64,000 bases of DNA from an uncultured Gammaproteobacteria bacterium. Lineage in GTDB: Bacteria > Patescibacteriota > Patescibacteriia > Magasanikbacterales > UBA922. The notes beneath the pieces are model-generated. The model was not told where the DNA came from. It saw only the letters and a program-made list of their open reading frames with translations, and ran no database searches. The DNA is taken from positions 192,092 to 256,091 of the forward strand of contig CAYMVY010000002.1 in assembly GCA_964394405.1 (NCBI GenBank), in the 5' to 3' direction. A program made the position numbers and the translations under genes. Positions 1 through 64,000 of this stretch are shown in pieces. Numbering within the stretch: position 1 is the first letter of the stretch; each line of letters begins with the position of its first letter.

Positions 1-100
1 ATCACGAAAACCTTCAGGTTTTCGTGTACTTTCCTCAGCCCAGTGAAACCTCACGGTTTCACCCTTCCCTGTTCGAATCCCTCTTTATCTCTGACTTAAA

Positions 101-140
101 AAAAGAATATAGCCAATTGGCTATATTCTTTTTTTAGCTC
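101..140. terminator. bidirectional intrinsic terminator (perfect ~30-bp palindrome flanked by A-run and T-run)
   Basis: sequence AAAAAAAGAATATAGCCAATTGGCTATATTCTTTTTTT; lies just 3' of the minus-strand ORF 194..658. Confidence 0.55.
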
Positions 141-193
141 GGATACGTGGATAGCTTCCGAACTTTTTATATAGAATACCGCACTATCTTTCT

Positions 194-658
194 CTAGTGT
201 CGAGATGATCTTTTAGCAAGTAGTACACCAGATAAAAATAATGACCAAAGAATGATGTTTTGTATGATCCAACCAATACGTCCTAATGTTTCTCCCAGTG
301 TTTCATAAGAAGCTTCAAAAGGAATGACAGAGAAAGTGTAAAATAAAAGTACAACTACAAGCGTACTCACCGTCAACGCAGAAAAATAGAGGGCAGCAAA
401 TGCTCGTAGCTGTATCAATTTATCAGGTGCAATGATTTTTGAAATCACAAACCATGTAATGGTTATAAATAAACCTTCACGTAATAAAATGAAAAAAACT
501 TCACGGCCAAAAAAATCAATGTTGCTTACTATGCCAGCGTAAGAATTAAAAGGTATAAACTTAGATAGTATATGAGCAAGTACAGCTATCCATAGTGCGT
601 GTTTGTTGGTTGTGATTACTGTGAGAGTTTGGCGTAAAAAAGTGGTAATCGATATCAT
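194..658 (-). CDS. hypothetical integral membrane protein
   Basis: 154-aa ORF with several hydrophobic helices; no recognisable motif. Confidence 0.45.
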   Translation of the reverse strand: MISITTFLRQTLTVITTNKHALWIAVLAHILSKFIPFNSYAGIVSNIDFFGREVFFILLREGLFITITWFVISKIIAPDKLIQLRAFAALYFSALTVSTLVVVLLFYTFSVIPFEASYETLGETLGRIGWIIQNIILWSLFLSGVLLAKRSSRH

Positions 659-759
659 ATATTCAAAGTTTTAATTATTATAACAAACAAAGCGAACTTC
701 TGAAACAGGGCAAATATTACAGAAAAACAGGCTCTTTTAAGCCTGCTTATCCTGTTGTG

Positions 760-830
760 CTCGGGGACAGGGATTCGAACCCCGATAGTTGGGACCAAAA
801 CCCAAAGTCCTACCATTAGACGATCCCCGA
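760..830 (-). tRNA. tRNA-Gln (anticodon UUG)
   Basis: reverse complement folds as a cloverleaf: acceptor TCGGGGA/TCCCCGA, D-arm GTCT-AATGGTA-GGAC, anticodon stem TTGGG/CCCAA with loop TTTTGGT, T-arm CGGGG-TTCGAAT-CCCTG; CCA not encoded. Confidence 0.7.
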
Positions 831-931
831 ATGTTTCAAAGTTAAAAGGGAAAAGTAAAAAGTCAAAAGATAAATCTGAGTTTTATCTAAAGCTTTTCAA
901 GCTTTTTAGGCCTTACAAGCCTCTCAAGCCC

Positions 932-1837
932 TTAAGTTCTGAGGTATCTCCTCATTGCAAGCATACTCGAGAATAAAGTAAGGAGAAACACGGTTCCAAA
1001 CTGTATTCCAAGTAGGAAGAGTATATGTGACGTGAAGTAATCTGTCAAGATAGCCTCTGACTCAAAAATGACGCTCACATAGGGGTCCAAAAATTTGAGA
1101 GTGAACCATACGGTTACCGTAGTAACCACCATGCTCACCACACTAAAAACTAATGATTCAACGAGATATGGTCCGCTGATAAACCAATTGGTCGCACCCA
1201 CCAATCGCTTGATACCGATTTCTGCTCGCTGCGTATAGATAGCGACTCTAATCGTATTGAAGATAATTACAAATGCGATAATAGCAAACAGCGCGGTCAG
1301 AGCGTAGGTAAATCGCTCTACCTGTGTCGTAATGGTCTGAATGCGATCAATTGCAGTCTCTGTGTCTCCAAATGTCTTTGCCTCGATAATATTTTCGTAT
1401 TCAGGGACTGAGAGCGCCTTGATAATTTTCTCATAATCCCGAGGTTCTCGGGTTTTCACAATGAGTGTTGAGCCAAGTGGGTTTCCACCGAGTTCTTCAA
1501 GTGACTGAATAATTTCAGAATTTTCTGAATATGTTTTTTTGAATTCTGCGAGCACCTGTTCTTTGTCGAGGAATCTCTCCTCAGTAACCTCGGGCATTGA
1601 CGCAACAAATCCCCGCACTTCCTCTATCTTTTCTGGTGTCGCGGCTGGGTCAAAATAAATACTCACGTCAATCTGATCTTTTACTGATGTAATCGACCGA
1701 TCGGTCAACACACGCACAATAATCAACGTATTGATCGATAATAACATTAAAATCAAAATAAGCACTGTCATAAATGACAAGCTCATATTTCGTACAATAT
1801 CTTGAAGTGAAAATTTGATGATTCTACCGACAGACAT
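932..1837 (-). CDS. ftsX: cell division ABC transporter permease FtsX
   Basis: 301 aa with N-terminal TM, large periplasmic loop and C-terminal 3 TM helices; immediately downstream of ftsE. Confidence 0.8.
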   Translation of the reverse strand: MSVGRIIKFSLQDIVRNMSLSFMTVLILILMLLSINTLIIVRVLTDRSITSVKDQIDVSIYFDPAATPEKIEEVRGFVASMPEVTEERFLDKEQVLAEFKKTYSENSEIIQSLEELGGNPLGSTLIVKTREPRDYEKIIKALSVPEYENIIEAKTFGDTETAIDRIQTITTQVERFTYALTALFAIIAFVIIFNTIRVAIYTQRAEIGIKRLVGATNWFISGPYLVESLVFSVVSMVVTTVTVWFTLKFLDPYVSVIFESEAILTDYFTSHILFLLGIQFGTVFLLTLFSSMLAMRRYLRT

Positions 1838-1873
1838 AATGAAAATTCAAAACTTAAAACTCAAAGCTCAAAA
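1838..1873. repeat. half-copy of the AT-rich 'caaaactcaaa' intergenic element (left arm only)
   Basis: aaaattcaaaacttaaaactcaaagctcaaaactaaata between the ftsE stop and ftsX start; matches the left arms of the copies at 18212, 20046, 33098, 35231, 44396. Confidence 0.6.
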
Positions 1874-2554
1874 CTAAATACGATACTTACCCTCACGTTC
1901 GTCTGAAACGATACGCCCATCATGCAAGACCACTACTCGCCTTCTCAGCTGATTTACAATTTCACGATTGTGGGTTACCAGCATGATTGTGGTCCCAAAT
2001 TCATTTATTTTTTTAAGAATTTCAATAATTTCCTGTGTATTGATTGAATCCAGGTTGCCGGTTGGCTCATCTGCAACCAAAATTTTTGGTCGATGTACTA
2101 GTGATCGAGCAATTGCCACACGCTGTTGTTCCCCTCCTGACAGCTGATGCGGATATCGGTCAAGTTTGTGTGACAATCCGACGATGTCTAGAACTCGGGG
2201 AACTACCTGCTTGATACGATTCTTTTTTTCTCCCGCAACTTCAAGCGCAAATGACACATTTTCATTCACCGTCTTTTTTGCCAATAATTTGAAATCCTGA
2301 AAAATAACTCCGATCTGACGTCGCAATAATGGAATATCATGTAGAGAAATTTTGGTAATATCCCATCCACCAATTTCTATTGAACCGCCTGTTGGACGCT
2401 CCTCTGCAATAAGCATTTTTACCAAGGTAGTTTTTCCAGTCCCACTTTGTCCCACTACAGACACAAATTCTCCTGGTTCAATATGAAGACTAACTTCATT
2501 CAAACCAATACTGTCATGGGAATACTGTTTACTAACATTTTTCAGTGTAATCAT
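1874..2554 (-). CDS. ftsE: cell division ATP-binding protein FtsE
   Basis: Walker [13 protein letters not shown] signature [14 protein letters not shown], Walker [13 protein letters not shown]; start moved to the internal Met [11 protein letters not shown] (the ORF-track start adds 24 non-conserved residues). Confidence 0.85.
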
Positions 2555-2676
2555 AGCCAAAATATACAAGTGGACTATAGTATAACATATTTGAGAAACA
2601 CGATACAATATACATAGAAGTCCCAAAATCTAAACTATTAAAAAACCGCCCTATCCAGGCGGTTTTTAGTTATTGG

Positions 2677-3546
2677 TTATTTCACGATCTCACTCAAAAG
2701 CTCGTGTTTTCCTTGCAAAATATGATGAATCGTGTGGAGTAGTGGATAAGAGCTAATGTCCCCCAATAATTTCACGACAGTCGGAGTCGAGACTACTCCC
2801 TCACATTGCATCGGAGTTTCACCTCGAGCAATTCGCCTCCCCTCCCCCCTATGACGTGAATCTTCGCTCATACCAGTCGCAATAAAATCTCCCATACCCG
2901 CGAGCGTATATGCTGTTTCATTTTTCCCTCCAAGTGCTACGATCTCTTTTCCCATTTCTTCTATCGCTTTTGTCGCATACCAGCCACGTGCATTACTCCC
3001 CATCCCCTGTTCATCGAGCATTCCCAAACCCATGGCGTATACATTTTTTAGAACCCCTGCAAGCACGGTACCATATACATCGTTTATGTGCTGTAATAAT
3101 ATTTTACTTCCTTCAAATAAGGATACAATAGTGCGGTAGGTCTCAATAGATTCACTTGCAATCGCACCAAAAGCATATTTTCCCGCGTCAATCTCTGCTG
3201 AAACCATGGGGCCTCCAAAAAAGGCAAATAGATGATCTGGTACCACATCAGCGACGATTTGATCAGCTGTTTTCATGGTTTTTTCTTCAAACCCTTTTGC
3301 AACTGAGACGAGAATTGCATGCGGTTCTAGATGTGGTTTGATGCGCTCCAGTGTCTGTCGTATGACCCATGAGTGGATACAGAGAAATACTACTTCGGCT
3401 CCGACGACACGTTCCTCGAGAGTTTGGGTTCCTGAAATCTTGGTCTGATCAATATCCCACCAATCCACACTTGCACCACTTTTCTGAATAGTTTTTCCAA
3501 TTGCACCTCCTATTTTCCCAGCTCCAATAACCAGTACTTTTGTCAT
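2677..3546 (-). CDS. gpsA: NAD(P)H-dependent glycerol-3-phosphate dehydrogenase
   Basis: N-terminal Rossmann fold VLVIGAGKIGGAIG; C-terminal GpsA-like blocks LAGVLKNVYAMGLGM and LAGMGDFIATGMSEDSRHR; start taken at MTKVLVIGAG. Confidence 0.7.
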   Translation of the reverse strand: MTKVLVIGAGKIGGAIGKTIQKSGASVDWWDIDQTKISGTQTLEERVVGAEVVFLCIHSWVIRQTLERIKPHLEPHAILVSVAKGFEEKTMKTADQIVADVVPDHLFAFFGGPMVSAEIDAGKYAFGAIASESIETYRTIVSLFEGSKILLQHINDVYGTVLAGVLKNVYAMGLGMLDEQGMGSNARGWYATKAIEEMGKEIVALGGKNETAYTLAGMGDFIATGMSEDSRHRGEGRRIARGETPMQCEGVVSTPTVVKLLGDISSYPLLHTIHHILQGKHELLSEIVK

Positions 3547-3622
3547 ATGTATATGTTTAGGTTTTCCCAAGTGTACTCATAATGATATACTGTTCAAAGA
3601 GAATTATCAACAGGTCAAGATA

Positions 3623-3898
3623 GTGTGGAATATGTATTCATTAGAAACTCTGTACAGACAAGCTGAAGAAAAAATCCACCTATTTGATGGGTTTGTAGAC
3701 GCTCACCGACTGAACGGGAGAATATTTGTAGATCATATAGGGTATAAATGTTCATCAACACAGCGCTTTCACGAGTTAAGACAACTTTTTGAAGCTCGTT
3801 CCGAATACATTTATCAATCAATTATTTCAGCACGTCGCATTGCAGTTATTAAACTTATCGACCCTATTCAGACTACGTGCGGTATGATTAATTTTTAG
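3623..3898 (+). CDS. hypothetical small protein
   Basis: 91-aa ORF in a 580-bp gap; upstream -10-like TATACT; no homology recognised. Confidence 0.3.
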   Translation: MWNMYSLETLYRQAEEKIHLFDGFVDAHRLNGRIFVDHIGYKCSSTQRFHELRQLFEARSEYIYQSIISARRIAVIKLIDPIQTTCGMINF

Positions 3899-3948
3899 AA
3901 TTATCAGACCAGAAGCCAGATGGAAGTCAGATAGATGGGTTTGATCAT

Positions 3949-4152
3949 ATGGAATTTTACCCTATAGAACAAACTGTTGAAACTATTGTTAATTATTTAA
4001 CCAATCAAAATGTCATAGTGACAAAAACTGTTCGACCCCATCATACCACCTATGATATTTCTCTTGAAAATAATTTCAAAGTACGGATTGAAGATTTTCC
4101 TTTAATTGAAAAAATAGTCAGGGAAGAAATTAAACTTATGCAAACAAAATAG
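3949..4152 (+). CDS. hypothetical small protein
   Basis: 67-aa ORF followed immediately by an intrinsic terminator hairpin. Confidence 0.35.
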   Translation: MEFYPIEQTVETIVNYLTNQNVIVTKTVRPHHTTYDISLENNFKVRIEDFPLIEKIVREEIKLMQTK

Positions 4153-4176
4153 CCCTAGTCCGGGCTATTTTAGTAT
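4151..4176 (+). terminator. intrinsic terminator
   Basis: TAGCCC-tagtcc-GGGCTA hairpin followed by TTTTAG. Confidence 0.5.
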
Positions 4177-4177
4177 G

Positions 4178-4250
4178 AGCCGATGTCGGGGATCGAACCC
4201 GAGACCTACAGTTTACGATACTGCCGCTCTACCAGCTGAGCTACATCGGC
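4178..4250 (-). tRNA. tRNA-Thr (anticodon CGU)
   Basis: reverse complement GCCGATGTAGCTCAGCTGGTAGAGCGGCAGTATCGTAAACTGTAGGTCTCGGGTTCGATCCCCGACATCGGCT folds as a canonical cloverleaf; anticodon loop ATCGTAA. Confidence 0.75.
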
Positions 4251-4321
4251 GTTTGGAAAGTACAAAATAAAAAGTCAAAATAAGTAGCTGTAATTTTAGC
4301 TAAAATACCCTCTATTGTCAA

Positions 4322-5452
4322 TCATGTTCGATGGTATGCACCTACCGCTTCAGAAATTGAAGTATATCCATCACGCTTGAGGAAACGTGCAAGTTCATAA
4401 TTAATTGTACCAATAAGCTGAGGCCCCTCATAAATCATCCCTGTAATCAATTGTACCAAAGATGCTCCCCGCCTGATCTTCTCATATGCATCCTCGGCAG
4501 AAAAAATACCCCCTGTACCAATGATTGTCATCTTATCACCACAATATGCATATGTTTGTGAAATAAGCTCATTCGAGAGATTCCAAGTGGGTTTACCACT
4601 TATTGATCCTTTAACATGTTCAGGAATTTTTTCTTTAATCGCATGGTCTGACCTATCTTTATTAAGGTTACCAATGTTTACTGCATGCACTTGATATTGC
4701 AGTGCCACATCGAGAAGTTTTTTAAATTCCTCCCACGGAATATTGATTGGCATTTTTAGAATTATCGGTTTTTTACTCTCCCTCACCTGCAAAACTTCGA
4801 GAAGTTTTTTCAATTTTTCACTTGTGGTAAAAGGCTCTCCACCGAATGTATTCGGGCACGAGATATTAATTTCATAGATATCTCCCACCCCATTTTTTTG
4901 AAATACATCCAAACAATCTTTATAGTCATTCATCCCTTTCTCTTCATCCGCCGTTAAACTACAGTTAGTTTTGCCAATAGACACTACCTGAGGTACACGA
5001 CTGATTACCCCCTTGAGATGCCTAGAAACTGCCTCTGCGCCGCTATTCTTGAGTCCATAATAGACTACCAGCCCTTTTGATGCCGGAAGACGATACAGCC
5101 GTGGTTTTGGGTTACCCTCGTATGCACCATATGTCACAGTTCCCACTTCTGCAAAACCAAATCCCATATCACTCATGAGCGAAAATATCTTCCCTTCTTT
5201 ATCAAATCCCGCAGCAAGCCCAACAGGATTAGAAAAATGTGTACCCCACATCTCCTGAGCAAGTGATGGGTGTCTGTAGTCAAAGCACGCTCGCACAATC
5301 ATCTTCCCCAGTTTACTCTTACCCAATCGCTCACCCGCTATCATCATTCGATGATGTACTACTTCAGGATCCTGCGCAAAAAAAATCGGTTTAAGAATCG
5401 CGCGATATAAAAAATGAAATATGGTGCTTCGATATCTCAATTTCATATACAA
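4322..5452 (-). CDS. pyrD: dihydroorotate dehydrogenase (quinone), class 2
   Basis: N-terminal membrane-association helix, then FSNPVGLAAGFDKEG, EVGTVT, NISCPNT and GGI motifs typical of PyrD. Confidence 0.85.
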   Translation of the reverse strand: MYMKLRYRSTIFHFLYRAILKPIFFAQDPEVVHHRMMIAGERLGKSKLGKMIVRACFDYRHPSLAQEMWGTHFSNPVGLAAGFDKEGKIFSLMSDMGFGFAEVGTVTYGAYEGNPKPRLYRLPASKGLVVYYGLKNSGAEAVSRHLKGVISRVPQVVSIGKTNCSLTADEEKGMNDYKDCLDVFQKNGVGDIYEINISCPNTFGGEPFTTSEKLKKLLEVLQVRESKKPIILKMPINIPWEEFKKLLDVALQYQVHAVNIGNLNKDRSDHAIKEKIPEHVKGSISGKPTWNLSNELISQTYAYCGDKMTIIGTGGIFSAEDAYEKIRRGASLVQLITGMIYEGPQLIGTINYELARFLKRDGYTSISEAVGAYHRT

Positions 5453-5457
5453 AATAA

Positions 5458-6282
5458 TTACACCGTTCCTTTTTCTATTTCTTCTAACTCACCTCTATCT
5501 TGAGCCTGATTCATCTGCTCCTGTTCCTCTTGGTTAATTAATTTTTTCTTTGGTTCATATGTATCTGGTTTCACTAATGCGCTCTGGTGGTCAAATGTTA
5601 TATTAAATTCAGTCACGTACATCACTTTTCCGTCAGTAGAATCCTCAAACTCCATACCCACTATTTCTGCCTCAAAACCAAAATCCGGATCAGTACCATT
5701 TTCAATAAAATTTTCTGCTCGTTTTTGAATTAGAAACGTAATCTTCTGCTGAATAAGCGTCTCTGCTGCCTCTGCATTCTGGCTATCGTCTAAAAAATTC
5801 CTAAAATCCTCTATGGTTTCTTTGATAGACGAGTCAATAAATGCATCAACAGACTCTTGACGAGCTTTTTTTTCTAAACCTTTGATACTTTGTCGATCTA
5901 AGGTCTCAATGTGTTTTTTAAGGAATTGTGAATCAGCGCCTTCACCCTCAGGAATACCCAACAGGTGTTGTTCTTGTTTCACTATCTCTTCTTCAAGATC
6001 TATCCTCTGTTTTTCAAGTGTCTGTGCGTGATCAGAACTACTTGTATTTACTTCACTTTCTGGCGCCAAACCCATAGACTCCCGCACATATTTCATTTTT
6101 TCATCAGCTTTTCTTGCACTATCAATTGCATCAGTGAGTTTTTCCTCTAATTTCGCCGCCTTCTGCAAAGTAGAGATATACTCTTCCTCGGAATCAGGCT
6201 TCTGTCTTCCACTCTCACTGGGCAACCGCTCTTGTCCGACCTCTCCCTGTGGCTCTACCCCCTCTCCTCTGATTTCAGGCAT
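5458..6282 (-). CDS. hypothetical acidic coiled-coil protein
   Basis: 274 aa, very Glu/Asp/Lys-rich with heptad-like segments, no TM; no recognisable family. Confidence 0.45.
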   Translation of the reverse strand: MPEIRGEGVEPQGEVGQERLPSESGRQKPDSEEEYISTLQKAAKLEEKLTDAIDSARKADEKMKYVRESMGLAPESEVNTSSSDHAQTLEKQRIDLEEEIVKQEQHLLGIPEGEGADSQFLKKHIETLDRQSIKGLEKKARQESVDAFIDSSIKETIEDFRNFLDDSQNAEAAETLIQQKITFLIQKRAENFIENGTDPDFGFEAEIVGMEFEDSTDGKVMYVTEFNITFDHQSALVKPDTYEPKKKLINQEEQEQMNQAQDRGELEEIEKGTV

Positions 6283-6388
6283 ATTTTAGAATTAAATAAA
6301 AAAACACATAATAACTTAATACTACTACAGGTTATATAAAATTCATAGTAACCTGCCTAATAGTATAAACCCACATTGTTGTTATAAA

Positions 6389-6417
6389 AATTTAGCTGAT
6401 TAGAGCTAAATTTTTTA
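6389..6417. terminator. hairpin plus T-run; likely terminator of the minus-strand tRNA-Gly transcript (bidirectional)
   Basis: TTTAGCT-gattag-AGCTAAA followed by TTTTTT on plus, and by TTTTTAT on minus. Confidence 0.45.
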
Positions 6418-6421
6418 TAGA

Positions 6422-6635
6422 GCGGGATACGACCCTCCTTCGCCCGGCTAGGCCGGGCTATGGCGGGCAAGGAACCGGTAATCTTGAGCGAGTGAGGGGA
6501 ATCGAACCCCCTTCCCGTGCTTGGGAAGCACGAATAATAACCATTATACGACACTCGCATGATCCCTCCTTATACACACTAATACCATTACCCGTCCGCC
6601 GTAGCCCATAGGGCGAAGGTGGATACTAATCCCGC
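6422..6635 (-). repeat. long-range inverted repeat (about 45 bp per arm) enclosing tRNA-Gly: putative leader/trailer processing stem
   Basis: 6422-6445 gcgggatacgaccctccttcgccc pairs with 6611-6635 gggcgaaggtggatactaatcccgc; 6453-6464 ggctatggcggg pairs with 6596-6607 ccgccgtagccc. Confidence 0.5.
6487..6558 (-). tRNA. tRNA-Gly (anticodon CCC)
   Basis: reverse complement GCGAGTG..CGTGC-TTCCCAA-GCACG-GGAA-GGGGG-TTCGATT-CCCCT-CACTCGC-T; 7-bp acceptor stem, anticodon loop TTCCCAA, 4-nt variable loop; D-stem is weak (3 bp). Confidence 0.65.
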
Positions 6636-6637
6636 AT

Positions 6638-6671
6638 GAAAACAGTCCCGATGAGTTGGGACTGTTTTTTG
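6638..6671. terminator. intrinsic terminator (bidirectional)
   Basis: AACAGTCCC-gatgagtt-GGGACTGTT followed by TTTTTTG; sits 3 nt after the PPIase stop codon. Confidence 0.6.
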
Positions 6672-6673
6672 CT

Positions 6674-7780
6674 CTATTGTGTAGTAGTTGCTGTTTCAGT
6701 CTCCACGGGCACTTCTTCGGTGTCTGACGTTGCATCTTTCAGATCTTCAAATGGATTTCTGAGACCTTTGGATACCTTGATTTCAGAGGCGAGTAGACGT
6801 TCATTCATAAATGTTTCAAACTCAGCGTTGCTACCATCATCGACGAGGAAAAGAATATGTCTCACCTTTACCTCATCTTGCTCATTACCTTCTTGATCCT
6901 TGGTCTTTCTTGTATCATCCACTCGCACGATATGGAATCCAAATTCAGTCTCTACCAATTCACTACCCAGCTCTCCTTTTTTCAAAGAAAATACTGCTTG
7001 CTCAAATTCAGGCACCATTACTCCTTTTCCAAACCAATCTAGATCACCGCCTTTATCTTTGTTACTTGTATCAGCGCTAAATTCTTTTGCCATTTTTTCA
7101 AATGACTCACCACCCTTGATCCGGTCAAGTACTGCCTGTGCTTCTCCGCGAATAGCCTCTTTCTTTGATGGATCTTTGACTGTCTCAAGATATGCTTTTC
7201 CTAATTTTTGGTCAAGAATAGTCGGTAAAACAAATTTACGCGCAAAAACATCGATAGTCCAACCATATCTCTTTACCACATCTTCCTCAGCTTTTTCACG
7301 ATTTTCATATCGCGCAACGATATTTTCTTGTACGAAAGTATCAATCTCTGATTGCTCGACACTCACACCGTATTCTCTCGCAATTTGTCTCACAAATGCA
7401 TCTACTATTAATCTCCGCAACACATAGTCAGACATCTCTGGGTCTGTCGGTCGAGGCAGATTGGTCGTATCAGTGTCATAAAAATTTCTCATCCCTTTCA
7501 AATTCTCCACATATTCACCATAGGGAATTCTCTCACCATTGAGAGAAGCCACTGGAATTCTAAAAATTCGGGCAGTCGTCAGAGTGAATGGTGATTCAGA
7601 TAACGCCTTTACACTTTGAATTCCGACTACATACCAAATTATTGCTGCGATTACCAATGCAACGCCCAGTCCTGCAAACAATAGAGAGCCTGTCTTTGTT
7701 CTTCTTTTTTTGTCTCCCCCTACGCTCGATGTTTCGGCGACACTATCTTTGTGCTCCTCAACCTGTTTTTTTTCTTCCAT
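6674..7780 (-). CDS. peptidyl-prolyl cis-trans isomerase, parvulin (PpiC) type, membrane-anchored PrsA/SurA-like
   Basis: N-terminal TM helix; C-terminal parvulin domain GGDLDWFGKGVMVPEFEQAVFSL...GFHIVRV. Confidence 0.75.
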   Translation of the reverse strand: MEEKKQVEEHKDSVAETSSVGGDKKRRTKTGSLLFAGLGVALVIAAIIWYVVGIQSVKALSESPFTLTTARIFRIPVASLNGERIPYGEYVENLKGMRNFYDTDTTNLPRPTDPEMSDYVLRRLIVDAFVRQIAREYGVSVEQSEIDTFVQENIVARYENREKAEEDVVKRYGWTIDVFARKFVLPTILDQKLGKAYLETVKDPSKKEAIRGEAQAVLDRIKGGESFEKMAKEFSADTSNKDKGGDLDWFGKGVMVPEFEQAVFSLKKGELGSELVETEFGFHIVRVDDTRKTKDQEGNEQDEVKVRHILFLVDDGSNAEFETFMNERLLASEIKVSKGLRNPFEDLKDATSDTEEVPVETETATTTQ

Positions 7781-7790
7781 AGATTACTAA

Positions 7791-8207
7791 TTATTGCCCG
7801 CTATCGGGTGATTGATGAATAAAATAGTACCACCATTTTAGCGGATTTGGAATATCCTGTCCACCCAGTCCTTCCCCCTCTGGGTCACGGATAGCATCTT
7901 GCTGTTTTTCTACGCTGTGTATAAAAAGTACCCGTTCTCCAGGCTTCTTCATATTCAAATCAAGACGAGCCGTGTCCTCGAGATAACTAGTACTTGAAAC
8001 ATATTTCAACAGTTCGATTGATTCGAGCTTCTTTTTCTCCAATTGATTAATCTCACTCTCGAGTCGCTTTACTTCTTCTCGAAATGCATAATCCTTGAAA
8101 TACGCGCGTGCAAAACCAAACGCAAATGCAAATGTGAGCAAAAAAGCAAAGCCCAAAAAAAATTTTGACCCAAAAAATGTCCGTACACGTGAGGATTCCC
8201 GACTCAT
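7791..8207 (-). CDS. septum formation initiator family protein (FtsB/DivIC-like)
   Basis: N-terminal TM, then coiled coil, then ARLDLNMKKPGE resembling the DivIC/FtsB C-terminal motif. Confidence 0.6.
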   Translation of the reverse strand: MSRESSRVRTFFGSKFFLGFAFLLTFAFAFGFARAYFKDYAFREEVKRLESEINQLEKKKLESIELLKYVSSTSYLEDTARLDLNMKKPGERVLFIHSVEKQQDAIRDPEGEGLGGQDIPNPLKWWYYFIHQSPDSGQ

Positions 8208-8235
8208 AGTATTTTATAGTATATCATGACTTGAG

Positions 8236-8841
8236 TTATCCTCTCAATTGTTTGAGTCGAGCTTCAATAATTTTTCGTAGATATACCAAATCTTCAGTAT
8301 CAAGTTCAGTAATGCTTTTATGGAGATCCTCTACTGAAAATCGGGGGTGCGATACTCCCCCATTCACTTGTTTCTTCAACTCATTAATCAATCTCTGAAC
8401 TCCTTGTGGACGACGCACATACTCCACATCAATCCGTATTTTCGAATCTCGCACTCTGATTTCGACTGTTCCATAATTGAGCATCATACGCCACAACCCC
8501 CTCTGTCTCACCACTACGTCTTCAATATCCCCTAATTCTGCTTCTGAGATAGTACGCCCAGTGATTCCATCCTTTGCAATATCAATAATTCGGTAATTAG
8601 TGAGAATAAGGACTGTACCACGAAATCTGACATAATTTGAAATACACCCCGCAACCCCGATCAGGGTGAGGGCCGAAAAACCAATCATACCAATAGTTCC
8701 CTGACGCATGAGCCAGAACATATATATTCCTGCAACTGCAAATGGTATGAGTGCCCCGACCCAGCGCCAAAGATACGTCAACCCAAAGCGCCGAATTTCG
8801 GCTACAATCTGTTCATCGACTCGAAGTGGGATTGATTTCAT
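8236..8841 (-). CDS. bacterial PH-domain (bPH_2/YdbT-like) membrane protein
   Basis: two N-terminal TM helices followed by an ILTNYRIID motif typical of bPH_2 domains. Confidence 0.5.
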   Translation of the reverse strand: MKSIPLRVDEQIVAEIRRFGLTYLWRWVGALIPFAVAGIYMFWLMRQGTIGMIGFSALTLIGVAGCISNYVRFRGTVLILTNYRIIDIAKDGITGRTISEAELGDIEDVVVRQRGLWRMMLNYGTVEIRVRDSKIRIDVEYVRRPQGVQRLINELKKQVNGGVSHPRFSVEDLHKSITELDTEDLVYLRKIIEARLKQLRG

Positions 8842-8844
8842 ATA

Positions 8845-9981
8845 TTAATTCAACCATGGATTTAACTTCTGTAATTGAATTTTCCAGTTAAAAATTTGCT
8901 CGATGCGCTGCCTTCCTGCAGCTCCATACTCAGCACTTTTTTCTTTGTCTCCTAATAATTCAACAATGGTATCAACCACCTTGTGCGCTTCATGATATAC
9001 ATCAAATACCCTTCCAGTCTCTCCATCAATTACCGCCTCCTCTACACCACCACTCTTTCCTGCGACAATTGCCTTGCCAGCTGTCGCAGCCTCGAGAAAC
9101 ACGAGTCCTAGCCCCTCTTCACGCTCACCTGCGGTATGCGTCAATAGTACAAATAGATCTGCGAGGTGATAGTATACTGCTAATTCTTCATGAGGTACTG
9201 ATCCGATAAACCGAACGACATTTTGTAGTGACAATTTTTGCACGGCTTCAAAAATCTCAGCACGCTTAGGCCCATCTCCCACGATTACCCACACTGCATG
9301 AGGTTCTCGAACCAGAATTTCTGGCATTGCATGTACGAGGTGTTGGAATCCCTTGCCAATGTCCATACGTGACACAGAAAGAATTACTTTTTTCCCTTGA
9401 AGCGCAAGCGATCTTCGCAATTTTTCCACTTTTTCTACATCAACCGAACTCAAAAACATCGTATCTGGACACGGATAGACGACTACTGATTTTTGCTCAA
9501 ACTCAGGCAATCTCTCCAAGAATCTCCGCTTGATTGACTCACTATTGAAGACTACTTGTTCTGCCTCTTGAATTACCAGCCTAAGCATTTTTCTCTTCCA
9601 TGGGCTTGCCGAAGCATAGAGTACATCTGTCCCATGAGAAATCACGATATATGGAATTTTTTTGATTTTTTTGACAAGTATAGCGGCATACCCCAATGGT
9701 AGTACATGGTTCACCAATATAATTTCTATTTTTTCCTTTTTTACTATTGAAAAAAAATGTACGATAGTCAATATCCACCGTGGCCAGAAAAAAGAAAGTA
9801 ATTGTTTTTTTCTAAAAATTTTATAGGGTTCTTTCTGATCATATTCCTTATCTCCTGCTATTTTTGGCGCATATACACAGACGCGATCGGGTTCAAGCGA
9901 TCGGGCGAATTGCGCCACATAGGTAGCAATACCCCCAATAGTCGGAGGAAATTCGAGTGTTGCTAATAATATTTTTTTCAT
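8845..9981 (-). CDS. glycosyltransferase family 4 (GT-B, RfaG-like)
   Basis: C-terminal EGLGLVFLEAATAGKAIVAGKSGGVEEAV (EX7E-type GT1/GT4 motif). Confidence 0.8.
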   Translation of the reverse strand: MKKILLATLEFPPTIGGIATYVAQFARSLEPDRVCVYAPKIAGDKEYDQKEPYKIFRKKQLLSFFWPRWILTIVHFFSIVKKEKIEIILVNHVLPLGYAAILVKKIKKIPYIVISHGTDVLYASASPWKRKMLRLVIQEAEQVVFNSESIKRRFLERLPEFEQKSVVVYPCPDTMFLSSVDVEKVEKLRRSLALQGKKVILSVSRMDIGKGFQHLVHAMPEILVREPHAVWVIVGDGPKRAEIFEAVQKLSLQNVVRFIGSVPHEELAVYYHLADLFVLLTHTAGEREEGLGLVFLEAATAGKAIVAGKSGGVEEAVIDGETGRVFDVYHEAHKVVDTIVELLGDKEKSAEYGAAGRQRIEQIFNWKIQLQKLNPWLN

Positions 9982-9984
9982 ATA

Positions 9985-11424
9985 TTAAGAAATTTTGGAT
10001 CTGATTGACCTGAAGTATCGGATATCATCAGATGTCAGCCCCCGGAGGAGTACAAATAGTACCCCAAAAATAGCAGCTCCAACAAAAATTGCGATTACTA
10101 CTGGAGCATAGAGTGCAGTATACCATACTGCTATAGCCATGACAGTACTTGCGCATATGAGCTTGAGTATCAGCGGTACGAGCAGTCGATATGAGATTGA
10201 AATATTTTTTGAGACCGTGATCCATGAGATGACAAACAGGAGAATATTACCTGCTGTCGCAGACAATGCAGCGCCGGTGATCCCGAATCTCGGAATCAAA
10301 ATAAAATTCAATATAATATTTGCCAACATAGTAATGCCTACATAGGTAGTTTGCGTTTTTTGCTTTCCTGTTGCATTGAGTAGCGCTCCTAACAGTACGT
10401 TTACAAATCCTGCAGCAACACCAATCATCAAAATCTGGAGCGGAAGTACAGAGGGGGCATATTCAGTGCCAAAAAATGTTCCAATTATTTTCTCTGCTAA
10501 TACCGTAATCCCTACTGACATCGGAACTGACACCATCAATAAATACCGCAATCCCTGCCCAAACACTTCACCCAATCTTTTCTGATCCCGCGCAAAATAT
10601 TCACTCATCCTCGGGTACAGTCCTGCAATCAAAGCAAAAGGAATGAATTGAAACGCGTATGCTATTTTATAAGGTACGCTATACCAGCCCACTGCCGTAT
10701 CCCCTGCAATCTTTGATAACATTACCGAATCAGCATAGGCGAATACACGCCCAAATATGGTAGCCAGAGCAAAGGGTACTGCGATCGGAAGTAGATAGAA
10801 TACAATTTCTCGGGAATAGCGTGGACGCACCACAATACTATACCGCATGGTGACGATTGACCAGGCATATATTGTATTGAGGAAGCTCGGTATGAGGAAA
10901 GCGATCATCAAAAAAAACAACGGTAGTTTCAAGTATAAAAATATCGTACCTAACACTAGCGTAAGGAACTGACTCCCCATTATTCCACCCGCTTCATATT
11001 TCACATTCCCTACTGCCCGTAGAGTGCCGTACAGACTCAATTGAAGCGAATCAAGTAACATGGTGATTCCTGAGATACCTACCAATAGCTGTGTCTCGAC
11101 GCCATACCCGAGTATCATGAGTACTCCTGACATGATCAGGTATGTTGCTATTCCCAAAAATAGTTTCAAAAAAATAATTGAAGATAAAAACTGAGATACT
11201 TTATCCTTTGCTTTGGCACCTTCCCGGACCATCACATTCGTAAGTCCCAAATCTACAAAAACTACAAAAATCGTAGTGAACGATAATGCAAAGAAATACT
11301 TTCCCGTATCTTCAGCTCCGAGGGTACGCGCAATAATCGCAAAATATACAAAAGAAATCAGTTTTTGAGCTATTGACGCTAGCGTCATGTAGAGTGTACT
11401 TTGACCGAGAGAGATGGTTTTCAT
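9985..11424 (-). CDS. polysaccharide/oligosaccharide flippase, MOP superfamily (Wzx/MurJ-like)
   Basis: 479 aa, about 12-14 TM helices, polysaccharide-biosynthesis-protein architecture; adjacent to a GT gene. Confidence 0.7.
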   Translation of the reverse strand: MKTISLGQSTLYMTLASIAQKLISFVYFAIIARTLGAEDTGKYFFALSFTTIFVVFVDLGLTNVMVREGAKAKDKVSQFLSSIIFLKLFLGIATYLIMSGVLMILGYGVETQLLVGISGITMLLDSLQLSLYGTLRAVGNVKYEAGGIMGSQFLTLVLGTIFLYLKLPLFFLMIAFLIPSFLNTIYAWSIVTMRYSIVVRPRYSREIVFYLLPIAVPFALATIFGRVFAYADSVMLSKIAGDTAVGWYSVPYKIAYAFQFIPFALIAGLYPRMSEYFARDQKRLGEVFGQGLRYLLMVSVPMSVGITVLAEKIIGTFFGTEYAPSVLPLQILMIGVAAGFVNVLLGALLNATGKQKTQTTYVGITMLANIILNFILIPRFGITGAALSATAGNILLFVISWITVSKNISISYRLLVPLILKLICASTVMAIAVWYTALYAPVVIAIFVGAAIFGVLFVLLRGLTSDDIRYFRSIRSKIS

Positions 11425-11467
11425 ATGGCAGTATTTTACGTTAAACTACCAAAAAAGTCTATTACTT

Positions 11468-11597
11468 TTACAACTTAAAACTCAAATGTCAAAACTCAAA
11501 ATTGTAACTAAAAATTCAAAACTAATATGCTAATTTAGTAAAGTTTTAACATTTAAGTTATAGTTTTACGTTTTGAGTTTTTAGCTTTGAGTTAACG
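11468..11597. repeat. AT-rich imperfect-palindrome intergenic element ('caaaactcaaa' family), full copy
   Basis: left arm aacttaaaactcaaatgtcaaaactcaaaattgtaactaaaaattcaaaact; right arm agttttaacatttaagttatagttttacgttttgagtttttagctttgagtt. Confidence 0.7.
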
Positions 11598-11612
11598 AGA
11601 ACTCATCATACA

Positions 11613-11641
11613 AAAACCCCCTGCATCGCAAGGGGTTTGTA
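11613..11641 (-). terminator. intrinsic terminator of the ribosomal protein operon
   Basis: on the minus strand AAACCCCTTGCGATGCAGGGGGTTTTTG, immediately 3' of rpsI. Confidence 0.6.
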
Positions 11642-11650
11642 ATAATCTGA

Positions 11651-12061
11651 CTAACGTTTTCTCCACTGATGTCCACGACGTGCGCGGTGTAAACCTGGTT
11701 TTTTTCGTTCTTTTGCACGTGAATCACGTGTCAACATTCCTTCTGCTTTCAATATCGGTCGCAATTCAGGACTCCATTTGATGAGCGCTCGCGCAATCCC
11801 ATGTCGTACTGCATCAGCTTGTCCTGCGATACCACCGCCTACTACGCGTACTGAAACATCGAGACTTTCTTCACGCTGAGTCAAAACCAATGGACTCATA
11901 GCAGTCTGCTGGTGAATTTTTGTTGGAAAATACTCCTTGAACTCACGTCCGTTAATGGTAATGTTTCCTTTACCTACAGTCAACTTCACGCGTGCAGCAG
12001 CCTCTTTTCGTCTACCGACAGCCCGAGTGGTATCATTTTGTGTGATTTTTTTTATTGACAT
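11651..12061 (-). CDS. rpsI: 30S ribosomal protein S9
   Basis: VRVVGGGIAGQADAVRHGIARAL and a C-terminal basic tail ending in R. Confidence 0.9.
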   Translation of the reverse strand: MSIKKITQNDTTRAVGRRKEAAARVKLTVGKGNITINGREFKEYFPTKIHQQTAMSPLVLTQREESLDVSVRVVGGGIAGQADAVRHGIARALIKWSPELRPILKAEGMLTRDSRAKERKKPGLHRARRGHQWRKR

Positions 12062-12064
12062 ACA

Positions 12065-12436
12065 CTAGACTTTAATAGTTAATCGCTTCAACATCTCCAC
12101 TCGATGTTTGTTCTTTGGAAGCATACCATTGACTGCGTGTTTTACCACTAGTGCTGGATCAGCAGTGAACATAGTTTGCAGAGACATAGTTTTGAGACCA
12201 CCAGGGAACATAGTATGTCTCTTGTAATCTTTCTGAACAAATTTCTTACCGGTAAATTTCAATTTTCCTGCATTAATAATAACGACACGTGCACCTCGAT
12301 CAATGTGGCGTTCAAAGGTTGGTTCGTCTTTTCCCATCAGCGCTTTTGCAGCTTCTGAGGCAACGCGACCGACTGCCCGATTCGTTGCGTCAATTTCCAC
12401 TGTTTTTCGTGTATTCATAGAATTCATATTATACAA
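12065..12436 (-). CDS. rplM: 50S ribosomal protein L13
   Basis: VEIDATNRAVGRVASEAAKALMGKDEPTFERHIDRGARVVIINA matches the L13 N-terminal region; the true start may be an internal Met. Confidence 0.9.
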   Translation of the reverse strand: MYNMNSMNTRKTVEIDATNRAVGRVASEAAKALMGKDEPTFERHIDRGARVVIINAGKLKFTGKKFVQKDYKRHTMFPGGLKTMSLQTMFTADPALVVKHAVNGMLPKNKHRVEMLKRLTIKV

Positions 12437-12779
12437 ATTCGATTTTTACGGTCTCAGCACTATCATTTTGACGATATCCCAACTTCACAATCCGAGTATA
12501 ACCGCCTTTTCTTTCCATATAGCGAGGAGCAATTTCTTTGACCAACATCTTTACCGCTTTTCCCGTATAGAGCGTTTTCATGATAATTTCACGGTCAACG
12601 AGATTATTTCTCTTTGCCTTTGTGACCAAAGGTTCAATAACCGTTTTGAGGGCCTTTGCTTTTGCTTTTGTCGTTACTAGCGATCCATGCAATATCAAAC
12701 TTTCCGCAAGGCTTCTCATGAGCGCTTTGCGTTGTCCTGCTTCCCGACCTAGTTTTACACCTTTTTTCTGATGTCTCAT
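12429..12779 (-). CDS. rplQ: 50S ribosomal protein L17
   Basis: MRHQKKGVKLGREAGQRKALMRSLAESLILHGSLVTTKAKAKAL. Confidence 0.9.
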   Translation of the reverse strand: MRHQKKGVKLGREAGQRKALMRSLAESLILHGSLVTTKAKAKALKTVIEPLVTKAKRNNLVDREIIMKTLYTGKAVKMLVKEIAPRYMERKGGYTRIVKLGYRQNDSAETVKIEFV

Positions 12780-12802
12780 AACAATCTTTCAATAATCAAA
12801 TA

Positions 12803-13528
12803 TTATTCTTGACCACTTGCAGCAGTTTTTGACGCGGTACCAGACGCATCAAGCACAAGACTGTAGTGATCCATAAGAATTTTTGTTGCTCGCTCCACCG
12901 CTTCTCGAGGAGAAATCGTTCCATTCGTTTCAATTCTAATTACAAGTTTTTCGTAATCAGTTACATCTCCTACACGAGTATTCTCAACTGAATATCCCAC
13001 ATCCTTGATTGGTGAGTAAAATGAGTCCATAACAATGGTCCCCAAATCAAGATGCTTGCTTTCTTTTTCTGCAGCAGGAACGTATCCCAAACCTTTTCCA
13101 ATAATCACCTCAAGTGTAAATTCTTTTTTGTCACTCGTAATTGTTGCGATCTTGAGTTCAGGATTAATAATTTCAATATCAGCATTTTTATCAAAATCAC
13201 CTGCAGTCACTTCTCCTTTACCTGTTTTCTTGAGTGTTAATATCACCGGCTCGTCACTGTGAGAAATCACTGCGAGCTGCTTCAGATTGAGTGTAACTTC
13301 AATCACATCTTCGAGTACACCATCAATTGCAGAAAACTCGTGCTGGATTCCATCAATCTTTACTGCCTCGACAGCAGATCCCTCAATTGAAGAGAGAAGT
13401 ACACGTCGGAGTGAATTCCCCAGCGTGGTTCCGTATCCCTGATGACAAGGGGTAACGACCAACTCGCCGATATTTTTGTCACCGGTTTCTCGGAATTCGA
13501 TTGTTGATGGTAGTAAAATATAATCCAT
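12803..13528 (-). CDS. rpoA: DNA-directed RNA polymerase subunit alpha, N-terminal domain only (241 aa, no alpha-CTD)
   Basis: conserved alpha-NTD blocks (GYGTTLGNSLRRVLLSS, VTPCHQG); the ORF ends 24 nt before rplQ, leaving no room for a ~90-aa CTD. Confidence 0.85.
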   Translation of the reverse strand: MDYILLPSTIEFRETGDKNIGELVVTPCHQGYGTTLGNSLRRVLLSSIEGSAVEAVKIDGIQHEFSAIDGVLEDVIEVTLNLKQLAVISHSDEPVILTLKKTGKGEVTAGDFDKNADIEIINPELKIATITSDKKEFTLEVIIGKGLGYVPAAEKESKHLDLGTIVMDSFYSPIKDVGYSVENTRVGDVTDYEKLVIRIETNGTISPREAVERATKILMDHYSLVLDASGTASKTAASGQE

Positions 13529-13580
13529 ACCTGAGAAGATTATTGAAGGGTGAGGCTAAAGCCACACTCCTTCGTTATTA

Positions 13581-14198
13581 TTAGCGAGTTGAGTAATACT
13601 CAACAATAAGTTTAACATCAAATACGCGTTCAAAATCAGTGTCCATTGGTTTACTCGTCACACTTCCTGTTTTTCCTGAAATTCGAAGCCACGAAGGTAA
13701 TTCATGTTTACTCAATTTTTCCTCAATACCTTCAAATAGTTTCTTACCCGCTTTGTTTGCTTTAAGCTCTACCACATCCCCTGTTGATACGATATGTGAA
13801 GGGATGTTCATTTTTTTATTGTTCAAGGTAAACATACCATGACTCACCATCTGTCGCGCTTGCGCTCGTGTGGTCGCAAATCCAAGTCGATATACCACAT
13901 TGTCCATACGCATCTCAAGCATCTGTTGCAAATTAACTCCTGAGTCGCCTTTCATATTACTTGCTTCCTCAACATAGCGTCGGAACTGGCGTTCGCGAAG
14001 TCCGTATACAAATTTTGCTTTCTGTTTTTCGTCCAATTGTTTTCCATATGAAGACGAAGTTCCTTTGCGTTTATTCGGTCCATGAACCCCAGGGGACTGT
14101 GAAAGACGTCGCGCTACTTTGGTCGCGTTTGTTTTCAAACCTAAATTGACGTGGAAACGTCGTGCGATTTTGTTTTTTGGTCCAATATATCTACCCAT
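13581..14198 (-). CDS. rpsD: 30S ribosomal protein S4
   Basis: MGRYIGPKNKIARRFHVNL...YGLRERQFRRYVEEA. Confidence 0.9.
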   Translation of the reverse strand: MGRYIGPKNKIARRFHVNLGLKTNATKVARRLSQSPGVHGPNKRKGTSSSYGKQLDEKQKAKFVYGLRERQFRRYVEEASNMKGDSGVNLQQMLEMRMDNVVYRLGFATTRAQARQMVSHGMFTLNNKKMNIPSHIVSTGDVVELKANKAGKKLFEGIEEKLSKHELPSWLRISGKTGSVTSKPMDTDFERVFDVKLIVEYYSTR

Positions 14199-14226
14199 AG
14201 TGTTTCAAATTTTTGGTAAATTAGCT

Positions 14227-14628
14227 TTATACGCGACGTCGCTTTGGAGGGCGGCATCCATTGTGTGGAATTGGGGTGATATCCTTCACTGCAAGCACAT
14301 TCACTCCATTCGTATTGAATGCGCGAATTGCAGCTTCTCTTCCGCCACCCACACCTTTTACAAACACACTCACCTCTTTGACTCCATAGGGTTTGATTGC
14401 CTCTACTACATTTTTTACAACCATGCCCGCAGCGTAAGGTGTTGCTTTTTTAGGTCCTTTGAATCCCGCTCCTCCAGCAGAACCCCAGCCCAACACATCA
14501 CCATTCTGATCAGTGACTGTAACAATTGTATTATTAAATGAAGCCTGAACATACGCGCGGCCGTGTGAGACTGAACGAATGATTTTTTTCTTTTTGGTAA
14601 TTTTTTTTGTCGTAGTTGCTTGTGCCAT
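14227..14628 (-). CDS. rpsK: 30S ribosomal protein S11
   Basis: ASFNNTIVTVTDQNGDVLGWGSAGGAGFKG...NGCRPPKRRRV. Confidence 0.9.
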   Translation of the reverse strand: MAQATTTKKITKKKKIIRSVSHGRAYVQASFNNTIVTVTDQNGDVLGWGSAGGAGFKGPKKATPYAAGMVVKNVVEAIKPYGVKEVSVFVKGVGGGREAAIRAFNTNGVNVLAVKDITPIPHNGCRPPKRRRV

Positions 14629-14663
14629 ACAATTTTAGAGGATAAAAAGAATATCAGAGGTGT

Positions 14664-15050
14664 TTATGTCTTTTGTGCCGAAGGTTTCTTGCCACTAGGT
14701 GCAATATTTCGCTTGTTTCCTCGAGTTGTTCTACTATTCGTCTTGGTTCTCTGTCCTCGAAGAGGTAGGCGTTTTGCATGTCTCGTGCCACGATAGGACT
14801 TAATATCCTTCAAACGTTTGATATTAGAAGCCACCTCACGTCTTAGATTTCCTTCGGTGGTTTCTTGTTTTTCAATAATATTTCGAATTGCATCTTCTTG
14901 AACCTGAGTGAGCTCTTTTACTCGAGTATTCTCAGAAATTTTTGCTGAAGCCAAAATTTTCTTTGCTTTTGTACTGCCAATACCGTAAATATAGGTAAGT
15001 GCAATTACGATTCTTTTTTCACGTGGGATGGTAACACCAGAGACTCTCAT
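14664..15050 (-). CDS. rpsM: 30S ribosomal protein S13
   Basis: MRVSGVTIPREKRIVIALTYIYGIG...RGQRTKTNSRTTRG. Confidence 0.9.
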   Translation of the reverse strand: MRVSGVTIPREKRIVIALTYIYGIGSTKAKKILASAKISENTRVKELTQVQEDAIRNIIEKQETTEGNLRREVASNIKRLKDIKSYRGTRHAKRLPLRGQRTKTNSRTTRGNKRNIAPSGKKPSAQKT

Positions 15051-15082
15051 ACGCTAAAAATATTCAAAATTATTCTAAAAAA

Positions 15083-15223
15083 TTAACTTCCTGCTTTTGT
15101 TCGCTGCTTTTGCCCTTGTCTTTGTTTGTGTCTTGGGTTCTTGCAGATAACAAACCGAACTCCACGTCTTATGACGATTTTGCAGTCTTTGCATCGTGTC
15201 TTTACTGATGGTTGTACTTTCAT
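15083..15223 (-). CDS. rpmJ: 50S ribosomal protein L36 with a 9-aa C-terminal extension (46 aa; below the ORF-track size cutoff)
   Basis: hand translation of the minus strand gives [46 protein letters not shown]; zinc-ribbon C-x2-C...C-x4-H; canonical position between rpsM and infA. Confidence 0.75.
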
Positions 15224-15322
15224 AACATCCGGGTTTTAAACAAAAATCATCAACTACTACGCGATATCGACGCCAGCCTGAGGCCGGCTACACCGCACTA
15301 GTTGAGACTTCACTATATTAAT

Positions 15323-15541
15323 TTAGAACCGATAGGTAATGCGTCCTTTTGACAGGTCATACGGCGTCATTTCGACTTTCACCTCGTCACCGACGTTGAG
15401 TCGAATATTGAACATTCGCATTTTCCCAGACAAATGGGCAATTACTTCGTGTTCGTTTTCAAGTTTCACTCGAAATTTGGCTCCTGGTAACAATTCATCA
15501 ATAGTACCTCGGACTTCCAAAAAATCGTTTTGCTTTCCCAT
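15323..15541 (-). CDS. infA: translation initiation factor IF-1
   Basis: 72-aa S1-like fold; [34 protein letters not shown] matches the IF-1 consensus. Confidence 0.9.
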
Positions 15542-15679
15542 GTAAATATGTTTAACGCTGACATTGTAGCGTATCTGACTAAAGTTGTCAAGAACTTCCA
15601 GATTGTGTCTAAAGACCTATATCTTGGCTTATTTTAGCATAATAATTTATATTTGACAAACTGTGCACAACTTGATAGT

Positions 15680-16046
15680 TTGCACCTGGTGGATGCAGAA
15701 ACAGTGTACTGCAGAAGTTTCCGGGTTCGTTGCTCGGCACTGGTCCTTGAGATAGTTCCTGGTGTGTAGAGCCATAGGCGGGAGACTGAGAGATCGTGTG
15801 CGGTGTCTACATGGAGCATCAAATAAGGAAAGATCCGAATAGTCGAAAGGCATCGGTACGGGCATTGCTCTCGAGCGGGCCTACTTACACGTCTTATCCT
15901 CGATTTGATGCGATGAAGTGGAGACGTCCCGCACGGAGGATCGTCGTTGAAATACCGCCCTCTAGGAGCGAAATACATTCGAAAGGATTCTGCATCCACC
16001 ACCCTACCCCGCCGACACTTGTGTCCGCGGGGTTTATCTTTTTTAT
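15680..16046 (+). ncRNA. candidate GC-rich structured non-coding transcript of about 360 nt, identity unknown
   Basis: consensus-like promoter (TTGACA at 15651) upstream; about 55% GC region with no credible ORF on either strand; ends in a strong intrinsic terminator; no RNase P, tmRNA or SRP motif found by eye. Confidence 0.25.
16007..16046 (+). terminator. intrinsic terminator (copy 1 of a duplicated terminator)
   Basis: CCCCGCCGACAC-tt-GTGTCCGCGGGG followed by TTTATCTTTTTT. Confidence 0.7.
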
Positions 16047-16112
16047 ACAGTTTGACCAAAACACTATTCTATAGTATACACTCCTTATCCCACACATCGG
16101 AGGAAAAGGGAT

Positions 16113-16475
16113 ATGACGATCAATAATCTCATGGGCACTCAGTTCGTTATCGCGTCCTACAAGATCAAGGATGAGCTCTTCATCCACGGAGGTCCGGATG
16201 CAAGAATAGTAGCAAAAGGAATCCTCCGGTACATGGTTCAAAGCACCCTCACAGAAAATCCTCAGGCAGATGTCAGCCGCCTGATGGAAGATGCAGTGGC
16301 GCTCACACCTACCCTCAAGTACCTGAGTGTCGACGAGCTCCACGAGATCACCAGTCGGGCAGCTGACAATGATCTCGATGCAAGAGTCTTCGAATTCATG
16401 CTTGAAGTACTGCGAGGGTCAGTCCCGACCGAAGACTCCTTCCTCGGGAAGGTGAAAGTTCCCACCATACCCTAA
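16113..16475 (+). CDS. hypothetical protein, GC-rich
   Basis: 120 aa; strong SD GGAGGAAAAGGGAT before the ATG; about 55% GC versus an AT-rich backbone. Confidence 0.5.
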   Translation: MTINNLMGTQFVIASYKIKDELFIHGGPDARIVAKGILRYMVQSTLTENPQADVSRLMEDAVALTPTLKYLSVDELHEITSRAADNDLDARVFEFMLEVLRGSVPTEDSFLGKVKVPTIP

Positions 16476-16493
16476 CCCAGCCGGAGAAACACC

Positions 16494-16706
16494 GTGCCTG
16501 ATCGATACTGCACCACTTGCAGAAAACCCATCAGCGATACCTCACGCCCGCATACACGCATGATCGATGCCATGAATGGAGGTGTCGAGATCATAGAGTG
16601 CGTGGGCGGCATACTTGTCGATGCATCTGCGCTTGGACGCAATCCGCGCTGGTCGTACATCGACTACTCGAGCCACGTGACCGGGATTCACCCCAACGAT
16701 GGCTGA
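16494..16706 (+). CDS. hypothetical small protein (GTG start), GC-rich
   Basis: 70 aa; GGAG 7 nt upstream of GTG; 18 nt after the preceding ORF; followed by a terminator. Confidence 0.4.
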   Translation: MPDRYCTTCRKPISDTSRPHTRMIDAMNGGVEIIECVGGILVDASALGRNPRWSYIDYSSHVTGIHPNDG

Positions 16707-16732
16707 GGTTCATTGGACCAGCTATTGCGCGA

Positions 16733-16769
16733 CCCCGCCGACACCATGTCCGCGGGGTTCATCTTTTTT
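16733..16769 (+). terminator. intrinsic terminator (copy 2, near-identical to 16007..16046)
   Basis: CCCCGCCGACACCATGTCCGCGGGG followed by TTCATCTTTTTTAT. Confidence 0.7.
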
Positions 16770-16806
16770 ATATGTACTTTTCTTTTCTCTTTTTTACTTT
16801 TAACCT

Positions 16807-17250
16807 TTAACTTTTTACTTCCTCTCTCTCCCGATACACCCAAAATCGAAATAGTGCAAAATTCCACAGTACCATGCACGCAATTGAAGCTACTCGTACC
16901 AATAGATATGGAAGTCCAAGAATCTCGTTTCCCAAATGCATCGCACCTACTGAGAACGCATAGTTCCATGTTGCGAGTATCAGATATCGTACTAATTCTT
17001 TGTGTGAAGGAGCCTTGCTTCCAAACGACCATTTTTTATTGAGAGTAAAATTAAACCCAAGCACTATTGCCTGATTGATGATAACTGACACGGTCGGATT
17101 CAGCTGGATCCACTCAACAAACACAACAAGCAATGCGAGATCAATCGCAACACTTGAAACTCCGACAATTACATATTTTGCGAATTTTACTCGCTCTGCC
17201 CACGCCATTGCGATAACATGAAGAATTTTTTGTTTCATAGATGTAGGCAA
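16807..17250 (-). CDS. GtrA family polysaccharide-synthesis membrane protein
   Basis: 147 aa, 4 TM helices; YVIVGVSSVAIDLALLVVFVEW...LNKKWSF matches GtrA-like. Confidence 0.65.
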   Translation of the reverse strand: MPTSMKQKILHVIAMAWAERVKFAKYVIVGVSSVAIDLALLVVFVEWIQLNPTVSVIINQAIVLGFNFTLNKKWSFGSKAPSHKELVRYLILATWNYAFSVGAMHLGNEILGLPYLLVRVASIACMVLWNFALFRFWVYREREEVKS

Positions 17251-17359
17251 GTATACGCGATATGTACATTTTATTCAAACAAAATAAGACTACAGTCGAC
17301 AGCCTACTGACTACAGTAAGATTCAAGATCTACTGTCTATAGTCTGTTGTCTATAGTCT

Positions 17360-18211
17360 TTAATTCTGTGCAATACTTGTCTTTCTCAAATACTTCGTCT
17401 TGATAATCGAATACGTGAATACCATCAAAAATACAATCCCCTGGAACAATACAATCGCTCCACCGGTCGACACGTCGAGGTAATAACTCACATATGAACC
17501 TGCAATCGAACTAACCACACTCACCGTTGTCGCAATACCAAGCATTGTGGGGAAACGTTTGGTCAGGACAAACGCAGTTGCTCCTGGGGTAATAAGCATG
17601 GCAATAACGAGAATAATACCAACAGTCTGAAGTGATACGGTAATCGTAATTGCGAGGAGTACTAGTAAGAAGTAGTGAACCACTTTTGCATTGATGCCGA
17701 TTGACTGCATATGCGTAGCGTCAAAGCAGTACAGTAGCAGAGTGCGTCTGAATGCAATGATGATGAGCGCAACCAGCAGTGAAACCCCCATCGTGTACCA
17801 TGCGGCACTATCTGAAATTCCCAGCACGTATCCAAAGAGTACATGCATCAGATCGACTGAGGAGACTGTTCTAGAAATCAATACCAGACCAAGCGCAAAG
17901 AGCATCGTAAATACAATACCCATGACCGCATCCTCTTTGATCTTGGTGTTTGTTTTGATTCCACCAATGAGAAGCACTGCGAGCAAGGCGAATACAAATG
18001 CTCCAATACTAAAGGGAATTCCAATAATGTATGCAAGTACCACACCTGGTAATACTGCATGCGAAATTGCATCGCCCAACAGTGACCACCCTTTCAAAAT
18101 AAGAAAACATGATAATAGCGCGCATACTGCGCCTACAACCGAAGAAACCAAAATGGCTTTTACCATGAAGGGGTATTGGAGTGGGGTTGTAATTATGTCG
18201 AGGATATTCAT
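17360..18211 (-). CDS. metal ABC transporter permease (ABC-3 family, ZnuB/MntB-like)
   Basis: 8-9 TM helices, ABC-3 signature region; start moved to ATG at 18211 (MNILDIITTP) because the ORF-track TTG start lies inside the repeat element. Confidence 0.8.
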   Translation of the reverse strand: MNILDIITTPLQYPFMVKAILVSSVVGAVCALLSCFLILKGWSLLGDAISHAVLPGVVLAYIIGIPFSIGAFVFALLAVLLIGGIKTNTKIKEDAVMGIVFTMLFALGLVLISRTVSSVDLMHVLFGYVLGISDSAAWYTMGVSLLVALIIIAFRRTLLLYCFDATHMQSIGINAKVVHYFLLVLLAITITVSLQTVGIILVIAMLITPGATAFVLTKRFPTMLGIATTVSVVSSIAGSYVSYYLDVSTGGAIVLFQGIVFLMVFTYSIIKTKYLRKTSIAQN

Positions 18212-18335
18212 AGTGTATAAACTCAAAGCTTAAAACTCAAAACGTAAAACTGTAACTCAAATCTAGAAACTAATTCTTCTATTTAGTTTTAAATTTTTAG
18301 TTGTAATTTTAAGTTTTGACATTTGAGTTTTGATT
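18212..18335. repeat. AT-rich imperfect-palindrome intergenic element ('caaaactcaaa' family)
   Basis: taaactcaaagcttaaaactcaaaacgtaaaactgtaactcaaatc ... agttgtaattttaagttttgacatttgagttttga. Confidence 0.7.
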
Positions 18336-18355
18336 TAAAAAATTACAAAGTCAAT

Positions 18356-19105
18356 TTAGTGATTAAATTGAATATGATGCATCGCTCCATCATATGTTTT
18401 TTCTACTAACTCACGCGTAAACACTTCTTTGGTAGGGCCATACGCAATCACCGTTCTTTTTACCAATGCGATATAATCGCAATATTCTGAAAGCGAGGTG
18501 AGTTCATGTGTAGAAAGAATAATTGTTTTTCCTTCGGACTGGAGTGTGAGTAGTAATTGTGTAAGCGATCGTTCACTCTTGGCATCAACTCCGGCAAATG
18601 GCTCATCAAGTAACAGAATCTCGGCACCATGTGCGAGTGCTCGCGCTACGAATACACGTTTTTTTTGTCCGCCAGATAATTCTCCGATTTGTCGATCTTT
18701 GTATTCAGACATTCCGACTTTTTCAAGTGCACCCTCTACCATTTTTTTGTCTTTTTCAGTCGGGGTACGAAATATATTCTGTGATCCATATCTTCCCATC
18801 ATAACCACATCATACACAGACACTGGAAAATCCCAATCGACCAATTCATTTTGCGGTACATAGGCAACGAGCCCAAGCTTCTGTGCAGTTTTGGGATTTT
18901 TTCCACAGACTAACACGCTACCTTGGTCAGGCTTTACTAATCCCATAATCACTTTGAACAGAGTAGACTTCCCTGCCCCATTCATTCCGATAATTCCAGA
19001 AAAACTTTTATACGGAATTGAAATCGATGTATCACGAAGAGCGATATACTCATGATACTTCACTGATACATCTCTTATTTCTATTGCAAATTTATTTTCT
19101 GACAT
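18356..19105 (-). CDS. metal ABC transporter ATP-binding protein (ZnuC/MntA-like)
   Basis: Walker A GMNGAGKSTL, signature LSGGQKKRVFVARAL, Walker B ILLLDEPFAGVD. Confidence 0.85.
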   Translation of the reverse strand: MSENKFAIEIRDVSVKYHEYIALRDTSISIPYKSFSGIIGMNGAGKSTLFKVIMGLVKPDQGSVLVCGKNPKTAQKLGLVAYVPQNELVDWDFPVSVYDVVMMGRYGSQNIFRTPTEKDKKMVEGALEKVGMSEYKDRQIGELSGGQKKRVFVARALAHGAEILLLDEPFAGVDAKSERSLTQLLLTLQSEGKTIILSTHELTSLSEYCDYIALVKRTVIAYGPTKEVFTRELVEKTYDGAMHHIQFNH

Positions 19106-19112
19106 ACATACA

Positions 19113-20042
19113 TTATTCGCCTTTCAATCCTTTAATAATTGTCTCAACGGTGTGTTCAAGTAATTTCAAATATGTTGGTGCCGGTCCATCTGTAGCTGAT
19201 AATGAATCTACGTAGAGTACGCCTCCCATGCGGCTCCCTGATTCTCGTACTACTTCCTCTTGAATTCTCGGTTCAATCGTACTTTCACAAAATACTGCGG
19301 GAATCTTGTTTTTCTTTACTTCCTCTACCACATACGCAATTTGTTGTGGACTTCCTTGTGATTCATCATTGATTGCCCAGAGATATAATTCTTTCATTCC
19401 ATAATCTTTTGCAAGATAACTAAACGCTCCTTCACAGGTCGTCAAATATCTTTGACTCTCAGGAATTGTTGCAATAGATTCTCGCAATTTTGTATCGAGG
19501 GCTTGTATTTTTTCAGAATAGATTCGTGCTCGTTCGGCAAAATACTCACTATCACTAGGCGAAAGTTCGGCGAGTGCACTTCTAATATTTTCAACATAGG
19601 TAAGAGCTTGCGCAGGAGACATCCATGCGTGTGGATTTGGTTTATCCGCATATACACCTTCTGCGATAGGCACGATTTCAATTCCTTCACTAATCGTCAC
19701 ATGAGGAACGTCAGGAATACTGGTATAGAGTTTATTCGCCCATACTTCCAGATTCATTCCATTATCAAAAATAATATCAGCTTGTGATGCACGAATGAGG
19801 TCCCCTGGGGTTGGTTCATATCCATGAATTTCCACTCCGGGTTTGGTAAGTGAAATGGCTTCGATTCTATCTCCCCCGACTTCACGGACCATGTCTGAAA
19901 TAACGGTGAAGGTGCTAAGTACGGTAAGTTTGTCATTGACAATTTTTTCGCCCGCGACTCTTTTTTCGTGAAAGGCAAAAAATAAGATAGTCACTACAGC
20001 AAGCGCAATCGTAATAAGTAAAAATATTTTATTTTTGTTCAT
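19113..20042 (-). CDS. metal ABC transporter substrate-binding protein (cluster A-I, TroA/ZnuA/MntC-like)
   Basis: N-terminal signal/TM; conserved metal-ligand His contexts (EIHGYEPTP, PHAWMSP). Confidence 0.8.
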   Translation of the reverse strand: MNKNKIFLLITIALAVVTILFFAFHEKRVAGEKIVNDKLTVLSTFTVISDMVREVGGDRIEAISLTKPGVEIHGYEPTPGDLIRASQADIIFDNGMNLEVWANKLYTSIPDVPHVTISEGIEIVPIAEGVYADKPNPHAWMSPAQALTYVENIRSALAELSPSDSEYFAERARIYSEKIQALDTKLRESIATIPESQRYLTTCEGAFSYLAKDYGMKELYLWAINDESQGSPQQIAYVVEEVKKNKIPAVFCESTIEPRIQEEVVRESGSRMGGVLYVDSLSATDGPAPTYLKLLEHTVETIIKGLKGE

Positions 20043-20045
20043 AGT

Positions 20046-20180
20046 CTATTAACTCAAAGCTTAAAACTCAAAACGCAAAACGATAACTTAAGTCTAAAAA
20101 CTAATTATTATATTTAGTTTTTAATTTTTTAGTGTAGTTTTGAGTTTTGAAATTTGAGTTTTGAAATTTGAGTTTTGCGT
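20046..20180. repeat. AT-rich imperfect-palindrome intergenic element ('caaaactcaaa' family); right arm carries an internal tandem duplication
   Basis: aactcaaagcttaaaactcaaaacgcaaaacgataact ... agttttgagttttgaaatttgagttttgaaatttgagttttgcgtt. Confidence 0.7.
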
Positions 20181-20187
20181 TACACGT

Positions 20188-20595
20188 TTACACTTTCTTT
20201 ATCCTCTTCCCATGCGGATCCTTCTTCGGATTCCCCAAAAAATTTGCGAGACGTTTTATTACCTCATCTGAAAATGCATGTTCAAGTCTGTGCGCTTCGT
20301 CATGCACTTTTTCTGGGTCAATGCCCAGGATTGTGTGAAGAAAAAATTCGATGAGACGATGTTTGTAGGTGAGTTTTTCGGCAAGAGTTAATCCTTGCTT
20401 CGTAAGACTGATTCCACCACTTCGGTCGGTTTTTATTAACCGAGCGCGTTCGAGATCGTGAACGCGTTCTGAAACAGTCGATCTAGCGAGACCTAGATAG
20501 CGTGAAATGTCGATAATACGAACCTGTAGTCCCTGTTCATGGAGCGAATATACTGCTCGAACATAATCTTCCCTTGTAGGAGTTGTTTTTCGCAT
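20188..20595 (-). CDS. mntR: DtxR/MntR family metal-dependent transcriptional repressor
   Basis: N-terminal wHTH (ISRYLGLARSTVSERVHDLERARLI), then a metal-binding/dimerisation helix with His/Glu ligands; heads the metal ABC operon. Confidence 0.8.
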   Translation of the reverse strand: MRKTTPTREDYVRAVYSLHEQGLQVRIIDISRYLGLARSTVSERVHDLERARLIKTDRSGGISLTKQGLTLAEKLTYKHRLIEFFLHTILGIDPEKVHDEAHRLEHAFSDEVIKRLANFLGNPKKDPHGKRIKKV

Positions 20596-20604
20596 AAAGC
20601 ACTT

Positions 20605-20622
20605 TGTTCGTATATACGAACA
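20605..20622. promoter_or_regulatory. perfect 18-bp palindrome TGTTCGTATATACGAACA: candidate MntR autoregulatory operator overlapping a -10-like TATATA
   Basis: perfect dyad symmetry 10 nt upstream of the mntR ATG; centre reads as a -10 hexamer. Confidence 0.45.
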
Positions 20623-20806
20623 TCACTATATCACACTTGAACACTCTCGTCAAGGATCGAATTATCCACCAAATAAGCATTGACAAAGTGCTCATTTTGA
20701 GATACCCTTTCTTGAGTTTGACTATGCAGCATTCGCGGCACATCAAACTCTCGAGTCGACCAAAAGGAAGACCGAATTCACAACGACACAAAGGAGTACA
20801 ATCGCC

Positions 20807-21022
20807 ATGCCCAATACCATACAGGACCGGAACTCCAATCGGTACGATCTCCCAGAGTTCCCGAAGCGCGGTTCCCTGCGCCACGACGGCATGACCGCCG
20901 CCTCCACCACCTCCCCGTCCAGCAAACGTGGAGGAGAATACCAGGTCGGCCATGACCCGGAAGAGGAGGTCGAACCCACCCAGATGGTCAACCACTTCTT
21001 CGGCCGGGGACGGAGAGGGTAG
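20807..21022 (+). CDS. hypothetical small protein, GC-rich
   Basis: 71 aa; SD AAGGAG 10 nt upstream; promoter-like TTGACA-17-TACCCT at 20683-20711. Confidence 0.3.
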   Translation: MPNTIQDRNSNRYDLPEFPKRGSLRHDGMTAASTTSPSSKRGGEYQVGHDPEEEVEPTQMVNHFFGRGRRG

Positions 21023-21127
21023 GTCGGTTCGCAAGTTTCGAACGCGTACAACCACATACGGGCCACTCTGGTTCCCGCATGACGGAAGTACGCGTTCGGA
21101 CTCTCTCAAAAACGATATTCATTATTC

Positions 21128-21157
21128 AAACGCCTTATGGGCGATTTTTTGTTTTTT
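21128..21157 (+). terminator. intrinsic terminator (copy 1 of a duplicated terminator)
   Basis: CGCC-ttatg-GGCG followed by ATTTTTTGTTTTTT. Confidence 0.6.
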
Positions 21158-21177
21158 AACCTATCCACCCCCTACTC

Positions 21178-21206
21178 TTGACAGCATATTCACTCTATGC
21201 TAGTAT
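21178..21206 (+). promoter_or_regulatory. sigma70-type promoter TTGACA-17-TAGTAT
   Basis: exact -35 consensus, 17-bp spacer, TAnnnT -10. Confidence 0.55.
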
Positions 21207-21292
21207 CTTTTGAAGTTTGGACTGGCTATGCATTCGCTTGCCATGCGACCAGACTTTTTCTGTGACACCTGCGACGAGACAGGAGAGTCCTC

Positions 21293-21478
21293 ATGAAGGA
21301 TCCCCCGATGACCAGCATCAAGGGAAACAATCCCAACATTCCGGCGATGACGAACGGCAACAACCTCGACCGGCCGATGGACGCCGGCACCAAGAAGAAG
21401 GGCACCGACCGCGACCGCTACGCGCGCGCGAAGAAGATCTCGATGAAGGGGCACGGCGGCTCGAAGCCGGCGGCCTGA
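21293..21478 (+). CDS. hypothetical small basic protein, GC-rich
   Basis: 61 aa; SD GGAGAG 5 nt upstream of the ATG; alternative overlapping 98-aa ORF 21217..21513 is low-complexity. Confidence 0.35.
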   Translation: MKDPPMTSIKGNNPNIPAMTNGNNLDRPMDAGTKKKGTDRDRYARAKKISMKGHGGSKPAA

Positions 21479-21517
21479 TCGAGCGCGGCGAGCGAGCTCC
21501 TACCAACCCCTAGACCA

Positions 21518-21677
21518 AAGGAGGTCCTGGTGCGGAAGTACGCAGTGTTCTAGATGGGCTCACACCGAGCCCTCCTCGGCACCTTCCTAGGGCGACAACG
21601 ACGCCGTCGCCCACAACCTCTCAACGGAGGAAAGATGAGGAAGTACGCAGTGTTCTAGATAGGCTCACACCGAGCCT
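21518..21677 (+). repeat. tandem direct repeat (2 x about 42 bp, period 105 bp), each unit = SD + 7-codon mini-ORF M-R-K-Y-A-V-F + stop + GGCTCACACCGAGCC hairpin
   Basis: AAGGAGGtcctgGTGCGGAAGTACGCAGTGTTCTAGATGGGCTCACACCGAGCC at 21518; GGAGGAAAGATGAGGAAGTACGCAGTGTTCTAGATAGGCTCACACCGAGCC at 21626; both in the same frame. Confidence 0.6.
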
Positions 21678-21817
21678 CCCACGCGCCCGCACGCATCCCC
21701 TACCACGACGCAACCAACGGTACGGGAAATGCTTCGGACGCACCTGGCGCCGCGCCCTCGCATGAACTTCGGTTCAAGCGACGGGTGCGGCGCCAGACAC
21801 TCAATTCAATCATTCTG

Positions 21818-21846
21818 AAAACGCCTTATGGGCGATTTTTTGTTTA
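21818..21846 (+). terminator. intrinsic terminator (copy 2, identical core to 21128..21157)
   Basis: AAACGCCTTATGGGCGATTTTTTGTTT. Confidence 0.6.
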
Positions 21847-21861
21847 TATAAGTGTCTTGCA

Positions 21862-21890
21862 TTGACAGAAAGATATAATTATGCTACACT
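21862..21890 (+). promoter_or_regulatory. sigma70-type promoter TTGACA-17-TACACT upstream of the membrane protein gene
   Basis: exact -35, 17-bp spacer. Confidence 0.45.
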
Positions 21891-22058
21891 CTTCCGTTCG
21901 TCTTTGACGAAAGATCTTTACATGAATTTAGCCATTTCCATGCATTTGGTCAGTATTGTGATATTTCAATTTTTGAATTATTGCACAACTGACTAAAAAG
22001 CTGAGTGGTGAAGTTCACTATTTGGTTCATAAGTCAAAATGTCAGCCAGGAGGCAGAC

Positions 22059-23030
22059 ATGTTCGGTAAGCTCTTCGAGGTGTTCAACATCGAGAAGTGG
22101 TCGGGCCTCGGCCTGACGCTTCTCACCTGTGTTCTTCTCATGACGACTGCTCGTGCGCTTCTTGCGCCGGGTGTCGTCGAGTTCCCTTCCGAGCTCGCCT
22201 CGGATGGTGACTACTGGAGTATGATTGCGATGAGCGCACTGCTCATCGCGGTCGATGCCATGCTGATCGTGCTCGTGTCCTGGTCCTCACTCAACACGCC
22301 GAAAGACGTGATGGGTGTCGCCCTCATGGTCGGGTTGACGCATGTCGTCTTCCCGCTCGTGACCTTCGGCCTCACCGCCGGCGCGACCTTCCTCAGCCAG
22401 CACACGGGCCTCCCGATGTGGTTGGGGCAGGGCATCCTCACGGGCATCTACCTCCTCGCGTTCTACTTCGTTGTGTTCCACCTCCGTGAGGTGCATCGCG
22501 GTATCCGCGAGGGCGAGTCGGACAAGCTCAGCTCGGACCAACCCGCGTTCACGCGAGCGTGGCTGCGGGTGATCTGGCCCATCGTGTTTGCGGTCTCGGT
22601 CGACGCCCTTCTGGTGGGACCGGCTAAGATCGCCTTCATGGCCCGCTACACCGAGACGCAGTTCATGATGAGCTTCGTCTTGATCGGCGGGAGCGTGTTT
22701 GTGCTCGTGATGAGCGCTGGCCTCTTGGTCCTCGCCCTCAAGAAGTGGATCGACAACCACGCGCGGATCTCGAGGAAGGTCCACCAGTTCGACTGGCTTG
22801 GGTCACTCCTCCTCGTCCTCGTCTTCATCCACTTCTCGGTCTTCGCCTTGGTGTACGTGCTCTACACGTTCATCCCGAAGGCATGGATCCTCGAACCCCA
22901 GACCATCTGGAGCGCTACCGGCGCCATCTTCCTCCTCTACCTCATCTTCGGACGAGTGGGGGAGATCAAGAAGGCGAGCCTCGAACGGGCTGGACTGGGT
23001 CCGGCCGAAGTCGAGAATGAAGCAGCCTGA
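22059..23030 (+). CDS. hypothetical polytopic membrane protein, GC-rich (about 58% GC)
   Basis: about 10 TM helices; start set at ATG 22059 preceded by AGGAGG-cagac; the ORF-track start at 22005 lacks an SD. Confidence 0.6.
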   Translation: MFGKLFEVFNIEKWSGLGLTLLTCVLLMTTARALLAPGVVEFPSELASDGDYWSMIAMSALLIAVDAMLIVLVSWSSLNTPKDVMGVALMVGLTHVVFPLVTFGLTAGATFLSQHTGLPMWLGQGILTGIYLLAFYFVVFHLREVHRGIREGESDKLSSDQPAFTRAWLRVIWPIVFAVSVDALLVGPAKIAFMARYTETQFMMSFVLIGGSVFVLVMSAGLLVLALKKWIDNHARISRKVHQFDWLGSLLLVLVFIHFSVFALVYVLYTFIPKAWILEPQTIWSATGAIFLLYLIFGRVGEIKKASLERAGLGPAEVENEAA

Positions 23031-23113
23031 TAGCTGAACCGAACAACAGGTTGGGGACGACATCATCATCACATGCGTGATCGGTGATGCCTGTCCCCTG
23101 CCTTAGTCTACAT

Positions 23114-23170
23114 AAAAAGCAGATAGCTAGTAGCAAAATCTTTGATACTGTACTATCTGCTTTTTTATTT
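23114..23170. terminator. bidirectional intrinsic terminator between convergent genes
   Basis: AAAAAGCAGATAG...28-nt loop...CTATCTGCTTTTTTATTTT. Confidence 0.6.
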
Positions 23171-24135
23171 TACGTCACTACAAAATCTACATTTCTAATA
23201 TCGTATACATTTTTTCCTCCACTATACGAAATCGCACTTTGTAAATCTTCTTCTATTTCTTTGAGTTTCTGTTCATAAGTCATATTATTGCACTCAATAT
23301 GGCGCAAAAACCCTTCCACATGATGATTGGTACCCTTATTATACTCAGAGGCTGAACCAAAATAAATCTTTTTTATTTCCCCATCTACACTAATCGTCTC
23401 ACCTGGAGAATCAATGCAGCTACTAAAAATCCCTCCAGCCATGATGAGGTCTGCTCCTGCATGAATTGCTTTTGCGATATCTCCATTATTTTTGATACTC
23501 CCGTCAGCAATGAGAAGTGTCTTCAGGGAATGTTCTTTTTTTGCTTCACTGCATTCCTTTACACATGAATACATCGGGTATGTGAAACCTGTCTTAAACT
23601 TGGTAGAGCATGCAGATCCGCCACCAATCCCCACTTTTACTGCATCAGCTCCCCAATTACTCAAATCCACAAAAGCCTGTTTACTCGCAACATTCCCTGC
23701 GATAATAAAACAATTTGGGTAATATTTTCTTACGTGTTCCAGAATATTTTTGACAGCTGGACTATGGCCATGTGCAATATCAATCGTAATTGCATCAACT
23801 CGAAAATTTTTATCTTTGAGTGTACGGATACATTCATAATCAGCTTCTTTTACACCGAGAGAAAGTGAGATGAACATATCCTGATTTTTACCCACCCAGT
23901 CTATAATTTCTTCGTATGTATAAAAACGATGCAAAATGTAAAAATAATCATGCGTCGCCATCCATCGAGCAAGCATAAAATCAATCGTGCACTTCATATT
24001 AGCAGGCATGATTGGCAGTCGCCAACGACGGGAAGCAAAGGAAAGTGTTGTATCACACTCTGAACGCGAATTTACTACACACATTTTTGGCACGAGCCAA
24101 ATAGACGAGTATTCGAGTGCTCTATCCATAGACAA
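23170..24135 (-). CDS. guaC: GMP reductase (IMPDH/GMPR family)
   Basis: 321 aa; blocks LPIMPANM, TIDIAHGHS, IIAGNVAS, GADAVKVGIGGGSACSTKFKTG align with E. coli GuaC; no CBS insert. Confidence 0.75.
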   Translation of the reverse strand: MSMDRALEYSSIWLVPKMCVVNSRSECDTTLSFASRRWRLPIMPANMKCTIDFMLARWMATHDYFYILHRFYTYEEIIDWVGKNQDMFISLSLGVKEADYECIRTLKDKNFRVDAITIDIAHGHSPAVKNILEHVRKYYPNCFIIAGNVASKQAFVDLSNWGADAVKVGIGGGSACSTKFKTGFTYPMYSCVKECSEAKKEHSLKTLLIADGSIKNNGDIAKAIHAGADLIMAGGIFSSCIDSPGETISVDGEIKKIYFGSASEYNKGTNHHVEGFLRHIECNNMTYEQKLKEIEEDLQSAISYSGGKNVYDIRNVDFVVT

Positions 24136-24189
24136 GCTTAAAAATAAATAAATTAATGTTTACGTAAAAAAAGGGTTATGATTAACCCT

Positions 24190-26091
24190 TTATTCTACAA
24201 TTGCTTTGATGCGTCTGACTCCCGCACTTACTGCCTCTTCTTTTACTATCTTGAATTTTCCAATCACTCCAGTGTGTTCCACATGCGGGCCTCCGCAGAG
24301 TTCCCGACTGAATGTGGGAGCCGTAGCGTCTGCGACTGGCAACTCTTTTGGATCACCAACACTATACACTTTGACCATATCTTCGTATTTGTCACCAAAG
24401 AGTCCGATTGCTCCTCGTCTTTTTGCTTCCTCAATTGGAATTATTTCGTAGGTCACCGGATAATCACGCTCTATTGCTGAGTTTACCAAATCTTCCACTT
24501 GTTTGATTTGTTCTGATGTCATTTTTTCTCCATGCGCAAAATCAAACCGCAATCGCTCTGGCGTAATATTACTCCCCTTCTGTGTTGCGTGAGGACCTAA
24601 AATTTTTAGAACCGCAGCGTGCAGTAAATGCGTTGCGGTATGATATTTGAGACTCATTTCACTGTGATCAGCCAAGCCACCTTTGAATTTCTGCTCTGAC
24701 CCTGCTCGTGACAAATCCTGATGTTTTTTGAACTCTTCATTATATTCCGCTACATTAATTTCACTTCCTGATATTTGTTTTGCGATTTCGATGGTCAACT
24801 CTTTGGGGAAACCAAAATTCTGATACAGGTCAAACGCATCTTTGCCTGTAACTGTTTTCTTACTATTCAAAATTTTTTCTAACTCTTTGGTTCCTTTCTG
24901 TATTGTCGCTCCAAATTTCTTTTCCTCTTTTTCCATTTCACTTAATATCTTTTCTTTGTTGGTTTCTAAATCTGGATATGCATCTTTGTATACTTCAATA
25001 ATCGATTCCGCAATATCTTTGGTAAAATTCGTCGTAATTTCAAGATTACGCGCGTAGCGAATACTGCGACGAATGAGACGTCTCGTAAAATATCCCTGAT
25101 CTTTGTTGGAAGGCACGACTCCATCACCGATTAAAAATGTTGCTGCACGAAGATGGTCCATGATTACACGAAACGCATAAGTAATTTCGGTAGTCTCTCC
25201 ATATTTTTTTCCAGACACCCCCTCGAGTTTATTCCGCACGCCATCAAATAAATCAATTTTAAATACATCAGGATCACTGCTCCGTGCTGCTGCCATGCGC
25301 TCGAGTCCGCCACCAAAATCCACATTCTGCTGTTTCAATTTTTCAAAACCACTCTCAGTTTTCTGGTATTCCATGAATACATTGTTGCCGATTTCCATGA
25401 ATCGTCCGCAATCACAATTCACGTGACATGGTTCATTTTTCCACGCTGAATTTTCATGTAAACCCATCTCAGCACCAAAATCCCAGAACATCTCAGTGTC
25501 TGGTCCTCCTGGTTCTCCGACTGGCATATTTCCAGGGATCCCACTTCGGCTCCACCAATTTTTCTTTTCAGAATAATAAAAAATTCGCTCTCCAGATCTC
25601 ATTCCATCTTTCTCTGGATTTTCACCAATACTCGCATCAATCCCCCTGTCCGCAAATAATTTTTGCCACAATTCAGCAGATTCAGTATCACGTGGAATAC
25701 CAAGTTCTTCGTTTCCTTTGAAACAGGTGAAATACAAACGATTTGGATCAAGATCAATTTCACTAGTCAAAAATTCCCACATCCAGGAAATTTGTTCTTG
25801 CTTGAAATAATCGCCGAGTGACCAGTTGCCAAGCATTTCGAAGAGGGTGGTATGACGATTGTCCCCCACTTCCTCAATATCTTGTGATCGAAAACATTTT
25901 TGTGAATCAACAATCCTCGTTCCCTTGGGATGCTTTTGTCCCAACAAATACGGCACCATCGGCTGCATTCCTGAGCCAGTAAATAGTGTCGTCGGATCAT
26001 TTTCCGGTAATAACGAAGAAGACGGGATAATTACATGCCCTCTCGCTGCAAAAAAATCTAAGTATTTTTTTCTTAAATCTGTGGTAAGCAT
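24190..26091 (-). CDS. alaS: alanine--tRNA ligase, short form (catalytic plus editing domains; no C-Ala domain)
   Basis: N-terminal class II core MLTTDLRKKYLDFFAARGH...FTGSGMQPM; editing-domain HxxxH...CGGPHV; 633 aa versus about 870 typical. Confidence 0.85.
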   Translation of the reverse strand: MLTTDLRKKYLDFFAARGHVIIPSSSLLPENDPTTLFTGSGMQPMVPYLLGQKHPKGTRIVDSQKCFRSQDIEEVGDNRHTTLFEMLGNWSLGDYFKQEQISWMWEFLTSEIDLDPNRLYFTCFKGNEELGIPRDTESAELWQKLFADRGIDASIGENPEKDGMRSGERIFYYSEKKNWWSRSGIPGNMPVGEPGGPDTEMFWDFGAEMGLHENSAWKNEPCHVNCDCGRFMEIGNNVFMEYQKTESGFEKLKQQNVDFGGGLERMAAARSSDPDVFKIDLFDGVRNKLEGVSGKKYGETTEITYAFRVIMDHLRAATFLIGDGVVPSNKDQGYFTRRLIRRSIRYARNLEITTNFTKDIAESIIEVYKDAYPDLETNKEKILSEMEKEEKKFGATIQKGTKELEKILNSKKTVTGKDAFDLYQNFGFPKELTIEIAKQISGSEINVAEYNEEFKKHQDLSRAGSEQKFKGGLADHSEMSLKYHTATHLLHAAVLKILGPHATQKGSNITPERLRFDFAHGEKMTSEQIKQVEDLVNSAIERDYPVTYEIIPIEEAKRRGAIGLFGDKYEDMVKVYSVGDPKELPVADATAPTFSRELCGGPHVEHTGVIGKFKIVKEEAVSAGVRRIKAIVE

Positions 26092-26121
26092 ACCTGGCTA
26101 ATCCTACAAGAAATCTTCTTT

Positions 26122-26220
26122 TAGCGCAAGTATTTGATCGCAACAAAGACGATAAGTCCAGCAAGCGCTAGGTAGAGCCACGTCTGCGAAAGAAAACTGC
26201 CAATCCAGTTGGTTTCCATA
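26122..26220 (-). CDS. possible small membrane peptide (32 aa)
   Basis: hand translation METNWIGSFLSQTWLYLALAGLIVFVAIKYLR*; single TM helix; no SD. Confidence 0.2.
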
Positions 26221-26299
26221 ATTTGGTTACTTATTTCACTAACGAGTTACATTATCCAAGATAGACAAAGTATAACACAATTTATTTTAAAGAAAAAAA

Positions 26300-27727
26300 T
26301 TATTGTGGTAAAAATTGCCGAGCGCGTTCAACTCCCAGATTCCATTCTTGCCATGATTCGTGTTTTTGAATAAATCTATTTTGAACTTCCAACAGAGGCT
26401 TCAGTGCTTCAGCTTGATCGGTTTTTTGGGTTGCAGCAACCAAAAATTCCATTGCATCAACTGAGAGTGGGCGGAAATAATCTATATGCGATTCTCCACT
26501 TATGAACCGTACATAATTTTCTTCACCTACCATTTTATCTACATTGATAGAACTTACTATAGTGAAAGCAGTGATACCAAGAATCGCAGTAGTATAAAAG
26601 AAAAAATGGAACGATTTTTTCATGACGATACTTACGAGAGCAAGCACGAGAATCGTGAGAACAAAATAGATAAACCATTCAACATACAGGCGAAGGGCGC
26701 TATAACCTAGATCCTGAAATAGATTCATCCGATATAATGCAAATGATGCAATCGCTCCTACCTGCGCAATAGATACTATCATCAGAGTTTTGAGAAACTT
26801 TCCTGCACCATGATACGAGACTGAACGATAGAACACGACGAGCATGAGCGCGGTCAGTGTGATTACCCAGGTGAGCTGGAAAAATCCGCTACGCGCAAAT
26901 TCTGCATTCTGCAGTGTTCGTAATTGTACGATCAGGAAGAATAGAAATAACGCATTAACGAGGGTAAGGATGGTTCCTGATACCACCTCGTCAATCTTCC
27001 ATGCTTTAACCACTCGAGAACCCAAAATTCGATGTCCTTCATCCAAAAATATGTAGAGGAAACTCGCGCCAAACAGGGTGAGCAGGATTGTTCGAATAAC
27101 TCTTCCAACTGTATCTTCTTCAATTTGAACCCAATCAAAAAATCGTCCAAAGAAATTGTCTACAGCATTATTGAAGGTCGGATCAGCACTAGCAAATAAT
27201 GATGAGAAAATAAATAAAATAGGAATAGAGATAATAATACCAATTGCAATTTTTCTATACACTGCATTCTTTTTGCTCTCCTTTGTTTTTCCTCGAAATA
27301 AATCCCGATATACCTTCCCCCATTGATCAAAAAAAATAAATATATTTCGAACTACAGGTATTTGCAGCAGGGACAGTGAAAATTTTCCCGGATTTTTTAA
27401 TGGAAGTAAAATCGAGAATAATACGAGAAGTCCAAAAATTACTAGTAGTGTAAGACTATGTACGAGTTCATTATTGTAGATCATCACATCGAGACTCAGT
27501 ACTAGAATTGGAATAAGCAACAATAATGCACCACGTCGGTGAATCTGTTTTGTAGTGAATGTAAGTGCTACGAAGCCTATACAATATATGAGTACAAATA
27601 AGAAAAATCCTAGGCCCAATTCTTTATTCCACAGAAACCATTCAAATAGAATCGCCATGAGTAACGCAAAGCCAATGTACGAAAGACGGATGTATCGATT
27701 TTTTTCTTCTGTGGTAAGCATATACAT
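26300..27727 (-). CDS. hypothetical polytopic membrane protein (DUF4173/DUF4153-like architecture)
   Basis: 475 aa, more than 10 TM helices, C-terminal soluble tail. Confidence 0.5.
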   Translation of the reverse strand: MYMLTTEEKNRYIRLSYIGFALLMAILFEWFLWNKELGLGFFLFVLIYCIGFVALTFTTKQIHRRGALLLLIPILVLSLDVMIYNNELVHSLTLLVIFGLLVLFSILLPLKNPGKFSLSLLQIPVVRNIFIFFDQWGKVYRDLFRGKTKESKKNAVYRKIAIGIIISIPILFIFSSLFASADPTFNNAVDNFFGRFFDWVQIEEDTVGRVIRTILLTLFGASFLYIFLDEGHRILGSRVVKAWKIDEVVSGTILTLVNALFLFFLIVQLRTLQNAEFARSGFFQLTWVITLTALMLVVFYRSVSYHGAGKFLKTLMIVSIAQVGAIASFALYRMNLFQDLGYSALRLYVEWFIYFVLTILVLALVSIVMKKSFHFFFYTTAILGITAFTIVSSINVDKMVGEENYVRFISGESHIDYFRPLSVDAMEFLVAATQKTDQAEALKPLLEVQNRFIQKHESWQEWNLGVERARQFLPQ

Positions 27728-27786
27728 TAAAATTACTCCTTTATGTGAGCATACACTATATGGCTAGAATTAGGCAAATTATACCC

Positions 27787-27815
27787 TTGACAAAAGCAAA
27801 GAAATATGGTATTAT
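27787..27815 (+). promoter_or_regulatory. sigma70-type promoter TTGACA-17-TATTAT
   Basis: exact -35, 17-bp spacer, near-consensus -10. Confidence 0.6.
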
Positions 27816-27877
27816 GATTTGTCCTTTTGGACCGTTCGCCATTGGTGAATGAACTCTGTGACAAGGATACCAGAAAA

Positions 27878-28087
27878 ATGCTGAGGCATGAGTTTCTCCA
27901 GCAGTTCGATGCTATTGGCCGCAATCATGCGGTCAAAATCATCCAGTCCAACGGCGGAGAGTACGTGGCGAGGTGGCCTGATGTGAAGATCCACGCTCGA
28001 CACGTGAAACTCCCGGATGCCACCGCCCCCGCCGCCATCCGTGTGCCGTACGACGAGATCAAAGGTGTCACGAAGTACTCCGGGTAG
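27878..28087 (+). CDS. hypothetical small protein, GC-rich (start ATG 27878; alternative TTG 27827)
   Basis: 70-86 aa; AAGGAT 9 nt upstream of the ATG; about 55% GC. Confidence 0.35.
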   Translation: MLRHEFLQQFDAIGRNHAVKIIQSNGGEYVARWPDVKIHARHVKLPDATAPAAIRVPYDEIKGVTKYSG

Positions 28088-28184
28088 ACCGCGCAAGCAC
28101 ACCCAGATCTCACGCCCTGCCGTCCCGTGTTTGTCCCCCGACGTACGTCGAGGTCTCGACGAACACGGGCGGCACAAACACATT

Positions 28185-28207
28185 CACCGAAATACGGTGT
28201 TTTTTTA
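28185..28207. terminator. intrinsic terminator (T-run overlaps the mnmA stop)
   Basis: CACCG-aaata-CGGTG followed by TTTTTTT; preceded by a larger GC-rich stem CCGTCCCGTGTT...AACACGGGCGG. Confidence 0.55.
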
Positions 28208-29290
28208 TTGTATAACTCCCCCACCCAAACATTCGCCTTCTTTATATAACACTGCAAACTGACCTGGACTTATGGCACGCTGAGGATTAGTGCAGGCAAT
28301 AGTAATTGTATGCGGATTGGAAACGCGGACACTGCATTTCTCTAATTTTTGTCGATGGCGAAAGCGTACCATGCAATCAAATGATGAACTGGCTGGTTCA
28401 CCTGAAATCCAATTCATTTGCTCCACTTTTATTTCTGTAGTAAAAAGCATTGGATCATTTTCATTCCCAACAATTAGTTCATTTTTTTTAATATCTTTAC
28501 CCACCACATACAGCGGTCGCTCTCCCCCAGCTTGCGCAAATCCGTGTCTTTGACCAATGGTATAAAATGGAAGTCCCTCGTGCTCACCAATGATTTCTCC
28601 ATTCTGTTTCCGTACACTCCCCTTCCTGCCTTTAATTCGTTTGCTCAAAAATTCTTTCATTGATACTTCACCGATAAAGCAGATTCCCATGCTTTCTTCT
28701 TTTTTCGCAGTTGGGAGATCAAACTTCTCCGCAAGTTCTCTCACTTCACTTTTTTTGTACTTCCCAATTGGAAACATTGCGTGCGAGAGTTGCTCTTGAT
28801 TGAGTTGGTGCAAAAAGTATGTCTGATCTTTTTCTGTATCAACTGACTCAAGCAAATGATATTTGTCACCTTTTTTCTCTACCTCTGCATAATGCCCAGT
28901 TGCGAGAATATCAAATCCTTTACTCTTAGCAACCTCAAGCCATGCTCCATACTTGATCAAACTGTTGCACAAAATATCTGGGTTTGGTGTGCGCCCTGCT
29001 TCGTATTCACGATACACGTACTCAAGTACTTTTTCTTTATATTCTTTTCTGAAATCAAGTTTGAGTAATGGAATGTCTAATCGAGCGGCTACTCTAAGTG
29101 CGTCTCGATATTCGGGAATCCAACATGATTCACCATCAGTAGTAATAGCCTCGTCCGCAGTATCATAATTGATCATGAATGCGCCCGTAACATCATATCC
29201 TGCGCGAACCAAAAGAGCGGCAGCGACTGAAGAGTCGACACCACCAGACATTGCGATGAGGATTTTCTGTTTTTTATTTTTAGAAAGCAT
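28205..29290 (-). CDS. mnmA: tRNA-specific 2-thiouridylase MnmA
   Basis: PP-loop SGGVDSS, catalytic Cys contexts, 361 aa. Confidence 0.9.
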   Translation of the reverse strand: MLSKNKKQKILIAMSGGVDSSVAAALLVRAGYDVTGAFMINYDTADEAITTDGESCWIPEYRDALRVAARLDIPLLKLDFRKEYKEKVLEYVYREYEAGRTPNPDILCNSLIKYGAWLEVAKSKGFDILATGHYAEVEKKGDKYHLLESVDTEKDQTYFLHQLNQEQLSHAMFPIGKYKKSEVRELAEKFDLPTAKKEESMGICFIGEVSMKEFLSKRIKGRKGSVRKQNGEIIGEHEGLPFYTIGQRHGFAQAGGERPLYVVGKDIKKNELIVGNENDPMLFTTEIKVEQMNWISGEPASSSFDCMVRFRHRQKLEKCSVRVSNPHTITIACTNPQRAISPGQFAVLYKEGECLGGGVIQ

Positions 29291-29324
29291 AACGGCGAGA
29301 TAGTATCAAAAAAATTCGCTAAAA

Positions 29325-29411
29325 TCAATAGAACACGGATGACACGGATTTAACGGATTGGAACGGATAAAATCCGTGTTAACCCGTGTGATCCGCTAAA
29401 CCCGTGTTCTA
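29325..29411. repeat. about 85-bp compound palindrome built from 4 + 4 tandem ACGGAT/ATCCGTGT units at about 10-bp periodicity
   Basis: atagaacACGGATgacACGGATttaACGGATtggaACGGATaaaATCCGTGTtaacCCGTGTgATCCGCtaaaCCCGTGTtctat. Confidence 0.55.
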
Positions 29412-29433
29412 TGAACTTTACTTAAGACACCTA

Positions 29434-29889
29434 TTACTTACTTTTCTTATGCAACCCCGCCTCATCAAACGTATAGGTCCGATCAAACTCGAACCCAGCG
29501 TAGGTAGCAGTACCAATCAGAATTATCACTGTCACATAAAATTTCCAATCAGCATACAGTGTCCTCAACATTTTCACTACTCCTTCTTCTGGCGTACTCG
29601 AGGCGACGAGTATCACATCAAGTACACACGAAACCACAAGCGTAAAAATTCCCAAGAATAATCCTCTTCGAGTTGAGGGCTGAAATTTTCTAAAATACCA
29701 TTTTGCACACACCAGTATTACCGGGATTAATGCCAACAGGTATACAATGCACTGGAATACGGGGATTTCATTTGGCTTGGTATCGAGACTGGTACCAAAG
29801 ACTACAAACAAAAGCGCAAATAGAATAAAGCTTACGATATAAAATAATAAGGAGAACCCAAGTGCTCGTTTGAAATGCAAATCTTTCAT
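29434..29889 (-). CDS. hypothetical membrane protein
   Basis: 151 aa, 4 predicted TM helices. Confidence 0.45.
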   Translation of the reverse strand: MKDLHFKRALGFSLLFYIVSFILFALLFVVFGTSLDTKPNEIPVFQCIVYLLALIPVILVCAKWYFRKFQPSTRRGLFLGIFTLVVSCVLDVILVASSTPEEGVVKMLRTLYADWKFYVTVIILIGTATYAGFEFDRTYTFDEAGLHKKSK

Positions 29890-29932
29890 ATTTCAAAGTA
29901 AAAAATAAAAAGGTAGAAGTCAAAAGAAATAC

Positions 29933-31936
29933 TTACACCAGATCATCAAACGATATTTCCTCATCTTCATTCATTTTCTTTGGCTGACCCTCATTTGCAG
30001 CTGGTTTTGGTGGAGTTGGTGGGACTACTTTTTCCTCTACCACTGGTGCTGGTTTTGGTAAATCAACTTGCGGAGCAGGTCGAGGTGGAATGATTGGACG
30101 TGGTTCAGTAACACTAGGTTGTATTGGACGAACTTGTTCTTGCCCCACTTGAGAATTTCCTCCTTGATTTTGTGATTGACCCGAAAAACCTGACGACTGA
30201 CCACCTTGTTCACCCCCACCCTTATTACCTCTTCGTCTGCGTCTGCGTTTTTTTCCAGTTCCTGGAGTACCTGGGGCTTGAGAAGCTCCTCCTTGTCCAA
30301 AGGAAGAAGCCGGAGTAGTAGATTGTAGAGATCGTGATGGATTCTCGCTTCTAGACTGAACATGACTATCCCGGGGTGGTAGATCATTTTTAGGTTTCAG
30401 ATCGCTCAGAGAAATAGTCTTTTCTTCTCTAACTTCATTATTTTTTGGTTCAGGCTTTTTTTCCTCGTTTCTCTTTGGAGATTCCTGCTTTTGCATTATA
30501 GGTTTCGGTGCGGGTGGTAATTGAGGTTTTGGTTGTTCACTTGGTAATTTTTTCAATTCACTCATCCCTGAACTAATGAGTGGAGTTTCAATATCTTCTT
30601 CTCCTGCATCTTGCGCATCAGTCTCAGACATACTCCAACGACCAATCTTTTCTTCTACCAATTCTCGCTTGCGACCATATCGTTCACGTGATATTCGAAT
30701 CACCTTTTCCGCTGAATCAGTCGGATGTGCAAGTGGTGGTAAGGTCATAGCACTAAATGGATGTGACGCCACCCCATCAATCATGAGTTTTAGAATAATC
30801 TGGTATTTCGTGAGATTTACAATATCTTCTTCGGTAAATGTGGGAGTAAACTCTTTTACAAGCATCTCAGCATCAGCACCACCGATACGGAATGTTACAA
30901 TGGTTCCGACGTTTCCAAACACTGCATCAGCTACGACTTCGTCCAGCTGTGCCACATATTGATGCGCCATAATCAGACTCAGACGATATTTGCGAGCTTC
31001 TGATAAAATATTTGCAAACGATGGAGTTGCAAAATTTTGAAACTCGTCCACGTAGAGGAAAAAGTCCTTGCGATCTGGTTCTGGCGTATCAACGCGTTCC
31101 ATTGCTGATAGTTGCAGCTTGGTAATAAGCATACCTCCAAGCAAACGACTATTATCTTCACCAATTCGTCCTTTTGACAAATTCATGATAAAAATTTTCT
31201 TTGAGTCCATGATGTCGCGTACATTGATCGTTGATTTTACCTGCGCGACCATATTTCGAATAATTGAGACGGATAAGAATTGTCCAATTTTATTCTGGAT
31301 CGGTGCTACTGCTTCTTTTGCATATCGCTCATCATAATTCGCAAATTCATCACGCCAAAAAGCCTTTACTACCGGATCTTTGAGTTGACGCACGACTCGT
31401 TTCCGATAATTTTTGTCAGACAATAGACGATTGACCCCAAGTAGAGTAGATCCTGGGTAATCAAGTAACGCGAGTAGTGTATTGTTTAAAATATATTCCA
31501 TTCTCGAACTCCACACATCTGGCCAGATTTTCTTGAATGTACCCATGAGTCCTGAGGCGACCAAATGTTTCTGCTCTTCTGTCTTGACCTCAAGAATATT
31601 GAACCCAATCGGATTGTCGATATCAGCGGGATTCAAATATACTACATCATTCAAACGCCAGGATGGAATATGATTAATGATTTTTTCTGCAAAATCTCCG
31701 TGCGGGTCTACCAGTCCGATCCCATGTCCAGCGTAGATATCAGACAAGACCATATTCTCCATGATCGTTGTCTTTCCCATACCTGTTTTTCCAATCACAT
31801 ACATGTGACGACGTCGATCATCTGTTTTAATACCAAAACGACGCATTTGATTGCGGTAGGTTGTCTGCGCAAATACACAAATTTCCTCTCGCTCTTTTGG
31901 AACTTGTCCTGGAGTTGTCAAATGTGAGGTTGGCAT
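29933..31936 (-). CDS. P-loop ATPase, TraD/VirD4 (type IV coupling protein)/HerA-FtsK-like, with a long disordered Pro/Gly/Gln-rich C-terminal tail
   Basis: Walker A VIGKTGMGKTT, Walker B FFLYVDEFQNF, LIMAHQ motif; last about 230 residues low-complexity. Confidence 0.55.
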   Translation of the reverse strand: MPTSHLTTPGQVPKEREEICVFAQTTYRNQMRRFGIKTDDRRRHMYVIGKTGMGKTTIMENMVLSDIYAGHGIGLVDPHGDFAEKIINHIPSWRLNDVVYLNPADIDNPIGFNILEVKTEEQKHLVASGLMGTFKKIWPDVWSSRMEYILNNTLLALLDYPGSTLLGVNRLLSDKNYRKRVVRQLKDPVVKAFWRDEFANYDERYAKEAVAPIQNKIGQFLSVSIIRNMVAQVKSTINVRDIMDSKKIFIMNLSKGRIGEDNSRLLGGMLITKLQLSAMERVDTPEPDRKDFFLYVDEFQNFATPSFANILSEARKYRLSLIMAHQYVAQLDEVVADAVFGNVGTIVTFRIGGADAEMLVKEFTPTFTEEDIVNLTKYQIILKLMIDGVASHPFSAMTLPPLAHPTDSAEKVIRISRERYGRKRELVEEKIGRWSMSETDAQDAGEEDIETPLISSGMSELKKLPSEQPKPQLPPAPKPIMQKQESPKRNEEKKPEPKNNEVREEKTISLSDLKPKNDLPPRDSHVQSRSENPSRSLQSTTPASSFGQGGASQAPGTPGTGKKRRRRRRGNKGGGEQGGQSSGFSGQSQNQGGNSQVGQEQVRPIQPSVTEPRPIIPPRPAPQVDLPKPAPVVEEKVVPPTPPKPAANEGQPKKMNEDEEISFDDLV

Positions 31937-32000
31937 GGAATTATGACTGATTACCTACTATAGCAGAGTCTATAGTATAGCATAAACAGAATCATCAGAG

Positions 32001-33074
32001 CTACTGTATAGCGCGTTCACAGATCTCGATGATATCCTCGGAGTCAGCGACTTTGAGCATTTCATGCATGGTATGCGCGAGTGATTTTGCAGCTTCAGGA
32101 TTTCCCAACAGTTCTTTGATCTGTTTTGCAATATAGAGACCGTCTGCAGTAGTCTCATTCACCAATATTGCCGCACCGCCACGTTCCAAAAATCGAACGT
32201 TTTCAACCTGATGGCCTGGTTTTGGAATAATAATACAAGGTTTCTCAAGCGCAGCCGCCTCGGTCAAGGTTCCAAATCCTCCGCGACACACAATAATGTC
32301 TGCAACAGCATACGCATCTTTCATCTCACTTCCCAAAAACTGATACACATGGTAGTGCGGAAATAATTCTTCTGTTTTTACGACCATTTGCTGCGGACGC
32401 TCTCGACCTGAGAGATGTATAATCTCAGCATGATCAATAATATGTGGCACTGCCTCTGCAATAAGCTGGTTTACCCGAAGTGAGCCTGTCCCCCCTCCGA
32501 GAACCAGGACTACAGGCAGCTTCCCAGAAAGTTTGAATATTTTTTTTGCCCGTGCCCTATTTCCCTCAAAAATTTCTCTGCGAACCGGATTACCCAGCCA
32601 GACGGTTTTTCGTTTTGGAAATTGTGTGGTGATTCGCGACAGTGACGTGGTAATGACCGTAGAGTATGGAACCATAAGCTTATTTGCGAGCCCAACCGCC
32701 ACATCCTGCTGATGCACCCAGGTCGGAATTCCCAATAGCCACGCAGCTGCGTGTACTGGAACAGACACAAATCCACCTGCAGAAATACACAGTGTAGGAT
32801 CTTCTCGTAACAAAATCCGTACTGCCTGAAAAAATCCGCGTATTATCCTCCCGATATCAAACAGATTGAGAAATGAAAAATATCTACGAAACTTTCCCGC
32901 AGAAATCGCTTGAAATGGAATACCATGCTCTGCGATTAATTCTACTTCAGGACCGTTTTTTGTTCCAATCCAAAAAAAACTCGCATATCGATCTTTCTCT
33001 CTAATCACATCCTTTATTGCTAGAAGCGGTGTTACCGGGCCAAGTGTTCCTCCTCCGGAGAATAGTATTTTCAT
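32001..33074 (-). CDS. murG: undecaprenyldiphospho-muramoylpentapeptide beta-N-acetylglucosaminyltransferase
   Basis: MKILFSGGGTLGPVTPLLAI N-terminal G-loop; GT28 C-terminal domain; follows ftsW. Confidence 0.85.
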   Translation of the reverse strand: MKILFSGGGTLGPVTPLLAIKDVIREKDRYASFFWIGTKNGPEVELIAEHGIPFQAISAGKFRRYFSFLNLFDIGRIIRGFFQAVRILLREDPTLCISAGGFVSVPVHAAAWLLGIPTWVHQQDVAVGLANKLMVPYSTVITTSLSRITTQFPKRKTVWLGNPVRREIFEGNRARAKKIFKLSGKLPVVLVLGGGTGSLRVNQLIAEAVPHIIDHAEIIHLSGRERPQQMVVKTEELFPHYHVYQFLGSEMKDAYAVADIIVCRGGFGTLTEAAALEKPCIIIPKPGHQVENVRFLERGGAAILVNETTADGLYIAKQIKELLGNPEAAKSLAHTMHEMLKVADSEDIIEICERAIQ

Positions 33075-33097
33075 AGTTTACTGTGTTTTCTAACTTA

Positions 33098-33228
33098 GTA
33101 ATAACTCAAAACGTAAAATTCAAAGCTCAAAACTGAAACTAAAAACTAAAATCTTTCAGCAAAAAGAAAGTAGGATTTTAAAATTTGAATTGTAGTTTTT
33201 AGTTTTGACATTTGAGTTTTGAGTTATT
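33098..33228. repeat. AT-rich imperfect-palindrome intergenic element ('caaaactcaaa' family); right arm overlaps the ftsW stop codon
   Basis: aactcaaaacgtaaaattcaaagctcaaaactgaaactaaaaact ... agtttttagttttgacatttgagttttgagtt. Confidence 0.7.
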
Positions 33229-34336
33229 TTGCATGTTTACTCACATTCACGACGACACCCAGTGCTGCCATACTAATCATAAGTGCAGTCCCCCCATGAC
33301 TTATAAAGGGAAGTGGCACTCCTGTCAATGGCAGCAACCCCAGCATTGCACCTATATTCATCAGTGTCTGAATACCAAACCAACTCATAATACCGAGCAC
33401 CAACAATCGTCCAAATTCATCAGAAGTATGTTCGGCAATTGAAAATCCACGGAAAAATAACAATGTATATGCAGCAATGCACGCTACCATAACTACAAAC
33501 CCCAATTCTTCTGCGGCTACAGCAAAAATACTGTCTGCATGGACTTCTGGTAAATATTGAAATTTTTGGCGTGAATGTCCCAAGCCTAATCCAAACCATC
33601 CACCCGTACCAATCGCCAAAAATGCCTGATTCATCTGATACCCCGTACCCTCTGGGTCAAGTTCTGGATGCAAGAACGTGACAAACCGATCTGCCCGATA
33701 TGGTGCCGCGTAAATCATCACGCCAAATGCGATGACCCCGAGCAAAAATAAAATCAATAAATGGGACAATTTTGCTCGTGCGAAAAAAAACATGAGTACA
33801 ATTAGCGATCCCAAAATAAACATACCTCCGGTATCTGGTTGTAGTGCTACCAGAACTAGCGGAATTGTTGCTACACATAGTATGGAGAGAAACCCGTGTA
33901 CTTGTCTGATCGCATTTCCTGCAGAAGAAAGTACTGCGGCTAGATATATGATAATCCCCAGTTTTGCTGCCTCAATCGGCTGAAAAGAAAAATTACCTAG
34001 TACAATCCAACTTTTTGCAAACGTATTATTATTTGATCCAATGCCTGGGATAAATACAAGAATGAGAAGCGCGACTGCAAGAATAAACACAGGTAATGCA
34101 TATTTTTTCCATACCGTATAATTGATCTTTGACATTACCAAAAACAATAAAATTCCTGGAAAAAAGCCAAAAAACAGCTGCCGCTTGATAAAAAAATACG
34201 CATCTGAAAACCGATCGAGACCTACCGCAACTCCTGCCGAACTAAGTACTAACAATCCAAACAAAATAATAGCGCCTGCGTAGCCAATAAATACATAATC
34301 AGCGCTATTGTGTGTAAGAGTCTGGGCTCGACGCAT
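33224..34336 (-). CDS. ftsW: SEDS family peptidoglycan glycosyltransferase FtsW (or RodA)
   Basis: 370 aa, 10 TM helices; position upstream of murG favours FtsW. Confidence 0.75.
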   Translation of the reverse strand: MRRAQTLTHNSADYVFIGYAGAIILFGLLVLSSAGVAVGLDRFSDAYFFIKRQLFFGFFPGILLFLVMSKINYTVWKKYALPVFILAVALLILVFIPGIGSNNNTFAKSWIVLGNFSFQPIEAAKLGIIIYLAAVLSSAGNAIRQVHGFLSILCVATIPLVLVALQPDTGGMFILGSLIVLMFFFARAKLSHLLILFLLGVIAFGVMIYAAPYRADRFVTFLHPELDPEGTGYQMNQAFLAIGTGGWFGLGLGHSRQKFQYLPEVHADSIFAVAAEELGFVVMVACIAAYTLLFFRGFSIAEHTSDEFGRLLVLGIMSWFGIQTLMNIGAMLGLLPLTGVPLPFISHGGTALMISMAALGVVVNVSKHAK

Positions 34337-34343
34337 ACCTTAA

Positions 34344-34706
34344 TTAAATATTCAAAAAGACAATCAGCACGCTTGAAATTGCGACAAATAGATTGACCAT
34401 CATTGCTATTGCGAGCAATAGGTATGCGAGGAACCAGTCTTTCTTATACAAAATCCATGCAGTAATAAAATTAGCCACCAGAAGCGCAAGTCCAATCAGT
34501 GATGCGTAGTATACTTCCCCTGATTCGCCAATTTTATCTACCCCAAAGAGAATATTATAATGCAAGAATACCTGTTCCAGATCTCGAGGAATCTGGAGTA
34601 GGAGCCATAGCCAAGAGAATATATTGAGCGCTAGCGCCCCTCCGAGCATGCTGAGTACTGGTACTTTGCGGACAAAAAGTTTTAGTGGATACACATGATA
34701 TTCCAT
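34344..34706 (-). CDS. hypothetical membrane protein
   Basis: 120 aa, 4 TM helices. Confidence 0.4.
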   Translation of the reverse strand: MEYHVYPLKLFVRKVPVLSMLGGALALNIFSWLWLLLQIPRDLEQVFLHYNILFGVDKIGESGEVYYASLIGLALLVANFITAWILYKKDWFLAYLLLAIAMMVNLFVAISSVLIVFLNI

Positions 34707-34823
34707 ACCGCTCTAGTATACGTGCACAGAGCTATCTTGACAAGATAAAGACAATCACGTATACTCCCCAGCGCATTACCTAGTTTTACAGTTTGTATTT
34801 TAAACCCCCTTTATTTTTAGCCT

Positions 34824-35171
34824 ATGGCAACCAAAAAGGCGGGTGGTGCGGTCAGGCTTGGACGTGATTCCAATCCTCAATACCTCGGTGTGAAAGTCGG
34901 CGATGGACAGCCGGTTCACTCGGGAATGATCCTCGTCAGACAGCGAGGCACGCGCATTCACCCTGGAAACAATGTCCGCCGTGCAGTAGATGATACTCTC
35001 TTCGCGGTTGCGTCTGGAGTAGTAAAATTTCAGACCAAAAAACGAACACGTTTTGACGGAAAAATGAAAACCGCAAAATATGTGCACGTACGCAGTGCTG
35101 AAGCAATCGCAGTAGCAAAAGGAAAATCAGCTGCGCACGCAAAGGCAAAAGCGACAAAGAAGAAGAAATAA
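34824..35171 (+). CDS. rpmA: 50S ribosomal protein L27 with a C-terminal Lys/Ala-rich extension (115 aa)
   Basis: [24 protein letters not shown]...[17 protein letters not shown] matches L27; about 25 extra basic residues at the C-terminus. Confidence 0.85.
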
Positions 35172-35172
35172 T

Positions 35173-35202
35173 AAAATCCCGCGAAAGCGGGGTTTTTGTT
35201 TA
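35173..35202 (+). terminator. intrinsic terminator of rpmA
   Basis: AAAATCCCGC-gaaa-GCGGGGTTTTTGTTT. Confidence 0.7.
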
Positions 35203-35230
35203 AACAATGCTCAAGTGATATACTACTCTC

Positions 35231-35336
35231 ACTAACTCAAAACTTAAAACTCAAAGTTCAAAACTACAACTAAAAACTAAAAAGTTTTAAGCTTTAAGTT
35301 ATAGTTTTACGTTTTGACATTTGACTTTTGAATTTA
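35231..35336. repeat. AT-rich imperfect-palindrome intergenic element ('caaaactcaaa' family)
   Basis: actaactcaaaacttaaaactcaaagttcaaaactacaactaaaaact ... aagttatagttttacgttttgacatttgacttttgaattt. Confidence 0.7.
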
Positions 35337-35341
35337 ATACC

Positions 35342-36151
35342 ATGCTTCTGGAAGCTGTGAAACAAATCCTACTCTCAACATTAATCCAAATCGGCATTGT
35401 TTTCGGTTTATTTTTCATTCTTGGATTTATCCATTCGATTATTTACAAACTGACGATCCGATTTTTTTCTAGAGTTTTTGGATGGACTGGGATTATTGTC
35501 ACCGGAGTCATCGGTACACCGATCCACGAAATCTCACACTGGCTCATGGCAAAAATTTTTCGCCACAAAATACACTCAGTAAGTCTCTTTAGCCCAGACC
35601 GAAATTCGGGAAAACTCGGACATGTCGAGCATAGCTACGATCGCAGGAGCGCCTACCAAACTATGGGGAATTTTTTTATTGGATCCTCCCCTATTATTTT
35701 TTGCTCACTCGCACTGATCACCTTATTGTATTTTTTCTTTCCCAACCCTTCAGCTATTATTACTCCATTGATCACCCTTCCTCACTCAATCCAGGAGTTT
35801 CTTCATGCGTGGAGTACTTCATTTGGCAATGCATGGGCACAGATTGATGTTACTAGTTGGAAATTTTGGATATTCTTTTTTCTCTCACTTTCAATTGCAC
35901 TACACATGTCACCAAGTTCCTATGACCAAAAAACAATGTGGAAGGGTTTCTTCCACATTTCACTCCTTATGCTTCTAGTAAATATTATATTAACGCTTAC
36001 TAAAGTCCGATATACTGAATTTCTTCTTTCTCATGTTTCCGCACTCTACACCTTCGCCTGGGTATTAGTCTATGCAATCGGAGTTTCAGTACTTTTTCTT
36101 ATACTATCTTTTATACTCTACAGCATCAAAAGAATTTTTGTCCGTAGATAA
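35342..36151 (+). CDS. membrane protein with an HExxH motif (DUF3267-like putative zincin peptidase)
   Basis: HEISHWLMA between TM helices; start moved to ATG 35342 because the ORF-track TTG start is inside the repeat. Confidence 0.45.
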   Translation: MLLEAVKQILLSTLIQIGIVFGLFFILGFIHSIIYKLTIRFFSRVFGWTGIIVTGVIGTPIHEISHWLMAKIFRHKIHSVSLFSPDRNSGKLGHVEHSYDRRSAYQTMGNFFIGSSPIIFCSLALITLLYFFFPNPSAIITPLITLPHSIQEFLHAWSTSFGNAWAQIDVTSWKFWIFFFLSLSIALHMSPSSYDQKTMWKGFFHISLLMLLVNIILTLTKVRYTEFLLSHVSALYTFAWVLVYAIGVSVLFLILSFILYSIKRIFVRR

Positions 36152-36176
36152 ATTATCATCCCTTTGCGAGTTTACA

Positions 36177-36683
36177 CTAACTTTTTATTAACATTTTTTT
36201 ATATTCAGTACTATCATCGGTTGTCACACGCATTATGCAAGGTGAAACCTTATTTTTGGTCCATGCACCATAGGTAGGAATGGTGCCAATATCCACCAGC
36301 CACTGTCCCTCTCTATTTTGCGATATTCGTACACTGCTCTGATCAATAAGAAATGTGAAAAAACCATTTTTTGAGTGGTTTTGTTGCAATTCTTTTCCAG
36401 CTTCAAACACAAACACGACTATAATTCTCGCGTCATCTTTTGTAAGCTTACGTTCAGCAAAAATGATTCTTTTGTTGGTAACACGGATTATGGGCCTTCT
36501 GCGATACCGACCATATTTTTCTCCATACATCCACTGAAGATTAACGGGTCTTTCTTCAAAAATTATTCTCTCGTCTGAATCTAGCCGAAGTGAATTTAAT
36601 GTAACTCTCTTTCTAAATACATATACAAAAAACATAATAATCGCTACACACGATACCGCTATATATAGTGTAAAAACATCCAT
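36177..36683 (-). CDS. membrane-anchored bPH_2 (bacterial PH) domain protein, paralog A
   Basis: N-terminal TM plus VTNKRIIF motif; paralogous to 36695..37222. Confidence 0.5.
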   Translation of the reverse strand: MDVFTLYIAVSCVAIIMFFVYVFRKRVTLNSLRLDSDERIIFEERPVNLQWMYGEKYGRYRRRPIIRVTNKRIIFAERKLTKDDARIIVVFVFEAGKELQQNHSKNGFFTFLIDQSSVRISQNREGQWLVDIGTIPTYGAWTKNKVSPCIMRVTTDDSTEYKKMLIKS

Positions 36684-36694
36684 ATTGTCAGTGG

Positions 36695-37222
36695 CTACTG
36701 TACCTTGATTTTAGCACCCAGTGCCTTTTCATACACCGAAAGCTGATTTGTGGTGATCTCAACTGTCTGCTCAATACCTTGCACGTTCCCCATCAAAAAT
36801 GGGGTCAGTAATTTGAATATAATAGTATAGGCACCGCTATCCTTGCTTGCCGTTGCACTCACAGTCCCTCTATCGACCTGAATCGTCGCATATCCATGTT
36901 TCCACCATGCAGAAAGCACATGTTCAGAGACTGGATCAAACGAAAAGATATTTCTAATGTACCCATCAGGACTGGTTTCTTTTTTCTGCACAATAATAAT
37001 TCGCTTATTGGTAAGTATGATATAGGGAAGACCGACCCGTGTTGTGCGTTTTTTTCCATTCCCTACGCTCTTTTCTTCAATAGTGATTGGTTTATCTTCT
37101 GCGATTTTTTCTTCGCCCTGCTCATACACCAGTTTGCTCAACAATTTTACTTTGCGAAATCGGATACCGGAAAAAATGAAAAAGGCGATAACTACTACGA
37201 CTAATATGAGTTCGAAATTCAT
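36695..37222 (-). CDS. membrane-anchored bPH_2 (bacterial PH) domain protein, paralog B
   Basis: N-terminal TM plus LTNKRIIIV motif. Confidence 0.5.
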   Translation of the reverse strand: MNFELILVVVVIAFFIFSGIRFRKVKLLSKLVYEQGEEKIAEDKPITIEEKSVGNGKKRTTRVGLPYIILTNKRIIIVQKKETSPDGYIRNIFSFDPVSEHVLSAWWKHGYATIQVDRGTVSATASKDSGAYTIIFKLLTPFLMGNVQGIEQTVEITTNQLSVYEKALGAKIKVQ

Positions 37223-37232
37223 ATTTTCTTAC

Positions 37233-37625
37233 TTATATTTTAAAAGTATTAATTAATGCTCTAATTCGTGCACCTTCTCTCTCCACTACCTCACCCTCAT
37301 ATTCTCCACCGTGTGCTGACGTGCCTGTATAACTTGGCTGGCGCTGATCAAGATGTAGATTGATTTGGAACCCACCCTCGTAGTCTTCGAGATATGCATG
37401 GAACCGTGGATAGAGATTTCTCCCATTGATCATTCGCATATAGCTCGTTTGACCCGTGTTTCTTCCGACCATTTTCCCATATCCACATCTCCGAAGAATA
37501 TATTCGGGGTTATGTTTGTATGTCCCGTCGCAAAAAATTTTCATAAAAATATGTTTAATGGAACACAGATTTCCAGGATTACCCAGATATACCAGGATCT
37601 GATCTTGGTTAATCATGGAGATCAT
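37233..37625 (-). CDS. hypothetical protein
   Basis: 130 aa, several Cys/His, no family recognised. Confidence 0.35.
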   Translation of the reverse strand: MISMINQDQILVYLGNPGNLCSIKHIFMKIFCDGTYKHNPEYILRRCGYGKMVGRNTGQTSYMRMINGRNLYPRFHAYLEDYEGGFQINLHLDQRQPSYTGTSAHGGEYEGEVVEREGARIRALINTFKI

Positions 37626-37646
37626 GGCGATCTGTGTTCTATGGCT

Positions 37647-38120
37647 TCACACATGACATGAATCTTCCCCTCGTTTCATCAAATACTTCTGATGATAGTC
37701 TTCTGCTTTCCAAAAATTCTGTGCCGGAGTGATTTCTGTCACAATCGGAGCTTTCCATTTACCTGATTTTCCTAATCCTTCTTTTGATTTCTCAGCAATT
37801 TCTTTTTGTTCTGGGGTATGATAAAAAATCGCAGAACGATATTGTGTACCAACATCTGGTCCTTGACGGTTCAACGTTGTAGGGTTATGTGACTGCCAAA
37901 AAATATTCAACAACTCTTCGTATGAGATTTTATCAGGATCATAGGTGAGCTGCAGTACTTCCGCATGCCCAGTTCGAGATGAACAGACTTGTTCATAGGT
38001 AGGTCGCTCAGTTGAGCCACCCATGTAACCTACGGCGGTTTCAATCACTCCAGAAAGTTTCCGAAATGTTTCCTCTACTCCCCAGAAGCATCCTGCTCCG
38101 AATGTTGCCAGCTCGGTCAT
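37647..38120 (-). CDS. msrA: peptide-methionine (S)-S-oxide reductase
   Basis: GAGCFWGVE active site and [12 protein letters not shown]. Confidence 0.85.
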
Positions 38121-38653
38121 ATGTTTTTACGTAAATATTCTTGTGCTTTCATAATAAGCGCAACACAGGGCCCGTGAACGATTTTTGATTCCATAACCAT
38201 CTGCACCGCTTCTTCCAGTGAAACTTTAAGCAATTCAATCCCCTCTTCTTCATTTTTTTCGAGTACATGTTTTGAATCAAATCCGCGTGCAATAAATAGA
38301 TACTCTTTGTGATCAATCGACGCTGTAAGCGGTCGTACGGAACCAAGATCAATCCACTCAGTCGCTTCAATTCCTATTTCCTCCTTTAATTCTCGCTTTG
38401 CAGCAATAAGCGGATCAGAGTCATCATCTATTGCTCCCCCAGGAGATTCAATAGTATCTTCCCCTGCCCCGTACCTAAATTGTTTTACTAAATAGACATT
38501 TCCTTCTGAATCAATAGGTAGCACAGAACTACCATACTTCAATGTAACCACTCCATACAGCTGCTCTTTCTTTTTTTCATCTTCAAGAATATCCTCTCGA
38601 ACTGATATCCAGGGATTTTTATAAATTTCTTTTCGTTTCAATAATTTCCACAT
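38117..38653 (-). CDS. NUDIX hydrolase
   Basis: Nudix box [25 protein letters not shown]. Confidence 0.8.
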
Positions 38654-38655
38654 AG

Positions 38656-39048
38656 CTAGCCTTGAAACTCAATCTCAAACGGATACATACCCATTCCACA
38701 ACTACCCTGGAGTGTTCCCGCCCCCTGTTCGCCCAATGCAATATCTGTTGCTCCTGATGGCGGAAGTATTTTTTCTATATCAAGACTAGGAATTCGAACC
38801 GCAGAAGAACAATCAAACGTTCCTTTGGTATTGAATCTTAGCACAGTTGGAATTCCTGCTTTTGCAGTACTCACTCTTGGCTGATACCCACCTTTTGCCC
38901 GGATTTCAATGATCTGGACTCCATCAACAATCGAGACGTTATTACCAGCCACTTCCTCCGTACCCGCAGGAAGTCTATCCCTAAGCAAGAGAAATCCTCC
39001 GCCAAACAGAATGATTACCGCAATAAATCCTAGTATAAGTGGTTTCAT
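38656..39048 (-). CDS. cupredoxin-like domain protein (putative copper-binding, membrane-anchored)
   Basis: N-terminal TM; beta-rich domain ending GSCGMGMYPFEIEF resembling the PF13473 Cys/Met copper site. Confidence 0.45.
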   Translation of the reverse strand: MKPLILGFIAVIILFGGGFLLLRDRLPAGTEEVAGNNVSIVDGVQIIEIRAKGGYQPRVSTAKAGIPTVLRFNTKGTFDCSSAVRIPSLDIEKILPPSGATDIALGEQGAGTLQGSCGMGMYPFEIEFQG

Positions 39049-39070
39049 AGATACACAAAGGTTTTTAAAT

Positions 39071-39589
39071 TTACTTGATAATGGTTACCGTGCTTGGTAA
39101 CTTTTTAATAATACCATTTAGATCTGCTTCTGAATAGTTATTACCAGAAATATTAAGTGTTTTGAGATTTTTCAAATTTCCCAATTCATTTGGTAAACCA
39201 GTCAGCTTATTATACGATAAATCGAGTACTTCCAAGTTTTGTAATTGTCCAATTTCAGCTGGAACTCCGGTCATCAGATTATTACTTGCATCTAAGACAC
39301 GTAAATTTTGCAATTTTCTGATTTCTCCTTGCAGTGCCCCTGTAATCTTATTATTTGAGATGTTCAATGCCTCGAGATTTGTGTTGTTAAAGACATTATC
39401 TGGAACTTTTGTCAGATTTTGATTACTCAAATCGAGTGTATACTCTGGGTTAGGTTCTCTCACTGGCTCAGTATTAGTCACCACTGGAGCTGGTGTATTC
39501 GTATTTCTACCATATAATCGATCAGTGAGGGCACAACCACTCGATACAAGTACAACTACCAAAAGCATCATTATAGAAATATATTTCAT
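39071..39589 (-). CDS. leucine-rich repeat lipoprotein
   Basis: lipobox-like LVSSGC after the signal peptide; about 6 LRR units LxxLxxLxLSNNKITG; start set to MKYISIMML (the ORF-track start overlaps the upstream gene). Confidence 0.6.
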   Translation of the reverse strand: MKYISIMMLLVVVLVSSGCALTDRLYGRNTNTPAPVVTNTEPVREPNPEYTLDLSNQNLTKVPDNVFNNTNLEALNISNNKITGALQGEIRKLQNLRVLDASNNLMTGVPAEIGQLQNLEVLDLSYNKLTGLPNELGNLKNLKTLNISGNNYSEADLNGIIKKLPSTVTIIK

Positions 39590-39599
39590 GTTAGTATGA

Positions 39600-40622
39600 T
39601 TAGAAATTAAATAACGGCGGAATAAGACCAATTACGACGAGACTATTAAGTAAGTTAAATACTGCAAAAAGGATTACGACTAATCCCGCAGTTTTGAAAA
39701 ATACACCAGAATATTTACTATTTTTGATACTCAGAGAACTGAAGCTGATGAGTGCGAGGACTGGCAAAGTACCCAGTGCAAATGCAAGCATGTACATCCC
39801 CCCAGAAAGAAAACTACCCGTTGAAAGCGTAAAGATCTGCATTGATTGGGTAAACCCGCACGGGAGGAAGAAAGTAAGAATTCCAACCAGAAACGGAGTT
39901 AACCGATGATTCAATTTTGATACTCCGAGTGCATGTTTTGAGAGAAACTTTGGCATTGATGGCTGGAGTTTACGTGCAAAATGAAACACATCGAGCAAAT
40001 TGATACCAAGAATGAGCATGACAATTCCAATAACTACACTCAACACAAATGTTGTCGTGGTATTCAATGCAAACGCTGAGCCGAGCGCACCAATCACTCC
40101 GCCAAGAATAAAGAATGATACGAGACGCCCGACATGGAACAGGAGTTGTGGCTTAACACGATCACCAGTTTTTGCAAATGTGGTCGACATTGAGAGTACC
40201 AATCCTCCGACTACTGCCATGCACGTTGAAAGTGATGCGATAATACCGATGGCAAATGCAGTTCCATATGAGACGGTACTTGCGTCAACCAGATTCACAA
40301 TTCCCATTTTCTGAAGCAGTACAAATAGCGCTGCAAAAAGTAGTGCTATAGGAAGCGCAATCTTAAACTCTGACCAGTTTTTCTGTGTTTCTTGTTTTTC
40401 TATTGAGAGTGTATAGCCATGGGGTTTTAATACCACAGACAATTCTTCTGCGATAGTTTCTGGAGTTTTGTCTCCAAAATCTCCACATACTTCAACTGTT
40501 CGAGTTTCGAGACGTGAAGTTGCACCTGTAACATACGGAACATCTTTCAGTTCACTTTCAGTCACGAGCACACATGATTTGCAATGCATGCCATTTACAT
40601 GAAAAATATGTTTTTGTTCCAT
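39600..40622 (-). CDS. heavy-metal-associated (HMA) domain fused to a polytopic membrane domain (DsbD_2/UreH-like)
   Basis: N-terminal GMHCKSC HMA motif; 6-8 TM helices with an FLPCGF motif. Confidence 0.55.
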   Translation of the reverse strand: MEQKHIFHVNGMHCKSCVLVTESELKDVPYVTGATSRLETRTVEVCGDFGDKTPETIAEELSVVLKPHGYTLSIEKQETQKNWSEFKIALPIALLFAALFVLLQKMGIVNLVDASTVSYGTAFAIGIIASLSTCMAVVGGLVLSMSTTFAKTGDRVKPQLLFHVGRLVSFFILGGVIGALGSAFALNTTTTFVLSVVIGIVMLILGINLLDVFHFARKLQPSMPKFLSKHALGVSKLNHRLTPFLVGILTFFLPCGFTQSMQIFTLSTGSFLSGGMYMLAFALGTLPVLALISFSSLSIKNSKYSGVFFKTAGLVVILFAVFNLLNSLVVIGLIPPLFNF

Positions 40623-40626
40623 ATGA

Positions 40627-42951
40627 TTATAATTTTTTAGCTTTTAATCGGAGCGAATTCCCCACAACCGAAACGCTCGAGAATGCCATCGCAAACCCTG
40701 CAAAAATTGGGCTGAGGAGCCATCCAAATAGCGGGTAGAATGCTCCTGCTGCGAGTGGGATTCCCACAATATTGTAGATGAATGCCCAGAATAAATTCTG
40801 TCTGATTCCGCGCATGGTAAGCTTTGATAATCTGATTGCCTGCACAAGCTTGGAAATGTCTCCGTGGAGAAGTGTAATACCCGCGGATTCAATCGCGACA
40901 TCAGTTCCCGTTGCCATCGCAATTCCCACGTCTGCAGCTGCAAGTGCCGGAGCATCATTCACCCCATCCCCTGCCATTGCGACTATTTCTCCTTTAGATT
41001 GTAATTCCTTCACTTTTTTAAGCTTATCTTCTGGTAATACTTCAGCCACGACCTCATCAATTCCAATTTGTTTTGCGATAAAGTTCGCGGTGTTCTTGTT
41101 ATCTCCCGTAAGCATGACGATTTTGATTCCAAGTTTGTGAAGCTTTTGTACCGCTTCACTCGCTTCTGGTTTTATCGCATCAGCAACTGATACCACCGCA
41201 AGCACTGTAGTCTTTGTTGCCAGTATAATTGGTGTCTTACCTTCATGTGTTTCTTTTTCAAGTGAAGCAGTATTAAACGAAAGCTTTAGATCTTTAATCA
41301 ATGCAGTATTACCTGCATAATACTCTGTATGGTTAATTTTTCCTTTAATCCCTTTTCCCTTAATCGCTTCAAAATGTTCAACCGTGTGAAGTGATATTTT
41401 TTTCTCATCTGCATACGACACGATGGCGTGCGCAATGGGATGTTCTGATTTTTTCTCGAGTGACGCAAGAATAGAAACTAGCTCTTCATCTGTTTGTTTT
41501 GAAACATTTTCGATTGATACTAGTTCTGGTTTTCCTTTGGTAATGGTTCCTGTTTTATCTACCACTACGGTTGTAACTGCGTGAAGTTTTTCCAGTGTTG
41601 CAGCATCTTTAATCAGTATACCATTTTTTGCCCCTTTACCTACTCCCACAATAATTGCTGTTGGAGTGGCAAGACCCAAGGCACACGGACATGCGATAAC
41701 CAATACTCCTACAAATGAGACTAGTCCAAATGAGAGTGCTTCTGAAAACCCGAGATATCTGGTGCCTACGATAAGCCACGTAGCAAGTGCTCCCGCAGCA
41801 ATTACCAATACAATCGGTACGAACACCGCAGAAATTTTGTCCGCAAGCGCCTGGATCGGAGCTTTGGTACCCTGAGCATCCTCAACCATTTTCACGATAT
41901 GCGCGAGCATAGTTTCTTTTCCTACCTTAGTCGCCTTGAAGGTGAATGATCCACTTGTATTAATAGTTCCTGCAACCACACTATCCCCTGCTTTTTTACT
42001 GACTGGCATGGGCTCTCCAGTGATCATAGACTCATCAATATATGATGAACCACTTTCGACAACACCGTCTACTGGAATTTTTCCTGCAGGTTTTACAATA
42101 ATCACCTCACCTACGGCCACTGCGTCAACTGAAATCTCGATTTCTTTTCCCTCTCGAATGACGAGTGCGGTCTTTGCCTGAAGATTCAATAATTTTTCAA
42201 TTGCATCACCGGTTTTCAACTTTGATTTTGTTTCCAAATATTTTCCGAGTGCGATAAACGTAATCACAATAATCGTCACATCATAATAGGACGCTTTCAC
42301 ATCAATAAAGGGTGCGAGTGTTTCTTCAAATGCGCTCACGATAAAGCTATAGAGAAATGCGACTCCAGTACCAATACCGATCAGCGTATCCATATTTGCC
42401 TTGCCGTAGCGTACAAATCGATATACTCCCTGCAGATATGGTTTTCCAACCACCACTAGAGTAAACAGCGCAAAAAGTGGCAAGAGATGATGAAAAAATT
42501 CTTCCCATACTATGGGCATTTCTGGAAAATTCGTGAGTTTTGCCATGATTTCCCAACCCATGATGAGTACACTTGCAATTGCAAGTGGTATTACCGAATA
42601 CACCTTGCGTTTCATAGTAGCAAGTTCAAGAAGCTTCTGCTCTTTGGTCTGCCCCAATCCCAGATGTGCGGCATGCTCATCTTCGCTCATCCCCATTTCT
42701 CTTGCACTTGGTACAACTAGCGAGTAGCCGAGTGGTTCTATTTTTTTGGAAAGTTCATGTGCACTCGTCTCATGTTCATTAAACTCAACTTTAGCTGTTT
42801 CGGTACCATAATTCACTTCAGCTGAAGTAACTCCTTTTGTTTTTTTGAACGTTTTTTCAATGATATTTGCGCAGGATGCACAATGCATACCTGAAATTTT
42901 ATATGTCTTTTGCTGTGGCACGGTATGTCCTCCATGAGATGCATGATCCAT
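40627..42951 (-). CDS. copA: copper-translocating P1B-type ATPase
   Basis: N-terminal HMA GMHCASC; TM CPC motif (IACPCALG); DKTGT phosphorylation site; GDGVNDAP. Confidence 0.9.
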
Positions 42952-42968
42952 ATGAAGAAAAAAATAAA

Positions 42969-43226
42969 TTACGCACTTAAATTATAAATTTTCATGAGTT
43001 CTTTAATCGTCTGTGCTTTATTTTCCTTAAGTTTGTGTTCGAGGCAGTGATCCAGATGTCCGAGAAGTAAGTCACGCTTACACGATCGGAGTAGCCCCAT
43101 GACACTATCGATCTGTTGAATGATATCCGGGCAATATTCATCTTTTTCTACCATTGAAACTACCTTCCCGAGAGTGCCCGCTGCTTGCTTTGACAGCTTG
43201 AGTGCTTTAGCATTAGTAACATGCAT
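42969..43226 (-). CDS. csoR: CsoR/RcnR family metal-sensing transcriptional repressor
   Basis: 85 aa; conserved Cys...His...Cys ([17 protein letters not shown]) spacing typical of CsoR. Confidence 0.7.
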
Positions 43227-43247
43227 AGTATATGCGTTAAGAGTACT

Positions 43248-43264
43248 AACCTATAGTATAGGTT
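43248..43264. promoter_or_regulatory. 17-bp palindrome AACCTATAGTATAGGTT upstream of csoR: candidate CsoR operator overlapping a -10-like TATAGT
   Basis: perfect dyad 22 nt upstream of the csoR ATG. Confidence 0.4.
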
Positions 43265-43319
43265 ATAGGTTACTTGAGCGCAAGAGGTGACGGTGGATAA
43301 GTTTAAAAAATCCAAATAA

Positions 43320-43375
43320 AATGATAAATTTGTATTTTATCCGTGTAAACCCGTGTTTACCCGTACAACCCGCGT
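43320..43375. repeat. direct repeats of CCGTGT-like units at 10-bp phase (ATCCGTGTaaACCCGTGTttACCCGTACaaCCCGCGTACC)
   Basis: same unit, phasing and ATCCGTGT-AACCCGTGT core as the array at 29325..29411. Confidence 0.45.
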
Positions 43376-43399
43376 ACCATTAAACAATTGAAAAACAAA

Positions 43400-43436
43400 A
43401 AAGCCACAGTTTTTGCAAGACCGTGGCTTTTTATTT
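43400..43436. terminator. bidirectional intrinsic terminator
   Basis: AAAAAGCCACAG-loop-CTGTGGCTTTTTATTTTTG. Confidence 0.55.
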
Positions 43437-43447
43437 TTGAATAACTA

Positions 43448-43663
43448 TTACATCTTTGGCATACTGCAAGCTTTGCAGTCCTTCTTGTGTGTAAAGAGAA
43501 GAACGAGAGCTGAAAGACCAACCAAAACGTATACTACGCGAGAAAATGCTGCATCCATGCCGCCAAATAATTGGCCAACATCCCAGCCCCAGATTCCAAC
43601 GAGCAACCAATTCAACCCGCCGACTACGACGAGAAGAAAAGCTATCATATGTACTGCTTTCAT
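43448..43663 (-). CDS. DUF378 family small membrane protein
   Basis: 71 aa, 2 TM; GGLNWLLVGIWGWD motif. Confidence 0.55.
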   Translation of the reverse strand: MKAVHMIAFLLVVVGGLNWLLVGIWGWDVGQLFGGMDAAFSRVVYVLVGLSALVLLFTHKKDCKACSMPKM

Positions 43664-43857
43664 GTGTGTTCACCTCCTGTCATATGTGAAAATATTGACT
43701 GAGTTAACGACACGCCATTAGTATAGACCTTTTTTACCCTTTAGACAAAGAAGTTATCCACTGGAAGAAAGCCCGCCTGCAACGCTTTGCGTAGCAATGC
43801 GGGCAGGTAAAAGGTTAAAAGGAAAAAGTAAAAAGAATAAATTCTAAATACAAGTTC

Positions 43858-44391
43858 TTACTTTAGACCAAATATTTTATATACCATCGATACCATCGGA
43901 TCGGCATCAGGGCCGTAGACCATTCCCCCACCGAGTGCTCCGGTGAGTGTGATAGAAATCAATCCAGCGAGAGCACCAACAACAATTACCGGACGAAGAG
44001 TAATGAATTTTGAAATCCGTTCTACTATTTTCCAGATCACATACGTCCATTCACGCTTGCTCACCAATCGAGTCACTGATCTCGTGGTTGCAATTACCGC
44101 ATGAGCCCCGGCCAATACCGTGAAGATTATTTTGGTAATCGTTGCTAGGAGTTCATGCATGGCAAGCGCAGTACCTGGCTCGATATTCTCTCCTCCACGA
44201 GCTTCACCTGTAGTTGCCGCAACAATCACTGCAAGCGCCCCAAAAAATAAAAGTACACGCTTGGCAAAAATCCATTTCGGATCAGTCCACGTAATTCGGA
44301 ACGGGAGTAATTCCAGCACTGCATATAACGTAAGTAATCCGATTGGAAAATGGACGATGACAGGATGGAGTTGGGCGAGGAGGGTTTCCAT
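43858..44391 (-). CDS. DUF2231-like membrane protein
   Basis: LHPVIVHFPIGLL N-terminal motif; 4-5 TM helices. Confidence 0.5.
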   Translation of the reverse strand: METLLAQLHPVIVHFPIGLLTLYAVLELLPFRITWTDPKWIFAKRVLLFFGALAVIVAATTGEARGGENIEPGTALAMHELLATITKIIFTVLAGAHAVIATTRSVTRLVSKREWTYVIWKIVERISKFITLRPVIVVGALAGLISITLTGALGGGMVYGPDADPMVSMVYKIFGLK

Positions 44392-44395
44392 AAGA

Positions 44396-44522
44396 TAAAA
44401 TTCAAAACTTAAAATTCAAAGCTCAAAACTGAAACTAAAAACTTAAAACTTTTTATTCTCATATTAATTAATTTTTAGATTTGAGTTATAGTTTTACGTT
44501 TTGAGATTTAAGTTTTGAGTTT
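44396..44522. repeat. AT-rich imperfect-palindrome intergenic element ('caaaactcaaa' family)
   Basis: aaattcaaaacttaaaattcaaagctcaaaactgaaactaaaaact ... agttatagttttacgttttgagatttaagttttgagtt. Confidence 0.7.
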
Positions 44523-44525
44523 ATA

Positions 44526-45776
44526 TTATACTTCATGAAACTTCTCAGTACTTGGTCTGTATTTTAACACAAACACGAGCCAACCGAAGAATATGAGCAC
44601 TCCAGAAATTATGGTGGGTAAACTAAGATGGAATGCAACGATAAACCCTGCAATCATCGGAGGAATTGCAGAACCAAGTGACTGGAGAGATGCAGTAATT
44701 CCCATAATTTCTCCCTGCGATTGTTTGTCTGCTGAATTTGAAACTACGGCGCTCATATTCGGCATCGTAAGCCCATTGCAGATCGCGACCAGTGGCATGA
44801 GAACATACACCCAGCCGAGGCTTGGTACCAAGAGATGTGACACAATCGCAAGCGGAAGCGCAAATAAGGCAATTTTGATAATCTGCTCAGGTTTTTTGTG
44901 TTTTGCTGCAATACGCACGAGTGTTCCCTGTACAATCGCGATCCAGATACCCAAATACCCAAAAATAAATCCAATATCTCTCTGTGTCGCGCCGAATTTC
45001 TCGATCATGTAGACCTGAAAAAACTGGATGAAGAATGCAAACCCAAAAATCTGGAGAAAGAGTACGGTGAATACCACACGCATATTCTTCATCTGAAATG
45101 CGCGAATCGTATTTTTGATACCTGTAAACGGACTAATATGAATATGTTTGTTTCTCTCAGTTAATGTTTCCTTGAACCATTTCCCCACTGCACTGATATT
45201 CATGAGTGATAATCCTGCTGCAAACCAGAATGGGGTCGCAAAATTGAACCAGCCAACAATCGTCGAATCAGATAATATTCCACCAACAAAGGGACCAAAA
45301 ATAAATCCGAGCCCGAATGCCATACCAATCAACCCGAAGTTTTTTGCCTTTTCTGCCGGGTCGCTCACATCTGCGACAGCTGAGTGTACGACTGATACAT
45401 TTCCACCCGTAATTCCATCGATCAATCGCGAGAGGAAGAGGAGCCAGAGCTGCCCTGTAATAATTCCGATTGCAAATAAGAGGTATCCAAAACAGGTTCC
45501 GGCAAGCGAGATCATCATTACAGGCTTTCGCCCATATTTGTCTGCAAATGCTCCGATAATCGGAGCTGCAAAAAACATGGCGAGCGGATAGATCGCGGTC
45601 AAAAATCCGAGGAGAACAGTTCTCGTTTCATAACTCACCGAAGCTGGAAGAAATGCGTCTCCGAGAAATAGTGGAGCGATAATCGGCGCAATCAACCCGA
45701 TTCCTATCATGTCGAGGAAAATGACGAGGAAAAGCGAGAGAAGTGAGAGTTTTTTCTTGTCCATAGAGGCAATCAA
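44526..45776 (-). CDS. MFS transporter (DHA1-like drug:H+ antiporter)
   Basis: 12 TM helices; MFS motif A (GAFADKYGRKPV). Confidence 0.8.
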   Translation of the reverse strand: MIASMDKKKLSLLSLFLVIFLDMIGIGLIAPIIAPLFLGDAFLPASVSYETRTVLLGFLTAIYPLAMFFAAPIIGAFADKYGRKPVMMISLAGTCFGYLLFAIGIITGQLWLLFLSRLIDGITGGNVSVVHSAVADVSDPAEKAKNFGLIGMAFGLGFIFGPFVGGILSDSTIVGWFNFATPFWFAAGLSLMNISAVGKWFKETLTERNKHIHISPFTGIKNTIRAFQMKNMRVVFTVLFLQIFGFAFFIQFFQVYMIEKFGATQRDIGFIFGYLGIWIAIVQGTLVRIAAKHKKPEQIIKIALFALPLAIVSHLLVPSLGWVYVLMPLVAICNGLTMPNMSAVVSNSADKQSQGEIMGITASLQSLGSAIPPMIAGFIVAFHLSLPTIISGVLIFFGWLVFVLKYRPSTEKFHEV

Positions 45777-45830
45777 AAAAATAAGGAGTCCCTAGTATAC
45801 GCGTGTACGGCACAATAATCAAGGGTATGA

Positions 45831-46364
45831 TTAAAACTTCCTACTATCGTAGCCCCAATGTAATACTGCTTGTCTCTGGCGTGGTCGGCAGGTCGTATCC
45901 CCTGCTTCGCAACTCTTCTTGATTTGGGTGATATGTCGACGCATGGCCCACCACCTAGCAATCTGGCGTTTATCTTCTTTTGGAATTCTCCGCCCCAAAT
46001 AATATCTACAATACCACTGGAACCATCCATGCGGATCGTCAGAATAGATCCAGCCTTTTTCCTGCCAGATTTTCAATGACTGACTCGCATCAACCTTGAA
46101 ATAATTATAGTGTTTCTGCTTGGTATTATCCGGCGACAACTTCACCCCTCTGAACCATTCACGGGGCAAATCTGCCGGAATTCCATTTTTCACACCAATA
46201 AAATATGCGCCACCAAAAATTCCCACTTTCAACATTTCTTGTGGAGTAAGGTCGGGGCGAAACATGGGATCAAAATTTTTTCCCTCAGGTTCGACCAAGG
46301 TATAGTGATATTTTTTCTGAAAATTGTCTGAGTAGGTAATTTTTTTTACAACACGACGCGGCAT
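45831..46364 (-). CDS. hypothetical protein
   Basis: 177 aa, Trp/Tyr-rich, no TM; no family recognised. Confidence 0.4.
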   Translation of the reverse strand: MPRRVVKKITYSDNFQKKYHYTLVEPEGKNFDPMFRPDLTPQEMLKVGIFGGAYFIGVKNGIPADLPREWFRGVKLSPDNTKQKHYNYFKVDASQSLKIWQEKGWIYSDDPHGWFQWYCRYYLGRRIPKEDKRQIARWWAMRRHITQIKKSCEAGDTTCRPRQRQAVLHWGYDSRKF

Positions 46365-46367
46365 ATA

Positions 46368-46847
46368 TTATTGATTGAGTATCCAGATTGCTCCATTCAG
46401 CACACTTGCAAATGACACCCAGAGAAGATATGGAATGAGGAGATATGCTGCAATTTTTTTAATCCGATAAAACACAAAAATGTTCCAGATAATGGTGCAC
46501 CAGAGTGTCAGTATGACTACAAACCCCGCACCCGCTGCTTCCAGTCCGAAAAATACTGGTGTCCAGAGTGCATTCAAGGCAAGCTGGAGAAAAAATACAC
46601 TGAGTGCCCGACTCCGCTCCTTACTTTTTTTCATTTCCCACACGAGAAACAAGGAGATTCCCATAAGTGCGTAGAGTATTGTCCATACAGGTCCAAAGAG
46701 CCAATTGGGTGGCGCAAACGACGGACGGATGAGTTCGGTTAGATACCATGATTGTATTTTCGAACCTGTAAAAAAGGTACCGAGAATTCCTGCTGCTTCA
46801 CAGAGGATAATTGCACCAATACATCGAAGTGTTTTATTCATATACAT
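46368..46847 (-). CDS. tspO: TspO/MBR family tryptophan-rich sensory protein
   Basis: 5 TM helices; FGPVWTILYALMGISLFLVW and Trp-rich loops. Confidence 0.75.
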   Translation of the reverse strand: MYMNKTLRCIGAIILCEAAGILGTFFTGSKIQSWYLTELIRPSFAPPNWLFGPVWTILYALMGISLFLVWEMKKSKERSRALSVFFLQLALNALWTPVFFGLEAAGAGFVVILTLWCTIIWNIFVFYRIKKIAAYLLIPYLLWVSFASVLNGAIWILNQ

Positions 46848-46884
46848 AATTTATGGTACCTGGCCCTGGCCAGGATACTACCCC

Positions 46885-47544
46885 CTATTTGAATACTACT
46901 GTTTGATAGATCTGATCAACGACACTGTCGAGGTCAAAAAATTTAGCTTCTGATACACACTCTTCCTGTTTTGCTCCTGTATATTGTGTACACGCAGGTG
47001 TCCGCACACTTAGTTGGAATACCACTACCCCATCCCCGCTCTTAGTCACATATCCGTAGTCTTGTACCTCTTTTTCATTTAGTGAGTTTGATATTGTCCT
47101 ACAATATTCACGTCCACCTACGATTCTTTTTTCTGTTTTTCCATTTGCCTGTGTCTCAAATCCACCTTCCACACACGTGTATACAGACATCGTACTTTTT
47201 TCAATCACTGGTGGCCAATAGGTCGGATGTACATATGTTGTACCAAAATCAGTAGGATACTTGAATGTGAGATCATTGGAGGTATATGTCTGCCAGGTAT
47301 CCATTCCTTCTGCCGGAGGTACTGCACCTTCTCCTGGACATGCTTCGAATTCACACTTGGGTCCAGTGCGGCCCACATATGATCCATCTGGACAGAGTTT
47401 TGCGTCCATAGTACATACCACTGTTCCGCCATCGGTGATCATATCCTCGGTGTTTTCTTTAGTTGTATTTTTGTACCAGAAAAACCCGATACAAATAACT
47501 ATAACCGCAATAATAATCATGAGTAGTGCTGATGTTTTATTCAT
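46885..47544 (-). CDS. Cys-rich secreted/membrane-anchored protein, paralog A
   Basis: N-terminal anchor; shared block CTMDAKLCPDGSYVGRTGPKCEFEACPG; 8 Cys. Confidence 0.5.
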   Translation of the reverse strand: MNKTSALLMIIIAVIVICIGFFWYKNTTKENTEDMITDGGTVVCTMDAKLCPDGSYVGRTGPKCEFEACPGEGAVPPAEGMDTWQTYTSNDLTFKYPTDFGTTYVHPTYWPPVIEKSTMSVYTCVEGGFETQANGKTEKRIVGGREYCRTISNSLNEKEVQDYGYVTKSGDGVVVFQLSVRTPACTQYTGAKQEECVSEAKFFDLDSVVDQIYQTVVFK

Positions 47545-47554
47545 AAACGACTAC

Positions 47555-48310
47555 TTAGTTCGTCTGCATACCAAGCGTGAACGCATTCCAATTGTAGGTA
47601 GTGAATATCTGATCTACAAACCGATCAATACTAAATATTGCTCGCTCTGCTTCACATGTTTTTCTCTCTGTCTCATTGTAATTCGCGCATTGTGATTGTT
47701 GCACTTCGAATTTGAAGGTGACTGTTCCTTTTTCATACGCGGTCACATATGTGTAGGTATTATAGGTACTCCCTGCAGCACCCTCACTCTGTGTTGTTAC
47801 ACAATATTCTTGTCTACCGACAGTATGTTTTTCTGTTTTTCCACTTACTACCACACTCTCATCGGTGCCTGCAAGATTACATGCATACGGGGTAGCAGAA
47901 GAAATAGTAACAAACGCCTTATCAGTACTACGCATGTATTTGGTAGGCAACATATCAATATAGAGGAAAGATTTTGCTTGCTCACCATCGATGGCTACGC
48001 CCCATGCAATTTTATTTTCTCCACCAATGCTCGTTGGACATGCTTCGAATTCACACTTGGGTCCAGTACGTCCTACATACGATCCATCGGGACACATCAT
48101 CGTATCCATCGTACATGCCACTGGCTCGGTCGTCGTAGTATTCACGACCACAACGGTTGGAGGTGCTGAGGGACCATAGAGAACTTTGTCGTAGACGATG
48201 TAGCCGAGTGCTCCAATAAGTGCAAGAATGATGACAACAAGTAGTGCTTTCATATGTACGGTGCTTAAGAGTGATAGTCCTAGTGTAGCACGGTATACCA
48301 TTGTTGTCAT
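47555..48310 (-). CDS. Cys-rich secreted/membrane-anchored protein, paralog B
   Basis: shared block CTMDTMMCPDGSYVGRTGPKCEFEACP; the true start is possibly the internal MKALLVVIIL (about 48253). Confidence 0.5.
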   Translation of the reverse strand: MTTMVYRATLGLSLLSTVHMKALLVVIILALIGALGYIVYDKVLYGPSAPPTVVVVNTTTTEPVACTMDTMMCPDGSYVGRTGPKCEFEACPTSIGGENKIAWGVAIDGEQAKSFLYIDMLPTKYMRSTDKAFVTISSATPYACNLAGTDESVVVSGKTEKHTVGRQEYCVTTQSEGAAGSTYNTYTYVTAYEKGTVTFKFEVQQSQCANYNETERKTCEAERAIFSIDRFVDQIFTTYNWNAFTLGMQTN

Positions 48311-48322
48311 TCTATCTCCCTC

Positions 48323-48724
48323 TTATACGTCATCAATCATTCTCCGCCCCCGCTTCTTTTCGCCTGTTATTTTCTTTGCCGTGAGCCGTCGTTCTTTTGA
48401 GGCATATGTCCGTCTCGTTGGACGGCGGATCTTCTTTGGTTTCAAGGCTGCACCCACGAGCGCGTGTAGTTTTGCTATAGCGACTTCCCTATTCTGGGCT
48501 TGTGATCGCTCTTCTTGTACATCGATCATGAGCTCATCATCCATATTGATGCGATTCTCGAGCTGGCTTCGCACGATTTCTTTTTCTTCGTACGTTAAAA
48601 CAGTGGACGCGCCAATATTCCAACGAAGTTGCACTTTGGTGGCAACTTTGTTGACATTCTGCCCACCTGGACCGCCGGAGCGTGCAGTGTCGATCGTGAA
48701 TTCTGATTCGGGGATTCGAAGCAT
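48323..48724 (-). CDS. arfB: alternative ribosome-rescue factor ArfB (peptidyl-tRNA hydrolase, GGQ family)
   Basis: GGPGGQNVNKVATKV GGQ motif; basic C-terminal tail; 133 aa. Confidence 0.8.
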   Translation of the reverse strand: MLRIPESEFTIDTARSGGPGGQNVNKVATKVQLRWNIGASTVLTYEEKEIVRSQLENRINMDDELMIDVQEERSQAQNREVAIAKLHALVGAALKPKKIRRPTRRTYASKERRLTAKKITGEKKRGRRMIDDV

Positions 48725-48733
48725 ATAACTTTA

Positions 48734-48833
48734 TTGACAGTGATAATGACGTGTGTTATAATTTATACAGTTTTGGTTTCCAGCATAGTGCTGGTAGCTC
48801 CGCTCCTCGCTTCGGCGAGGAGCTGTTTTTTTA
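48734..48833 (+). ncRNA. candidate small RNA (about 65 nt) defined by a perfect consensus promoter and an intrinsic terminator
   Basis: TTGACA-17bp-TATAAT at 48734-48762; transcript carries a CCAGCA-tag-TGCTGG hairpin and a GCTCCTCGC-UUCG-GCGAGGAGC hairpin followed by T7; no ORF. Confidence 0.4.
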
Positions 48834-49244
48834 TTCAAATTGTTTGAGAAATTCAGACCTAATATTCATGAACTGTTCATGATTCAGTTTTGTCTTTTTA
48901 CGTAACAATCGTTTTGCACTAATTACTCTGCCTTGCGTAATATTGACACTACGCAACTCTCCATCAAGGGTAACATATACTTGATACCACGGTCTTTCTT
49001 TTTTTATTTTAGTGCTTAACGGAAGAATAAAGCACATATCCGACGAATATTTTTTGAGCACGACTATTGGTCGCTCAAATAGTTCATTTTTTCCATCTAT
49101 TTCGTATCCTATATTTTTCCCTAATGCTGCCCACCAAATTTCTTTTTCACGAAAATATTTCTCTTTTTCAGAAGATTCAACATGATGTCTAATCTTCTTT
49201 TTTGTCCACGCAACAAAAACCTGCGCGATTTTCTGAACATCCAT
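48831..49244 (-). CDS. PemK/MazF-like family protein (putative endoribonuclease toxin fold)
   Basis: EIWWAALGKNIGYEIDGKNELFERPIVVLK resembles the MazF/PemK N-terminal consensus; no adjacent antitoxin ORF. Confidence 0.4.
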   Translation of the reverse strand: MDVQKIAQVFVAWTKKKIRHHVESSEKEKYFREKEIWWAALGKNIGYEIDGKNELFERPIVVLKKYSSDMCFILPLSTKIKKERPWYQVYVTLDGELRSVNITQGRVISAKRLLRKKTKLNHEQFMNIRSEFLKQFE

Positions 49245-49286
49245 ATACCCTCCTTTTATATGAATTAATTATTGTAAACGATCTAT

Positions 49287-49745
49287 TTATTTTTCCGCAA
49301 TTTCTTTCACCTTCTCGAGCGCTTTTGGCCATATATCAGCAAACATTTCTGAGTACTCTTCATTTGTATCAATATCGACGATTACCTGCGTACCCCCGTC
49401 GCGGCTAACAAATGTATAATTCTCAAACGCTGGTGTCCATTTCTTCACCTCGTCACTCGTCGTGTCTTCTACTCCATCGTTAATCATTCCATAGTGCTCG
49501 AGGGAAATAAATTCATAGGGACGGTTCTCGGCAACATGACTCAACATGCCACCGATTTTTGACGGATCAGCAGGATTGGGCCCTAGGAATCTGATGTTTG
49601 AGCCCTGATTCCAATCACCTTCAAACCATCCGCCATGTTCATTGAACGGGAGTGTCCATTGGCGATAGGTGGCGTCCTGAATCATCGTATTCCAGACTTT
49701 TTCTGGTGATGCTGCAATAAATTTTTCAAAATGTAATTTTTTCAT
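49287..49745 (-). CDS. SRPBCC (AHSA1/START-like) domain protein
   Basis: 152 aa; EKVWNTMIQDATYRQW N-terminal motif. Confidence 0.65.
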   Translation of the reverse strand: MKKLHFEKFIAASPEKVWNTMIQDATYRQWTLPFNEHGGWFEGDWNQGSNIRFLGPNPADPSKIGGMLSHVAENRPYEFISLEHYGMINDGVEDTTSDEVKKWTPAFENYTFVSRDGGTQVIVDIDTNEEYSEMFADIWPKALEKVKEIAEK

Positions 49746-49829
49746 AAAATTTAGTTACATACGAATTACTAATCCCGACGTACGTCGGGACGAATTTACG
49801 AATTAAATCATTTAGAATAATTAGGTTAA

Positions 49830-50225
49830 TTAGAATAATTTCTCAAGCTTTCCTTTTCTTTTCACAATATTTTTGTAATCCCACTGAATTGTCTTTGACT
49901 TCTTGAGCCAGCGTTTGAGTTCACTCACTTTAATCTCCTCAGCTGAATTGTAGAATATTGACGCGTCTTTGAATTTCCCAGTGCCCTTCTCTAGACCTGC
50001 TTCATCAAAATCAGCACCGCTCCAGAACATGAGTCGAATTCCCTTTTTCTGCTTACTATACCCGACTATGGGATTGCCATCGAGAAACCAGACTGGATGT
50101 CTGTGCCAGACTTTATTCTCAGATTTCGGAAGACCTTTGATAATCTCACTAGCCAATGCATTGCAGATTTTCTTGTCTTCTTTCCCTAGTGCTTTGTTGT
50201 ACGTGGTAATGTCTTTGTGTAGCAT
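49830..50225 (-). CDS. DUF1801 (YdhG-like) domain protein
   Basis: start moved to MLHKDITTYNKAL; DUF1801-like core KVWHRHPVWFLDGNPIVGYS; the ORF-track N-terminal extension overlaps another small ORF. Confidence 0.5.
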   Translation of the reverse strand: MLHKDITTYNKALGKEDKKICNALASEIIKGLPKSENKVWHRHPVWFLDGNPIVGYSKQKKGIRLMFWSGADFDEAGLEKGTGKFKDASIFYNSAEEIKVSELKRWLKKSKTIQWDYKNIVKRKGKLEKLF

Positions 50226-50263
50226 AAAAAACTTAAAATAGGCTATAGTATTAGTATAGCATA

Positions 50264-50404
50264 TTATTTTTTCTTTCGAGGTGAAGGCTTCTTTTTCTTG
50301 TAATATCCTGGCCAACATTTGGGGCAGACTGGTAACTCGCTCGAGCGAGTGTATGTGTGGCCGCGGGAGCAGGTTTTTTTGGTGGGGTTGTGGAGGTTGG
50401 ACAT
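50264..50404 (-). CDS. possible small zinc-ribbon protein (46 aa; weak resemblance to ribosomal protein L31)
   Basis: hand translation MSNLHNPTKKTCSRGHTYTRSSELPVCPKCWPGYYKKKKPSPRKKK*; C/H-x..-CPKC; no SD. Confidence 0.25.
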   Translation of the reverse strand: MSNLHNPTKKTCSRGHTYTRSSELPVCPKCWPGYYKKKKPSPRKKK

Positions 50405-50479
50405 AGTTATTTTTTAGCAAATTTATTTACAGTTTTTCTAGGTATAGATAGTTTAAAATATATGTATAATATAACTTCT

Positions 50480-51379
50480 TTACTCTTCATCAAAAAAATC
50501 ATTGTCCATTTCCTTTATACTATATTGTATTTTTATTTGAACACCAACTTCATATTTAATCATCAAATCAGCAAGCTGTTCACCGTCGATTAAAATTATT
50601 TTATGGTTAAAAGCACTTTTTGCTTTATGTATTGCAGAATCATCAAAAATCGAAGTTGTTACAAATATACCTTTACTCACATCACCACTCATTGCTCCAA
50701 TAAAATTTCTAATATCCGGTTCCCTAACTTTATTTTTTTCATTATATCTTTTTGCCTGGATATAAATTTTCTCAAGACCTAATTTGTCTTGACTTATAAT
50801 ACCATCTATTCCACCATCTCCAGATTTTGGTGTTTCTTGAAAATCACCATACCCCATTTTTTGAAATAAAATTAAAACAACTTTCTGAAAAAAATAAGGA
50901 TTAGTGTTGTGCAATTTTTCAAGTAAGTCACTTTTTAAAGTTTCTTGAATATCTCTAAAACCAATATCAATCATGTCTTGTGGAGAAAATTTCTCCGAAA
51001 CTGCTTTACCTATTTCCTCTTTTGTTTTTTCACCTCCTCCAGATTTAAAAGCGACAAAAGATGGGTACTTAAATAAAAATTCCACATCAACACTCGCTAA
51101 ATTTAAGGAAAGAACTTTTTGACCCTCTTTGGTAATTTTTATCTTTCCTCTTTCAGGCTGTTCGACAAGTCCCGCTTTTTTTAAATATGTCCTGCCCCAT
51201 GATACCCTATCAAAAAACCTACTATAACCATTTGATACCGTCTCCTTTTTTTCGTCTTCAGTTAAATTAAAATATTCTTTTTCTAAAATATCTGAAACAT
51301 CTTTAATAGTCCTCATCTGTTCATCACCTAAAACTTTCAATATAGGTAACATTGTCTCATCGAATTTTGGAATTGCCAT
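50480..51379 (-). CDS. mrr: Mrr-family type IV (modification-dependent) restriction endonuclease
   Basis: N-terminal Mrr_N winged helix (MAIPKFDETMLPIL); C-terminal PD-(D/E)xK core GDGGIDGI...QAKRY. Confidence 0.8.
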   Translation of the reverse strand: MAIPKFDETMLPILKVLGDEQMRTIKDVSDILEKEYFNLTEDEKKETVSNGYSRFFDRVSWGRTYLKKAGLVEQPERGKIKITKEGQKVLSLNLASVDVEFLFKYPSFVAFKSGGGEKTKEEIGKAVSEKFSPQDMIDIGFRDIQETLKSDLLEKLHNTNPYFFQKVVLILFQKMGYGDFQETPKSGDGGIDGIISQDKLGLEKIYIQAKRYNEKNKVREPDIRNFIGAMSGDVSKGIFVTTSIFDDSAIHKAKSAFNHKIILIDGEQLADLMIKYEVGVQIKIQYSIKEMDNDFFDEE

Positions 51380-51395
51380 ATCTTTTGTTTTATTT

Positions 51396-52166
51396 CTAAT
51401 TTATTTTCTGAAAAATAAATAAATGTTCGTGCATAATCAAAAGGAAATTGTTTTCTTTTGATCTTTTTACCCAAAAACCTGTTGCCTTGCAATTAAACTG
51501 TCGCTTGATGATATCTTCTTTCAGCGCAAAACCTGTCTGCAAACACTTATCCATTATTTTATATGCAAGCGGCTGATACATCTTGTTGCGTCTCGTATCC
51601 CCCATAAGAATTGCGCAATATTTTCCCTTTTTCAGCACACGAAACAATTCTTTTACTACTTTTCCCATTTCTTCTACAAAAAGTTCAATATCATGGATAT
51701 TAGACAGATCGTCCTCTAGTTTTCCTTCACTGTATTTCACAATATCAGCGTATGGCGGATGTGTGAGTACGAAATCAATCTCTTCATCTTTGATAAAATG
51801 CAAATTTCGAGCATCGCATTTCTTTATCCGCTGTTTTGCTTTATTATCAACCTCAAAATTCAGTGCATTTTTTGTGCGCTCGAGTGCTTCTTCATTCACA
51901 TCAACACAAGTGATATGGCGATTCAATATTTTTGCCTCAATCGCTGTGGTACCACCACCAATCATGCAATCAAGTAAATGATCACCCTCTTTGGAATATC
52001 GCAAAATCAAATTCCGAGCAACCTCTGGTGCCCAGTTTCCACGCCAATCTGATTTGTGTGTTGCCCAGTTTCCACGACGAGGAAATGCCCAAACAGTTGT
52101 GCATTCTAGTTCAAAATTATCTGGGTGAAGTTTTACCTCCTTTATTTTCTGCATTTTCATTACCAA
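51396..52166 (-). CDS. DNA methyltransferase, N4/N6 family (DpnA-like second methylase; 256 aa)
   Basis: SAM motif LLDCMIGGGTTAIEA and catalytic THPPY; 7-nt overlap with the upstream REase gene; length equals S. pneumoniae DpnA (256 aa), figure quoted from memory. Confidence 0.7.
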   Translation of the reverse strand: MVMKMQKIKEVKLHPDNFELECTTVWAFPRRGNWATHKSDWRGNWAPEVARNLILRYSKEGDHLLDCMIGGGTTAIEAKILNRHITCVDVNEEALERTKNALNFEVDNKAKQRIKKCDARNLHFIKDEEIDFVLTHPPYADIVKYSEGKLEDDLSNIHDIELFVEEMGKVVKELFRVLKKGKYCAILMGDTRRNKMYQPLAYKIMDKCLQTGFALKEDIIKRQFNCKATGFWVKRSKENNFLLIMHEHLFIFQKIN

Positions 52167-53026
52167 TTTAATTTACTAAGAACACCATTTTCCACCATAT
52201 TCAAGTTAAACACATACTCATTATGATTATAAGTTTCTTCTAGTGGTCTTTTCGCTGTTTTCCAACCCAATCCATCTGTTATCCATACAAAATCAATATC
52301 TTGAGATTTGAGTTCAGTATATAAATCTCTAAATTCTCCAGCAACTGCTTTTAGTTTTGATCCTCCTCCGTTATAAAAATTAACTTCAAATAATTTCAAC
52401 TTCTTGCTCGAAGGATTAAAGACAGCAAAATCAAAACTTCTCTCAGATTTGTTAACCCGAACATCAATGCCCCACTTATTCCTAATATCTGTTGCTCTAG
52501 ATTGTCTTAAATATTCAAGATTATTTTGTTCACAAAGATTTTCTATATGAGCCTCCACTATTTTTTCCATAAGACTTCCTCCTCGATTTTTTCTACCATT
52601 ACTATCCAGACCAACTTCGACACCAATGACGTAATCAACTAAATTCTTTATTCCCTCTTTTTTAAATAAATTAACCAAACCTGTTTTTTCAAGAAAATTA
52701 AAATACTTTTCCGAAGCACTATCACCCACTTCAGGATTACGGAAATTAAGGAGCTCAACACTACCGTCACTCAAATTAAATATTTCTAATTCTTTTTCAC
52801 GAACTGCTAGTAACACAGGTAATGCTTTTACAATATCAGGATTACTCACAAATAACTTTTTAAACTGTGATTTTAAATCCTCTTTTCCCAAGAGATAATT
52901 CAACTTATTGAGAATAATTTCAAGTTCCGCACCTCCTGCAAAAACTTTCTCCCAATTTACAAAATAATCCCAAGTTTTAATTGAATTTTTAAGCGTAGCT
53001 ATTAAATTTTGAAAATCCATCTTCAT
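52160..53026 (-). CDS. DpnII/MboI-family type II restriction endonuclease (GATC), 288 aa
   Basis: length and gene context (between the Dam-like and the second MTase, as in the dpnM-dpnA-dpnB cassette); the DpnII family is assigned from memory of the family, not by a search. Confidence 0.55.
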   Translation of the reverse strand: MKMDFQNLIATLKNSIKTWDYFVNWEKVFAGGAELEIILNKLNYLLGKEDLKSQFKKLFVSNPDIVKALPVLLAVREKELEIFNLSDGSVELLNFRNPEVGDSASEKYFNFLEKTGLVNLFKKEGIKNLVDYVIGVEVGLDSNGRKNRGGSLMEKIVEAHIENLCEQNNLEYLRQSRATDIRNKWGIDVRVNKSERSFDFAVFNPSSKKLKLFEVNFYNGGGSKLKAVAGEFRDLYTELKSQDIDFVWITDGLGWKTAKRPLEETYNHNEYVFNLNMVENGVLSKLNW

Positions 53027-53029
53027 ACG

Positions 53030-54778
53030 TTAAAACATTTTAATTTGTTTGAATATTTTTTCACCTAAATCACCACCTCTTTTTTTAATTGCCACTTCCG
53101 GATTATCTACAAAAATATTTCTGTATTCACCTAGATCTCGATTAAATTTAAATTTTGATTTTGAATAAATATTTTCAATTTTCTTATCTAATATATCGTT
53201 ACCGGCATCATTATTATCCTGTTCATGCAGTAACGTTAAATTACCAATTTTATTTACAAATCCAGCAACCTGTTCTTTGGTGAACCCCCATTTTACTGGG
53301 TTCTGTGGGAGAATGTGTTCAATATTTGGATCTAAGATAGCTATCCCTCTATCACTAAAATCATAATTCCTCATTACTTCTGTAAGCAGATAATCAATTA
53401 ACTTCGAATCAGACCCATACTCTAGATTATTAGAAAAATTTTTCACAAATTCGTCCATTTTATTCACTAAAGAGAATAATGTTTTAAATTTTTTTCCAAC
53501 TTCTCGCTGATAATCTACTCCGCTATAACGTGTTGCACTCTCACATATAGAAGCAAATATCTTTTCATAATCAGATGGATTAACACTTACAAATTTAGCC
53601 AGTATGGCAAAATTAAGAAGTCTAACAACATCCTCACGGAAATTCCCGGTCTTATAACTTGAATCGTTTAGTTTTTTACTATACAGAGCAAGTAAAACTT
53701 CAAATACTTGCTCTAGTCCGTTTAGATGCCTAAACACTCTTATTATTCTCTTTGTCTTTTCATCTTTTTTTAATAAAGATAAATTTCCATCATAATCTTC
53801 AAATCGAAATCCTATATATATTTGAGCATCCTGGAGTAGTTCTTTCGTGAATTTCAAAACATCATTACCTGATTTTCGCTCAATTTTTTCTTTTTTAATA
53901 ATTTTAAAAAGTCTAGAACTGGAAATAAGCCCATTTCTGGAAATCCAGTAGTGTCTTAGAAATTTCGGAAAAAGAACGGTCTTTGTATTCTCGAATAGAG
54001 ATTCAATTTGACTCCAATTTATTTCAATACTCTCTCGTATACTCCTTGTTTGTGTTGATTTTAATACAGCATTTTTTAATAGATCTGCAACCGAAAGACC
54101 CAAGCCAGTAGAGTTCAGTCCTTCAAAAAGATCATACACGTCATTTTCTGATCTTACAACAATAGCAATAAATTGTACCGATAATATCTTTTGGATCAAT
54201 TTATCTACCTCATCTTCTTTTTTATCTTTTATCTCTTTTTTCACCAAAGTAACAATATATCTAAGATTAGACAGGTATTTAGATTGATTATCATCAAGTT
54301 TTCCATCGAATTTGTCTAAACCAATAACATCTGGGCTTTCTATTAAATTCTGATATATCTCAATTAAATTTTCCTTTCCTGGAATAAGACGGGGATGTTT
54401 CTGTTGTGTTCTAGGGTTTCTCCAATATAAATAGTCATCAACAAGATTAATTAATTCCTTGATAGAGTTAGTAATATATTTCTCCTCATATTGAGAGAAG
54501 ATATATTTAAAAGCAATCAAAAATAAAGAGATTGTTGTTAATCTTTGTTGTCCATCAACAATGACCAGACTATCATCTGACTCTTCAGATGGCTCAAGAC
54601 AGACAAGGTTACCTATAAAGTACCCGTCCTCAGCCTCCACCAGAACTTCCCATAGTTCTCCCACATGAGAAGTCTTCCATGCATATGGTCTTTGGTTATG
54701 GGGCATGGAGAACTTTTTATAAGTATCACAAAGTGTTGAGTAAGTATAGGGTTTAGTATCAACAAAATTATTTATCAT
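53030..54778 (-). CDS. GmrSD/BrxU/SspE-like DUF262 + DUF1524 protein (ParB-like NTPase/nuclease plus His-Me finger)
   Basis: N-terminal DUF262 DGQQR motif (IVDGQQRLTT); C-terminal DUF1524 HxxP (IEHILPQNP). Confidence 0.8.
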   Translation of the reverse strand: MINNFVDTKPYTYSTLCDTYKKFSMPHNQRPYAWKTSHVGELWEVLVEAEDGYFIGNLVCLEPSEESDDSLVIVDGQQRLTTISLFLIAFKYIFSQYEEKYITNSIKELINLVDDYLYWRNPRTQQKHPRLIPGKENLIEIYQNLIESPDVIGLDKFDGKLDDNQSKYLSNLRYIVTLVKKEIKDKKEDEVDKLIQKILSVQFIAIVVRSENDVYDLFEGLNSTGLGLSVADLLKNAVLKSTQTRSIRESIEINWSQIESLFENTKTVLFPKFLRHYWISRNGLISSSRLFKIIKKEKIERKSGNDVLKFTKELLQDAQIYIGFRFEDYDGNLSLLKKDEKTKRIIRVFRHLNGLEQVFEVLLALYSKKLNDSSYKTGNFREDVVRLLNFAILAKFVSVNPSDYEKIFASICESATRYSGVDYQREVGKKFKTLFSLVNKMDEFVKNFSNNLEYGSDSKLIDYLLTEVMRNYDFSDRGIAILDPNIEHILPQNPVKWGFTKEQVAGFVNKIGNLTLLHEQDNNDAGNDILDKKIENIYSKSKFKFNRDLGEYRNIFVDNPEVAIKKRGGDLGEKIFKQIKMF

Positions 54779-54781
54779 ACT

Positions 54782-55798
54782 TTAATAGTTTGTCACTAAA
54801 ACTTCAGTGATCTTCCCTCTATTTGCACTCTTCGAATTTATCGCTCTTCCAGCCTCCACTTTTGAAATTCGAACCCCTTTATGTCCTGAATAAATTTTAT
54901 TGATAAAAGGGGTGTCAGAATTAGAAAGCATTACAAAACAACCACGCTTGTGCAATTCTAAGAACGTATTCCGTAGTTCTACCTGTTCTTTATCAAGAAA
55001 ACTATCTTTTGTATATGATGTAAACGAGGCGGTCTTGCTCACTGGATAGTATGGCGGATCGAAATAAATAAAATCACCTTTTTTTGCTTTTTTCAGAACC
55101 GCTTTATAATCTTGATGCTTTATTTCTACATTCTGCAATGCTTTTGAGACTTTCCTCAGGTTCTCAGCATCACAAATTAATGGATTGGTGTATCTGCCAA
55201 ATGGAACATTGAATTCTCCCCTGCTATTGACTCGGTACATTCCATTGAACCCAGCTCTATTAAGAAAAATAAATCGAGAAGCAATTTGTAAATCCGATAG
55301 TTTTTTTGGATTCTGCGAACGAACTTTCAAGAAAAAATCTTTATCGTATTTATATTTTTTCAAAGACGTAATCAATCCTTCAACATTATTTTTTATTACA
55401 TTATATGTTGTTACCAACTCAAAATTCATGTCCGAAAGAAATGCTTTTTCTGGAAGTAAATCGAAAAAGACTGCGCCACCACCAACAAATGGTTCAAAAT
55501 ATCTTCCTTTTTTTGGATCAAACTTCTCCGGAGGATATAAATCAAGCAATCTAAACTGTTTTAACAATTGACGTTTTCCACCTACCCATTTCACAAATGG
55601 TTTTGGTCGCGCATCAATTATTTTTGCAATTTCTTGTAAAAAATCAGTCGCATTCGACACCATTCCCAAAACACGCTTAGCATAAATAGTATTGATATCA
55701 AAAACTTTTTGGATTTCTTTCACCTTTTGATTATGCGTCATATGTAAGCATGGGTTTACTATGATTTCATAGTACCATATAAACGCTTTTTTGTTCAA
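54782..55798 (-). CDS. dam: Dam-family N6-adenine DNA methyltransferase (GATC-type, DpnM-like)
   Basis: FVKWVGGKRQLL SAM-binding motif, FDPPYY catalytic motif; the ORF-track start is probably about 45 codons too long. Confidence 0.85.
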   Translation of the reverse strand: MNKKAFIWYYEIIVNPCLHMTHNQKVKEIQKVFDINTIYAKRVLGMVSNATDFLQEIAKIIDARPKPFVKWVGGKRQLLKQFRLLDLYPPEKFDPKKGRYFEPFVGGGAVFFDLLPEKAFLSDMNFELVTTYNVIKNNVEGLITSLKKYKYDKDFFLKVRSQNPKKLSDLQIASRFIFLNRAGFNGMYRVNSRGEFNVPFGRYTNPLICDAENLRKVSKALQNVEIKHQDYKAVLKKAKKGDFIYFDPPYYPVSKTASFTSYTKDSFLDKEQVELRNTFLELHKRGCFVMLSNSDTPFINKIYSGHKGVRISKVEAGRAINSKSANRGKITEVLVTNY

Positions 55799-55843
55799 AT
55801 ATTTTTAGGGCACTAAAAACCCACCTTTTTCAGGCGGATTTTA

Positions 55844-55875
55844 GGGGGTTATAGCCCGGCCGGGCAGGGTATCAG
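55844..55875. repeat. direct repeat copy 1: GGGGGTTATAGCCCGGCCGGGCAGGGTATCAG (contains the 12-bp GC palindrome GCCCGGCCGGGC)
   Basis: near-identical copy at 56516..56548; the pair brackets a single gene. Confidence 0.6.
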
Positions 55876-55946
55876 AATGTACCGCTCATGAAAGCCGAAA
55901 TCTGGATTGCCCTTGGTAATCAGTGATAACGAAAACTACCACCAGA

Positions 55947-56441
55947 CTAAGGTACCAAATTCTTCCAAAATTTTTTGCACCTTCTCCATCTTGTACCTAC
56001 AGTAACCTTACTTTTCTTGAATTCGAGACCTCTCACATAACTTGCGTGCACAGAAGTGATCACATCTTTGACATTCTGCCATGTATGTTCTCGATTTTCA
56101 CCAAAATAATTTTGTATGTCTTTGTCGAATACGTCTCCCCCATACACCACTTCTCCGCTTTCTATCTTATCGAAAATACTATATATAAATCGCTCAATAC
56201 TTCTACTTAATCCATTACCCTCACAAGTATCAGGAGCAAATTTGTTATGATCAGTTTTGTTTTCCCGCATACACCCTATGACATACTTCAAGAAGTGCGC
56301 GTCATCGATATTATTATTGAGCTTTTTGCAGCTAGGGCATGGGTAATTCGCGTCTAACGGTACATAAAGATTTCGACATTTTTGACATCGATATTCATGA
56401 TTGATAATACTATTAAACGGTGTGCCACAAAGTAAACTCAT
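55947..56441 (-). CDS. hypothetical protein with an N-terminal zinc ribbon (C-x2-C...C-x2-C)
   Basis: YRCQKCRNLY...YPCPSCKKL; 164 aa; flanked by 32-bp direct repeats, adjacent to the R-M island. Confidence 0.45.
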   Translation of the reverse strand: MSLLCGTPFNSIINHEYRCQKCRNLYVPLDANYPCPSCKKLNNNIDDAHFLKYVIGCMRENKTDHNKFAPDTCEGNGLSRSIERFIYSIFDKIESGEVVYGGDVFDKDIQNYFGENREHTWQNVKDVITSVHASYVRGLEFKKSKVTVGTRWRRCKKFWKNLVP

Positions 56442-56515
56442 ACAATACGACTAACATTGATATAGATACACGTAAATTCTCCAATGCGAAAGTATTTTGT
56501 TCATGCAATAATTCT

Positions 56516-56548
56516 CGGGGGTTATAGCCTGGCCGGGCCGGGTATAAG
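56516..56548. repeat. direct repeat copy 2: GGGGGTTATAGCCTGGCCGGGCCGGGTATAAG
   Basis: 28/32 identity with copy 1. Confidence 0.6.
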
Positions 56549-56561
56549 TTGTATAAATGTA

Positions 56562-56954
56562 TTACTCACTCGCCGTACCATCAAAATGTTCTTCATCTGC
56601 TTCTGCATCTTCTTTGGTCACATGGACTACTCCATCTCGATGATTGGGTGGTGCATAGACGGTATAGAGCTTGAGCGCGGTCGCGCCTGTATTCACGATA
56701 TTGTGTCTGGCGCCTGCAGGAACGACGACAGCTGTCCCCGCGCCTATCTCCCGCTCCTCACCATCGAGGATCGCCTTCCCTGCTCCCGCTTCACAGCGGA
56801 TAAATTGGTCGAGCTGGTGGACTTCTTCTCCGATGTCTTCGCCTGGCTCGAGGCTCATGACCACGAGCTGGCAGTGGTGCGCGGTATAGAGGACGGTACG
56901 AAAATTAGTGTTCTCGAGTGATAGTTTCTCGATATTGCCGATATATCCGTTCAT
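56562..56954 (-). CDS. cupin domain protein
   Basis: cupin_2 motifs G(x)5HxH...and...GxxxxxPxG...H; 130 aa. Confidence 0.65.
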   Translation of the reverse strand: MNGYIGNIEKLSLENTNFRTVLYTAHHCQLVVMSLEPGEDIGEEVHQLDQFIRCEAGAGKAILDGEEREIGAGTAVVVPAGARHNIVNTGATALKLYTVYAPPNHRDGVVHVTKEDAEADEEHFDGTASE

Positions 56955-56975
56955 AGGATGTGGGGTTAGATGAAT

Positions 56976-57287
56976 TTATGCTTTGGGTGGATATTTTTTT
57001 GCAGATTTCAACAGTTTTTTCTGTACTGCTTCTTCCAGATCAATACCGAGCGCGTCAGCGAGAGAAATAATGCAATAGAGGGTATCTGCAAGCTCGTCTC
57101 CAATATCTTCTGTGTGTTCCCTGAGATATGTCTCCAACTCTTCCCCATTCATGAATCGGAAATGTTCCAATATTTCAGCAGCTTCGGTAGAAATTCCGAT
57201 TGCAAGGTCTTTGGGATTGTTCCCATCCCCCTCTCTCCAACCTCGTGCATCCCGCCAATCAAGAATTTTCTTGGTAATATCTTTCAT
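56976..57287 (-). CDS. MazG-like nucleotide pyrophosphohydrolase
   Basis: EAAEILEHFRF and EDIGDELADTLYCIISLADALGIDL (E-x2-E...D motifs). Confidence 0.65.
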   Translation of the reverse strand: MKDITKKILDWRDARGWREGDGNNPKDLAIGISTEAAEILEHFRFMNGEELETYLREHTEDIGDELADTLYCIISLADALGIDLEEAVQKKLLKSAKKYPPKA

Positions 57288-57290
57288 AGT

Positions 57291-57812
57291 TTAGTTCACT
57301 TCAAAAAACTGTACTTCAATATTTTTTTCTACATGAGCGCCCAAGAAATTTATCAGCGCGTCTGCAATCTCGCGCGGACTAGACATCTCATGTACATCAA
57401 GTACCACACTCCCTATCTCTGCACCCGTATCCTTGCTATACATAACCAATCTCCCTGGTTTTTTCTCGGTGAAAATTGATTTGATCAGTGTTTTCTCTTC
57501 TTCGGTCACATGGAGAAGTTTGATGATTACATCCAGCCCTTCCTCTGGGCTCTGCTCCCAATCTACTTCTTCGATCAGCTCATCAAGATCTTCTTCGGTA
57601 TATCCATGTTCTAGAGCTTCCTTGATTTTCTGGGCGAGTTCAAAGATCTCTGGTCGCATCATGACCCCTTCTTCGACAGGATTGCCCAAGGCAACTGATG
57701 CAGCAACCCTCACTTCATCTGCCGTAGCCTGAATACGCATGACCAACTGATCGAGTTCGTTGGCTATACGTACGTGTTCCTGGTCATCTGGTGGACGAAA
57801 TTTTTCTGACAT
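57291..57812 (-). CDS. hypothetical acidic protein
   Basis: start moved to MSEKFRPPDD; the ORF-track 32-aa N-terminal extension is hydrophobic low-complexity. Confidence 0.4.
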   Translation of the reverse strand: MSEKFRPPDDQEHVRIANELDQLVMRIQATADEVRVAASVALGNPVEEGVMMRPEIFELAQKIKEALEHGYTEEDLDELIEEVDWEQSPEEGLDVIIKLLHVTEEEKTLIKSIFTEKKPGRLVMYSKDTGAEIGSVVLDVHEMSSPREIADALINFLGAHVEKNIEVQFFEVN

Positions 57813-57902
57813 AGTAATCGTATGGTTATATATAAAGTATAACAACAAGAAATAACAAGTACAAACAATATGTAGTGACAAATGGATACAATATGTTAGT
57901 AT

Positions 57903-57931
57903 TGACAACAGGGGTCTTTTTGGCTAGAGTC
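57903..57931 (+). promoter_or_regulatory. sigma70-type promoter TTGACA-17-TAGAGT
   Basis: exact -35; followed by a GCTTACC-gcagt-GGTAAGC hairpin in the leader. Confidence 0.5.
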
Positions 57932-57992
57932 ATACGCTTACCGCAGTGGTAAGCAGATGATCAACCGTCCATTCGGAAACAGGAGTCTAGAG

Positions 57993-58199
57993 ATGGCACA
58001 GGTCAGTCTGAGATACATCCACAAGCTCGTCTACATGTTTGGACCATGTCCCCGTCATCCCGACGTGACCCTCACGAGCAAGTCGCCCACCTGCGCCAAG
58101 TGCCGGTGGGAGCGCGAGCTCTACGAGAAGGGCATGGTGCTCACCCACGAGTACATCCAGCTCCAGGTGCCCGGGTACGAAGAGGAGGCCAACAAGTGA
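57993..58199 (+). CDS. hypothetical small Cys-containing protein, GC-rich (about 60% GC)
   Basis: 68 aa; AGGAG 7 nt upstream of the ATG; CPRH...CAKC; followed by an 11-bp-stem terminator at 58225-58275. Confidence 0.35.
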   Translation: MAQVSLRYIHKLVYMFGPCPRHPDVTLTSKSPTCAKCRWERELYEKGMVLTHEYIQLQVPGYEEEANK

Positions 58200-58343
58200 C
58201 AGGGGCCACACACCGGGCCCCCCCAATGACCGAGATATCGCTTGTATGCATATCTCGGTCGCTTTCATTTTAGGGGTATATACAGACAAAAATAAGACTT
58301 ATCCCCATATATACCTTGCAATACATAGTACCTTATACTATAG

Positions 58344-58697
58344 TTGTTTTATATGGAACACTTTGATATCGATAAATTCATAGAGAACAATTCTGCCCAG
58401 ATGCGCAAAGGCTCGCTTGAATTAGCGATTCTTTCTATTATTGGAAAAGGGTCAGTATATGCAGGTGATATTATCGAAAAGCTCCAGGCTAATAATCTGA
58501 TCGTGGTCGAAGGCACGCTCTATCCCCTGCTCTCTCGGATGAAGCGCGGTGGATTATTGGAGTATTCGTGGGTAGAGTCTCCTAGTGGTCCGCCACGAAA
58601 GTATTATGGGCTTACGGCAGAAGGACGATCCGTGCTTGAAAGACTTGCCAAAGAATGGAAGGATATGACAGGATCAATTACACGGTTGATTGAATAA
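58344..58697 (+). CDS. PadR family transcriptional regulator
   Basis: LAILSIIGKGSVYAGDIIEKL...GTLYPLLSRMKRGGLLE wHTH. Confidence 0.8.
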   Translation: MFYMEHFDIDKFIENNSAQMRKGSLELAILSIIGKGSVYAGDIIEKLQANNLIVVEGTLYPLLSRMKRGGLLEYSWVESPSGPPRKYYGLTAEGRSVLERLAKEWKDMTGSITRLIE

Positions 58698-58815
58698 ATA
58701 TAACTTTTACCTTTCAAAACGTCATTCCCGTGAAACTTGTCCTCGACTTAATCGGGGAACGGGAATCTAAGATCCCCGCTTTCGCGGGGATGACATAAAA
58801 AAACTTTATAGACTT

Positions 58816-59874
58816 ATGAAAACAACAATATCAATCAATCTCGGTGGTATCGCATTCACGATCGATGACGACGCGTATCGTGAACTAAAAACATATTTGG
58901 ACGCACTCTCGAATCATTTCAAACAAGAAGACGGTGGAGATGAGATACTTGCAGACATTGAAGCTCGTATTGCCGAAGAATGCGCACGCAAGCGAGAAAA
59001 TGGAATTCAAGTCATCTCTATTTCAATGGTACAAGAGATTATTTCTCGCATGGGACGTGTCGAAGATCTGACGGGAGAAAAGGCAGGAGAGACTGATGGA
59101 ATCAAAATCGAAGAACCTTATTTTGCACGTACTGACAAAGAAAAAACCAAGAGTCCCAAACGTCTCTATCGAAACCCAGAAAATGCAATGCTCGCAGGTG
59201 TCGCTTCCGGACTTGGGGCGTATTTCAATATCGACCCCTCGATTCCTCGCATCGCATTTGTACTTCTCACGCTCTTTGGCGGATCTGGAATCATTATCTA
59301 TATTATTCTATGGCTTGTATTACCTGAAGCAGACACCCCATTGAAACAGTCAGAACTTCGAGGCGAGTCACCTACGATTAAGGATATTGAAAAAAAGTTT
59401 AAGGACATGGTTGATGTTGGCAAAAAAAAAATTTCTGAAATAGACACTGAAAAAGCAAAAGAATCAGTAAAACAAGGATTCAAAACAACCGTGAGCACGG
59501 TATCGCGTACCGCAGGATCAATTGGTGGTGGACTCGTGAGAGTAATCGCAATCGTAGTCGGCATTGCGCTCATTATTGCAGGTGTTTTGAGTATTGCCGG
59601 AGTGACCATAGTTGGAACGAGTATCTTGTTTGGCACTTCAACGATACTCCTAGATGTGGCACCTGAAATCATACTTCTTGAAGCGCCTATTATGACCACT
59701 CTTCTAGTCTCACTCTGGTTGGTAGCAGTGTTTCCACTTATGTTTCTTATAACCATTGGCGCGGCACTCGCCGGACAGCGAAGACTGAAATTTGGTTTTG
59801 GTTTTGCGCTATTCACCATTCTCTGGATTGTTGCGCTTTCAGTGGCTGGGACATTGGTGATTGGGAGTGTATGA
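58816..59874 (+). CDS. PspC domain-containing membrane protein
   Basis: PspC motif RNPENAMLAGVASGLGAYFNIDPSIPRIAFVLL; multiple C-terminal TM helices; paired with PadR. Confidence 0.7.
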   Translation: MKTTISINLGGIAFTIDDDAYRELKTYLDALSNHFKQEDGGDEILADIEARIAEECARKRENGIQVISISMVQEIISRMGRVEDLTGEKAGETDGIKIEEPYFARTDKEKTKSPKRLYRNPENAMLAGVASGLGAYFNIDPSIPRIAFVLLTLFGGSGIIIYIILWLVLPEADTPLKQSELRGESPTIKDIEKKFKDMVDVGKKKISEIDTEKAKESVKQGFKTTVSTVSRTAGSIGGGLVRVIAIVVGIALIIAGVLSIAGVTIVGTSILFGTSTILLDVAPEIILLEAPIMTTLLVSLWLVAVFPLMFLITIGAALAGQRRLKFGFGFALFTILWIVALSVAGTLVIGSV

Positions 59875-59920
59875 AACTCAACATAACAAAACATCCCGAC
59901 TCATTCGGGATTTTTTTCAA

Positions 59921-60493
59921 TCATTTAGATCGCTTCCAGGAGAATAATGCTTCGACCATCTGACTTCCTATAATCGCGAGGATGAGCAATACGCCGTACC
60001 CGACGAGTAACTGAGAAAAAGAATACGGAAGTGAACGAAGTGAGCCCAAAATAAATGCACTATACCAGGAGACCATAGAAATACTACCCAATGCGAATGC
60101 GAGTCTTCTCAGATTTCGTCTTTTTGCATCACGTCCTAATTTCCAATCAATATGCATGAGACGCGGAGCCACGAGCGAATTCAAGGCAAATCCATTCAGC
60201 GACACGACAATTACAACCATTGCTTTCAATAAAAATTTTGATGAGTGTGAGTACGCCTGAATATCTGATAGAAAAATTAATATTCCACTGATCCATAGTA
60301 TCGCGAGCCCTACCCACACAACCTGTGACAACGCACCAAGTACCGTATGTTCTTTCTTACTAATACGAAGATCAGTTAAAAAACGGAAAAACATGATATC
60401 CGCAATCGTTGCTCCTCCGAGACCAAATATGAATCCGAGCATGTGGAACGCAACAAATACTGATTTGTATTCTAACAGTAATTCAAAAAACAT
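59921..60493 (-). CDS. hypothetical membrane protein
   Basis: 190 aa, 5-6 TM helices. Confidence 0.45.
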   Translation of the reverse strand: MFFELLLEYKSVFVAFHMLGFIFGLGGATIADIMFFRFLTDLRISKKEHTVLGALSQVVWVGLAILWISGILIFLSDIQAYSHSSKFLLKAMVVIVVSLNGFALNSLVAPRLMHIDWKLGRDAKRRNLRRLAFALGSISMVSWYSAFILGSLRSLPYSFSQLLVGYGVLLILAIIGSQMVEALFSWKRSK

Positions 60494-60588
60494 AGATAGC
60501 TAAATTGGAGTGTAGTGTAACATATGCTCGCGCAATACAAAAGCAGTCTCCTGATTCGGAAGACTGCTTTTGTTGTTTTCTATTACAC

Positions 60589-61671
60589 TTATTTCATCAT
60601 AAACCCTGCTGGCAATCCACCTCCGCCTCCAAGCATTGCTCCGACAAATGCCCCCATGAATTCATTCATAGTTTTAGCGCCTGTTGGTGCCGAAACCATT
60701 ACTTTTTCATTGAAATTTCGAAGATCGAGTTCTACTGCAATCGTTCCACTACTTGGTTCTGTATCAGTTTTTGCAATAGTTACCCCAAATAAAGTTTTGT
60801 AGAGATAGTAATCTTTGGTACCTACCCAAATTTCTCCATTAGTCATTTCAGCTCGAGTGAAAAATTCATTCATTTTCTTTTCGTCTTCGATTGAAGGCGC
60901 CTTTCCATTCACCTCAGTACTCACTGCTCGAGCCACCCGCATTACTTCTGCTTCGTTCAAAGTTACTTTGTAGTGACGAGTAGTAATTCCACCCAGACTC
61001 TCTTCACCCAAATCTTCGGTCACCTGGAAATATTTTCCCCCACTGATAATATCTTTCACTTTATCAGCAGTCTCCTCATTCATAGTCGAAGTGGTTGCAG
61101 GAACAGTAGTATCATCACCTTCCTTTGGATCAAGCTGTACCCACATATTGGTGAGTGATGATAAATTCAATTTACCTAACACTGGGATTGTATTGAATTT
61201 GAAATAGGTATCTGCGCCTATATTTTTCAATTCAATTTCCGCTGAACCATTATTTGGAAATTCAGGTGAAGTAAGTGTGAATTTTGCTCCTGACTGTAGT
61301 TTTTCCCAGTTTCCAAATTCTGATGTTCCGCTGAATGCGACAGAGAATGCAACAGGCTTATCCGCACTTGTAGCTCCAGCTCCAGGCAAACTTGCCAATG
61401 GATTCTTGCCACCTTCGATATTTGCAGTCAGTTTCCCTGCATATTCTACAGATTCTACCCCTGACATTGAACGTGACATCCGATCAACTACACCTTCGGG
61501 AGTAGTAGGCGTCGCATTCCCGGCAGATTTATAAATACCGTACCCAATCAATAATACAACCACCAATAATACTATTTTCCCTACTCCGGATTTCTTTCCT
61601 GGAGTTGCTACCGTAGCGTCTGCCATAGATATAGATAAAAATAAATAATCTAAATAAAATGTGTAGGGCAA
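60589..61671 (-). CDS. hypothetical secreted/membrane-anchored protein
   Basis: N-terminal TM anchor (KIVLLVVVLLIGYGIY), then a beta-rich domain and a Gly-rich C-terminus. Confidence 0.45.
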   Translation of the reverse strand: MPYTFYLDYLFLSISMADATVATPGKKSGVGKIVLLVVVLLIGYGIYKSAGNATPTTPEGVVDRMSRSMSGVESVEYAGKLTANIEGGKNPLASLPGAGATSADKPVAFSVAFSGTSEFGNWEKLQSGAKFTLTSPEFPNNGSAEIELKNIGADTYFKFNTIPVLGKLNLSSLTNMWVQLDPKEGDDTTVPATTSTMNEETADKVKDIISGGKYFQVTEDLGEESLGGITTRHYKVTLNEAEVMRVARAVSTEVNGKAPSIEDEKKMNEFFTRAEMTNGEIWVGTKDYYLYKTLFGVTIAKTDTEPSSGTIAVELDLRNFNEKVMVSAPTGAKTMNEFMGAFVGAMLGGGGGLPAGFMMK

Positions 61672-61675
61672 TTGT

Positions 61676-62152
61676 CTAATTTTTCTTCTTCGCTGTCAAC
61701 TGCCCCCGATTACCCCATCCATTTTCATAATTTGTAATATACGCTTTCATGGGGACTTTTTTTACCAATTTTCCAATTATTTCAAGCGGTAGATCGTCAA
61801 GTTTTTTGAATCGGAGACACCCTTTTCCCATATCCAGTTTCTTCCCTGTTTTTTTCCATTCATCTTTGAACCATTGATCTACACCTTTGTTTCCATATAC
61901 GCACATGAGATAGAGTGCCATATAATTTTTCTGGTTTGCAAGCCCCAAGAACATGAGCGGTTTCTTGTTGTATGAATATGGATATGTCTTCAGTGGAATC
62001 TCATAGGTGATCATCCCCCAGTTTATTACTTCCACATAGCCTTTCGGAAGATTTTTCTTAACTACTCTTCGTACTTCAGTCAAAGCCTTTTTCCGATCAG
62101 GTGGTAGACTATTCAGATATTCGGTAACCGTTGTTGCCGTAGTTTTGAACAT
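61676..62152 (-). CDS. DUF1801 (YdhG-like) domain protein
   Basis: TVTEYLNSLPPDRKKAL...EVINWGMITYE...LMFLGLANQKNYMALYL; start moved to MFKTTATT. Confidence 0.6.
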   Translation of the reverse strand: MFKTTATTVTEYLNSLPPDRKKALTEVRRVVKKNLPKGYVEVINWGMITYEIPLKTYPYSYNKKPLMFLGLANQKNYMALYLMCVYGNKGVDQWFKDEWKKTGKKLDMGKGCLRFKKLDDLPLEIIGKLVKKVPMKAYITNYENGWGNRGQLTAKKKN

Positions 62153-62156
62153 ATGA

Positions 62157-62465
62157 TTATTCAATCGTCTCATCAAGAATGATTCGTTTCTCAAATCCTC
62201 CGCGTGCTTCTCGTTTTTTCACTCGCACTTCTTCTAACTGTTCTTTAGATACACCGTTATATTCCCCAATCGCATAGACGACCTCGAGAATATCCGCGAG
62301 TTCTTCTGTAGTACGGTCGGAATTAAACTCCACCACTTCTTCATCTAATTTTTCAATCAATTTTTCTTCGTATTCTTTGTCACCCGCAATATGTGTGACG
62401 ACTTTTTCACCATTCCCCTCAATCAGAGCAGGAATATTATCTCGAACCAGTTTGTGATATTTCAT
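62157..62465 (-). CDS. small MazG/HisE-like NTP pyrophosphohydrolase
   Basis: KLVRDNIPALI...EELADILEVVYAIG; start moved to MKYHKLVRDN. Confidence 0.55.
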   Translation of the reverse strand: MKYHKLVRDNIPALIEGNGEKVVTHIAGDKEYEEKLIEKLDEEVVEFNSDRTTEELADILEVVYAIGEYNGVSKEQLEEVRVKKREARGGFEKRIILDETIE

Positions 62466-62539
62466 ATATACAAAAATAAAGTATGATCTCATCATACCAA
62501 GGCTTATAGTGAATTACAACTCCCAAAAAAAACGAAGCC

Positions 62540-62578
62540 GCCCAGTTTTACGAGTGGGCGGTGAGCTCGGTTGGAGGT
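62540..62578 (-). terminator. intrinsic terminator (minus strand)
   Basis: on the minus strand CGCCCA-ctcgtaaaact-TGGGCG GCTTCG TTTTTTTT. Confidence 0.6.
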
Positions 62579-63037
62579 TTAGACGAATGTGAACTTGGAC
62601 TCAGCGAGGATCTTCCGCGCGCGATCGCGACTGATCACCTGGAACTCCACGCCCCCGATCGTGACCGAGAGGGTGCGTGCAGACCCCAGATAATACAGCT
62701 GGAACCTGCTGACCATGAACCTCGCATGCTCGATCACGTAGTCGATCGATTCGATGCATTGGTCCGGTCGCCCCTTCTCGCTGTCGAGAGCAAAGAAGAA
62801 CTCAGTGTCTCCCAGCACTCGAGCGAGCACGATGAAGTCATCTCGACCGAGGTCGCCATTGCCGATCCGAGAACCCCTCTGATCGAACCAGCCGGCCTGC
62901 GACATGATGCGGTTCTCACCGCGCGACTGCCCCGGTGCAATCGAGGCACGAGTCCACAACGATTCTGCAGTCAAACGATTCATACTCCCCCTTTTCATTT
63001 CTCCTACCAGTTCTACAAGCACCCTGTTTGTACTCAC
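62579..63037 (-). CDS. hypothetical protein, GC-rich (about 58% GC); start uncertain (GTG 63037 or ATG 62998)
   Basis: minus-strand consensus promoter TTGACA-17-TATAGT at 63061-63089; the opposite-strand ORF is low-complexity. Confidence 0.4.
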   Translation of the reverse strand: MSTNRVLVELVGEMKRGSMNRLTAESLWTRASIAPGQSRGENRIMSQAGWFDQRGSRIGNGDLGRDDFIVLARVLGDTEFFFALDSEKGRPDQCIESIDYVIEHARFMVSRFQLYYLGSARTLSVTIGGVEFQVISRDRARKILAESKFTFV

Positions 63038-63060
63038 AAAACTGGTAGGAAAGACACTGC

Positions 63061-63089
63061 ACTATAGAATATTTTTTTCCCTTTGTCAA
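63061..63089 (-). promoter_or_regulatory. sigma70-type promoter TTGACA-17-TATAGT (minus strand)
   Basis: exact -35 and a 5/6 -10 hexamer read on the minus strand. Confidence 0.5.
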
Positions 63090-63137
63090 TATCAAACAGC
63101 CTCTTGGTAGAGGCTGTTTTTTATGAATGAGATTATG

Positions 63138-63536
63138 TTACTTCGCATTCGTATCTGGCTGATGGATTCCAAATACATTTCCTTCGGTATCCAGATAGTA
63201 CCCTTGCCATGCCATTCCAATGAGAGCCATCTTCGGCATTGCAACTATTCCTCCTGCTGCGAGAATTTTCTTCTCAGTCTCATCATAGTTTGCCACATCC
63301 ATGGTGCAGGTAAAAGCATTGGTGCCACATTCTTTTGGTGGAGTGTCTGCAGGACGTCGAAGTAATCCTCCGTTGATCCCCAATTCTTTACTATCTTTTG
63401 GAGCGGTCATAATGATCCAATATTCCATCTGTCCACCTTCCCATTTGGTAATTTCCCATCCAAATACGTCGCGGTAAAATTGCGCTGCGCGTTCTGGATC
63501 AGCAGCCTGAATTTCAAAATGTACCGGTCGATTCAT
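63138..63536 (-). CDS. VOC (glyoxalase/bleomycin-resistance) family protein
   Basis: 132 aa; VHFEIQAADPERAAQFYRDVFGWE N-terminal beta-alpha-beta-beta-beta motif. Confidence 0.7.
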   Translation of the reverse strand: MNRPVHFEIQAADPERAAQFYRDVFGWEITKWEGGQMEYWIIMTAPKDSKELGINGGLLRRPADTPPKECGTNAFTCTMDVANYDETEKKILAAGGIVAMPKMALIGMAWQGYYLDTEGNVFGIHQPDTNAK

Positions 63537-63552
63537 ATGATTACGTTAAAAA

Positions 63553-63921
63553 TTATTTCTTCTTTTTTAGTTTATTATTTTCTTTCACACGAAATAACAC
63601 AATTTTTTTTATTAAACTAAACGGCATTGGTTCATCAAGCTGAAATTGTGCTGACCCTTTGCCACTTTTATATTTTGATAATTCTTTTTTGAATTTTGCC
63701 GTGCCCGAAGGTGTTGGATAAAACCCAATATGTTTTTTATACGCACCAAAATATACGAGAGGCTTCCCATTGAGTTTGTACGCAGGCATCCCGTAACTGA
63801 TTGATTCCACCGCACTCGATGCACCTGATCGAACAATCTCTCGAATTTTTTTCAAAATCAACTGCACATTCTTCGGATGCAATTTCACATATTCACCAAA
63901 TGTTTTGACCTGTGTATTCAT
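63553..63921 (-). CDS. DUF1801 (YdhG-like) domain protein
   Basis: GMPAYKLNGKPLVYFGAYKKHIGFYP core; third DUF1801 paralog in the window. Confidence 0.6.
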   Translation of the reverse strand: MNTQVKTFGEYVKLHPKNVQLILKKIREIVRSGASSAVESISYGMPAYKLNGKPLVYFGAYKKHIGFYPTPSGTAKFKKELSKYKSGKGSAQFQLDEPMPFSLIKKIVLFRVKENNKLKKKK

Positions 63922-64000
63922 AGAGATTAGAAACTTCCTGTTTTTACTTCACCCGCGCGTTTGTAATTGGCAAATACTACTCCACTTGGAGAAACTTTTG

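Follow-up and report, generated by a model that had tools for sequence, protein, structure and literature searches.

What product, if any, is specified by a stretch of DNA that carries its own promoter and its own terminator and has no credible gene in between? The question is raised by the plus strand of the window (the whole stretch of DNA analysed here, 64,000 nucleotides in length), in which inspection of the sequence delimits a promoter-to-terminator unit at 15653–16046, called cassette A below. An earlier note, made from the letters alone, had put the interval forward as a candidate structured noncoding RNA (ncRNA). This is still the best reading, given the defined unit, the missing open reading frame (ORF), and a fold that favors the plus strand, although part of the original rationale proves to be confounded. 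In its full form, to which we assign a probability of about 0.45, the unit would be an independently transcribed, end-protected, structured accessory ncRNA, carried on a moron-like cassette, that exerts its effect in trans, either by serving as a stable scaffold or as a decoy.

The unit has a well-marked anatomy (Table 1). The TTGACA element announced previously is present, at 15653–15658 rather than at 15651, and is followed by an extended −10 whose hexamer, TAGTTT, is weak; the promoter is missing from a generic promoter scan because this hexamer fits the consensus at only three of six positions. The overall design, TTGACN-17/18-TAnnnT, is common to eight other cassette promoters in a regular-expression survey of the window and of the loci L082, L084, L087, L096, and L099 (handles of this kind denote loci from related genomes). 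In the promoter scan, TTTGACAAA, a near-palindrome, scores too as the −35 of a minus-strand promoter, which counts against the ncRNA reading. Judging from the sequence, transcription is predicted to start at about G15688. The far end is closed by the intrinsic terminator T1, whose hairpin has an energy of −18.2 kcal/mol and whose T-run stands on the plus strand only. T1 was overlooked by the terminator scan because of one C–C mismatch in its stem; the earlier note, whose coordinates for the interval are right within 2–3 bases, had recognized it as a strong terminator at the end. Its near-identical copy, T2, ends the neighboring cassette, and terminators related to T1 close cassettes in L084/L085 and L082. 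The next gene, said to begin some 70 nt downstream, has its ATG at 16113, 66 nt past T1 and behind a GGAGG ribosome-binding site. The GC content of 15680–16046 is 52.0% versus 41.1% for the whole window, and thus the elevation reported before is real, whereas the figure of about 55% is not. The same locus is found, identical, in an independent Logan assembly of SRR12404947, making an assembly error unlikely, and on the Logan contig the gene caller called no gene at the unit.

Table 1. Coordinates of cassette A, the predicted elements of its transcript, and the flanking features in the window
Feature	Coordinates	Strand	Description
infA	15323–15541	−	Heads the infA-rpmJ-rpsM-rpsK-rpsD-rpoA cluster; the unit lies upstream of it
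Cassette-A promoter	15653–15681	+	−35 TTGACA (15653–15658), 17-bp spacer, extended −10 TGaTAGTTT (15673–15681)
Predicted closing helix P1, 5′ strand	15687–15700	+	UGGUGGAUGCAGAA; perfect 14-nt inverted repeat with 15988–16001; pair probability 0.96
Predicted 5′ side domain	15702–15742	+	41 nt; CAGUG/CACUG stem bearing hairpin CCGGGU-UCGUU-GCUCGG; from MFE and pair probabilities (outer stem 0.97, inner hairpin 0.47)
Predicted rod, 5′ arm	15743–15834	+	Long, irregular; helices with 15891–15988, mostly at probability 0.8–0.99, a few short ones at 0.3–0.56
Predicted forked tip	15835–15882	+	Hairpin 15835–15856 (GAAA tetraloop) and hairpin 15860–15882; MFE and centroid agree; probabilities 0.85–0.92
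Predicted rod, 3′ arm	15891–15987	+	Purine-rich unpaired stretches; GAAAUAC twice (15949–15955, 15970–15976)
Predicted closing helix P1, 3′ strand	15988–16001	+	UUCUGCAUCCACCA; perfect partner of 15687–15700
Intrinsic terminator T1	16006–16046	+	Hairpin ACCCCGCCGACAC-UUGU-GUGUCCGCGGGGU, then U-tract UUUAUCUUUUUU
Next-cassette promoter	16052–16080	+	TTGACC-17-TATACA; outside the RNA, marks the cassette boundary; homologous to the ORF113 promoter in L082
Cassette B, same island	16113–16772	+	ORF120 (16113–16475), possible ORF70 (16494–16706), terminator T2 (16732–16772)
GtrA-family gene	16807–17250	−	Bounds the other side of the slot

Whether the unit may encode a protein after all depends on two long ORFs that overlap it, one of 92 amino acids (aa) on the plus strand (15796–16074) and one of 141 aa on the minus strand (15634–16059). 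In both, the three codon positions hardly differ in GC (0.49/0.51/0.53 and 0.49/0.50/0.48, respectively), in contrast to real genes, including ORF120 (0.59/0.36/0.60), infA (0.53/0.29/0.44), the GtrA-family gene (0.51/0.34/0.36), and a 341-aa gene of a second GC-rich island (0.58/0.39/0.83). Both ORFs run through the terminator hairpin, and the 141-aa ORF, which lacks a ribosome-binding site and is rich in Arg, Ser, and Cys, runs through the promoter as well. A homologue search with the 92-aa ORF gave none, and the 141-aa ORF, when run exhaustively with HMMER against 1.84 billion representatives, returned a single match (E = 5.6e-4), a spurious one summed over a 1901-aa repeat protein. When the unit was compared by blastx with all ORFs of the sister hotspots, terminator-derived matches only were obtained, in the same search that recovered the ORF120 homologue as a positive control. 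Across the unit, the antisense strand has a stop-free frame of 144 codons, a length reached by 0.27% of dinucleotide shuffles, which speaks for coding; however, with base pairing and native flanks preserved, 3.5% of the randomized sequences reach it, and the open frame is therefore only mildly unusual. In addition, GTG 15796 is preceded by GGGAG and GAGAG, and gene callers demonstrably pass over genuine small genes of this hotspot, one being the 70-aa CPHC ORF of L087/L096. Even so, neither frame displays the codon periodicity, ribosome-binding site, and conserved homologues by which coding is judged, and the Shine-Dalgarno sequence and ATG that all other cassettes carry 50–85 nt past the −10 are absent from cassette A. 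Stop-codon recoding was rejected, as the interruptions are not explained by any single stop type. Overall, it appears improbable that the unit encodes a protein, be it the 92-aa product, the 141-aa product, or a short leaderless peptide from ATG 15693. The previous view that the interval holds no credible ORF is borne out, and the check for a conserved coding frame that came with it found none.

Folding of the plus strand yields a strong and defined structure. The minimum free energy (MFE) of the 315-nt core is −117.7 kcal/mol versus −99.5 ± 5.5 kcal/mol for dinucleotide shuffles (z = −3.3), and none of the 150 shuffles folds as well. On the complementary strand the core reaches −94.6 kcal/mol (z = −2.3), 23 kcal/mol short of the plus strand; for the 376-nt stretch that includes the terminator, the values are −137 kcal/mol (z = −3.0) on the plus strand and −117.9 kcal/mol (z = −2.5) on the minus strand. 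The plus-strand fold consists of 56 G–C, 39 A–U, and 15 G–U pairs, and its overall shape is predicted by the model to be a rod closed end to end. The closing helix P1, which begins at the predicted transcription start, is formed by the sole perfect inverted repeat of at least 14 bp with arms more than 100 nt apart in the 64-kb window, and T1 begins 5 bases past its 3′ strand.

The same repeats could also be read at the level of DNA, as the ends of a miniature inverted-repeat transposon or of an invertible segment. They are perfectly Watson–Crick, without a G–U, around 287 bp; they are sited in a recombination-prone hotspot, and a TTTGAC direct repeat (15652, 16051) brackets the entire cassette. 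Nevertheless, there is no second copy in the window or in any retrieved locus, no target-site duplication beside the repeats, and no recombinase gene nearby, and the segment has no promoter inside, while T1 would block an inverted promoter. Moreover, the internal pairing, unlike that of the repeats, includes 15 G–U pairs and is weaker by 23 kcal/mol on the other strand. We regard a DNA-level element as quite improbable here.

If the product is an RNA, membership in a known family is the obvious matter to settle. A search of the whole window at the gathering thresholds of Rfam 15 yields three tRNAs only, and the unit matches no Rfam family; at E ≤ 10 with lax filters, the best matches within 15500–16200 have E values of about 1, are sub-threshold, and lie on the terminator. 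ARAGORN reports no tRNA or tmRNA at 15680–16046. Within the reach of covariance models, this rules out RNase P RNA, tmRNA, signal recognition particle (SRP) RNA, 6S RNA, and riboswitches, and the classes suggested in the earlier note (RNase P RNA, tmRNA, SRP RNA, and a long riboswitch or leader), none of which gives an Rfam match at E ≤ 10, are not supported. Models for the T-box, ribozymes, HEARO, GOLLD, ROOL, OLE, and raiA give no Rfam 15 match at the gathering threshold either.

A very divergent housekeeping RNA, missed by covariance models, deserves separate consideration, given that the size would suit RNase P RNA, tmRNA, SRP RNA, or 6S RNA and that RNAs of this sort commonly have their two ends paired. 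Bacterial RNase P RNA has as its hallmark the P4 pseudoknot, whose two halves, the conserved segments CR-I and CR-V, are situated close to the 5′ and the 3′ end, and tmRNA is marked by a tRNA-like acceptor and T-arm together with a tag reading frame. In cassette A, AAGGAAAGAUCC is faintly like the CR-I motif, and CCACCA terminates the 3′ strand of P1. By eye, a partial GGAAAG motif lies 140 nt in from the 5′ end, with no CR-V to pair with, and no RNase P model matches at E ≤ 10. Hallmarks of the four families are missing from the unit (a P4-type partner in the right place, a tag ORF, a 3′ T-arm, an SRP domain-IV motif, and a large 6S central bubble), and its surroundings are those of an accessory GC-rich island. 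The distribution points the same way: in 13 sister genomes the slot is empty or otherwise filled, and nhmmer with --max finds the terminator only. The element is missing from every sister genome examined and is therefore not a housekeeping RNA of the lineage; a divergent one that eluded the models is, in our estimation, highly improbable.

Other specialized RNAs were also considered. Tandem Repeats Finder reports no repeats at a minimum score of 30; the tandem direct repeats, processed by the adjacent toxin, that mark a type III antitoxin RNA are thus missing. The neighbors of the unit are infA, ribosomal protein genes, two small orphan ORFs, GtrA, and an ABC transporter; no reverse-transcriptase gene is among them, as a retron msr-msd or a DRT/UG-type RNA would require. 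A CsrA-type GGA sponge was discarded, the nine GGA observed against 6.9 expected being no enrichment, and a search for antisense targets inside the window returned chance 10–13-mers only.

The genomic setting bears strongly on how the fold is to be weighed. Cassette A is one cassette of a 1.1-kb island, with a GC content of 49–56% from about 15700 to 16800, that is inserted between infA and the GtrA gene; the host is a Parcubacteria/Paceibacteria-like genome, the best matches of its infA (76–81%) being to MAGs of that kind; a second GC-rich island, 2.4 kb in length, lies elsewhere in the window. The argument that a GC-rich interval in an AT-rich genome signals a structural RNA is confounded by this, as the high GC extends over the whole island, a conserved protein gene included, and to the second island. 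That gene, ORF120 of cassette B, is 45% identical to a 113-aa ORF of L082, and when the two are aligned as DNA, changes at third positions are seen. Beyond L082, it finds only itself among 5.8 billion proteins, and no member of its family was found in viral or metagenome contigs; its structure prediction from the sequence alone (pLDDT 58) is too poor for a fold search, and Pfam, PADLOC, and PHROGs give no match for the cassette proteins. Strong folding is not peculiar to cassette A either. The fold z is −3.0 for the ORF120 coding sequence, −4.5 for the L084 cassette, −2.9 for the L087 cassette, and −3.7 and −4.9 for cassettes of the second island, versus −0.3 to −1.6 for host genes. Since high GC and strong folding occur in coding cassettes as well, they are not RNA-specific evidence, and both may belong to DNA of this type in general rather than to an RNA gene. 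What is specific to cassette A is the lack of an ORF, the strand-asymmetric energy, and the perfect helix, beginning at the predicted start, that closes the unit from end to end; none of the other cassettes examined is closed in this way.

These facts make room for a cassette without function, either the shell of a former small-protein gene or captured foreign GC-rich DNA, that is transcribed to no effect and folds well as the whole island does. Folding is just as strong in coding cassettes (z = −2.9 to −4.9), the element occurs in one genome and not in 13 sisters, and the plus frame of ORF92 is open for about 95 codons, so that the in-frame stops upstream could be disabling mutations. On the other hand, a decayed gene would have to have lost all protein similarity to any cassette ORF family and all residual codon periodicity, its open plus frame crosses the terminator, unlike in all real cassettes, and the 14-bp Watson–Crick closure at the predicted start would be unexplained in a cassette that alone possesses it. 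A cassette without function, whether decayed or captured, is in our view unlikely, but it is the main rival of the ncRNA reading.

The nature of the slot, which is hypervariable, becomes clear when related genomes, retrieved via the GtrA protein and exact infA matches, are compared. Among 13 sister genomes, eight have an empty slot, five contain other cassettes, and none contains cassette A. In the eight (L083/L100, L086, L091, L093, L097, L101, L105, and L106) the GtrA–infA spacer is 92–150 bp versus 1265 bp here. Each of the sister cassettes consists of a promoter, a small orphan ORF with a Shine-Dalgarno sequence and ATG at the distance from the −10 given above, and a terminator of the G+C hairpin type, several of which are clearly related to T1. 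L082 has two cassettes, for the 113-aa protein and for a 98-aa protein, the latter in one family with the 101-aa protein of L084/L085 and the 94-aa protein of L099. The 70-aa CPHC protein in the slots of L087 and L096 is conserved with many synonymous differences, and the slot of L088/L089 has a 175-aa protein on the other strand. Among the slot contents compared, a cassette without an ORF exists only in this genome.

The comparison with L082 is also informative on a further reading, that the RNA is a cis-acting leader or attenuator of ORF120, riboswitch-like or protein-binding, that controls T1. The order of the elements invites it, for a structured RNA is followed by an intrinsic terminator and, 66 nt on, by a gene on the same strand. 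ORF120, however, is preceded by a promoter of its own, located downstream of T1 and conserved with L082; the nhmmer alignment between the two loci (E = 7e-30) begins at this promoter, at 16052, and the L082 homologue sits straight behind its own promoter without any upstream RNA. It follows that ORF120 does not require the RNA as a partner and does not have it as its leader. In addition, the perfect 14-bp P1 is too stable for switching, there is no convincing anti-terminator pairing, and no riboswitch, T-box, or leader family matches. We would give a leader little probability.

Relatives of the RNA were sought widely. No relative was found by blastn of the RNA and the island against phages and plasmids, by nhmmer against about 25 sister loci, by nhmmer against 80 infA loci of GTDB genomes (mostly from Alphaproteobacteria, infA being too conserved as an anchor), or with the terminator pattern in JGI metagenome contigs. 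Exact and degenerate DNA patterns found none in viral contigs, where two 17-mer matches arose by chance without extended similarity, and cassette family A2 is not found in viral contigs. The candidate RNA is so far a single sequence, without a family, and this counts against the ncRNA reading.

In comparison with known systems, the closest parallel in organization is provided by phage morons, which are independent promoter-gene-terminator units of deviant base composition, located between conserved genes and spread by horizontal transfer (PMC3594210). Like them, cassette A has its own predicted sigma-70-type promoter and factor-independent terminator, exceeds the surrounding genome in GC by about 11 points, and lies between genes that are adjacent in relatives, with a presence that varies among close relatives. 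Unlike them, it resides in a chromosomal ribosomal-protein neighborhood with no recognizable prophage, has no match to viral contigs, phages, or PHROGs, and carries a payload that is apparently an RNA rather than a protein.

With respect to the RNA, GOLLD, ROOL, HEARO/omega-RNA, OLE, and raiA are large accessory structured ncRNAs on mobile DNA. The candidate resembles them in being longer than 300 nt, highly structured, patchy, and located in horizontally acquired DNA, and differs in that it matches none of their models, is smaller than GOLLD, ROOL, and OLE, and adjoins no IscB or TnpB gene. With 6S RNA and the actinobacterial Ms1 it shares ends paired in a long closing stem, an extended rod, and an independent transcript, all as predicted; however, it lacks the large central bubble and any 6S match in Rfam, has extra side hairpins and a forked tip, and is not conserved in the sister genomes. 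The order of a promoter, a noncoding RNA, an intrinsic terminator, and a small protein gene is also that of type III toxin–antitoxin loci of the ToxIN type, from which cassette A differs in the lack of tandem repeats, in a downstream gene that has its own promoter and is RNA-free in L082, and in the lack of a toxin match in PADLOC and Pfam. Among known kinds, the candidate is best placed with the structured ncRNAs of bacteria that stand alone, here on an accessory cassette.

How such an ncRNA may work can be outlined from its predicted structure. The sigma-70-type promoter TTGACA-17-TGaTAGTTT would start a plus-strand RNA of about 320–360 nt that stops at T1, and the first 13–14 bases of the transcript would form a perfect helix with those just ahead of the terminator. 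With the ends locked in the P1 helix and backed by the T1 hairpin, the RNA is expected to be shielded from 5′-end-dependent RNases and from 3′ exonucleases, and such end protection would render it long-lived. The side hairpin, the forked tip with its GAAA tetraloop, and the purine-rich internal loops would suit the binding of proteins or tertiary contacts, and the RNA would act in trans, as a stable scaffold or a decoy. Because cassette A is present in this genome only, any function is accessory and strain-specific.

A broader reading concerns the cassettes themselves. A lineage of Parcubacteria-like bacteria may maintain at least two chromosomal hotspots, one between GtrA and infA and the other between an IMPDH-like gene and that for an MntR-like repressor, which host exchangeable GC-rich mini-cassettes, each with a consensus promoter, a transcript of unusual structure, and a terminator of the type that all have in common. 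Cassette A would then be the first whose product is a large, end-locked, rod-like RNA, founding a new ncRNA class, and the cassettes would amount to an undescribed chromosomal "moron" system in ultra-small symbiotic bacteria. We hold this reading to be rather doubtful as a whole, yet the hotspots are arguably as interesting as the RNA itself.

If cassette A does not specify an RNA, the case serves as a warning that being GC-rich, well-folding, and ORF-less is insufficient for calling an RNA gene where foreign GC-rich islands occur. If it does, a large structured RNA without relatives exists as a swappable cassette in a reduced candidate-phyla-radiation genome. To our knowledge, almost nothing is known about ncRNAs and accessory gene flow in candidate-phyla-radiation bacteria. 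The broader point about the cassettes may outweigh the single RNA: that close relatives differ at the slot only by GC-rich promoter-payload-terminator cassettes with orphan products suggests an unrecognized route by which these bacteria gain genes, and RNAs as well.

Upstream of infA, the place usually occupied by secY-adk-map is taken in the window by GtrA and, accompanied by a DtxR-like repressor, an ABC transporter of the Mn/Zn type (ABC-3, ATPase and ZnuA). In some sister genomes, an Nramp transporter is found in place of the ABC transporter, and the ribosomal-protein cluster is split at this site throughout the lineage. RpoA is just 241 aa long, and its counterparts in sister genomes measure 238-254 aa; in Pfam it matches the dimerisation and insert domains but not the alpha C-terminal domain. 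Intergenic regions of the window also harbor palindromic, AT-rich repeats that form a family, with units resembling AACTCAAAGCTTAAAACTCAAAAC and arms of 24-58 nt that are 75-88% complementary.

A second GC-rich island (53-60% GC), referred to as island 2, is flanked by a DtxR/MntR-like repressor gene on one side and an IMPDH-like gene on the other, and the contents of this slot also vary among sister genomes. It contains three plus-strand cassettes (promoter-payload-terminator units) whose promoters have the design TTGACA-17-TAnnnT, with ORFs of 71, 61 and 341 aa in promoter order; the last encodes a membrane protein that matches nothing in Pfam, and its GC3 is 0.83. Two copies of the terminator AAACGCCTTATGGGCGATTTTTTGTTT are present. 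Within the long non-coding tail of one cassette lie two copies of a ~45-nt motif, GGAAGTACGCAGTGTTCTAGAT(G/A)GGCTCACACCGAGCC, followed by a near-perfect 18-bp GC hairpin; a third occurrence, confined to the first ten bases, falls in the 3' region of the adjoining cassette; a comparison of the motif with Rfam matched nothing. Transcripts of the protein-coding cassettes, with z-scores from -2.9 to -4.9, fold far more strongly than their shuffled counterparts, in contrast to host genes, whose z-scores range from -0.3 to -1.6.

The candidate ncRNA unit with its terminator (cassette A) is bracketed by a direct repeat, TTTGAC, and at the equivalent site of L082, a sister locus in which this module is missing, there are two TTGAC boxes 9 nt apart. 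This arrangement may be a trace left when a cassette was gained or lost at the -35 box. All of cassette A, promoter and terminator included, is also covered by an antisense frame of 144 codons without a stop, a length attained in 0.27% of dinucleotide shuffles and in 3.5% of structure-preserving shuffles; this frame lacks a ribosome-binding site, shows no periodicity and is without homologues.

Coordinates of the features (in the window unless a sister locus is named)
Feature	Position	Strand
RpoA	12803-13528	minus
Region of infA, GtrA, ABC transporter and repressor genes	15323-19105	
Antisense frame	15634-16068	minus
TTTGAC repeat	15652-15657; 16051-16056	
Paired TTGAC boxes	L082 ~6425-6440	
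Cassette regions folded	16107-16631; 20700-21810; L084 5466-5862; L087 5511-5790	
Palindromic repeats	20051-20160; 33100-33228; 44398-44522	
Island 2	20680-23130	
Island-2 promoters	20680; 21178; 21862	plus
~45-nt motif	21536-21580; 21640-21685	
Partial motif	~21085	
CPHC ORF	L087 5513-5725; L096 4050-4257	minus (of loci)

In two sister genomes, the variable slot between infA and GtrA holds a zinc-ribbon-like ORF of 70 aa (CPHC), for which gene callers made no call. The ORF is kept in both, with mostly synonymous differences; small genuine genes in the hotspot islands escape gene calling.

Follow-up and report, generated by a model that had tools for sequence, protein, structure and literature searches.

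The window analysed here is a 64,000-nt stretch of DNA from a genome of Candidatus Magasanikbacteria (CPR) with a GC content of about 41%. Between mntR and guaC, GC climbs from ~0.40 to 0.51-0.65 over positions ~20700-23140, bearing out the GC-rich run of ~2.4 kb in the original prediction; AT-rich promoters, terminators and a leader of 170 nt break up this stretch. We found three ORFs in it, all on the plus strand and placed as described earlier: a 71-aa ORF (ORF71, 20807-21022), a 61-aa ORF (ORF61, 21293-21478) and a membrane-protein ORF (22059-23030), although the membrane protein is 323 aa long rather than 324 aa. The tandem mini-ORF repeats, the duplicated terminator and the closing bidirectional terminator were likewise verified in the sequence. 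The strongly atypical composition claimed for the region also holds, with a GC3 of 0.78-0.92 in these three genes compared to 0.30-0.36 (~0.33) in their neighbours, ribosomal protein genes included. The GC-richness stems from extreme use of G/C-ending codons together with GC-rich RNA structures.

As predicted, positions 20605-20622 form an 18-bp perfect palindrome, TGTTCGTATATACGAACA, which is the sole copy in the window, where a degenerate search returned 1 match vs 0.27 expected. It begins 4 nt downstream of the mntR -10 box and so overlaps the predicted mntR transcription start. The corresponding promoter (TTGACG-17-TATAGT, minus strand, 20625-20653; 10/12 matches in the promoter scan) serves mntR (20188-20595) and the znuA-like, ABC ATPase and permease genes, all on the minus strand. 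The half-sites TGTTCG.A/T.CGAACA are retained in the related loci L003, L004 and L018, where the central bases differ. Given this conservation and the overlap with the transcription start, the palindrome is probably an operator of MntR (DtxR family). The regulator scores under every NCBIfam MntR/DtxR equivalog cutoff, and we treat its gene as a putative MntR/DtxR-family repressor gene heading an mntR-mntABC importer operon. The location and conservation of the site suggest that the metal-loaded repressor would bind there and likely shut off its own gene and the importer.

In this lineage, two autonomous cassettes of small genes, A and B, occupy the DNA between mntR and the putative exporter gene. 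In both, a promoter and a 5' hairpin precede a Shine-Dalgarno sequence and an ORF of G/C-ending codons, which is followed by a GC-rich 3' structure and the common terminator, and both encode orphan hydrophilic proteins (GRAVY of -1.3). A promoter had been predicted for the 71-aa ORF of cassette A; it is present (TTGACA-17-TACCCT, plus strand, 20680-20708, read from the sequence), but with a weak -10 box that leaves it below the promoter-scan threshold, and L003 keeps it as TTGACA-17-TACGCT. The stem-loops of the 5' leader (20714-20775; fold z = -2.95) are ~95% identical to L003, a conservation that exceeds that of the flanking coding DNA in the same alignment. ORF71 (GC3 0.78) carries a coding signature with GC3 periodicity, and in its 81-aa homologue in L003 the motifs YDLPE, LRHDGMT and GGEYQVG survive synonymous changes. 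We found no Pfam, NCBIfam or PADLOC match for ORF71 and no homologue besides the one in L003. Downstream, a conserved 3' stem-loop containing GGAAGTACGC (21037-21100; 13-bp stem, z = -3.3) shares 84% identity with L003, the stem being preserved through a compensatory A>G / T>C change.

Cassette B has the promoter expected ahead of the 61-aa ORF (TTGACA-17-TAGTAT with a TG extension, plus strand, 21178-21206), which was recovered by the promoter scan. ORF61 encodes a basic orphan protein (pI 10.4; GC3 0.92) and shows a coding signature, with third-position GC of 0.83-1.00, in phase. Its homologue in L024, P0093, is 73% identical; the two differ by a 27-nt in-frame indel, and their last 38 codons are near-identical. 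The 3' region that follows (21479-21819) has a GC content of about 65%, is conserved in L024 and is mostly non-coding, codon periodicity being absent from 21480-21800. It is highly structured (MFE -158 kcal/mol, z = -6.65, computed on 21479-21850 with the second terminator copy included). Within it, a 48-nt sequence is repeated in tandem at 21531 and 21636 (90% identity, 105-nt spacing), each copy with a GGAGG, a 7-codon ORF and a hairpin. Mini-ORF 1 (21530-21553; GGAGG 5 nt upstream, hairpin 21556-21572) starts with GTG CGG and mini-ORF 2 (21635-21658; GGAGG 4 nt upstream, hairpin 21661-21677) with ATG AGG; both continue AAG TAC GCA GTG TTC TAG and spell MRKYAVF. In all four copies available for comparison, two in the window and two in L024, start and stop codons are retained, as is the Shine-Dalgarno sequence. 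Six codon sites vary: five hold synonymous or start-equivalent codons, and the sixth is Tyr/His, identical within each genome's two units. Judged by this pattern, the two heptapeptide ORFs look translated. The GGAAGTACGC motif of the cassette A stem is also found in both mini-ORFs.

We considered whether cassettes A and B are instead structured non-coding RNAs, with the small ORFs and mini-ORFs as untranslated by-products of GC-rich sequence. The conservation of the UTRs above that of the ORF71 coding region, the extreme structure of the cassette B 3' region (z = -6.65), the sharing of GGAAGTACGC and the tendency of GC-rich DNA to yield long chance ORFs on both strands are all compatible with such RNAs. 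However, the strong in-phase GC3 periodicity of ORF61 and ORF71, which is lacking in 21480-21800, is a signature of coding, as are the peptide motifs preserved across synonymous changes, the in-frame 27-nt indel, the correct Shine-Dalgarno spacing and the synonymous changes at 5/6 variable mini-ORF codon sites. We regard a purely non-coding origin as very unlikely.

The terminator AACGCCTTATGGGCGATTTTTTGTT occurs exactly twice on the plus strand, as T1 at 21129-21153 and T2 at 21820-21844, vs 0 copies expected. A bidirectional terminator, AAAAA-GCAGATAG...CTATCTGC-TTTTTT (23114-23166, read from the sequence), is common to the convergent guaC and conserved in L004, L018 and L023. Comparison of the mntR-guaC interval across relatives, as the original prediction had proposed, showed that its content varies. 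The L023 contig, 97.6-99.2% identical, is without the entire 21151-23113; its alignment stops at 21150, so that T1 is the left breakpoint of the indel, and the bidirectional terminator is the right one. In L024, cassette B is joined to another cassette and similarity stops right after GGGCGATTTTTTGTTT, with T2 as the breakpoint. Close relatives are rearranged precisely at the common terminator. Both small-ORF cassettes are absent from L004 and L018, and the membrane gene, present at the syntenic site in L003, L004-6 and L018, is missing from the near-identical L023, which indicates that it is dispensable. These differences indicate that cassettes are gained, lost and re-joined among relatives at terminator hairpins. 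Such exchange resembles that of integron cassettes, which are also compact, single-gene, compositionally atypical units exchanged at hairpin-forming boundaries. Here, however, every unit brings a promoter of its own and ends in an ordinary intrinsic terminator instead of attC, and there is no integrase.

The membrane gene has its own promoter, found by the promoter scan (TTGACA-17-TACACT, plus strand, 21862-21890) and conserved in L003, L004 and L018, and a GGAGG 7 nt 5' of its ATG. Past the stop codon lies a GC-rich stem-loop (GGGGAC...GTCCCC, 23053-23098, read from the sequence); L004 and L018 have equivalent hairpins there with a different sequence. The intervening 5' leader (21891-22058) is AT-rich and structured (fold z = -4.17). 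It has one long conserved hairpin, and another in which the Shine-Dalgarno sequence is partly sequestered. Mean column identity across four lineages is 79%, and of the 46 pairs in the consensus fold 4 show double changes, which with only four sequences is thin covariation support. The leader had no Rfam match, RF00080 included, at the gathering score or E<5, and neither a second MntR box nor a yybP-ykoY riboswitch was found upstream of the exporter gene by degenerate operator search and Rfam. Like the yybP-ykoY Mn2+ riboswitch (RF00080; mntP, alx), it is a structured leader before an MntP-type gene with a hairpin over the Shine-Dalgarno sequence, but it differs in being AT-rich, dominated by one long hairpin and without an RF00080 match. 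We infer that exporter expression is probably tuned post-transcriptionally by this conserved 170-nt leader, whose last hairpin would cover the ribosome-binding site.

The membrane protein itself (GC3 0.85) gave no Pfam Mntp match even at E<=10 and no NCBIfam match. An exhaustive HMM search of 1.84 billion representatives recovered only 66 clusters, 29 of them at E<1e-10. Within the family, 7/25 members match Pfam PF02659 (Mntp), with P0004 at 24.4 bits, equal to the gathering score. The next homology tier, roughly 240-290 aa, matches Mntp at or around the cutoff: among ten scanned proteins (254-287 aa), four score at or above it (24.4-29.0 bits) and four below (17.8-24.0). By hhalign, the membrane family aligns to this tier over 236 columns with 99.9% probability (E = 7e-33). 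In MntP proteins the Asp of TMS1 is fully conserved and TMS4 carries S-x-D-A-x-x-x-G (PMC4608589). Both are found in the membrane protein: 25 sequences show no variation at D66-A67, S180, D182 or A183 and almost none at G187. Further residues are invariant in the family (T94-H95, P99, H141, E144, K190, H258). The protein has seven strong hydrophobic segments and an eighth helix, with an MntP-like core at roughly residues 50-230. Its AlphaFold model is all-helical (pLDDT 81), and comparison to solved structures gave no match, every TM-score being < 0.3.

On this homology, we assign the membrane protein to the MntP superfamily, as a divergent member of enlarged size. It shares with MntP/YebN (PF02659, TC 2.A.107, LysE superfamily) a transitive profile-level homology, the TMS1 Asp-Ala and TMS4 S-x-D-A-x-x-x-G motifs in an internal 3+3 repeat-like core, and a gene that adjoins a manganese regulator and importer. 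Canonical MntP, in contrast, is smaller, at about 190-200 aa with 6 TM helices (3+3), compared to 323 aa and 7-8 here, which add one N-terminal and one or two C-terminal helices; the window protein also falls below Pfam detection and carries the additional invariant residues listed above. A circularly permuted variant exists. Named homologues and genome-collection matches are all from CPR bacteria, and most database matches are unnamed metagenome sequences.

In the window and in L003, L004-6 and L018 the gene adjoins mntR-mntABC; in L019, GDT1 and Nramp genes flank a homologue. Homology and context together suggest that export of Mn2+ (or of a comparable divalent cation) under metal excess is the protein's most likely role. 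The LysE superfamily covers many cation and solute exporters (PMC4608589), and the substrate might thus be a different one (e.g. Fe2+, Ca2+, Cd2+ or a small solute), with the mntR adjacency a legacy of gene order. This would suit the extra helices and the invariant H95, H141, E144, K190 and H258, which are non-canonical for MntP; many homologues also lack a manganese context, several being in surroundings with no link to metals, and the neighbour of the L007 homologue is a Na/Ca exchanger. However, Mntp is the best and only family-level sequence link, and two independent manganese contexts, mntR-mntABC and GDT1 with Nramp, point to manganese. We consider another substrate unlikely, if less so than the other alternatives discussed here, and continue to view the protein as a putative Mn2+ exporter.

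The membrane protein had been proposed as the cargo or effector of a small toxin or immunity-like system. This did not stand, the protein being of the MntP superfamily and encoded at the same position next to mntR in four diverged lineages. Toxin, antitoxin and defence families gave no match in PADLOC, Pfam or NCBIfam. We rejected a toxin-antitoxin or defence system: the small proteins are hydrophilic, the gene past the repeats is a transporter gene and no family matched. In type III toxin-antitoxin loci, tandem RNA repeats are followed by a terminator and then the toxin gene. Cassette B shares the order of repeats and terminator ahead of a gene, but it has only two repeats, 105 nt apart, and the downstream transporter is conserved and occurs without the repeats in relatives. 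A DnaA-box-like TTATCCACC, placed earlier at 20652, actually lies at 20662-20670, and the window total is 4 vs 4.9 expected; with one box in the region and a window frequency at chance, a replication origin or DnaA-box cluster was rejected.

We then weighed the proposal that the whole 2.4-kb block is a recent or mobile composite from a GC-rich donor, with the membrane protein as its cargo or effector. The foreign-looking codon usage (GC3 0.78-0.92 vs about 0.33), the presence/absence polymorphism in L023, the unequal cassette content of L003, L004, L018 and L024, and the orphan state of the small ORFs are what such an origin would leave. Yet we saw no integrase, transposase or recombinase ORF, no flanking target duplication or direct repeats at 21151/23113 and no nearby tRNA; apart from the internal terminator pair there is no direct repeat. 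Searches for phage, plasmid and viral similarity gave no match, and the hydrophilic small proteins are unlike type I toxins. The membrane protein is MntP-like and a functional match to its neighbours.

The membrane gene also diverges as its neighbours do. Amino-acid identities are 82/77/72% for the membrane protein, 84/73/65% for MntR and 77/71% for GuaC, with equal rank order, and its divergence is comparable to that of MntR, ZnuA and GuaC; dN/dS for the membrane gene is 0.13-0.19. The exception is the L003-L018 pair, at 77% for the membrane protein vs 64% for MntR. Since the gene sits by mntR-mntABC in four diverged lineages and diverges like its neighbours, these alignments indicate that it is inherited vertically. 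At 4-fold sites, the exporter genes are 37-53% identical between lineages vs about 40% at saturation. G<->C swaps make up 48-56% of their 4-fold differences vs 5-10% in neighbouring genes, and GC4 is 0.77-0.86 vs a neutral upper bound of 0.64-0.72. A Peribacteria genome has the same GC-rich block with sharp bounds. Because near-saturated synonymous sites are still G/C, the high GC3 of the exporter gene is, from these comparisons, a maintained state and not a relic of recent transfer.

A recent genomic island was accordingly rejected: there are no mobility genes, no amelioration at near-saturated sites, and a divergence rank like that of the neighbours with one exception. The earlier claim of a horizontally acquired or mobile composite is right as to atypical composition and variable content; the neighbour-like divergence of the exporter, its saturated G/C sites and the lack of mobility genes count against it. 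For the membrane gene, the recent-composite model is already largely contradicted, and for the block as a whole we give it only a slim chance.

Repeated replacement is a subtler alternative, in which the exporter and cassettes are lost and re-acquired at flanks or terminators from a GC-rich pool (CPR relatives or an unsampled element). Family members do occur in GC-rich CPR genomes (L008, 58% GC; L010, 52% GC), strains lose and re-join units at terminators, and the L003-L018 identity is incongruent. Exporter-family GC3 is only 0.65 in L018, and in L009 and L019 (0.43) it matches the genome value, which resembles amelioration in some lineages. On the other side, the AT-rich promoter and leader are contiguous and co-diverge with the exporter gene, GC-richness begins exactly at the start codon, the divergence rank order equals that of the neighbours, and the 1.84 billion representatives hold no donor beyond CPR-like relatives. 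We therefore judge repeated replacement quite unlikely. Taken together, the GC-rich block is mainly a distant, overlooked MntP relative and two strain-variable small-protein genes, and the mntR-guaC interval is, more likely than not, a variable intergenic zone of a manganese-homeostasis locus and not a recent foreign insertion.

The E. coli MntR regulon comprises mntH, mntS (a small protein gene next to mntR) and mntP, which has a long 5' UTR subject to regulation (PMC4361602; PMC11647493). The locus described here similarly groups repressor, importer, exporter and small protein genes round mntR, with a long structured leader before the exporter and a palindromic candidate operator at the import-gene promoter. 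It differs in that the importer is an ABC system co-operonic with mntR and the exporter promoter has no MntR box. The hydrophilic products of ORF71 and ORF61 (71 aa and 61 aa) do not resemble the 42-aa MntS in sequence, and as they are absent from sister lineages, an MntS-like role for them is speculation.

Codon-biased stress genes that are tunable by tRNA modification have been reported in yeast and mycobacteria. The locus resembles these in having a discrete gene set whose synonymous choice is opposite to that of the genome, ribosomal protein genes too, and is maintained; the bias here is far stronger (85-92% G/C-ending) and comes with GC-rich structured UTRs. A bolder idea, to which we give little credence at present, is that CPR genomes, AT-rich Magasanikbacteria included, keep a second, G/C-ending codon dialect under long-term selection for defined autonomous transcription units. 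Its set may include the MntP-like exporter, orphan small proteins and translated heptapeptide mini-ORFs, in units that combine a consensus promoter with a 5' hairpin and GC-rich structure at the 3' end. If true, the dialect could constitute a translational or mRNA-stability regulon, acting for example through tRNA supply or modification or ribonuclease avoidance, whose small-gene members would be shuffled among strains by recombination at common terminator hairpins.

We observed that GC content rises to 0.51-0.65 across about 20700-23140 in a base-composition scan of the window, which averages 41% GC. The original prediction had described a horizontally acquired or mobile composite here, between mntR and guaC, and as an observation it stands. 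The 18-bp palindrome upstream of mntR is present and unique, and the 71-aa and 61-aa ORFs (20807-21022 and 21293-21478) and two consensus promoters were found at or near their predicted positions. The terminator CGCCTTATGGGCG is exactly duplicated (T1, 21129-21153; T2, 21820-21844), the tandem units are spaced 105 nt apart, the polytopic membrane ORF (22059-23030, + strand; hereafter the exporter, after its predicted function) encodes 323 aa, and a bidirectional terminator lies at 23114-23166. A DnaA-like box does exist, at 20662 rather than 20652, and at chance frequency. The reading as an acquired island fails for the main gene, the exporter, and is possible but unsupported for the small cassettes.

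The exporter gene is not a recent acquisition. Its amino acid identity to the window across lineages (82% in the related locus L003, 77% in L004 and 72% in L018) is similar to that of its neighbours, MntR (84%, 73% and 65%, respectively) and GuaC (77% in L004 and 71% in L018; no value for L003), and its dN/dS is 0.13-0.19. A high-GC donor was rejected as its origin, the nearest named non-CPR relative being a cyanobacterial protein. A mobile-element origin was likewise rejected: blastn found nothing similar among phages or plasmids, and viral contigs yielded no relative. The suggested small toxin or immunity-like system was not borne out either: PADLOC returned nothing for the three island proteins, which argues against a defence or toxin family, and elsewhere in the window gave a single match to RmrT (E = 0.047) in an unrelated ORF (27827-28087). 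At gathering score, Rfam recovered just three tRNAs in the whole window, all outside the region, and at E<5 it gave chance-level matches only in 20550-23200 and 15550-16850.

The G/C share at third codon positions (GC3) of the exporter gene is 0.85 in the window, 0.77 in L003, 0.84 in L004 and 0.65 in L018, and that of neighbouring genes, ribosomal protein genes included, is 0.30-0.36. Fourfold-degenerate sites in the exporter genes of the window, L003 and L004 are just 37-53% identical, where about 40% is the saturation expectation for such a composition. Roughly half of the differences at these sites are G-C swaps (33/68, 41/73 and 45/87); the corresponding counts for znuA are 4/44, 6/73 and 6/75. 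With neutral turnover calibrated on neighbouring genes, an ancestor carrying 100% G/C at fourfold sites would be expected to retain 0.64-0.72 now, and 0.77-0.86 is observed. The GC-rich block starts at the exporter start codon, after an AT-rich leader, and an equally sharp block (60-64% GC within 35-45% GC) surrounds a 45%-identical homologue in a Peribacteria genome. Since nearly saturated sites are still mostly G/C and the sharp block recurs in a Peribacteria genome, the G/C-ending bias of this gene is a maintained state. Strand orientation was rejected as its source because ordinary + strand genes show normal GC3; the minus strand carries 65 of the 73 large ORFs in the window. Translational optimisation was rejected because ribosomal protein genes prefer A/T-ending codons.

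The exporter itself matched nothing in Pfam or NCBIfam, and its nearest named homologue is a Candidatus Magasanikbacteria MAG protein. We aligned 25 homologues of 268-331 aa, seven of which match Pfam Mntp (PF02659), one with a score equal to the gathering threshold. When 1.84 billion representatives were searched exhaustively by HMM, only 66 clusters emerged at E<=1e-3. Proteins of roughly 240-290 aa make up the next tier, to which the family is related at 99.9% probability in profile-profile comparison; of ten such proteins scanned, four reach or exceed the Mntp cutoff and four more fall just below it. Invariant columns of the alignment (D66-A67, S180, D182 and A183, with G187 nearly invariant) reproduce the motifs of MntP, an Asp in TMS1 and S-x-D-A-x-x-x-G in TMS4 (PMC4608589). 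Both an AlphaFold model (pLDDT 81) and the hydropathy profile predict 7-8 TM helices, which match the 3+3 core of MntP and add helices at both ends; no solved structure resembles the protein. On this evidence the exporter forms a new and enlarged branch of the known MntP superfamily and is not a canonical member. The family also includes a circularly permuted variant (P0028 and P0030; loci L014-L016), found on contigs with 35-37% GC, in which the last two helices (residues about 247-312) are N-terminal and followed by residues about 27-245.

The gene adjoins mntR-mntABC in divergent orientation in the window, L003, L004-6 and L018, and in L019 a homologue is flanked by genes for GDT1 (UPF0016) and Nramp. 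The 135-aa regulator belongs to the DtxR/MntR family and has two domains, and the binding protein of the importer is most similar to the Mn/Fe EfaA/MntC types; both score below equivalog cutoffs. The 18-bp palindrome starts 4 nt past the -10 box of the mntR promoter (TTGACG-17-TATAGT), and its half-sites are kept in all four lineages. This placement fits an autoregulatory operator that would shut off the importer operon. No second MntR box was found within three mismatches at the exporter or cassette promoters. Within the operon, a possible internal element for regulation or processing lies between mntR and the znuA-like gene (20051-20176); it consists of nested, AT-rich inverted repeats whose 55-nt arms are 73% complementary, and of two tandem copies of TTTGAGTTTTGAAA.

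The exporter leader is about 170 nt long, AT-rich and conserved (mean column identity 79%; fold z-score -4.2); covariation was analysed over four distinct sequences, and no Rfam family matched. In the predicted fold, the last hairpin covers the Shine-Dalgarno sequence. A palindrome at 21897-21911 (TTCGTC-TTTG-GACGAA) sits on the predicted transcription start, and its pairing is preserved in L004 via compensatory changes (CGCC/GGCG). Its half-sites resemble the mntR operator (TTCGTA-TA-TACGAA), but the spacing differs; it might act as a hairpin at the mRNA 5' end or as a weaker second operator, and we did not count it as an operator because 5' hairpins are present in all cassettes. The leader also holds a short hydrophobic upstream ORF (21921-21995, + strand; MNLAISMHLVSIVIFQFLNYCTTD), with counterparts in L003 and L004 and another frame in L018. 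Its conservation at the nucleotide level points to constraint on the RNA rather than on the peptide. E. coli controls mntP by MntR and through a long 5' UTR, and has a small protein gene, mntS, beside mntR (PMC4361602, PMC11647493); the resemblance of the window locus to this arrangement is limited to functional logic. The best explanation of the region would be a manganese-homeostasis locus in which a putative repressor with its predicted operator and an ABC importer are paired with a divergent MntP-type exporter carrying a structured leader, and in which the mntR-exporter intergenic space would have accumulated strain-variable orphan small-gene cassettes. What is said here of transport, operator binding, leader function and expression is inference.

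Cassette A (about 20680-21153) has an orthologue in L003. Its leader (about 95% identical) and its 3' stem-loop, with pairing kept by compensatory change, are conserved more strongly than the 71-aa ORF, in which the motifs YDLPE, LRHDGMT and GGEYQVG survive through synonymous changes, a pattern that indicates translation. Cassette B (about 21178-21844) encodes the 61-aa basic protein, with GC3 of 0.92 and perfect phase periodicity; its homologue in L024 is 73% identical and differs by an in-frame 27-nt indel. Judging by its periodicity, the 3' region of cassette B (about 340 nt) does not code for protein; it is highly structured (z = -6.65). The mini-ORFs encode MRKYAVF in both window copies, versus MRKHAVF in L024. 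Every copy keeps the Shine-Dalgarno sequence, start codon and stop codon, and 5 of 6 variable codon sites are synonymous or start-equivalent; across these four copies from two genomes, this is the pattern that peptide-level constraint would give, and the heptapeptide ORFs are apparently translated. A second recurrent mini-ORF type starts MKNKDP (L024 356-384; L003 7127-7150 and 7262-7339; peptides MKNKDPPL*, MKNKDPS* and MKNKDPTSKDR...). Its likeness to the N-terminus of the 61-aa protein (MKDPPM) suggests that the start of that ORF was duplicated repeatedly within cassette 3' regions. An origin of cassette B as a tandem duplicate of A was rejected, the leader similarity being no more than suggestive (42/500 shuffles scored as well); a segment preceding the Shine-Dalgarno sequence, common to cassette A and the second L003 module, is significant (0/500 shuffles). 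The small proteins had no match in Pfam, NCBIfam or PADLOC. The small-ORF modules are genuine cassettes, though variable ones.

Strain comparison points to the terminators as the sites at which cassettes turn over. The Logan contig L001 matches the window at 100% identity throughout the region. L023 is 97.6-99.2% identical, yet lacks 21151-23113; one breakpoint directly follows T1 and the other is at the A-run in the bidirectional terminator. In L024, cassette B is shared as far as T2, beyond which an unrelated GC-rich cassette follows; L023 and L024 are each one short metagenomic contig. Three small modules lie between mntR and the exporter gene in L003, and in L004 and L018 the spacing is only about 280-315 nt. 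L004 carries another GC-rich cassette (9100-9480, + strand; promoter, 85-aa orphan ORF and GC-rich hairpin) between the exporter 3' hairpin and the bidirectional terminator. The alanyl-tRNA synthetase (24190-26091, - strand) is 633 aa long in the window, L001 and L023, and 775 aa in L004 (10620-12947).

Because more terminator-flanked or GC3-rich units occur in the window, the mntR-guaC region is one instance of a genome-wide class and not a unique island. Three stand-alone units encode GC3-rich orphan ORFs of 86 aa (27788-28205, + strand), 80 aa (57903-58270, + strand) and 152 aa (62540-63095, - strand), each with a consensus promoter, 5' hairpin and terminator and with ORF GC3 of 0.70-0.80; these ORFs had no family matches and no homologues in related loci. 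The small ORFs of the further units are lineage-specific. A second GC-rich cassette (16060-16780, + strand) holds two ORFs of 120 aa and 70 aa with GC3 of 0.60-0.63. It is flanked by a duplicated terminator (ACCCCGCCGACAC..GTCCGCGGGGTT.ATCTTTTTTATA) at 16005-16046 and 16733-16775, a pair that mirrors T1 and T2 around cassette B. One candidate structured non-coding RNA is a GC-rich unit of about 370 nt (15678-16046, + strand), bounded by a TTGACA-17-TAGTTT promoter and an intrinsic terminator. A 13-bp helix (GGTGGATGCAGAA...TTCTGCATCCACC) closes the unit, whose fold z-score is -3.6; it had no Rfam match and is not conserved in L003 except for the terminator.

Public gene calls on the identical contig L001 list antisense ORFs instead of the exporter and the 61-aa ORF: a 165-aa call (L001 7812-8309, window 22287-22784, - strand) and an 83-aa call (L001 9083-9334, window 21200-21454, - strand). 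The 165-aa ORF was rejected as a gene, since its frame stays open when the sense gene avoids TTA, CTA and TCA, and no record of the exact exporter protein exists. Mis-annotation thus affects the GC3-rich genes of this AT-rich genome. This is an annotation trap, in which gene callers tuned to the AT-rich genome picked the antisense strand, so that such genes are under-represented in protein databases.

The surprising residue is the long-maintained G/C-ending codon usage of these units in an AT-rich genome, together with the apparently translated heptapeptide ORFs. A GC3 of about 0.8, bounded sharply by the ORF inside genomes with GC3 of about 0.33, recurs in several CPR lineages; such a gene-specific compositional equilibrium is unpredicted by standard mutation-bias or amelioration models, and it offers a concrete case in which selection, or some biased process, acting on synonymous sites of small-genome bacteria can be tested. 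The terminator-bounded cassettes and heptapeptide ORFs form a small natural system for the birth and loss of orphan small genes. All named homologues and genome-collection matches of the exporter family come from CPR bacteria, and a conserved "hypothetical" family gains a plausible function, MntP-type metal efflux. The exporter would complete a manganese circuit of regulator, importer and exporter in minimal-genome organisms.

Follow-up and report, generated by a model that had tools for sequence, protein, structure and literature searches.

A tandem pair of candidate seven-codon minigenes in an accessory cassette of a Magasanikbacteria-like genome

Described short genes and the present locus

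To our knowledge, mccA is the only well-studied bacterial gene of seven codons whose role is to yield a product and not to serve as a leader; genes of this size are invisible to every gene caller. It encodes the precursor of microcin C and is found on an E. coli plasmid, in H. pylori and in many other cases (PMC4231749, PMC6495379). The gene consists of a 7-codon ORF with a strong Shine-Dalgarno sequence (SD) and, right past the edge of the bound ribosome, a stem-loop; the ribosome stabilises the message (PMC4231749). The length of seven codons favours reiterative translation, and the C-terminal Asn, i.e., the site of adenylation by MccB, is universally conserved among MccA peptides (PMC6495379). 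An MccA-type minigene is thus expected to have, among other features, 7 (rarely 8) codons after a strong SD.

The locus reported here belongs to a 64-kb stretch of DNA (referred to in full as the window) and contains two tandem repeats, each with one very short ORF. It resembles mccA in having seven codons, a strong SD, apparently direct translation without leader or processing, and a peptide that starts with M-R. A hairpin is likewise predicted just past the region that a ribosome would cover; the message of mccA, when bound by a ribosome, is very stable and is translated reiteratively, which would also explain the layout here. The differences are as follows: the mccA peptide ends with Asn and the gene is adjacent to mccB and an exporter gene, whereas the peptide here ends with Phe; in addition, the present ORF is tandemly duplicated, is located 3' of another ORF, has an anti-SD for each SD, and belongs to a CPR host. 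Pfam scans of all window ORFs with 200 aa or more (36 in total) revealed no ThiF/MccB-like gene. Overall, mccA is the closest known architecture, but membership fails because the C-terminus is Phe rather than Asn and the 64 kb contain no MccB-like gene.

Antibiotic-inducible leaders (ermC/ermB/ermD, cat86, cmlA, msrD) have 6-19 codons, are driven by an SD, encode a selected peptide, and lie next to RNA hairpins that the ribosome remodels; in the case of ermA, there are two such ORFs in tandem. As far as is known, a resistance gene invariably follows such a leader, which acts on the ribosome-binding site of that gene or on a terminator, whereas here no gene follows and the neighbour is not conserved. 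The two identical hairpins described below could exchange arms, yet neither a terminator nor a ribosome-binding site is seen to depend on them. The phage lambda bar minigenes and artificial minigenes are ORFs of two to a few codons with a strong SD; they hold ribosomes and are repeatedly translated. For bar, the sequence of the peptide does not matter, since these minigenes act through drop-off of peptidyl-tRNA in hosts deficient in Pth; here, in contrast, the peptide is conserved.

Tandem mini-ORFs on one RNA that encode the same short peptide, conserved at the peptide rather than the nucleotide level, are also a property of the Drosophila gene tarsal-less/polished rice, where several 11-aa ORFs have one conserved motif. 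That system is eukaryotic, however; its peptides have 11-32 aa, and the architecture of SD and hairpin is absent. As for the carrier of the repeats, it can be compared with phage "morons", which are units of promoter, gene and terminator inserted between genes. It is similarly an autonomous unit of atypical composition between resident genes and varies among close relatives; unlike them, it is chromosomal in a CPR bacterium, and its GC3 is much higher than that of the host genome, not lower. No phage genes were found near it, and there were no PHROG matches. Two types of toxin-antitoxin systems should also be mentioned: in type III (ToxIN-like), the gene of an endoribonuclease toxin is directly preceded by an array of short RNA repeats in tandem, and type I combines a small hydrophobic membrane peptide, usually of >20 aa, with an overlapping antisense RNA.

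The cassette and its two units

The repeats (21531-21578 and 21636-21683) were correctly described in the sequence-only reading as tandem units 105 nt apart, each with an SD, a GTG or ATG start, the codons for RKYAVF, a TAG stop and a hairpin; their length is 48 nt each rather than about 42, with 90% identity, and the 105 nt are counted from start to start. The 64 kb contain exactly two copies of a 36-nt core (AAGTACGCAGTGTTCTAGATRGGCTCACACCGAGCC), the number expected from shuffles being 0.00. The two units coincide in 38 of 39 nt; this near-identity may reflect gene conversion. The 11-mer CGGAAGTACGC is common to the units and the 3' UTR element of the neighbouring cassette. The features are listed in Table 1.

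Table 1. Features of the cassette and of the two repeat units (window coordinates).
Feature	Position	Strand	Description
Terminator repeat, left copy (36 nt)	21119..21154	+	Ends the preceding 71-aa cassette; left boundary; terminator-like site 21131-21143 and T run
Sigma-70 promoter, near-consensus (predicted)	21178..21206	+	TTGACA-17 nt-TAGTAT; 10/12 matches; TG upstream of -10
5' stem-loop at predicted transcript start	21214..21255	+	Centroid fold; nearly invariant in L033
61-aa ORF, first cistron	21293..21478	+	Hydrophilic, basic, Lys/Arg-rich; MKDPPMTS...KKISMKGHGGSKPAA
Anti-SD and SD, unit 1	21507..21524	+	CCCCU 21507-21511; AAGGAGG 21518-21524; conserved in the 4-copy alignment
Mini-ORF 1	21530..21553	+	GTG CGG AAG TAC GCA GTG TTC TAG = M-R-K-Y-A-V-F
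Hairpin H1	21556..21572	+	GGGCUC-ACACC-GAGCCC; starts 2 nt past stop; -11.5 kcal/mol
Spacer hairpin between units	21590..21612	+	GGGCGAC-AACGACGCC-GUCGCCC; predicted folds
Anti-SD/SD hairpin, unit 2	21617..21630	+	CCUCU-CAAC-GGAGG; SD = 21626-21630; identical in L033
Mini-ORF 2	21635..21658	+	ATG AGG AAG TAC GCA GTG TTC TAG = M-R-K-Y-A-V-F
Hairpin H1'	21661..21677	+	AGGCUC-ACACC-GAGCCU; starts 2 nt past stop; -9.1 kcal/mol
Long GC-rich hairpin, UUCG loop	21744..21796	+	14-nt arms, 93% complementary; predicted folds
Terminator repeat, right copy (36 nt)	21810..21845	+	Terminator of the cassette; stem 21822-21834 and T run

The units are found in the 3' part of a strongly promoted, GC3-rich cassette of about 690 bp, after its 61-aa ORF. 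The cassette is an island of 60-65% GC with AT-rich consensus promoters in a Magasanikbacteria-like (CPR) genome of 41% GC; it is located between mntR and a Mn-linked membrane-protein gene, and the immediate neighbours are mntR, a 71-aa ORF, the Mn-linked membrane-protein gene and a guaC-like gene. The two 36-nt terminator copies are 92% identical and 691 nt apart (2 matches against 0.00 expected); a terminator-like site was found at 21822-21845. The GC-rich structured stretch, the UUCG hairpin and the terminator which the sequence-only reading placed downstream of the repeats are indeed present. The units are not 5' leaders: together with the 61-aa ORF, 3' of which they are located, they apparently constitute one transcription unit. 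The values of GC1/2/3 are 0.48/0.50/0.92 for the frame of the 61-aa ORF only, and five of the six minigene codons also end in G or C.

A region of 371 nt is strongly structured (fold z-score -6.8). The stems of H1 and H1' have 6 bp with a predicted free energy from -9 to -11.6 kcal/mol over the copies and are not followed by a U tract. The distance from SD to start is 4-5 nt, and the number of codons is seven in 4/4 copies. The predicted probability of being unpaired is 0.35 (window) and 0.31 (L033, the related cassette described below) for the SD of unit 1, and only 0.05 and 0.01, respectively, for that of unit 2; such largely paired SDs, as predicted, fit regulated or weak translation rather than maximal output.

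No promoter-like sites were found on the minus strand in 21200-21850. The Rfam 15 covariance models gave no match at E <= 1 in 19000-24000, so that a known RNA family was rejected for the units; over the whole window, Rfam reports three tRNAs only. The proteins of the cassette have no match in Pfam, NCBIfam or PHROGs, and neither a toxin-sized hydrophobic ORF nor an endoRNase gene was found in it. A chimeric assembly or an engineered insert, which the GC-rich island with its AT-rich promoters brings to mind, was also considered and rejected: an independent Logan assembly is identical, a diverged cassette is present in another run, and relatives have homologous cassettes.

The related cassette and the distribution of the units

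The sole diverged relative that carries the cassette is L033, from an independent metagenome (SRR7663065). Its cassette is about 86% identical overall to that of the window, retains both units and ends in the same terminator. Mini-ORF 1 is GTG CGG AAG CAC GCG GTA TTC TAG and mini-ORF 2 is ATG AGG AAA CAC GCA GTG TTC TAG; both encode MRKHAVF. Thus, the two paralogues differ in 5 of 24 nt (GTG/ATG, CGG/AGG, AAG/AAA, GCG/GCA, GTA/GTG), and all five differences are silent; the probability of such an outcome, estimated by Monte Carlo, is 1.25e-4, or 5.8e-4 with transition bias. The SD, the start, the TAG stop, the 2-nt gap to the hairpin and the hairpin stem are kept in all four copies (4/4), as is the C-terminal Phe (TTC). 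The stop-proximal hairpin is paired in 24/24 cells over the four copies with a variable loop, and its closing pair changes from G-C in H1 to A-U in H1', which is a compensatory double change. The four mini-ORFs contain no indels, while the flanks carry indels of 4 nt, 3 nt and about 90 nt, and the spacing of the units is 105 nt in the window against 196 nt in L033; the core (ORF and hairpin) is the sole well-shared part of the paralogous units. In the opposite-strand frames, amino acids change freely between the window and L033.

Since the differences between the L033 paralogues are all silent and the SD, start, stop, spacing and hairpin are kept, selection at the peptide level is supported, and, judging from the sequences, the mini-ORFs are probably translated. 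It should be noted that the comparative evidence is thin, as only two independent sequences carry the element. Of the earlier suggestion of "translated leader peptides", the first part agrees with these data (translated and peptide-conserving), while the position of a leader does not. Leaders of amino-acid operons have a run of codons for the regulating amino acid; no codon is repeated in R-K-Y-A-V-F.

Other structured elements are well preserved too. The spacer hairpin is nearly invariant in L033, with a single mismatch at the first stem base; the long 3' hairpin is conserved there with one compensatory pair (U-A to C-G, noticed by eye).

Several other coding interpretations of the region were rejected. 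The 61-aa ORF and the mini-ORFs share one frame in the window, which might suggest UAG read-through or recoding; the common frame is accidental because the offsets in L033 (47 and 196 nt) are not multiples of 3. A 34-aa ORF (21554-21658), which starts at TAG-ATG, loses its ATG in L033 (TAGACG). A longer conserved gene covering the units, which would have spoken against separate short ORFs, was sought on either strand; no such gene is common to the window and L033, and the minus-strand translations diverge.

The 61-aa protein has one relative among 5.8 billion proteins, and an exhaustive HMMER search of 1.84 billion representative proteins returned the same single relative together with low-complexity noise. 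The L033 homologue (P0026) has 52 aa; the difference is an in-frame 27-nt indel. The C-terminal half of the gene has 100% nucleotide identity between the two genomes. An 83-aa gene call, which is in the wrong frame, matched itself alone.

The cassette varies between strains. It is absent as a whole from a strain with 97-99% identity (L039), where the homology with the window breaks at 21150, inside the left terminator repeat, as well as from the close relatives L004-6 and L036; in L003, other cassettes take its place, and in L033 its downstream neighbour is a different cassette with its own promoter. The cassette is an accessory element that is acquired or lost in one piece.

The unit was sought elsewhere with the degenerate pattern RTGMGNAARTAYGCNGTNTTYTAR. 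Among viral contigs it matched 3 loci, and among contigs of metagenomes 23; not one of these is GC-rich or has the hairpin, and the number of matches to the pattern (MRKYAVF-stop) is near a rough chance estimate assuming about 1e12 bases. The combined pattern of peptide and hairpin gave one chance match in GTDB genomes (a Calditrichia genome), and scans of viral sequences for the unit and for the terminator yielded nothing. Accordingly, a wide occurrence of the unit without an SD, which would be expected of a non-translated repeat, was not observed in the viral, metagenome and GTDB sequences. In an unrelated low-GC group (L008/L020/L025), an SD-preceded MRKYAVF-stop mini-ORF is located just upstream of a 254-aa gene; this may be a coincidence.

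Explanations considered

We tentatively prefer the explanation that the repeats are two independently translated seven-codon minigenes for the same heptapeptide, fMet-Arg-Lys-Tyr-Ala-Val-Phe (with His for Tyr in L033), and give it slightly less than an even chance. The cassette would then be self-contained, running from the consensus promoter and the 5' stem-loop through the 61-aa ORF and both minigenes to the long 3' hairpin and the terminator; the peptide itself would be the selected product, and the two copies would provide dosage. By analogy with mccA, the ribosome would occupy the strong SD and the 7-codon ORF with the stem-loop at its downstream edge; being bound, it would protect the short message and could re-initiate without leaving. 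The upstream anti-SD hairpins would restrain translation until opened by a ribosome or under some condition. The peptide may serve in signalling or inhibition, may be used as a substrate by an enzyme whose gene is elsewhere, or may act together with the 61-aa protein. Among genes that handle peptides, no MccB/ThiF, ATP-grasp, radical SAM or dedicated exporter gene was found in the 64 kb, and we know of almost no bacterial precedent for a functional unmodified cytoplasmic peptide of 7 residues.

A bolder form of this explanation, which we consider doubtful, is that fMet-Arg-Lys-(Tyr/His)-Ala-Val-Phe is a functional heptapeptide obtained by direct translation, whose tandem minigenes would represent a previously unseen type of "smallest genes" with no relation to the microcin C pathway. 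They would be carried by a mobile, strongly promoted GC3-rich cassette of an ultra-small CPR bacterium; the peptide might act as a signal or inhibitor between this bacterium and its host or neighbours, and the cassette would be part of a broader, undescribed system of accessory cassettes with high GC3 in low-GC genomes. The tandem pair clearly bears the mark of selection on the peptide, away from any microcin C cluster and in a lineage, the CPR/Patescibacteria, of whose biology little is known. A real peptide would mean that directly translated heptapeptide genes exist in a second form; it would offer a concrete molecule that can be synthesised for CPR-host co-culture tests, and nature's own independent check of the view that seven codons followed by a hairpin make a ribosome-retaining design.

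It is tempting to consider a nascent-chain arrest peptide instead; however, we find this unlikely. A ribosome stalled on the mini-ORF, perhaps by a small molecule or an antibiotic, would melt the hairpin and alter RNA folding, stability, termination or read-through. Conservation at the peptide level is expected in this case as well, and, given the gap of 2 nt between stop and hairpin, the latter would be invaded once Val6 or Phe7 occupies the P site of the ribosome. Val6 in the P site with Ala as the penultimate residue fits the known context of stalling by chloramphenicol and linezolid. The identical hairpins could in principle swap arms (2 with 3) as in the erm-type leaders, and the mini-ORF upstream of the 254-aa gene in the low-GC group hints that the peptide recurs as a leader. 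Against this, the MRKYAVF-stop matches in metagenomes are of the order of the rough chance estimate, and the low-GC group may be coincidental. The anatomy is also unfavourable, and it does not support the earlier proposal of a leader or attenuation device: the units are 3' of the only sizeable ORF, and no gene follows them in the transcription unit, just the long hairpin and the terminator. The downstream neighbours differ between the window and L033, and each has its own promoter; the membrane-protein gene is not a conserved target because in L033 a different cassette with its own promoter follows, and a strain with 97-99% identity lacks the whole cassette. Pairing of the SD with an anti-SD downstream of H1, which can be proposed for the window, was rejected: this anti-SD is not kept in L033.

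We regard as quite unlikely that the units are non-functional relics, i.e., duplicated fragments of gene heads or tails left by the recombination that shuffles cassettes, which look conserved due to recent duplication, divergence or conversion. Such fragments do occur: mini-ORFs that are gene heads were found in other cassettes (MKNKDPS-stop and MKNKDPTSKDR... in L003, MKNKDPPL-stop in L033), and their similarity to the N-terminus of the 61-aa protein (MKDPPM...) shows that rearrangement of cassettes can yield mini-ORFs as by-products. The identity of the window copies at 38 of 39 nt suggests conversion, the 11-mer common to the units and the adjacent cassette fits shuffling, and the whole cassette is dispensable between strains. 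Nevertheless, a fragment in decay would not be expected to show silent differences only (5/5 between the L033 paralogues, P about 1e-4). Moreover, none of the four copies has lost its SD, start, stop, exact length or hairpin, although the flanks have diverged beyond recognition and contain indels.

An element acting at the RNA level, for which we see a low probability, would have the form hairpin, 22-nt single strand, hairpin and bind a protein (e.g., the basic 61-aa product) or an RNA, the ORF being incidental. The strong structure (z = -6.8), the conserved stems with one compensatory change, the predicted location of the SDs inside small hairpins, and the abundance of Lys and Arg in the co-transcribed 61-aa protein agree with this explanation; the fully identical C-terminal half of the 61-aa gene hints at a constraint on nucleotides or at recent exchange. 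On the contrary, the changes in the mini-ORFs are three-periodic and silent only, alternative starts (GTG/ATG) and Arg codons (CGG/AGG) are retained, and Rfam has no match at E <= 1.

Finally, the earlier suggestion of a toxin-antitoxin RNA module, either of type I (a small toxic peptide with antisense RNA) or of type III (an endoRNase kept in check by RNA repeats), has hardly any chance. The tandem arrangement of the repeats and the small size of the ORFs, both in an accessory element, speak for it, but it is essentially refuted by the anatomy: a 7-residue peptide with two basic residues does not span a membrane, no antisense promoter was found in the unit, the cassette has no ToxN/AbiE-like or other toxin-sized gene, and the repeats are two only, with variable spacing (105 against 196 nt).

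The family of carriers deserves attention irrespective of the units. Cassettes of the form promoter, 5' hairpin, GC3-rich ORF and terminator come and go between strains with 97-99% identity; in the window, a comparable 5' hairpin is also present in the remaining GC3-rich cassettes.

The mini-ORF pair and its cassette

The sequence-only reading described two tandem units, each with an SD, a seven-codon ORF (M-R-K-Y-A-V-F) and a hairpin, and the window sequence bears this description out (see the table). A repeat search returned a 48-nt direct repeat in two copies (21531-21578 and 21636-21683; 90% identical, 105 nt apart), with a 36-nt core found twice in 64 kb (0.00 expected by shuffling). Folding of the 371-nt mini-ORF stretch far exceeds that of shuffles (z = -6.8). 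A conserved anti-SD lies a few nucleotides 5' of each SD (CCCCU...AAGGAGG in mini-ORF 1, CCUCU-CAAC-GGAGG in mini-ORF 2). Since RNA folding predicts that both SDs are thereby mostly paired, in the window and in L033 (a metagenome contig with a diverged copy of the cassette) alike, the models suggest that initiation would be gated rather than constitutive.

Features of the mini-ORF cassette, its surroundings and compared contigs (window coordinates unless a contig is named)
Feature	Position	Strand	Sequence, basis or remark
mntR	20188-20595	minus	adjoins mntABC
61-aa ORF	21293-21478	+	GC3 0.92
SD of mini-ORF 1	21518-24	+	AAGGAGG; sequence
Mini-ORF 1	21530-53	+	GTG CGG AAG TAC GCA GTG TTC TAG; sequence
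Hairpin H1	21556-72	+	GGGCUC-ACACC-GAGCCC, 2 nt past mini-ORF 1 stop; -11.5 kcal/mol fold
SD of mini-ORF 2	21626-30	+	GGAGG; sequence
Mini-ORF 2	21635-58	+	ATG AGG AAG TAC GCA GTG TTC TAG; sequence
Hairpin H1'	21661-77	+	AGGCUC-ACACC-GAGCCU, after mini-ORF 2; -9.1 kcal/mol fold
Long UUCG-loop hairpin	21744-21796	+	downstream of mini-ORFs; inverted-repeat search
Terminator-like site	21822-21845	+	downstream of mini-ORFs
L033 mini-ORF copy 1			GTG CGG AAG CAC GCG GTA TTC TAG (M-R-K-H-A-V-F)
L033 mini-ORF copy 2			ATG AGG AAA CAC GCA GTG TTC TAG (M-R-K-H-A-V-F)
5' UTR of membrane-protein gene	21886-22058; L003 4886-5056; L004 4846-5018; L036 770-948	+	AT-rich, ~170 nt
323-aa multi-pass membrane protein	22059-23030; L003 5056-6027; L004 5001-5993; L036 949-1929; L037 4001-4972	+	GC3 0.85 in the window
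Same-build cassettes	15990-16780, 20670-21154, 21155-21845, 21855-23050, 27790-28200, 57900-58270, 62540-63090 (minus strand)		
Low-GC MRKYAVF* ORF	L008 6094-6117 (-); L020 722-745 (-); L025 62-85 (+)		
TrwB/TraG-like type IV coupling protein	29933-31936	-	
Defence cluster	50480-55798	-	Mrr, N6/N4 methylase, DpnII, GmrSD, Dam-like methylase

The window (41% GC) carries small-genome housekeeping genes (rpoA, S4, IF-1, murG, ftsW, mnmA) and encodes a class II alanyl-tRNA-synthetase-family protein. Among named relatives, a Candidatus Magasanikbacteria MAG comes closest to the window's proteins, which places the chromosome in CPR/Patescibacteria. The mini-ORFs lie inside an island of 60-65% GC (about 20700-23050), flanked by mntR on one side and a guaC-like gene on the other. 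It consists of three transcription units, each with a near-consensus sigma-70 promoter, a stem-loop at the transcript start, a GC-rich ORF, 3' structure and a terminator. The island ORFs genuinely code for protein and have an extremely skewed codon usage, the GC3 of the 71-aa ORF being 0.78 and that of resident genes 0.30-0.36. Within the second unit the mini-ORFs are distal: they begin 51 nt past the 61-aa stop codon and so do not qualify as 5' leaders. Public gene calls (L001/L035, Logan/NCBI) read the 61-aa gene in an incorrect frame (83-aa product P0027, window 21262-21513, +) and choose an antisense 165-aa ORF (22287-22784, -) over the membrane protein, presumably because GC3-rich genes violate the codon model of the genome.

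Two copies of a 36-nt terminator (21119-21154 and 21810-21845) delimit the cassette, which is an accessory element. In L039, from a 97-99% identical strain, homology to the window extends up to 21150 and resumes from 23114; thus, this strain lacks both the mini-ORF cassette and the membrane-protein unit. No small cassette lies between mntR and the membrane gene in L004-6 and L036; L003 shares the 71-aa cassette and carries two unrelated ones where the mini-ORF cassette would be. An assembly artefact is argued against by the independent Logan assembly L001, which is identical to the window (100% across 12.4 kb) and possibly derives from the same sample.

Divergence between the window and L033

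Among 5.8 billion proteins, only P0026 is homologous to the 61-aa protein, and when 1.84 billion representatives were searched exhaustively with HMMER, P0026 alone was again returned. Its contig L033 (928 bp, from a different sequencing run) matches the window cassette at 86% mean column identity and ends it with the same terminator, followed by a different cassette. Both mini-ORFs are present; 5 of the 24 positions vary between the L033 copies, in every case silently. With five random substitutions, the ORF and peptide stayed intact in 1.25e-4 of Monte Carlo trials, or in 5.8e-4 under a fourfold transition bias. The window and L033 mini-ORFs are separated by three more silent changes and by one replacement, Tyr to His, found in both copies, as is a T/C change within the 2-nt gap between stop and hairpin. 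Gene conversion in the window lineage would explain these parallel changes most simply, since the window copies are identical across nearly the entire core.

The four mini-ORFs contain no indels, and their flanks carry indels of 4 nt, 3 nt and ~90 nt; the paralogous units are barely alignable beyond the ORF-plus-hairpin core. Minus-strand translations of the same DNA show five changes in about 24 residues. Taken together, the changes single out the plus-strand seven-codon frame. The hairpin stem is paired in 24/24 cells over the four copies, with one compensatory change (G-C to A-U) and three variable loop positions; with four sequences compared, this alone carries little statistical weight, 134 of 500 shuffles doing equally well. 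The signature of selection on the seven-codon ORF, as read from two genomes, is real and unusual.

Only one substitution separates the two genomes across the 61-aa ORF's 3' half and the first ~25 nt past its stop (window 21375-21505, +, vs L033 121-250), and the rest of the cassette differs by ~10-14%; constraint at the nucleotide level or a mosaic left by recent recombination would account for this. Read-through or recoding at the UAG and hairpin was considered, given that in the window one frame holds the 61-aa ORF and both mini-ORFs; it was rejected, the frame relations not being kept in L033. A 34-aa ORF starting at TAG-ATG was rejected as well, being lost there.

Possible role of the peptide

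The observations amount to two conserved SD-driven seven-codon ORFs for the same peptide on a strain-variable expression cassette, with a conserved hairpin abutting each stop codon. We consider it quite probable that the mini-ORFs are translated and selected at the peptide level. The explanation as a whole is more tentative, plausible rather than probable: the peptide itself would be the selected product, and the layout of SD, seven codons and hairpin would serve its efficient production, as in mccA, the microcin C precursor gene. The hairpin, 2 nt past the stop, would sit exactly at the leading edge of the terminating ribosome; it could block 3' exonucleases and could hold the post-termination ribosome against downstream drift.

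Of the parallels, mccA is the best studied. It has seven codons, a very strong SD and a stem-loop immediately downstream of the bound ribosome, and its message is stable only during ribosome occupancy (PMC4231749). Translation is reiterative without ribosome release, seven codons being the optimum; MccA peptides always have C-terminal Asn, and mccB, a ThiF/E1-like adenylyltransferase gene, is adjacent (PMC6495379). The mini-ORF pair resembles mccA in layout without belonging to its family: the peptide of the pair ends in Phe in 4/4 copies, and no ThiF-family protein occurs among the 36 window ORFs of at least 200 aa. A translated heptapeptide minigene outside the microcin C pathway, tandem-duplicated and in a CPR genome, would be what is new here; the lineage hosting it is poorly understood.

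Peptide conservation and an interplay of ribosome and hairpin are likewise predicted if an arrest peptide regulates the RNA of its own cassette; we regard this as unlikely, as such a regulator is left without a target. The erm/cat/cmlA leaders share the logic of a short conserved peptide plus hairpin and differ in position. The attenuation or leader control proposed earlier fails similarly: the required target is missing from the transcription unit, and the following gene, which differs in L033, has a separate promoter.

Somewhat less likely still is that the mini-ORFs are recombination relics. Sister cassettes do carry head-fragment mini-ORFs, MKNKDPS* (L003) and MKNKDPPL* (L033), resembling the MKDPPM N-terminus of the 61-aa ORF; the silent-only divergence speaks against this origin. 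To an RNA-only protein-binding module we give slightly less credence again; the mini-ORF region has zero family matches in Rfam. The type I or type III TA module also suggested earlier is highly improbable, given its mismatched anatomy (a 7-residue, partly basic peptide, only two repeats with variable spacing, antisense promoter and nuclease gene absent).

Nor is the unit widespread, a case that the sequence-only reading had envisaged: viral, metagenome and GTDB-genome collections were scanned by pattern and yielded no additional copy. Bare MRKYAVF* matches lie in unrelated, mostly AT-rich DNA, at about the chance number by a rough estimate assuming ~1e12 bases in the collection. In unrelated low-GC (32-35%) contigs, an SD-preceded ATG AGR AAR TAT GCA GTG TTT TAA encodes MRKYAVF*, and a conserved uncharacterised 254-aa gene starts 22 nt downstream; in L020 the ORF is just past the 3' end of an apparent tRNA gene (read by eye). 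These ORFs change only silently and their upstream flank diverges; the peptide identity may be a coincidence, since the search pattern demanded this peptide.

Sister cassettes and neighbouring genes

One- or two-gene cassettes of the same build (near-consensus TTGACA-17-TAnnnT promoter, 5' stem-loop, ORF, 3' stem-loops, terminator) recur in this 41%-GC genome, with an ORF GC3 of 0.63-0.92 against the 0.30-0.36 of resident genes; the 16-kb island also has a duplicated terminator at its flanks. Cassette proteins have zero matches in Pfam, NCBIfam and PHROGs. The carrier cassette is organised like a phage moron; unlike a moron, it has neither phage context nor PHROG matches.

The 3' UTR of the 71-aa cassette (window 21030-21110, +; L003 3860-3940) forms a 10-bp stem, GAACGCGTAC / GTACGCGTTC, kept in L003 by compensatory change (GAGCGCGTAC / GTACGCGCTC). 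The 11-mer CGGAAGTACGC is common to its 3' arm and both mini-ORFs, which hints at a common ancestry of cassette parts. Short ORFs beginning M-K-N-K-D-P occur in L003 (~4127-4150, 7 aa and then a hairpin; ~4262-4339, 25 aa) and in L033 (358-384, 8 aa, within the ~90-nt insert separating the two MRKHAVF units). All differences within the six codons that they share are silent (AAC/AAT, GAC/GAT, CCT/CCG); these ORFs represent either minigenes of a second family or gene heads that were truncated.

The 323-aa membrane protein, without a Pfam family, is probably a manganese-homeostasis protein: four relatives have its gene beside mntR/mntABC, a fifth has it beside GDT1 and Nramp genes, and L039 lacks it at this site. 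In relatives its GC3 is 0.77-0.85 at only 78-82% protein identity (neighbouring genes, 0.28-0.42); the bias is therefore maintained and does not reflect fresh transfer. Its 5' UTR, ~80% conserved in relatives, folds into two long conserved hairpins with a few compensatory pairs and has zero Rfam matches; it may represent a new cis-regulatory leader, perhaps one responding to metals. The coupling protein and the defence cluster also point to mobile or accessory DNA in the window.
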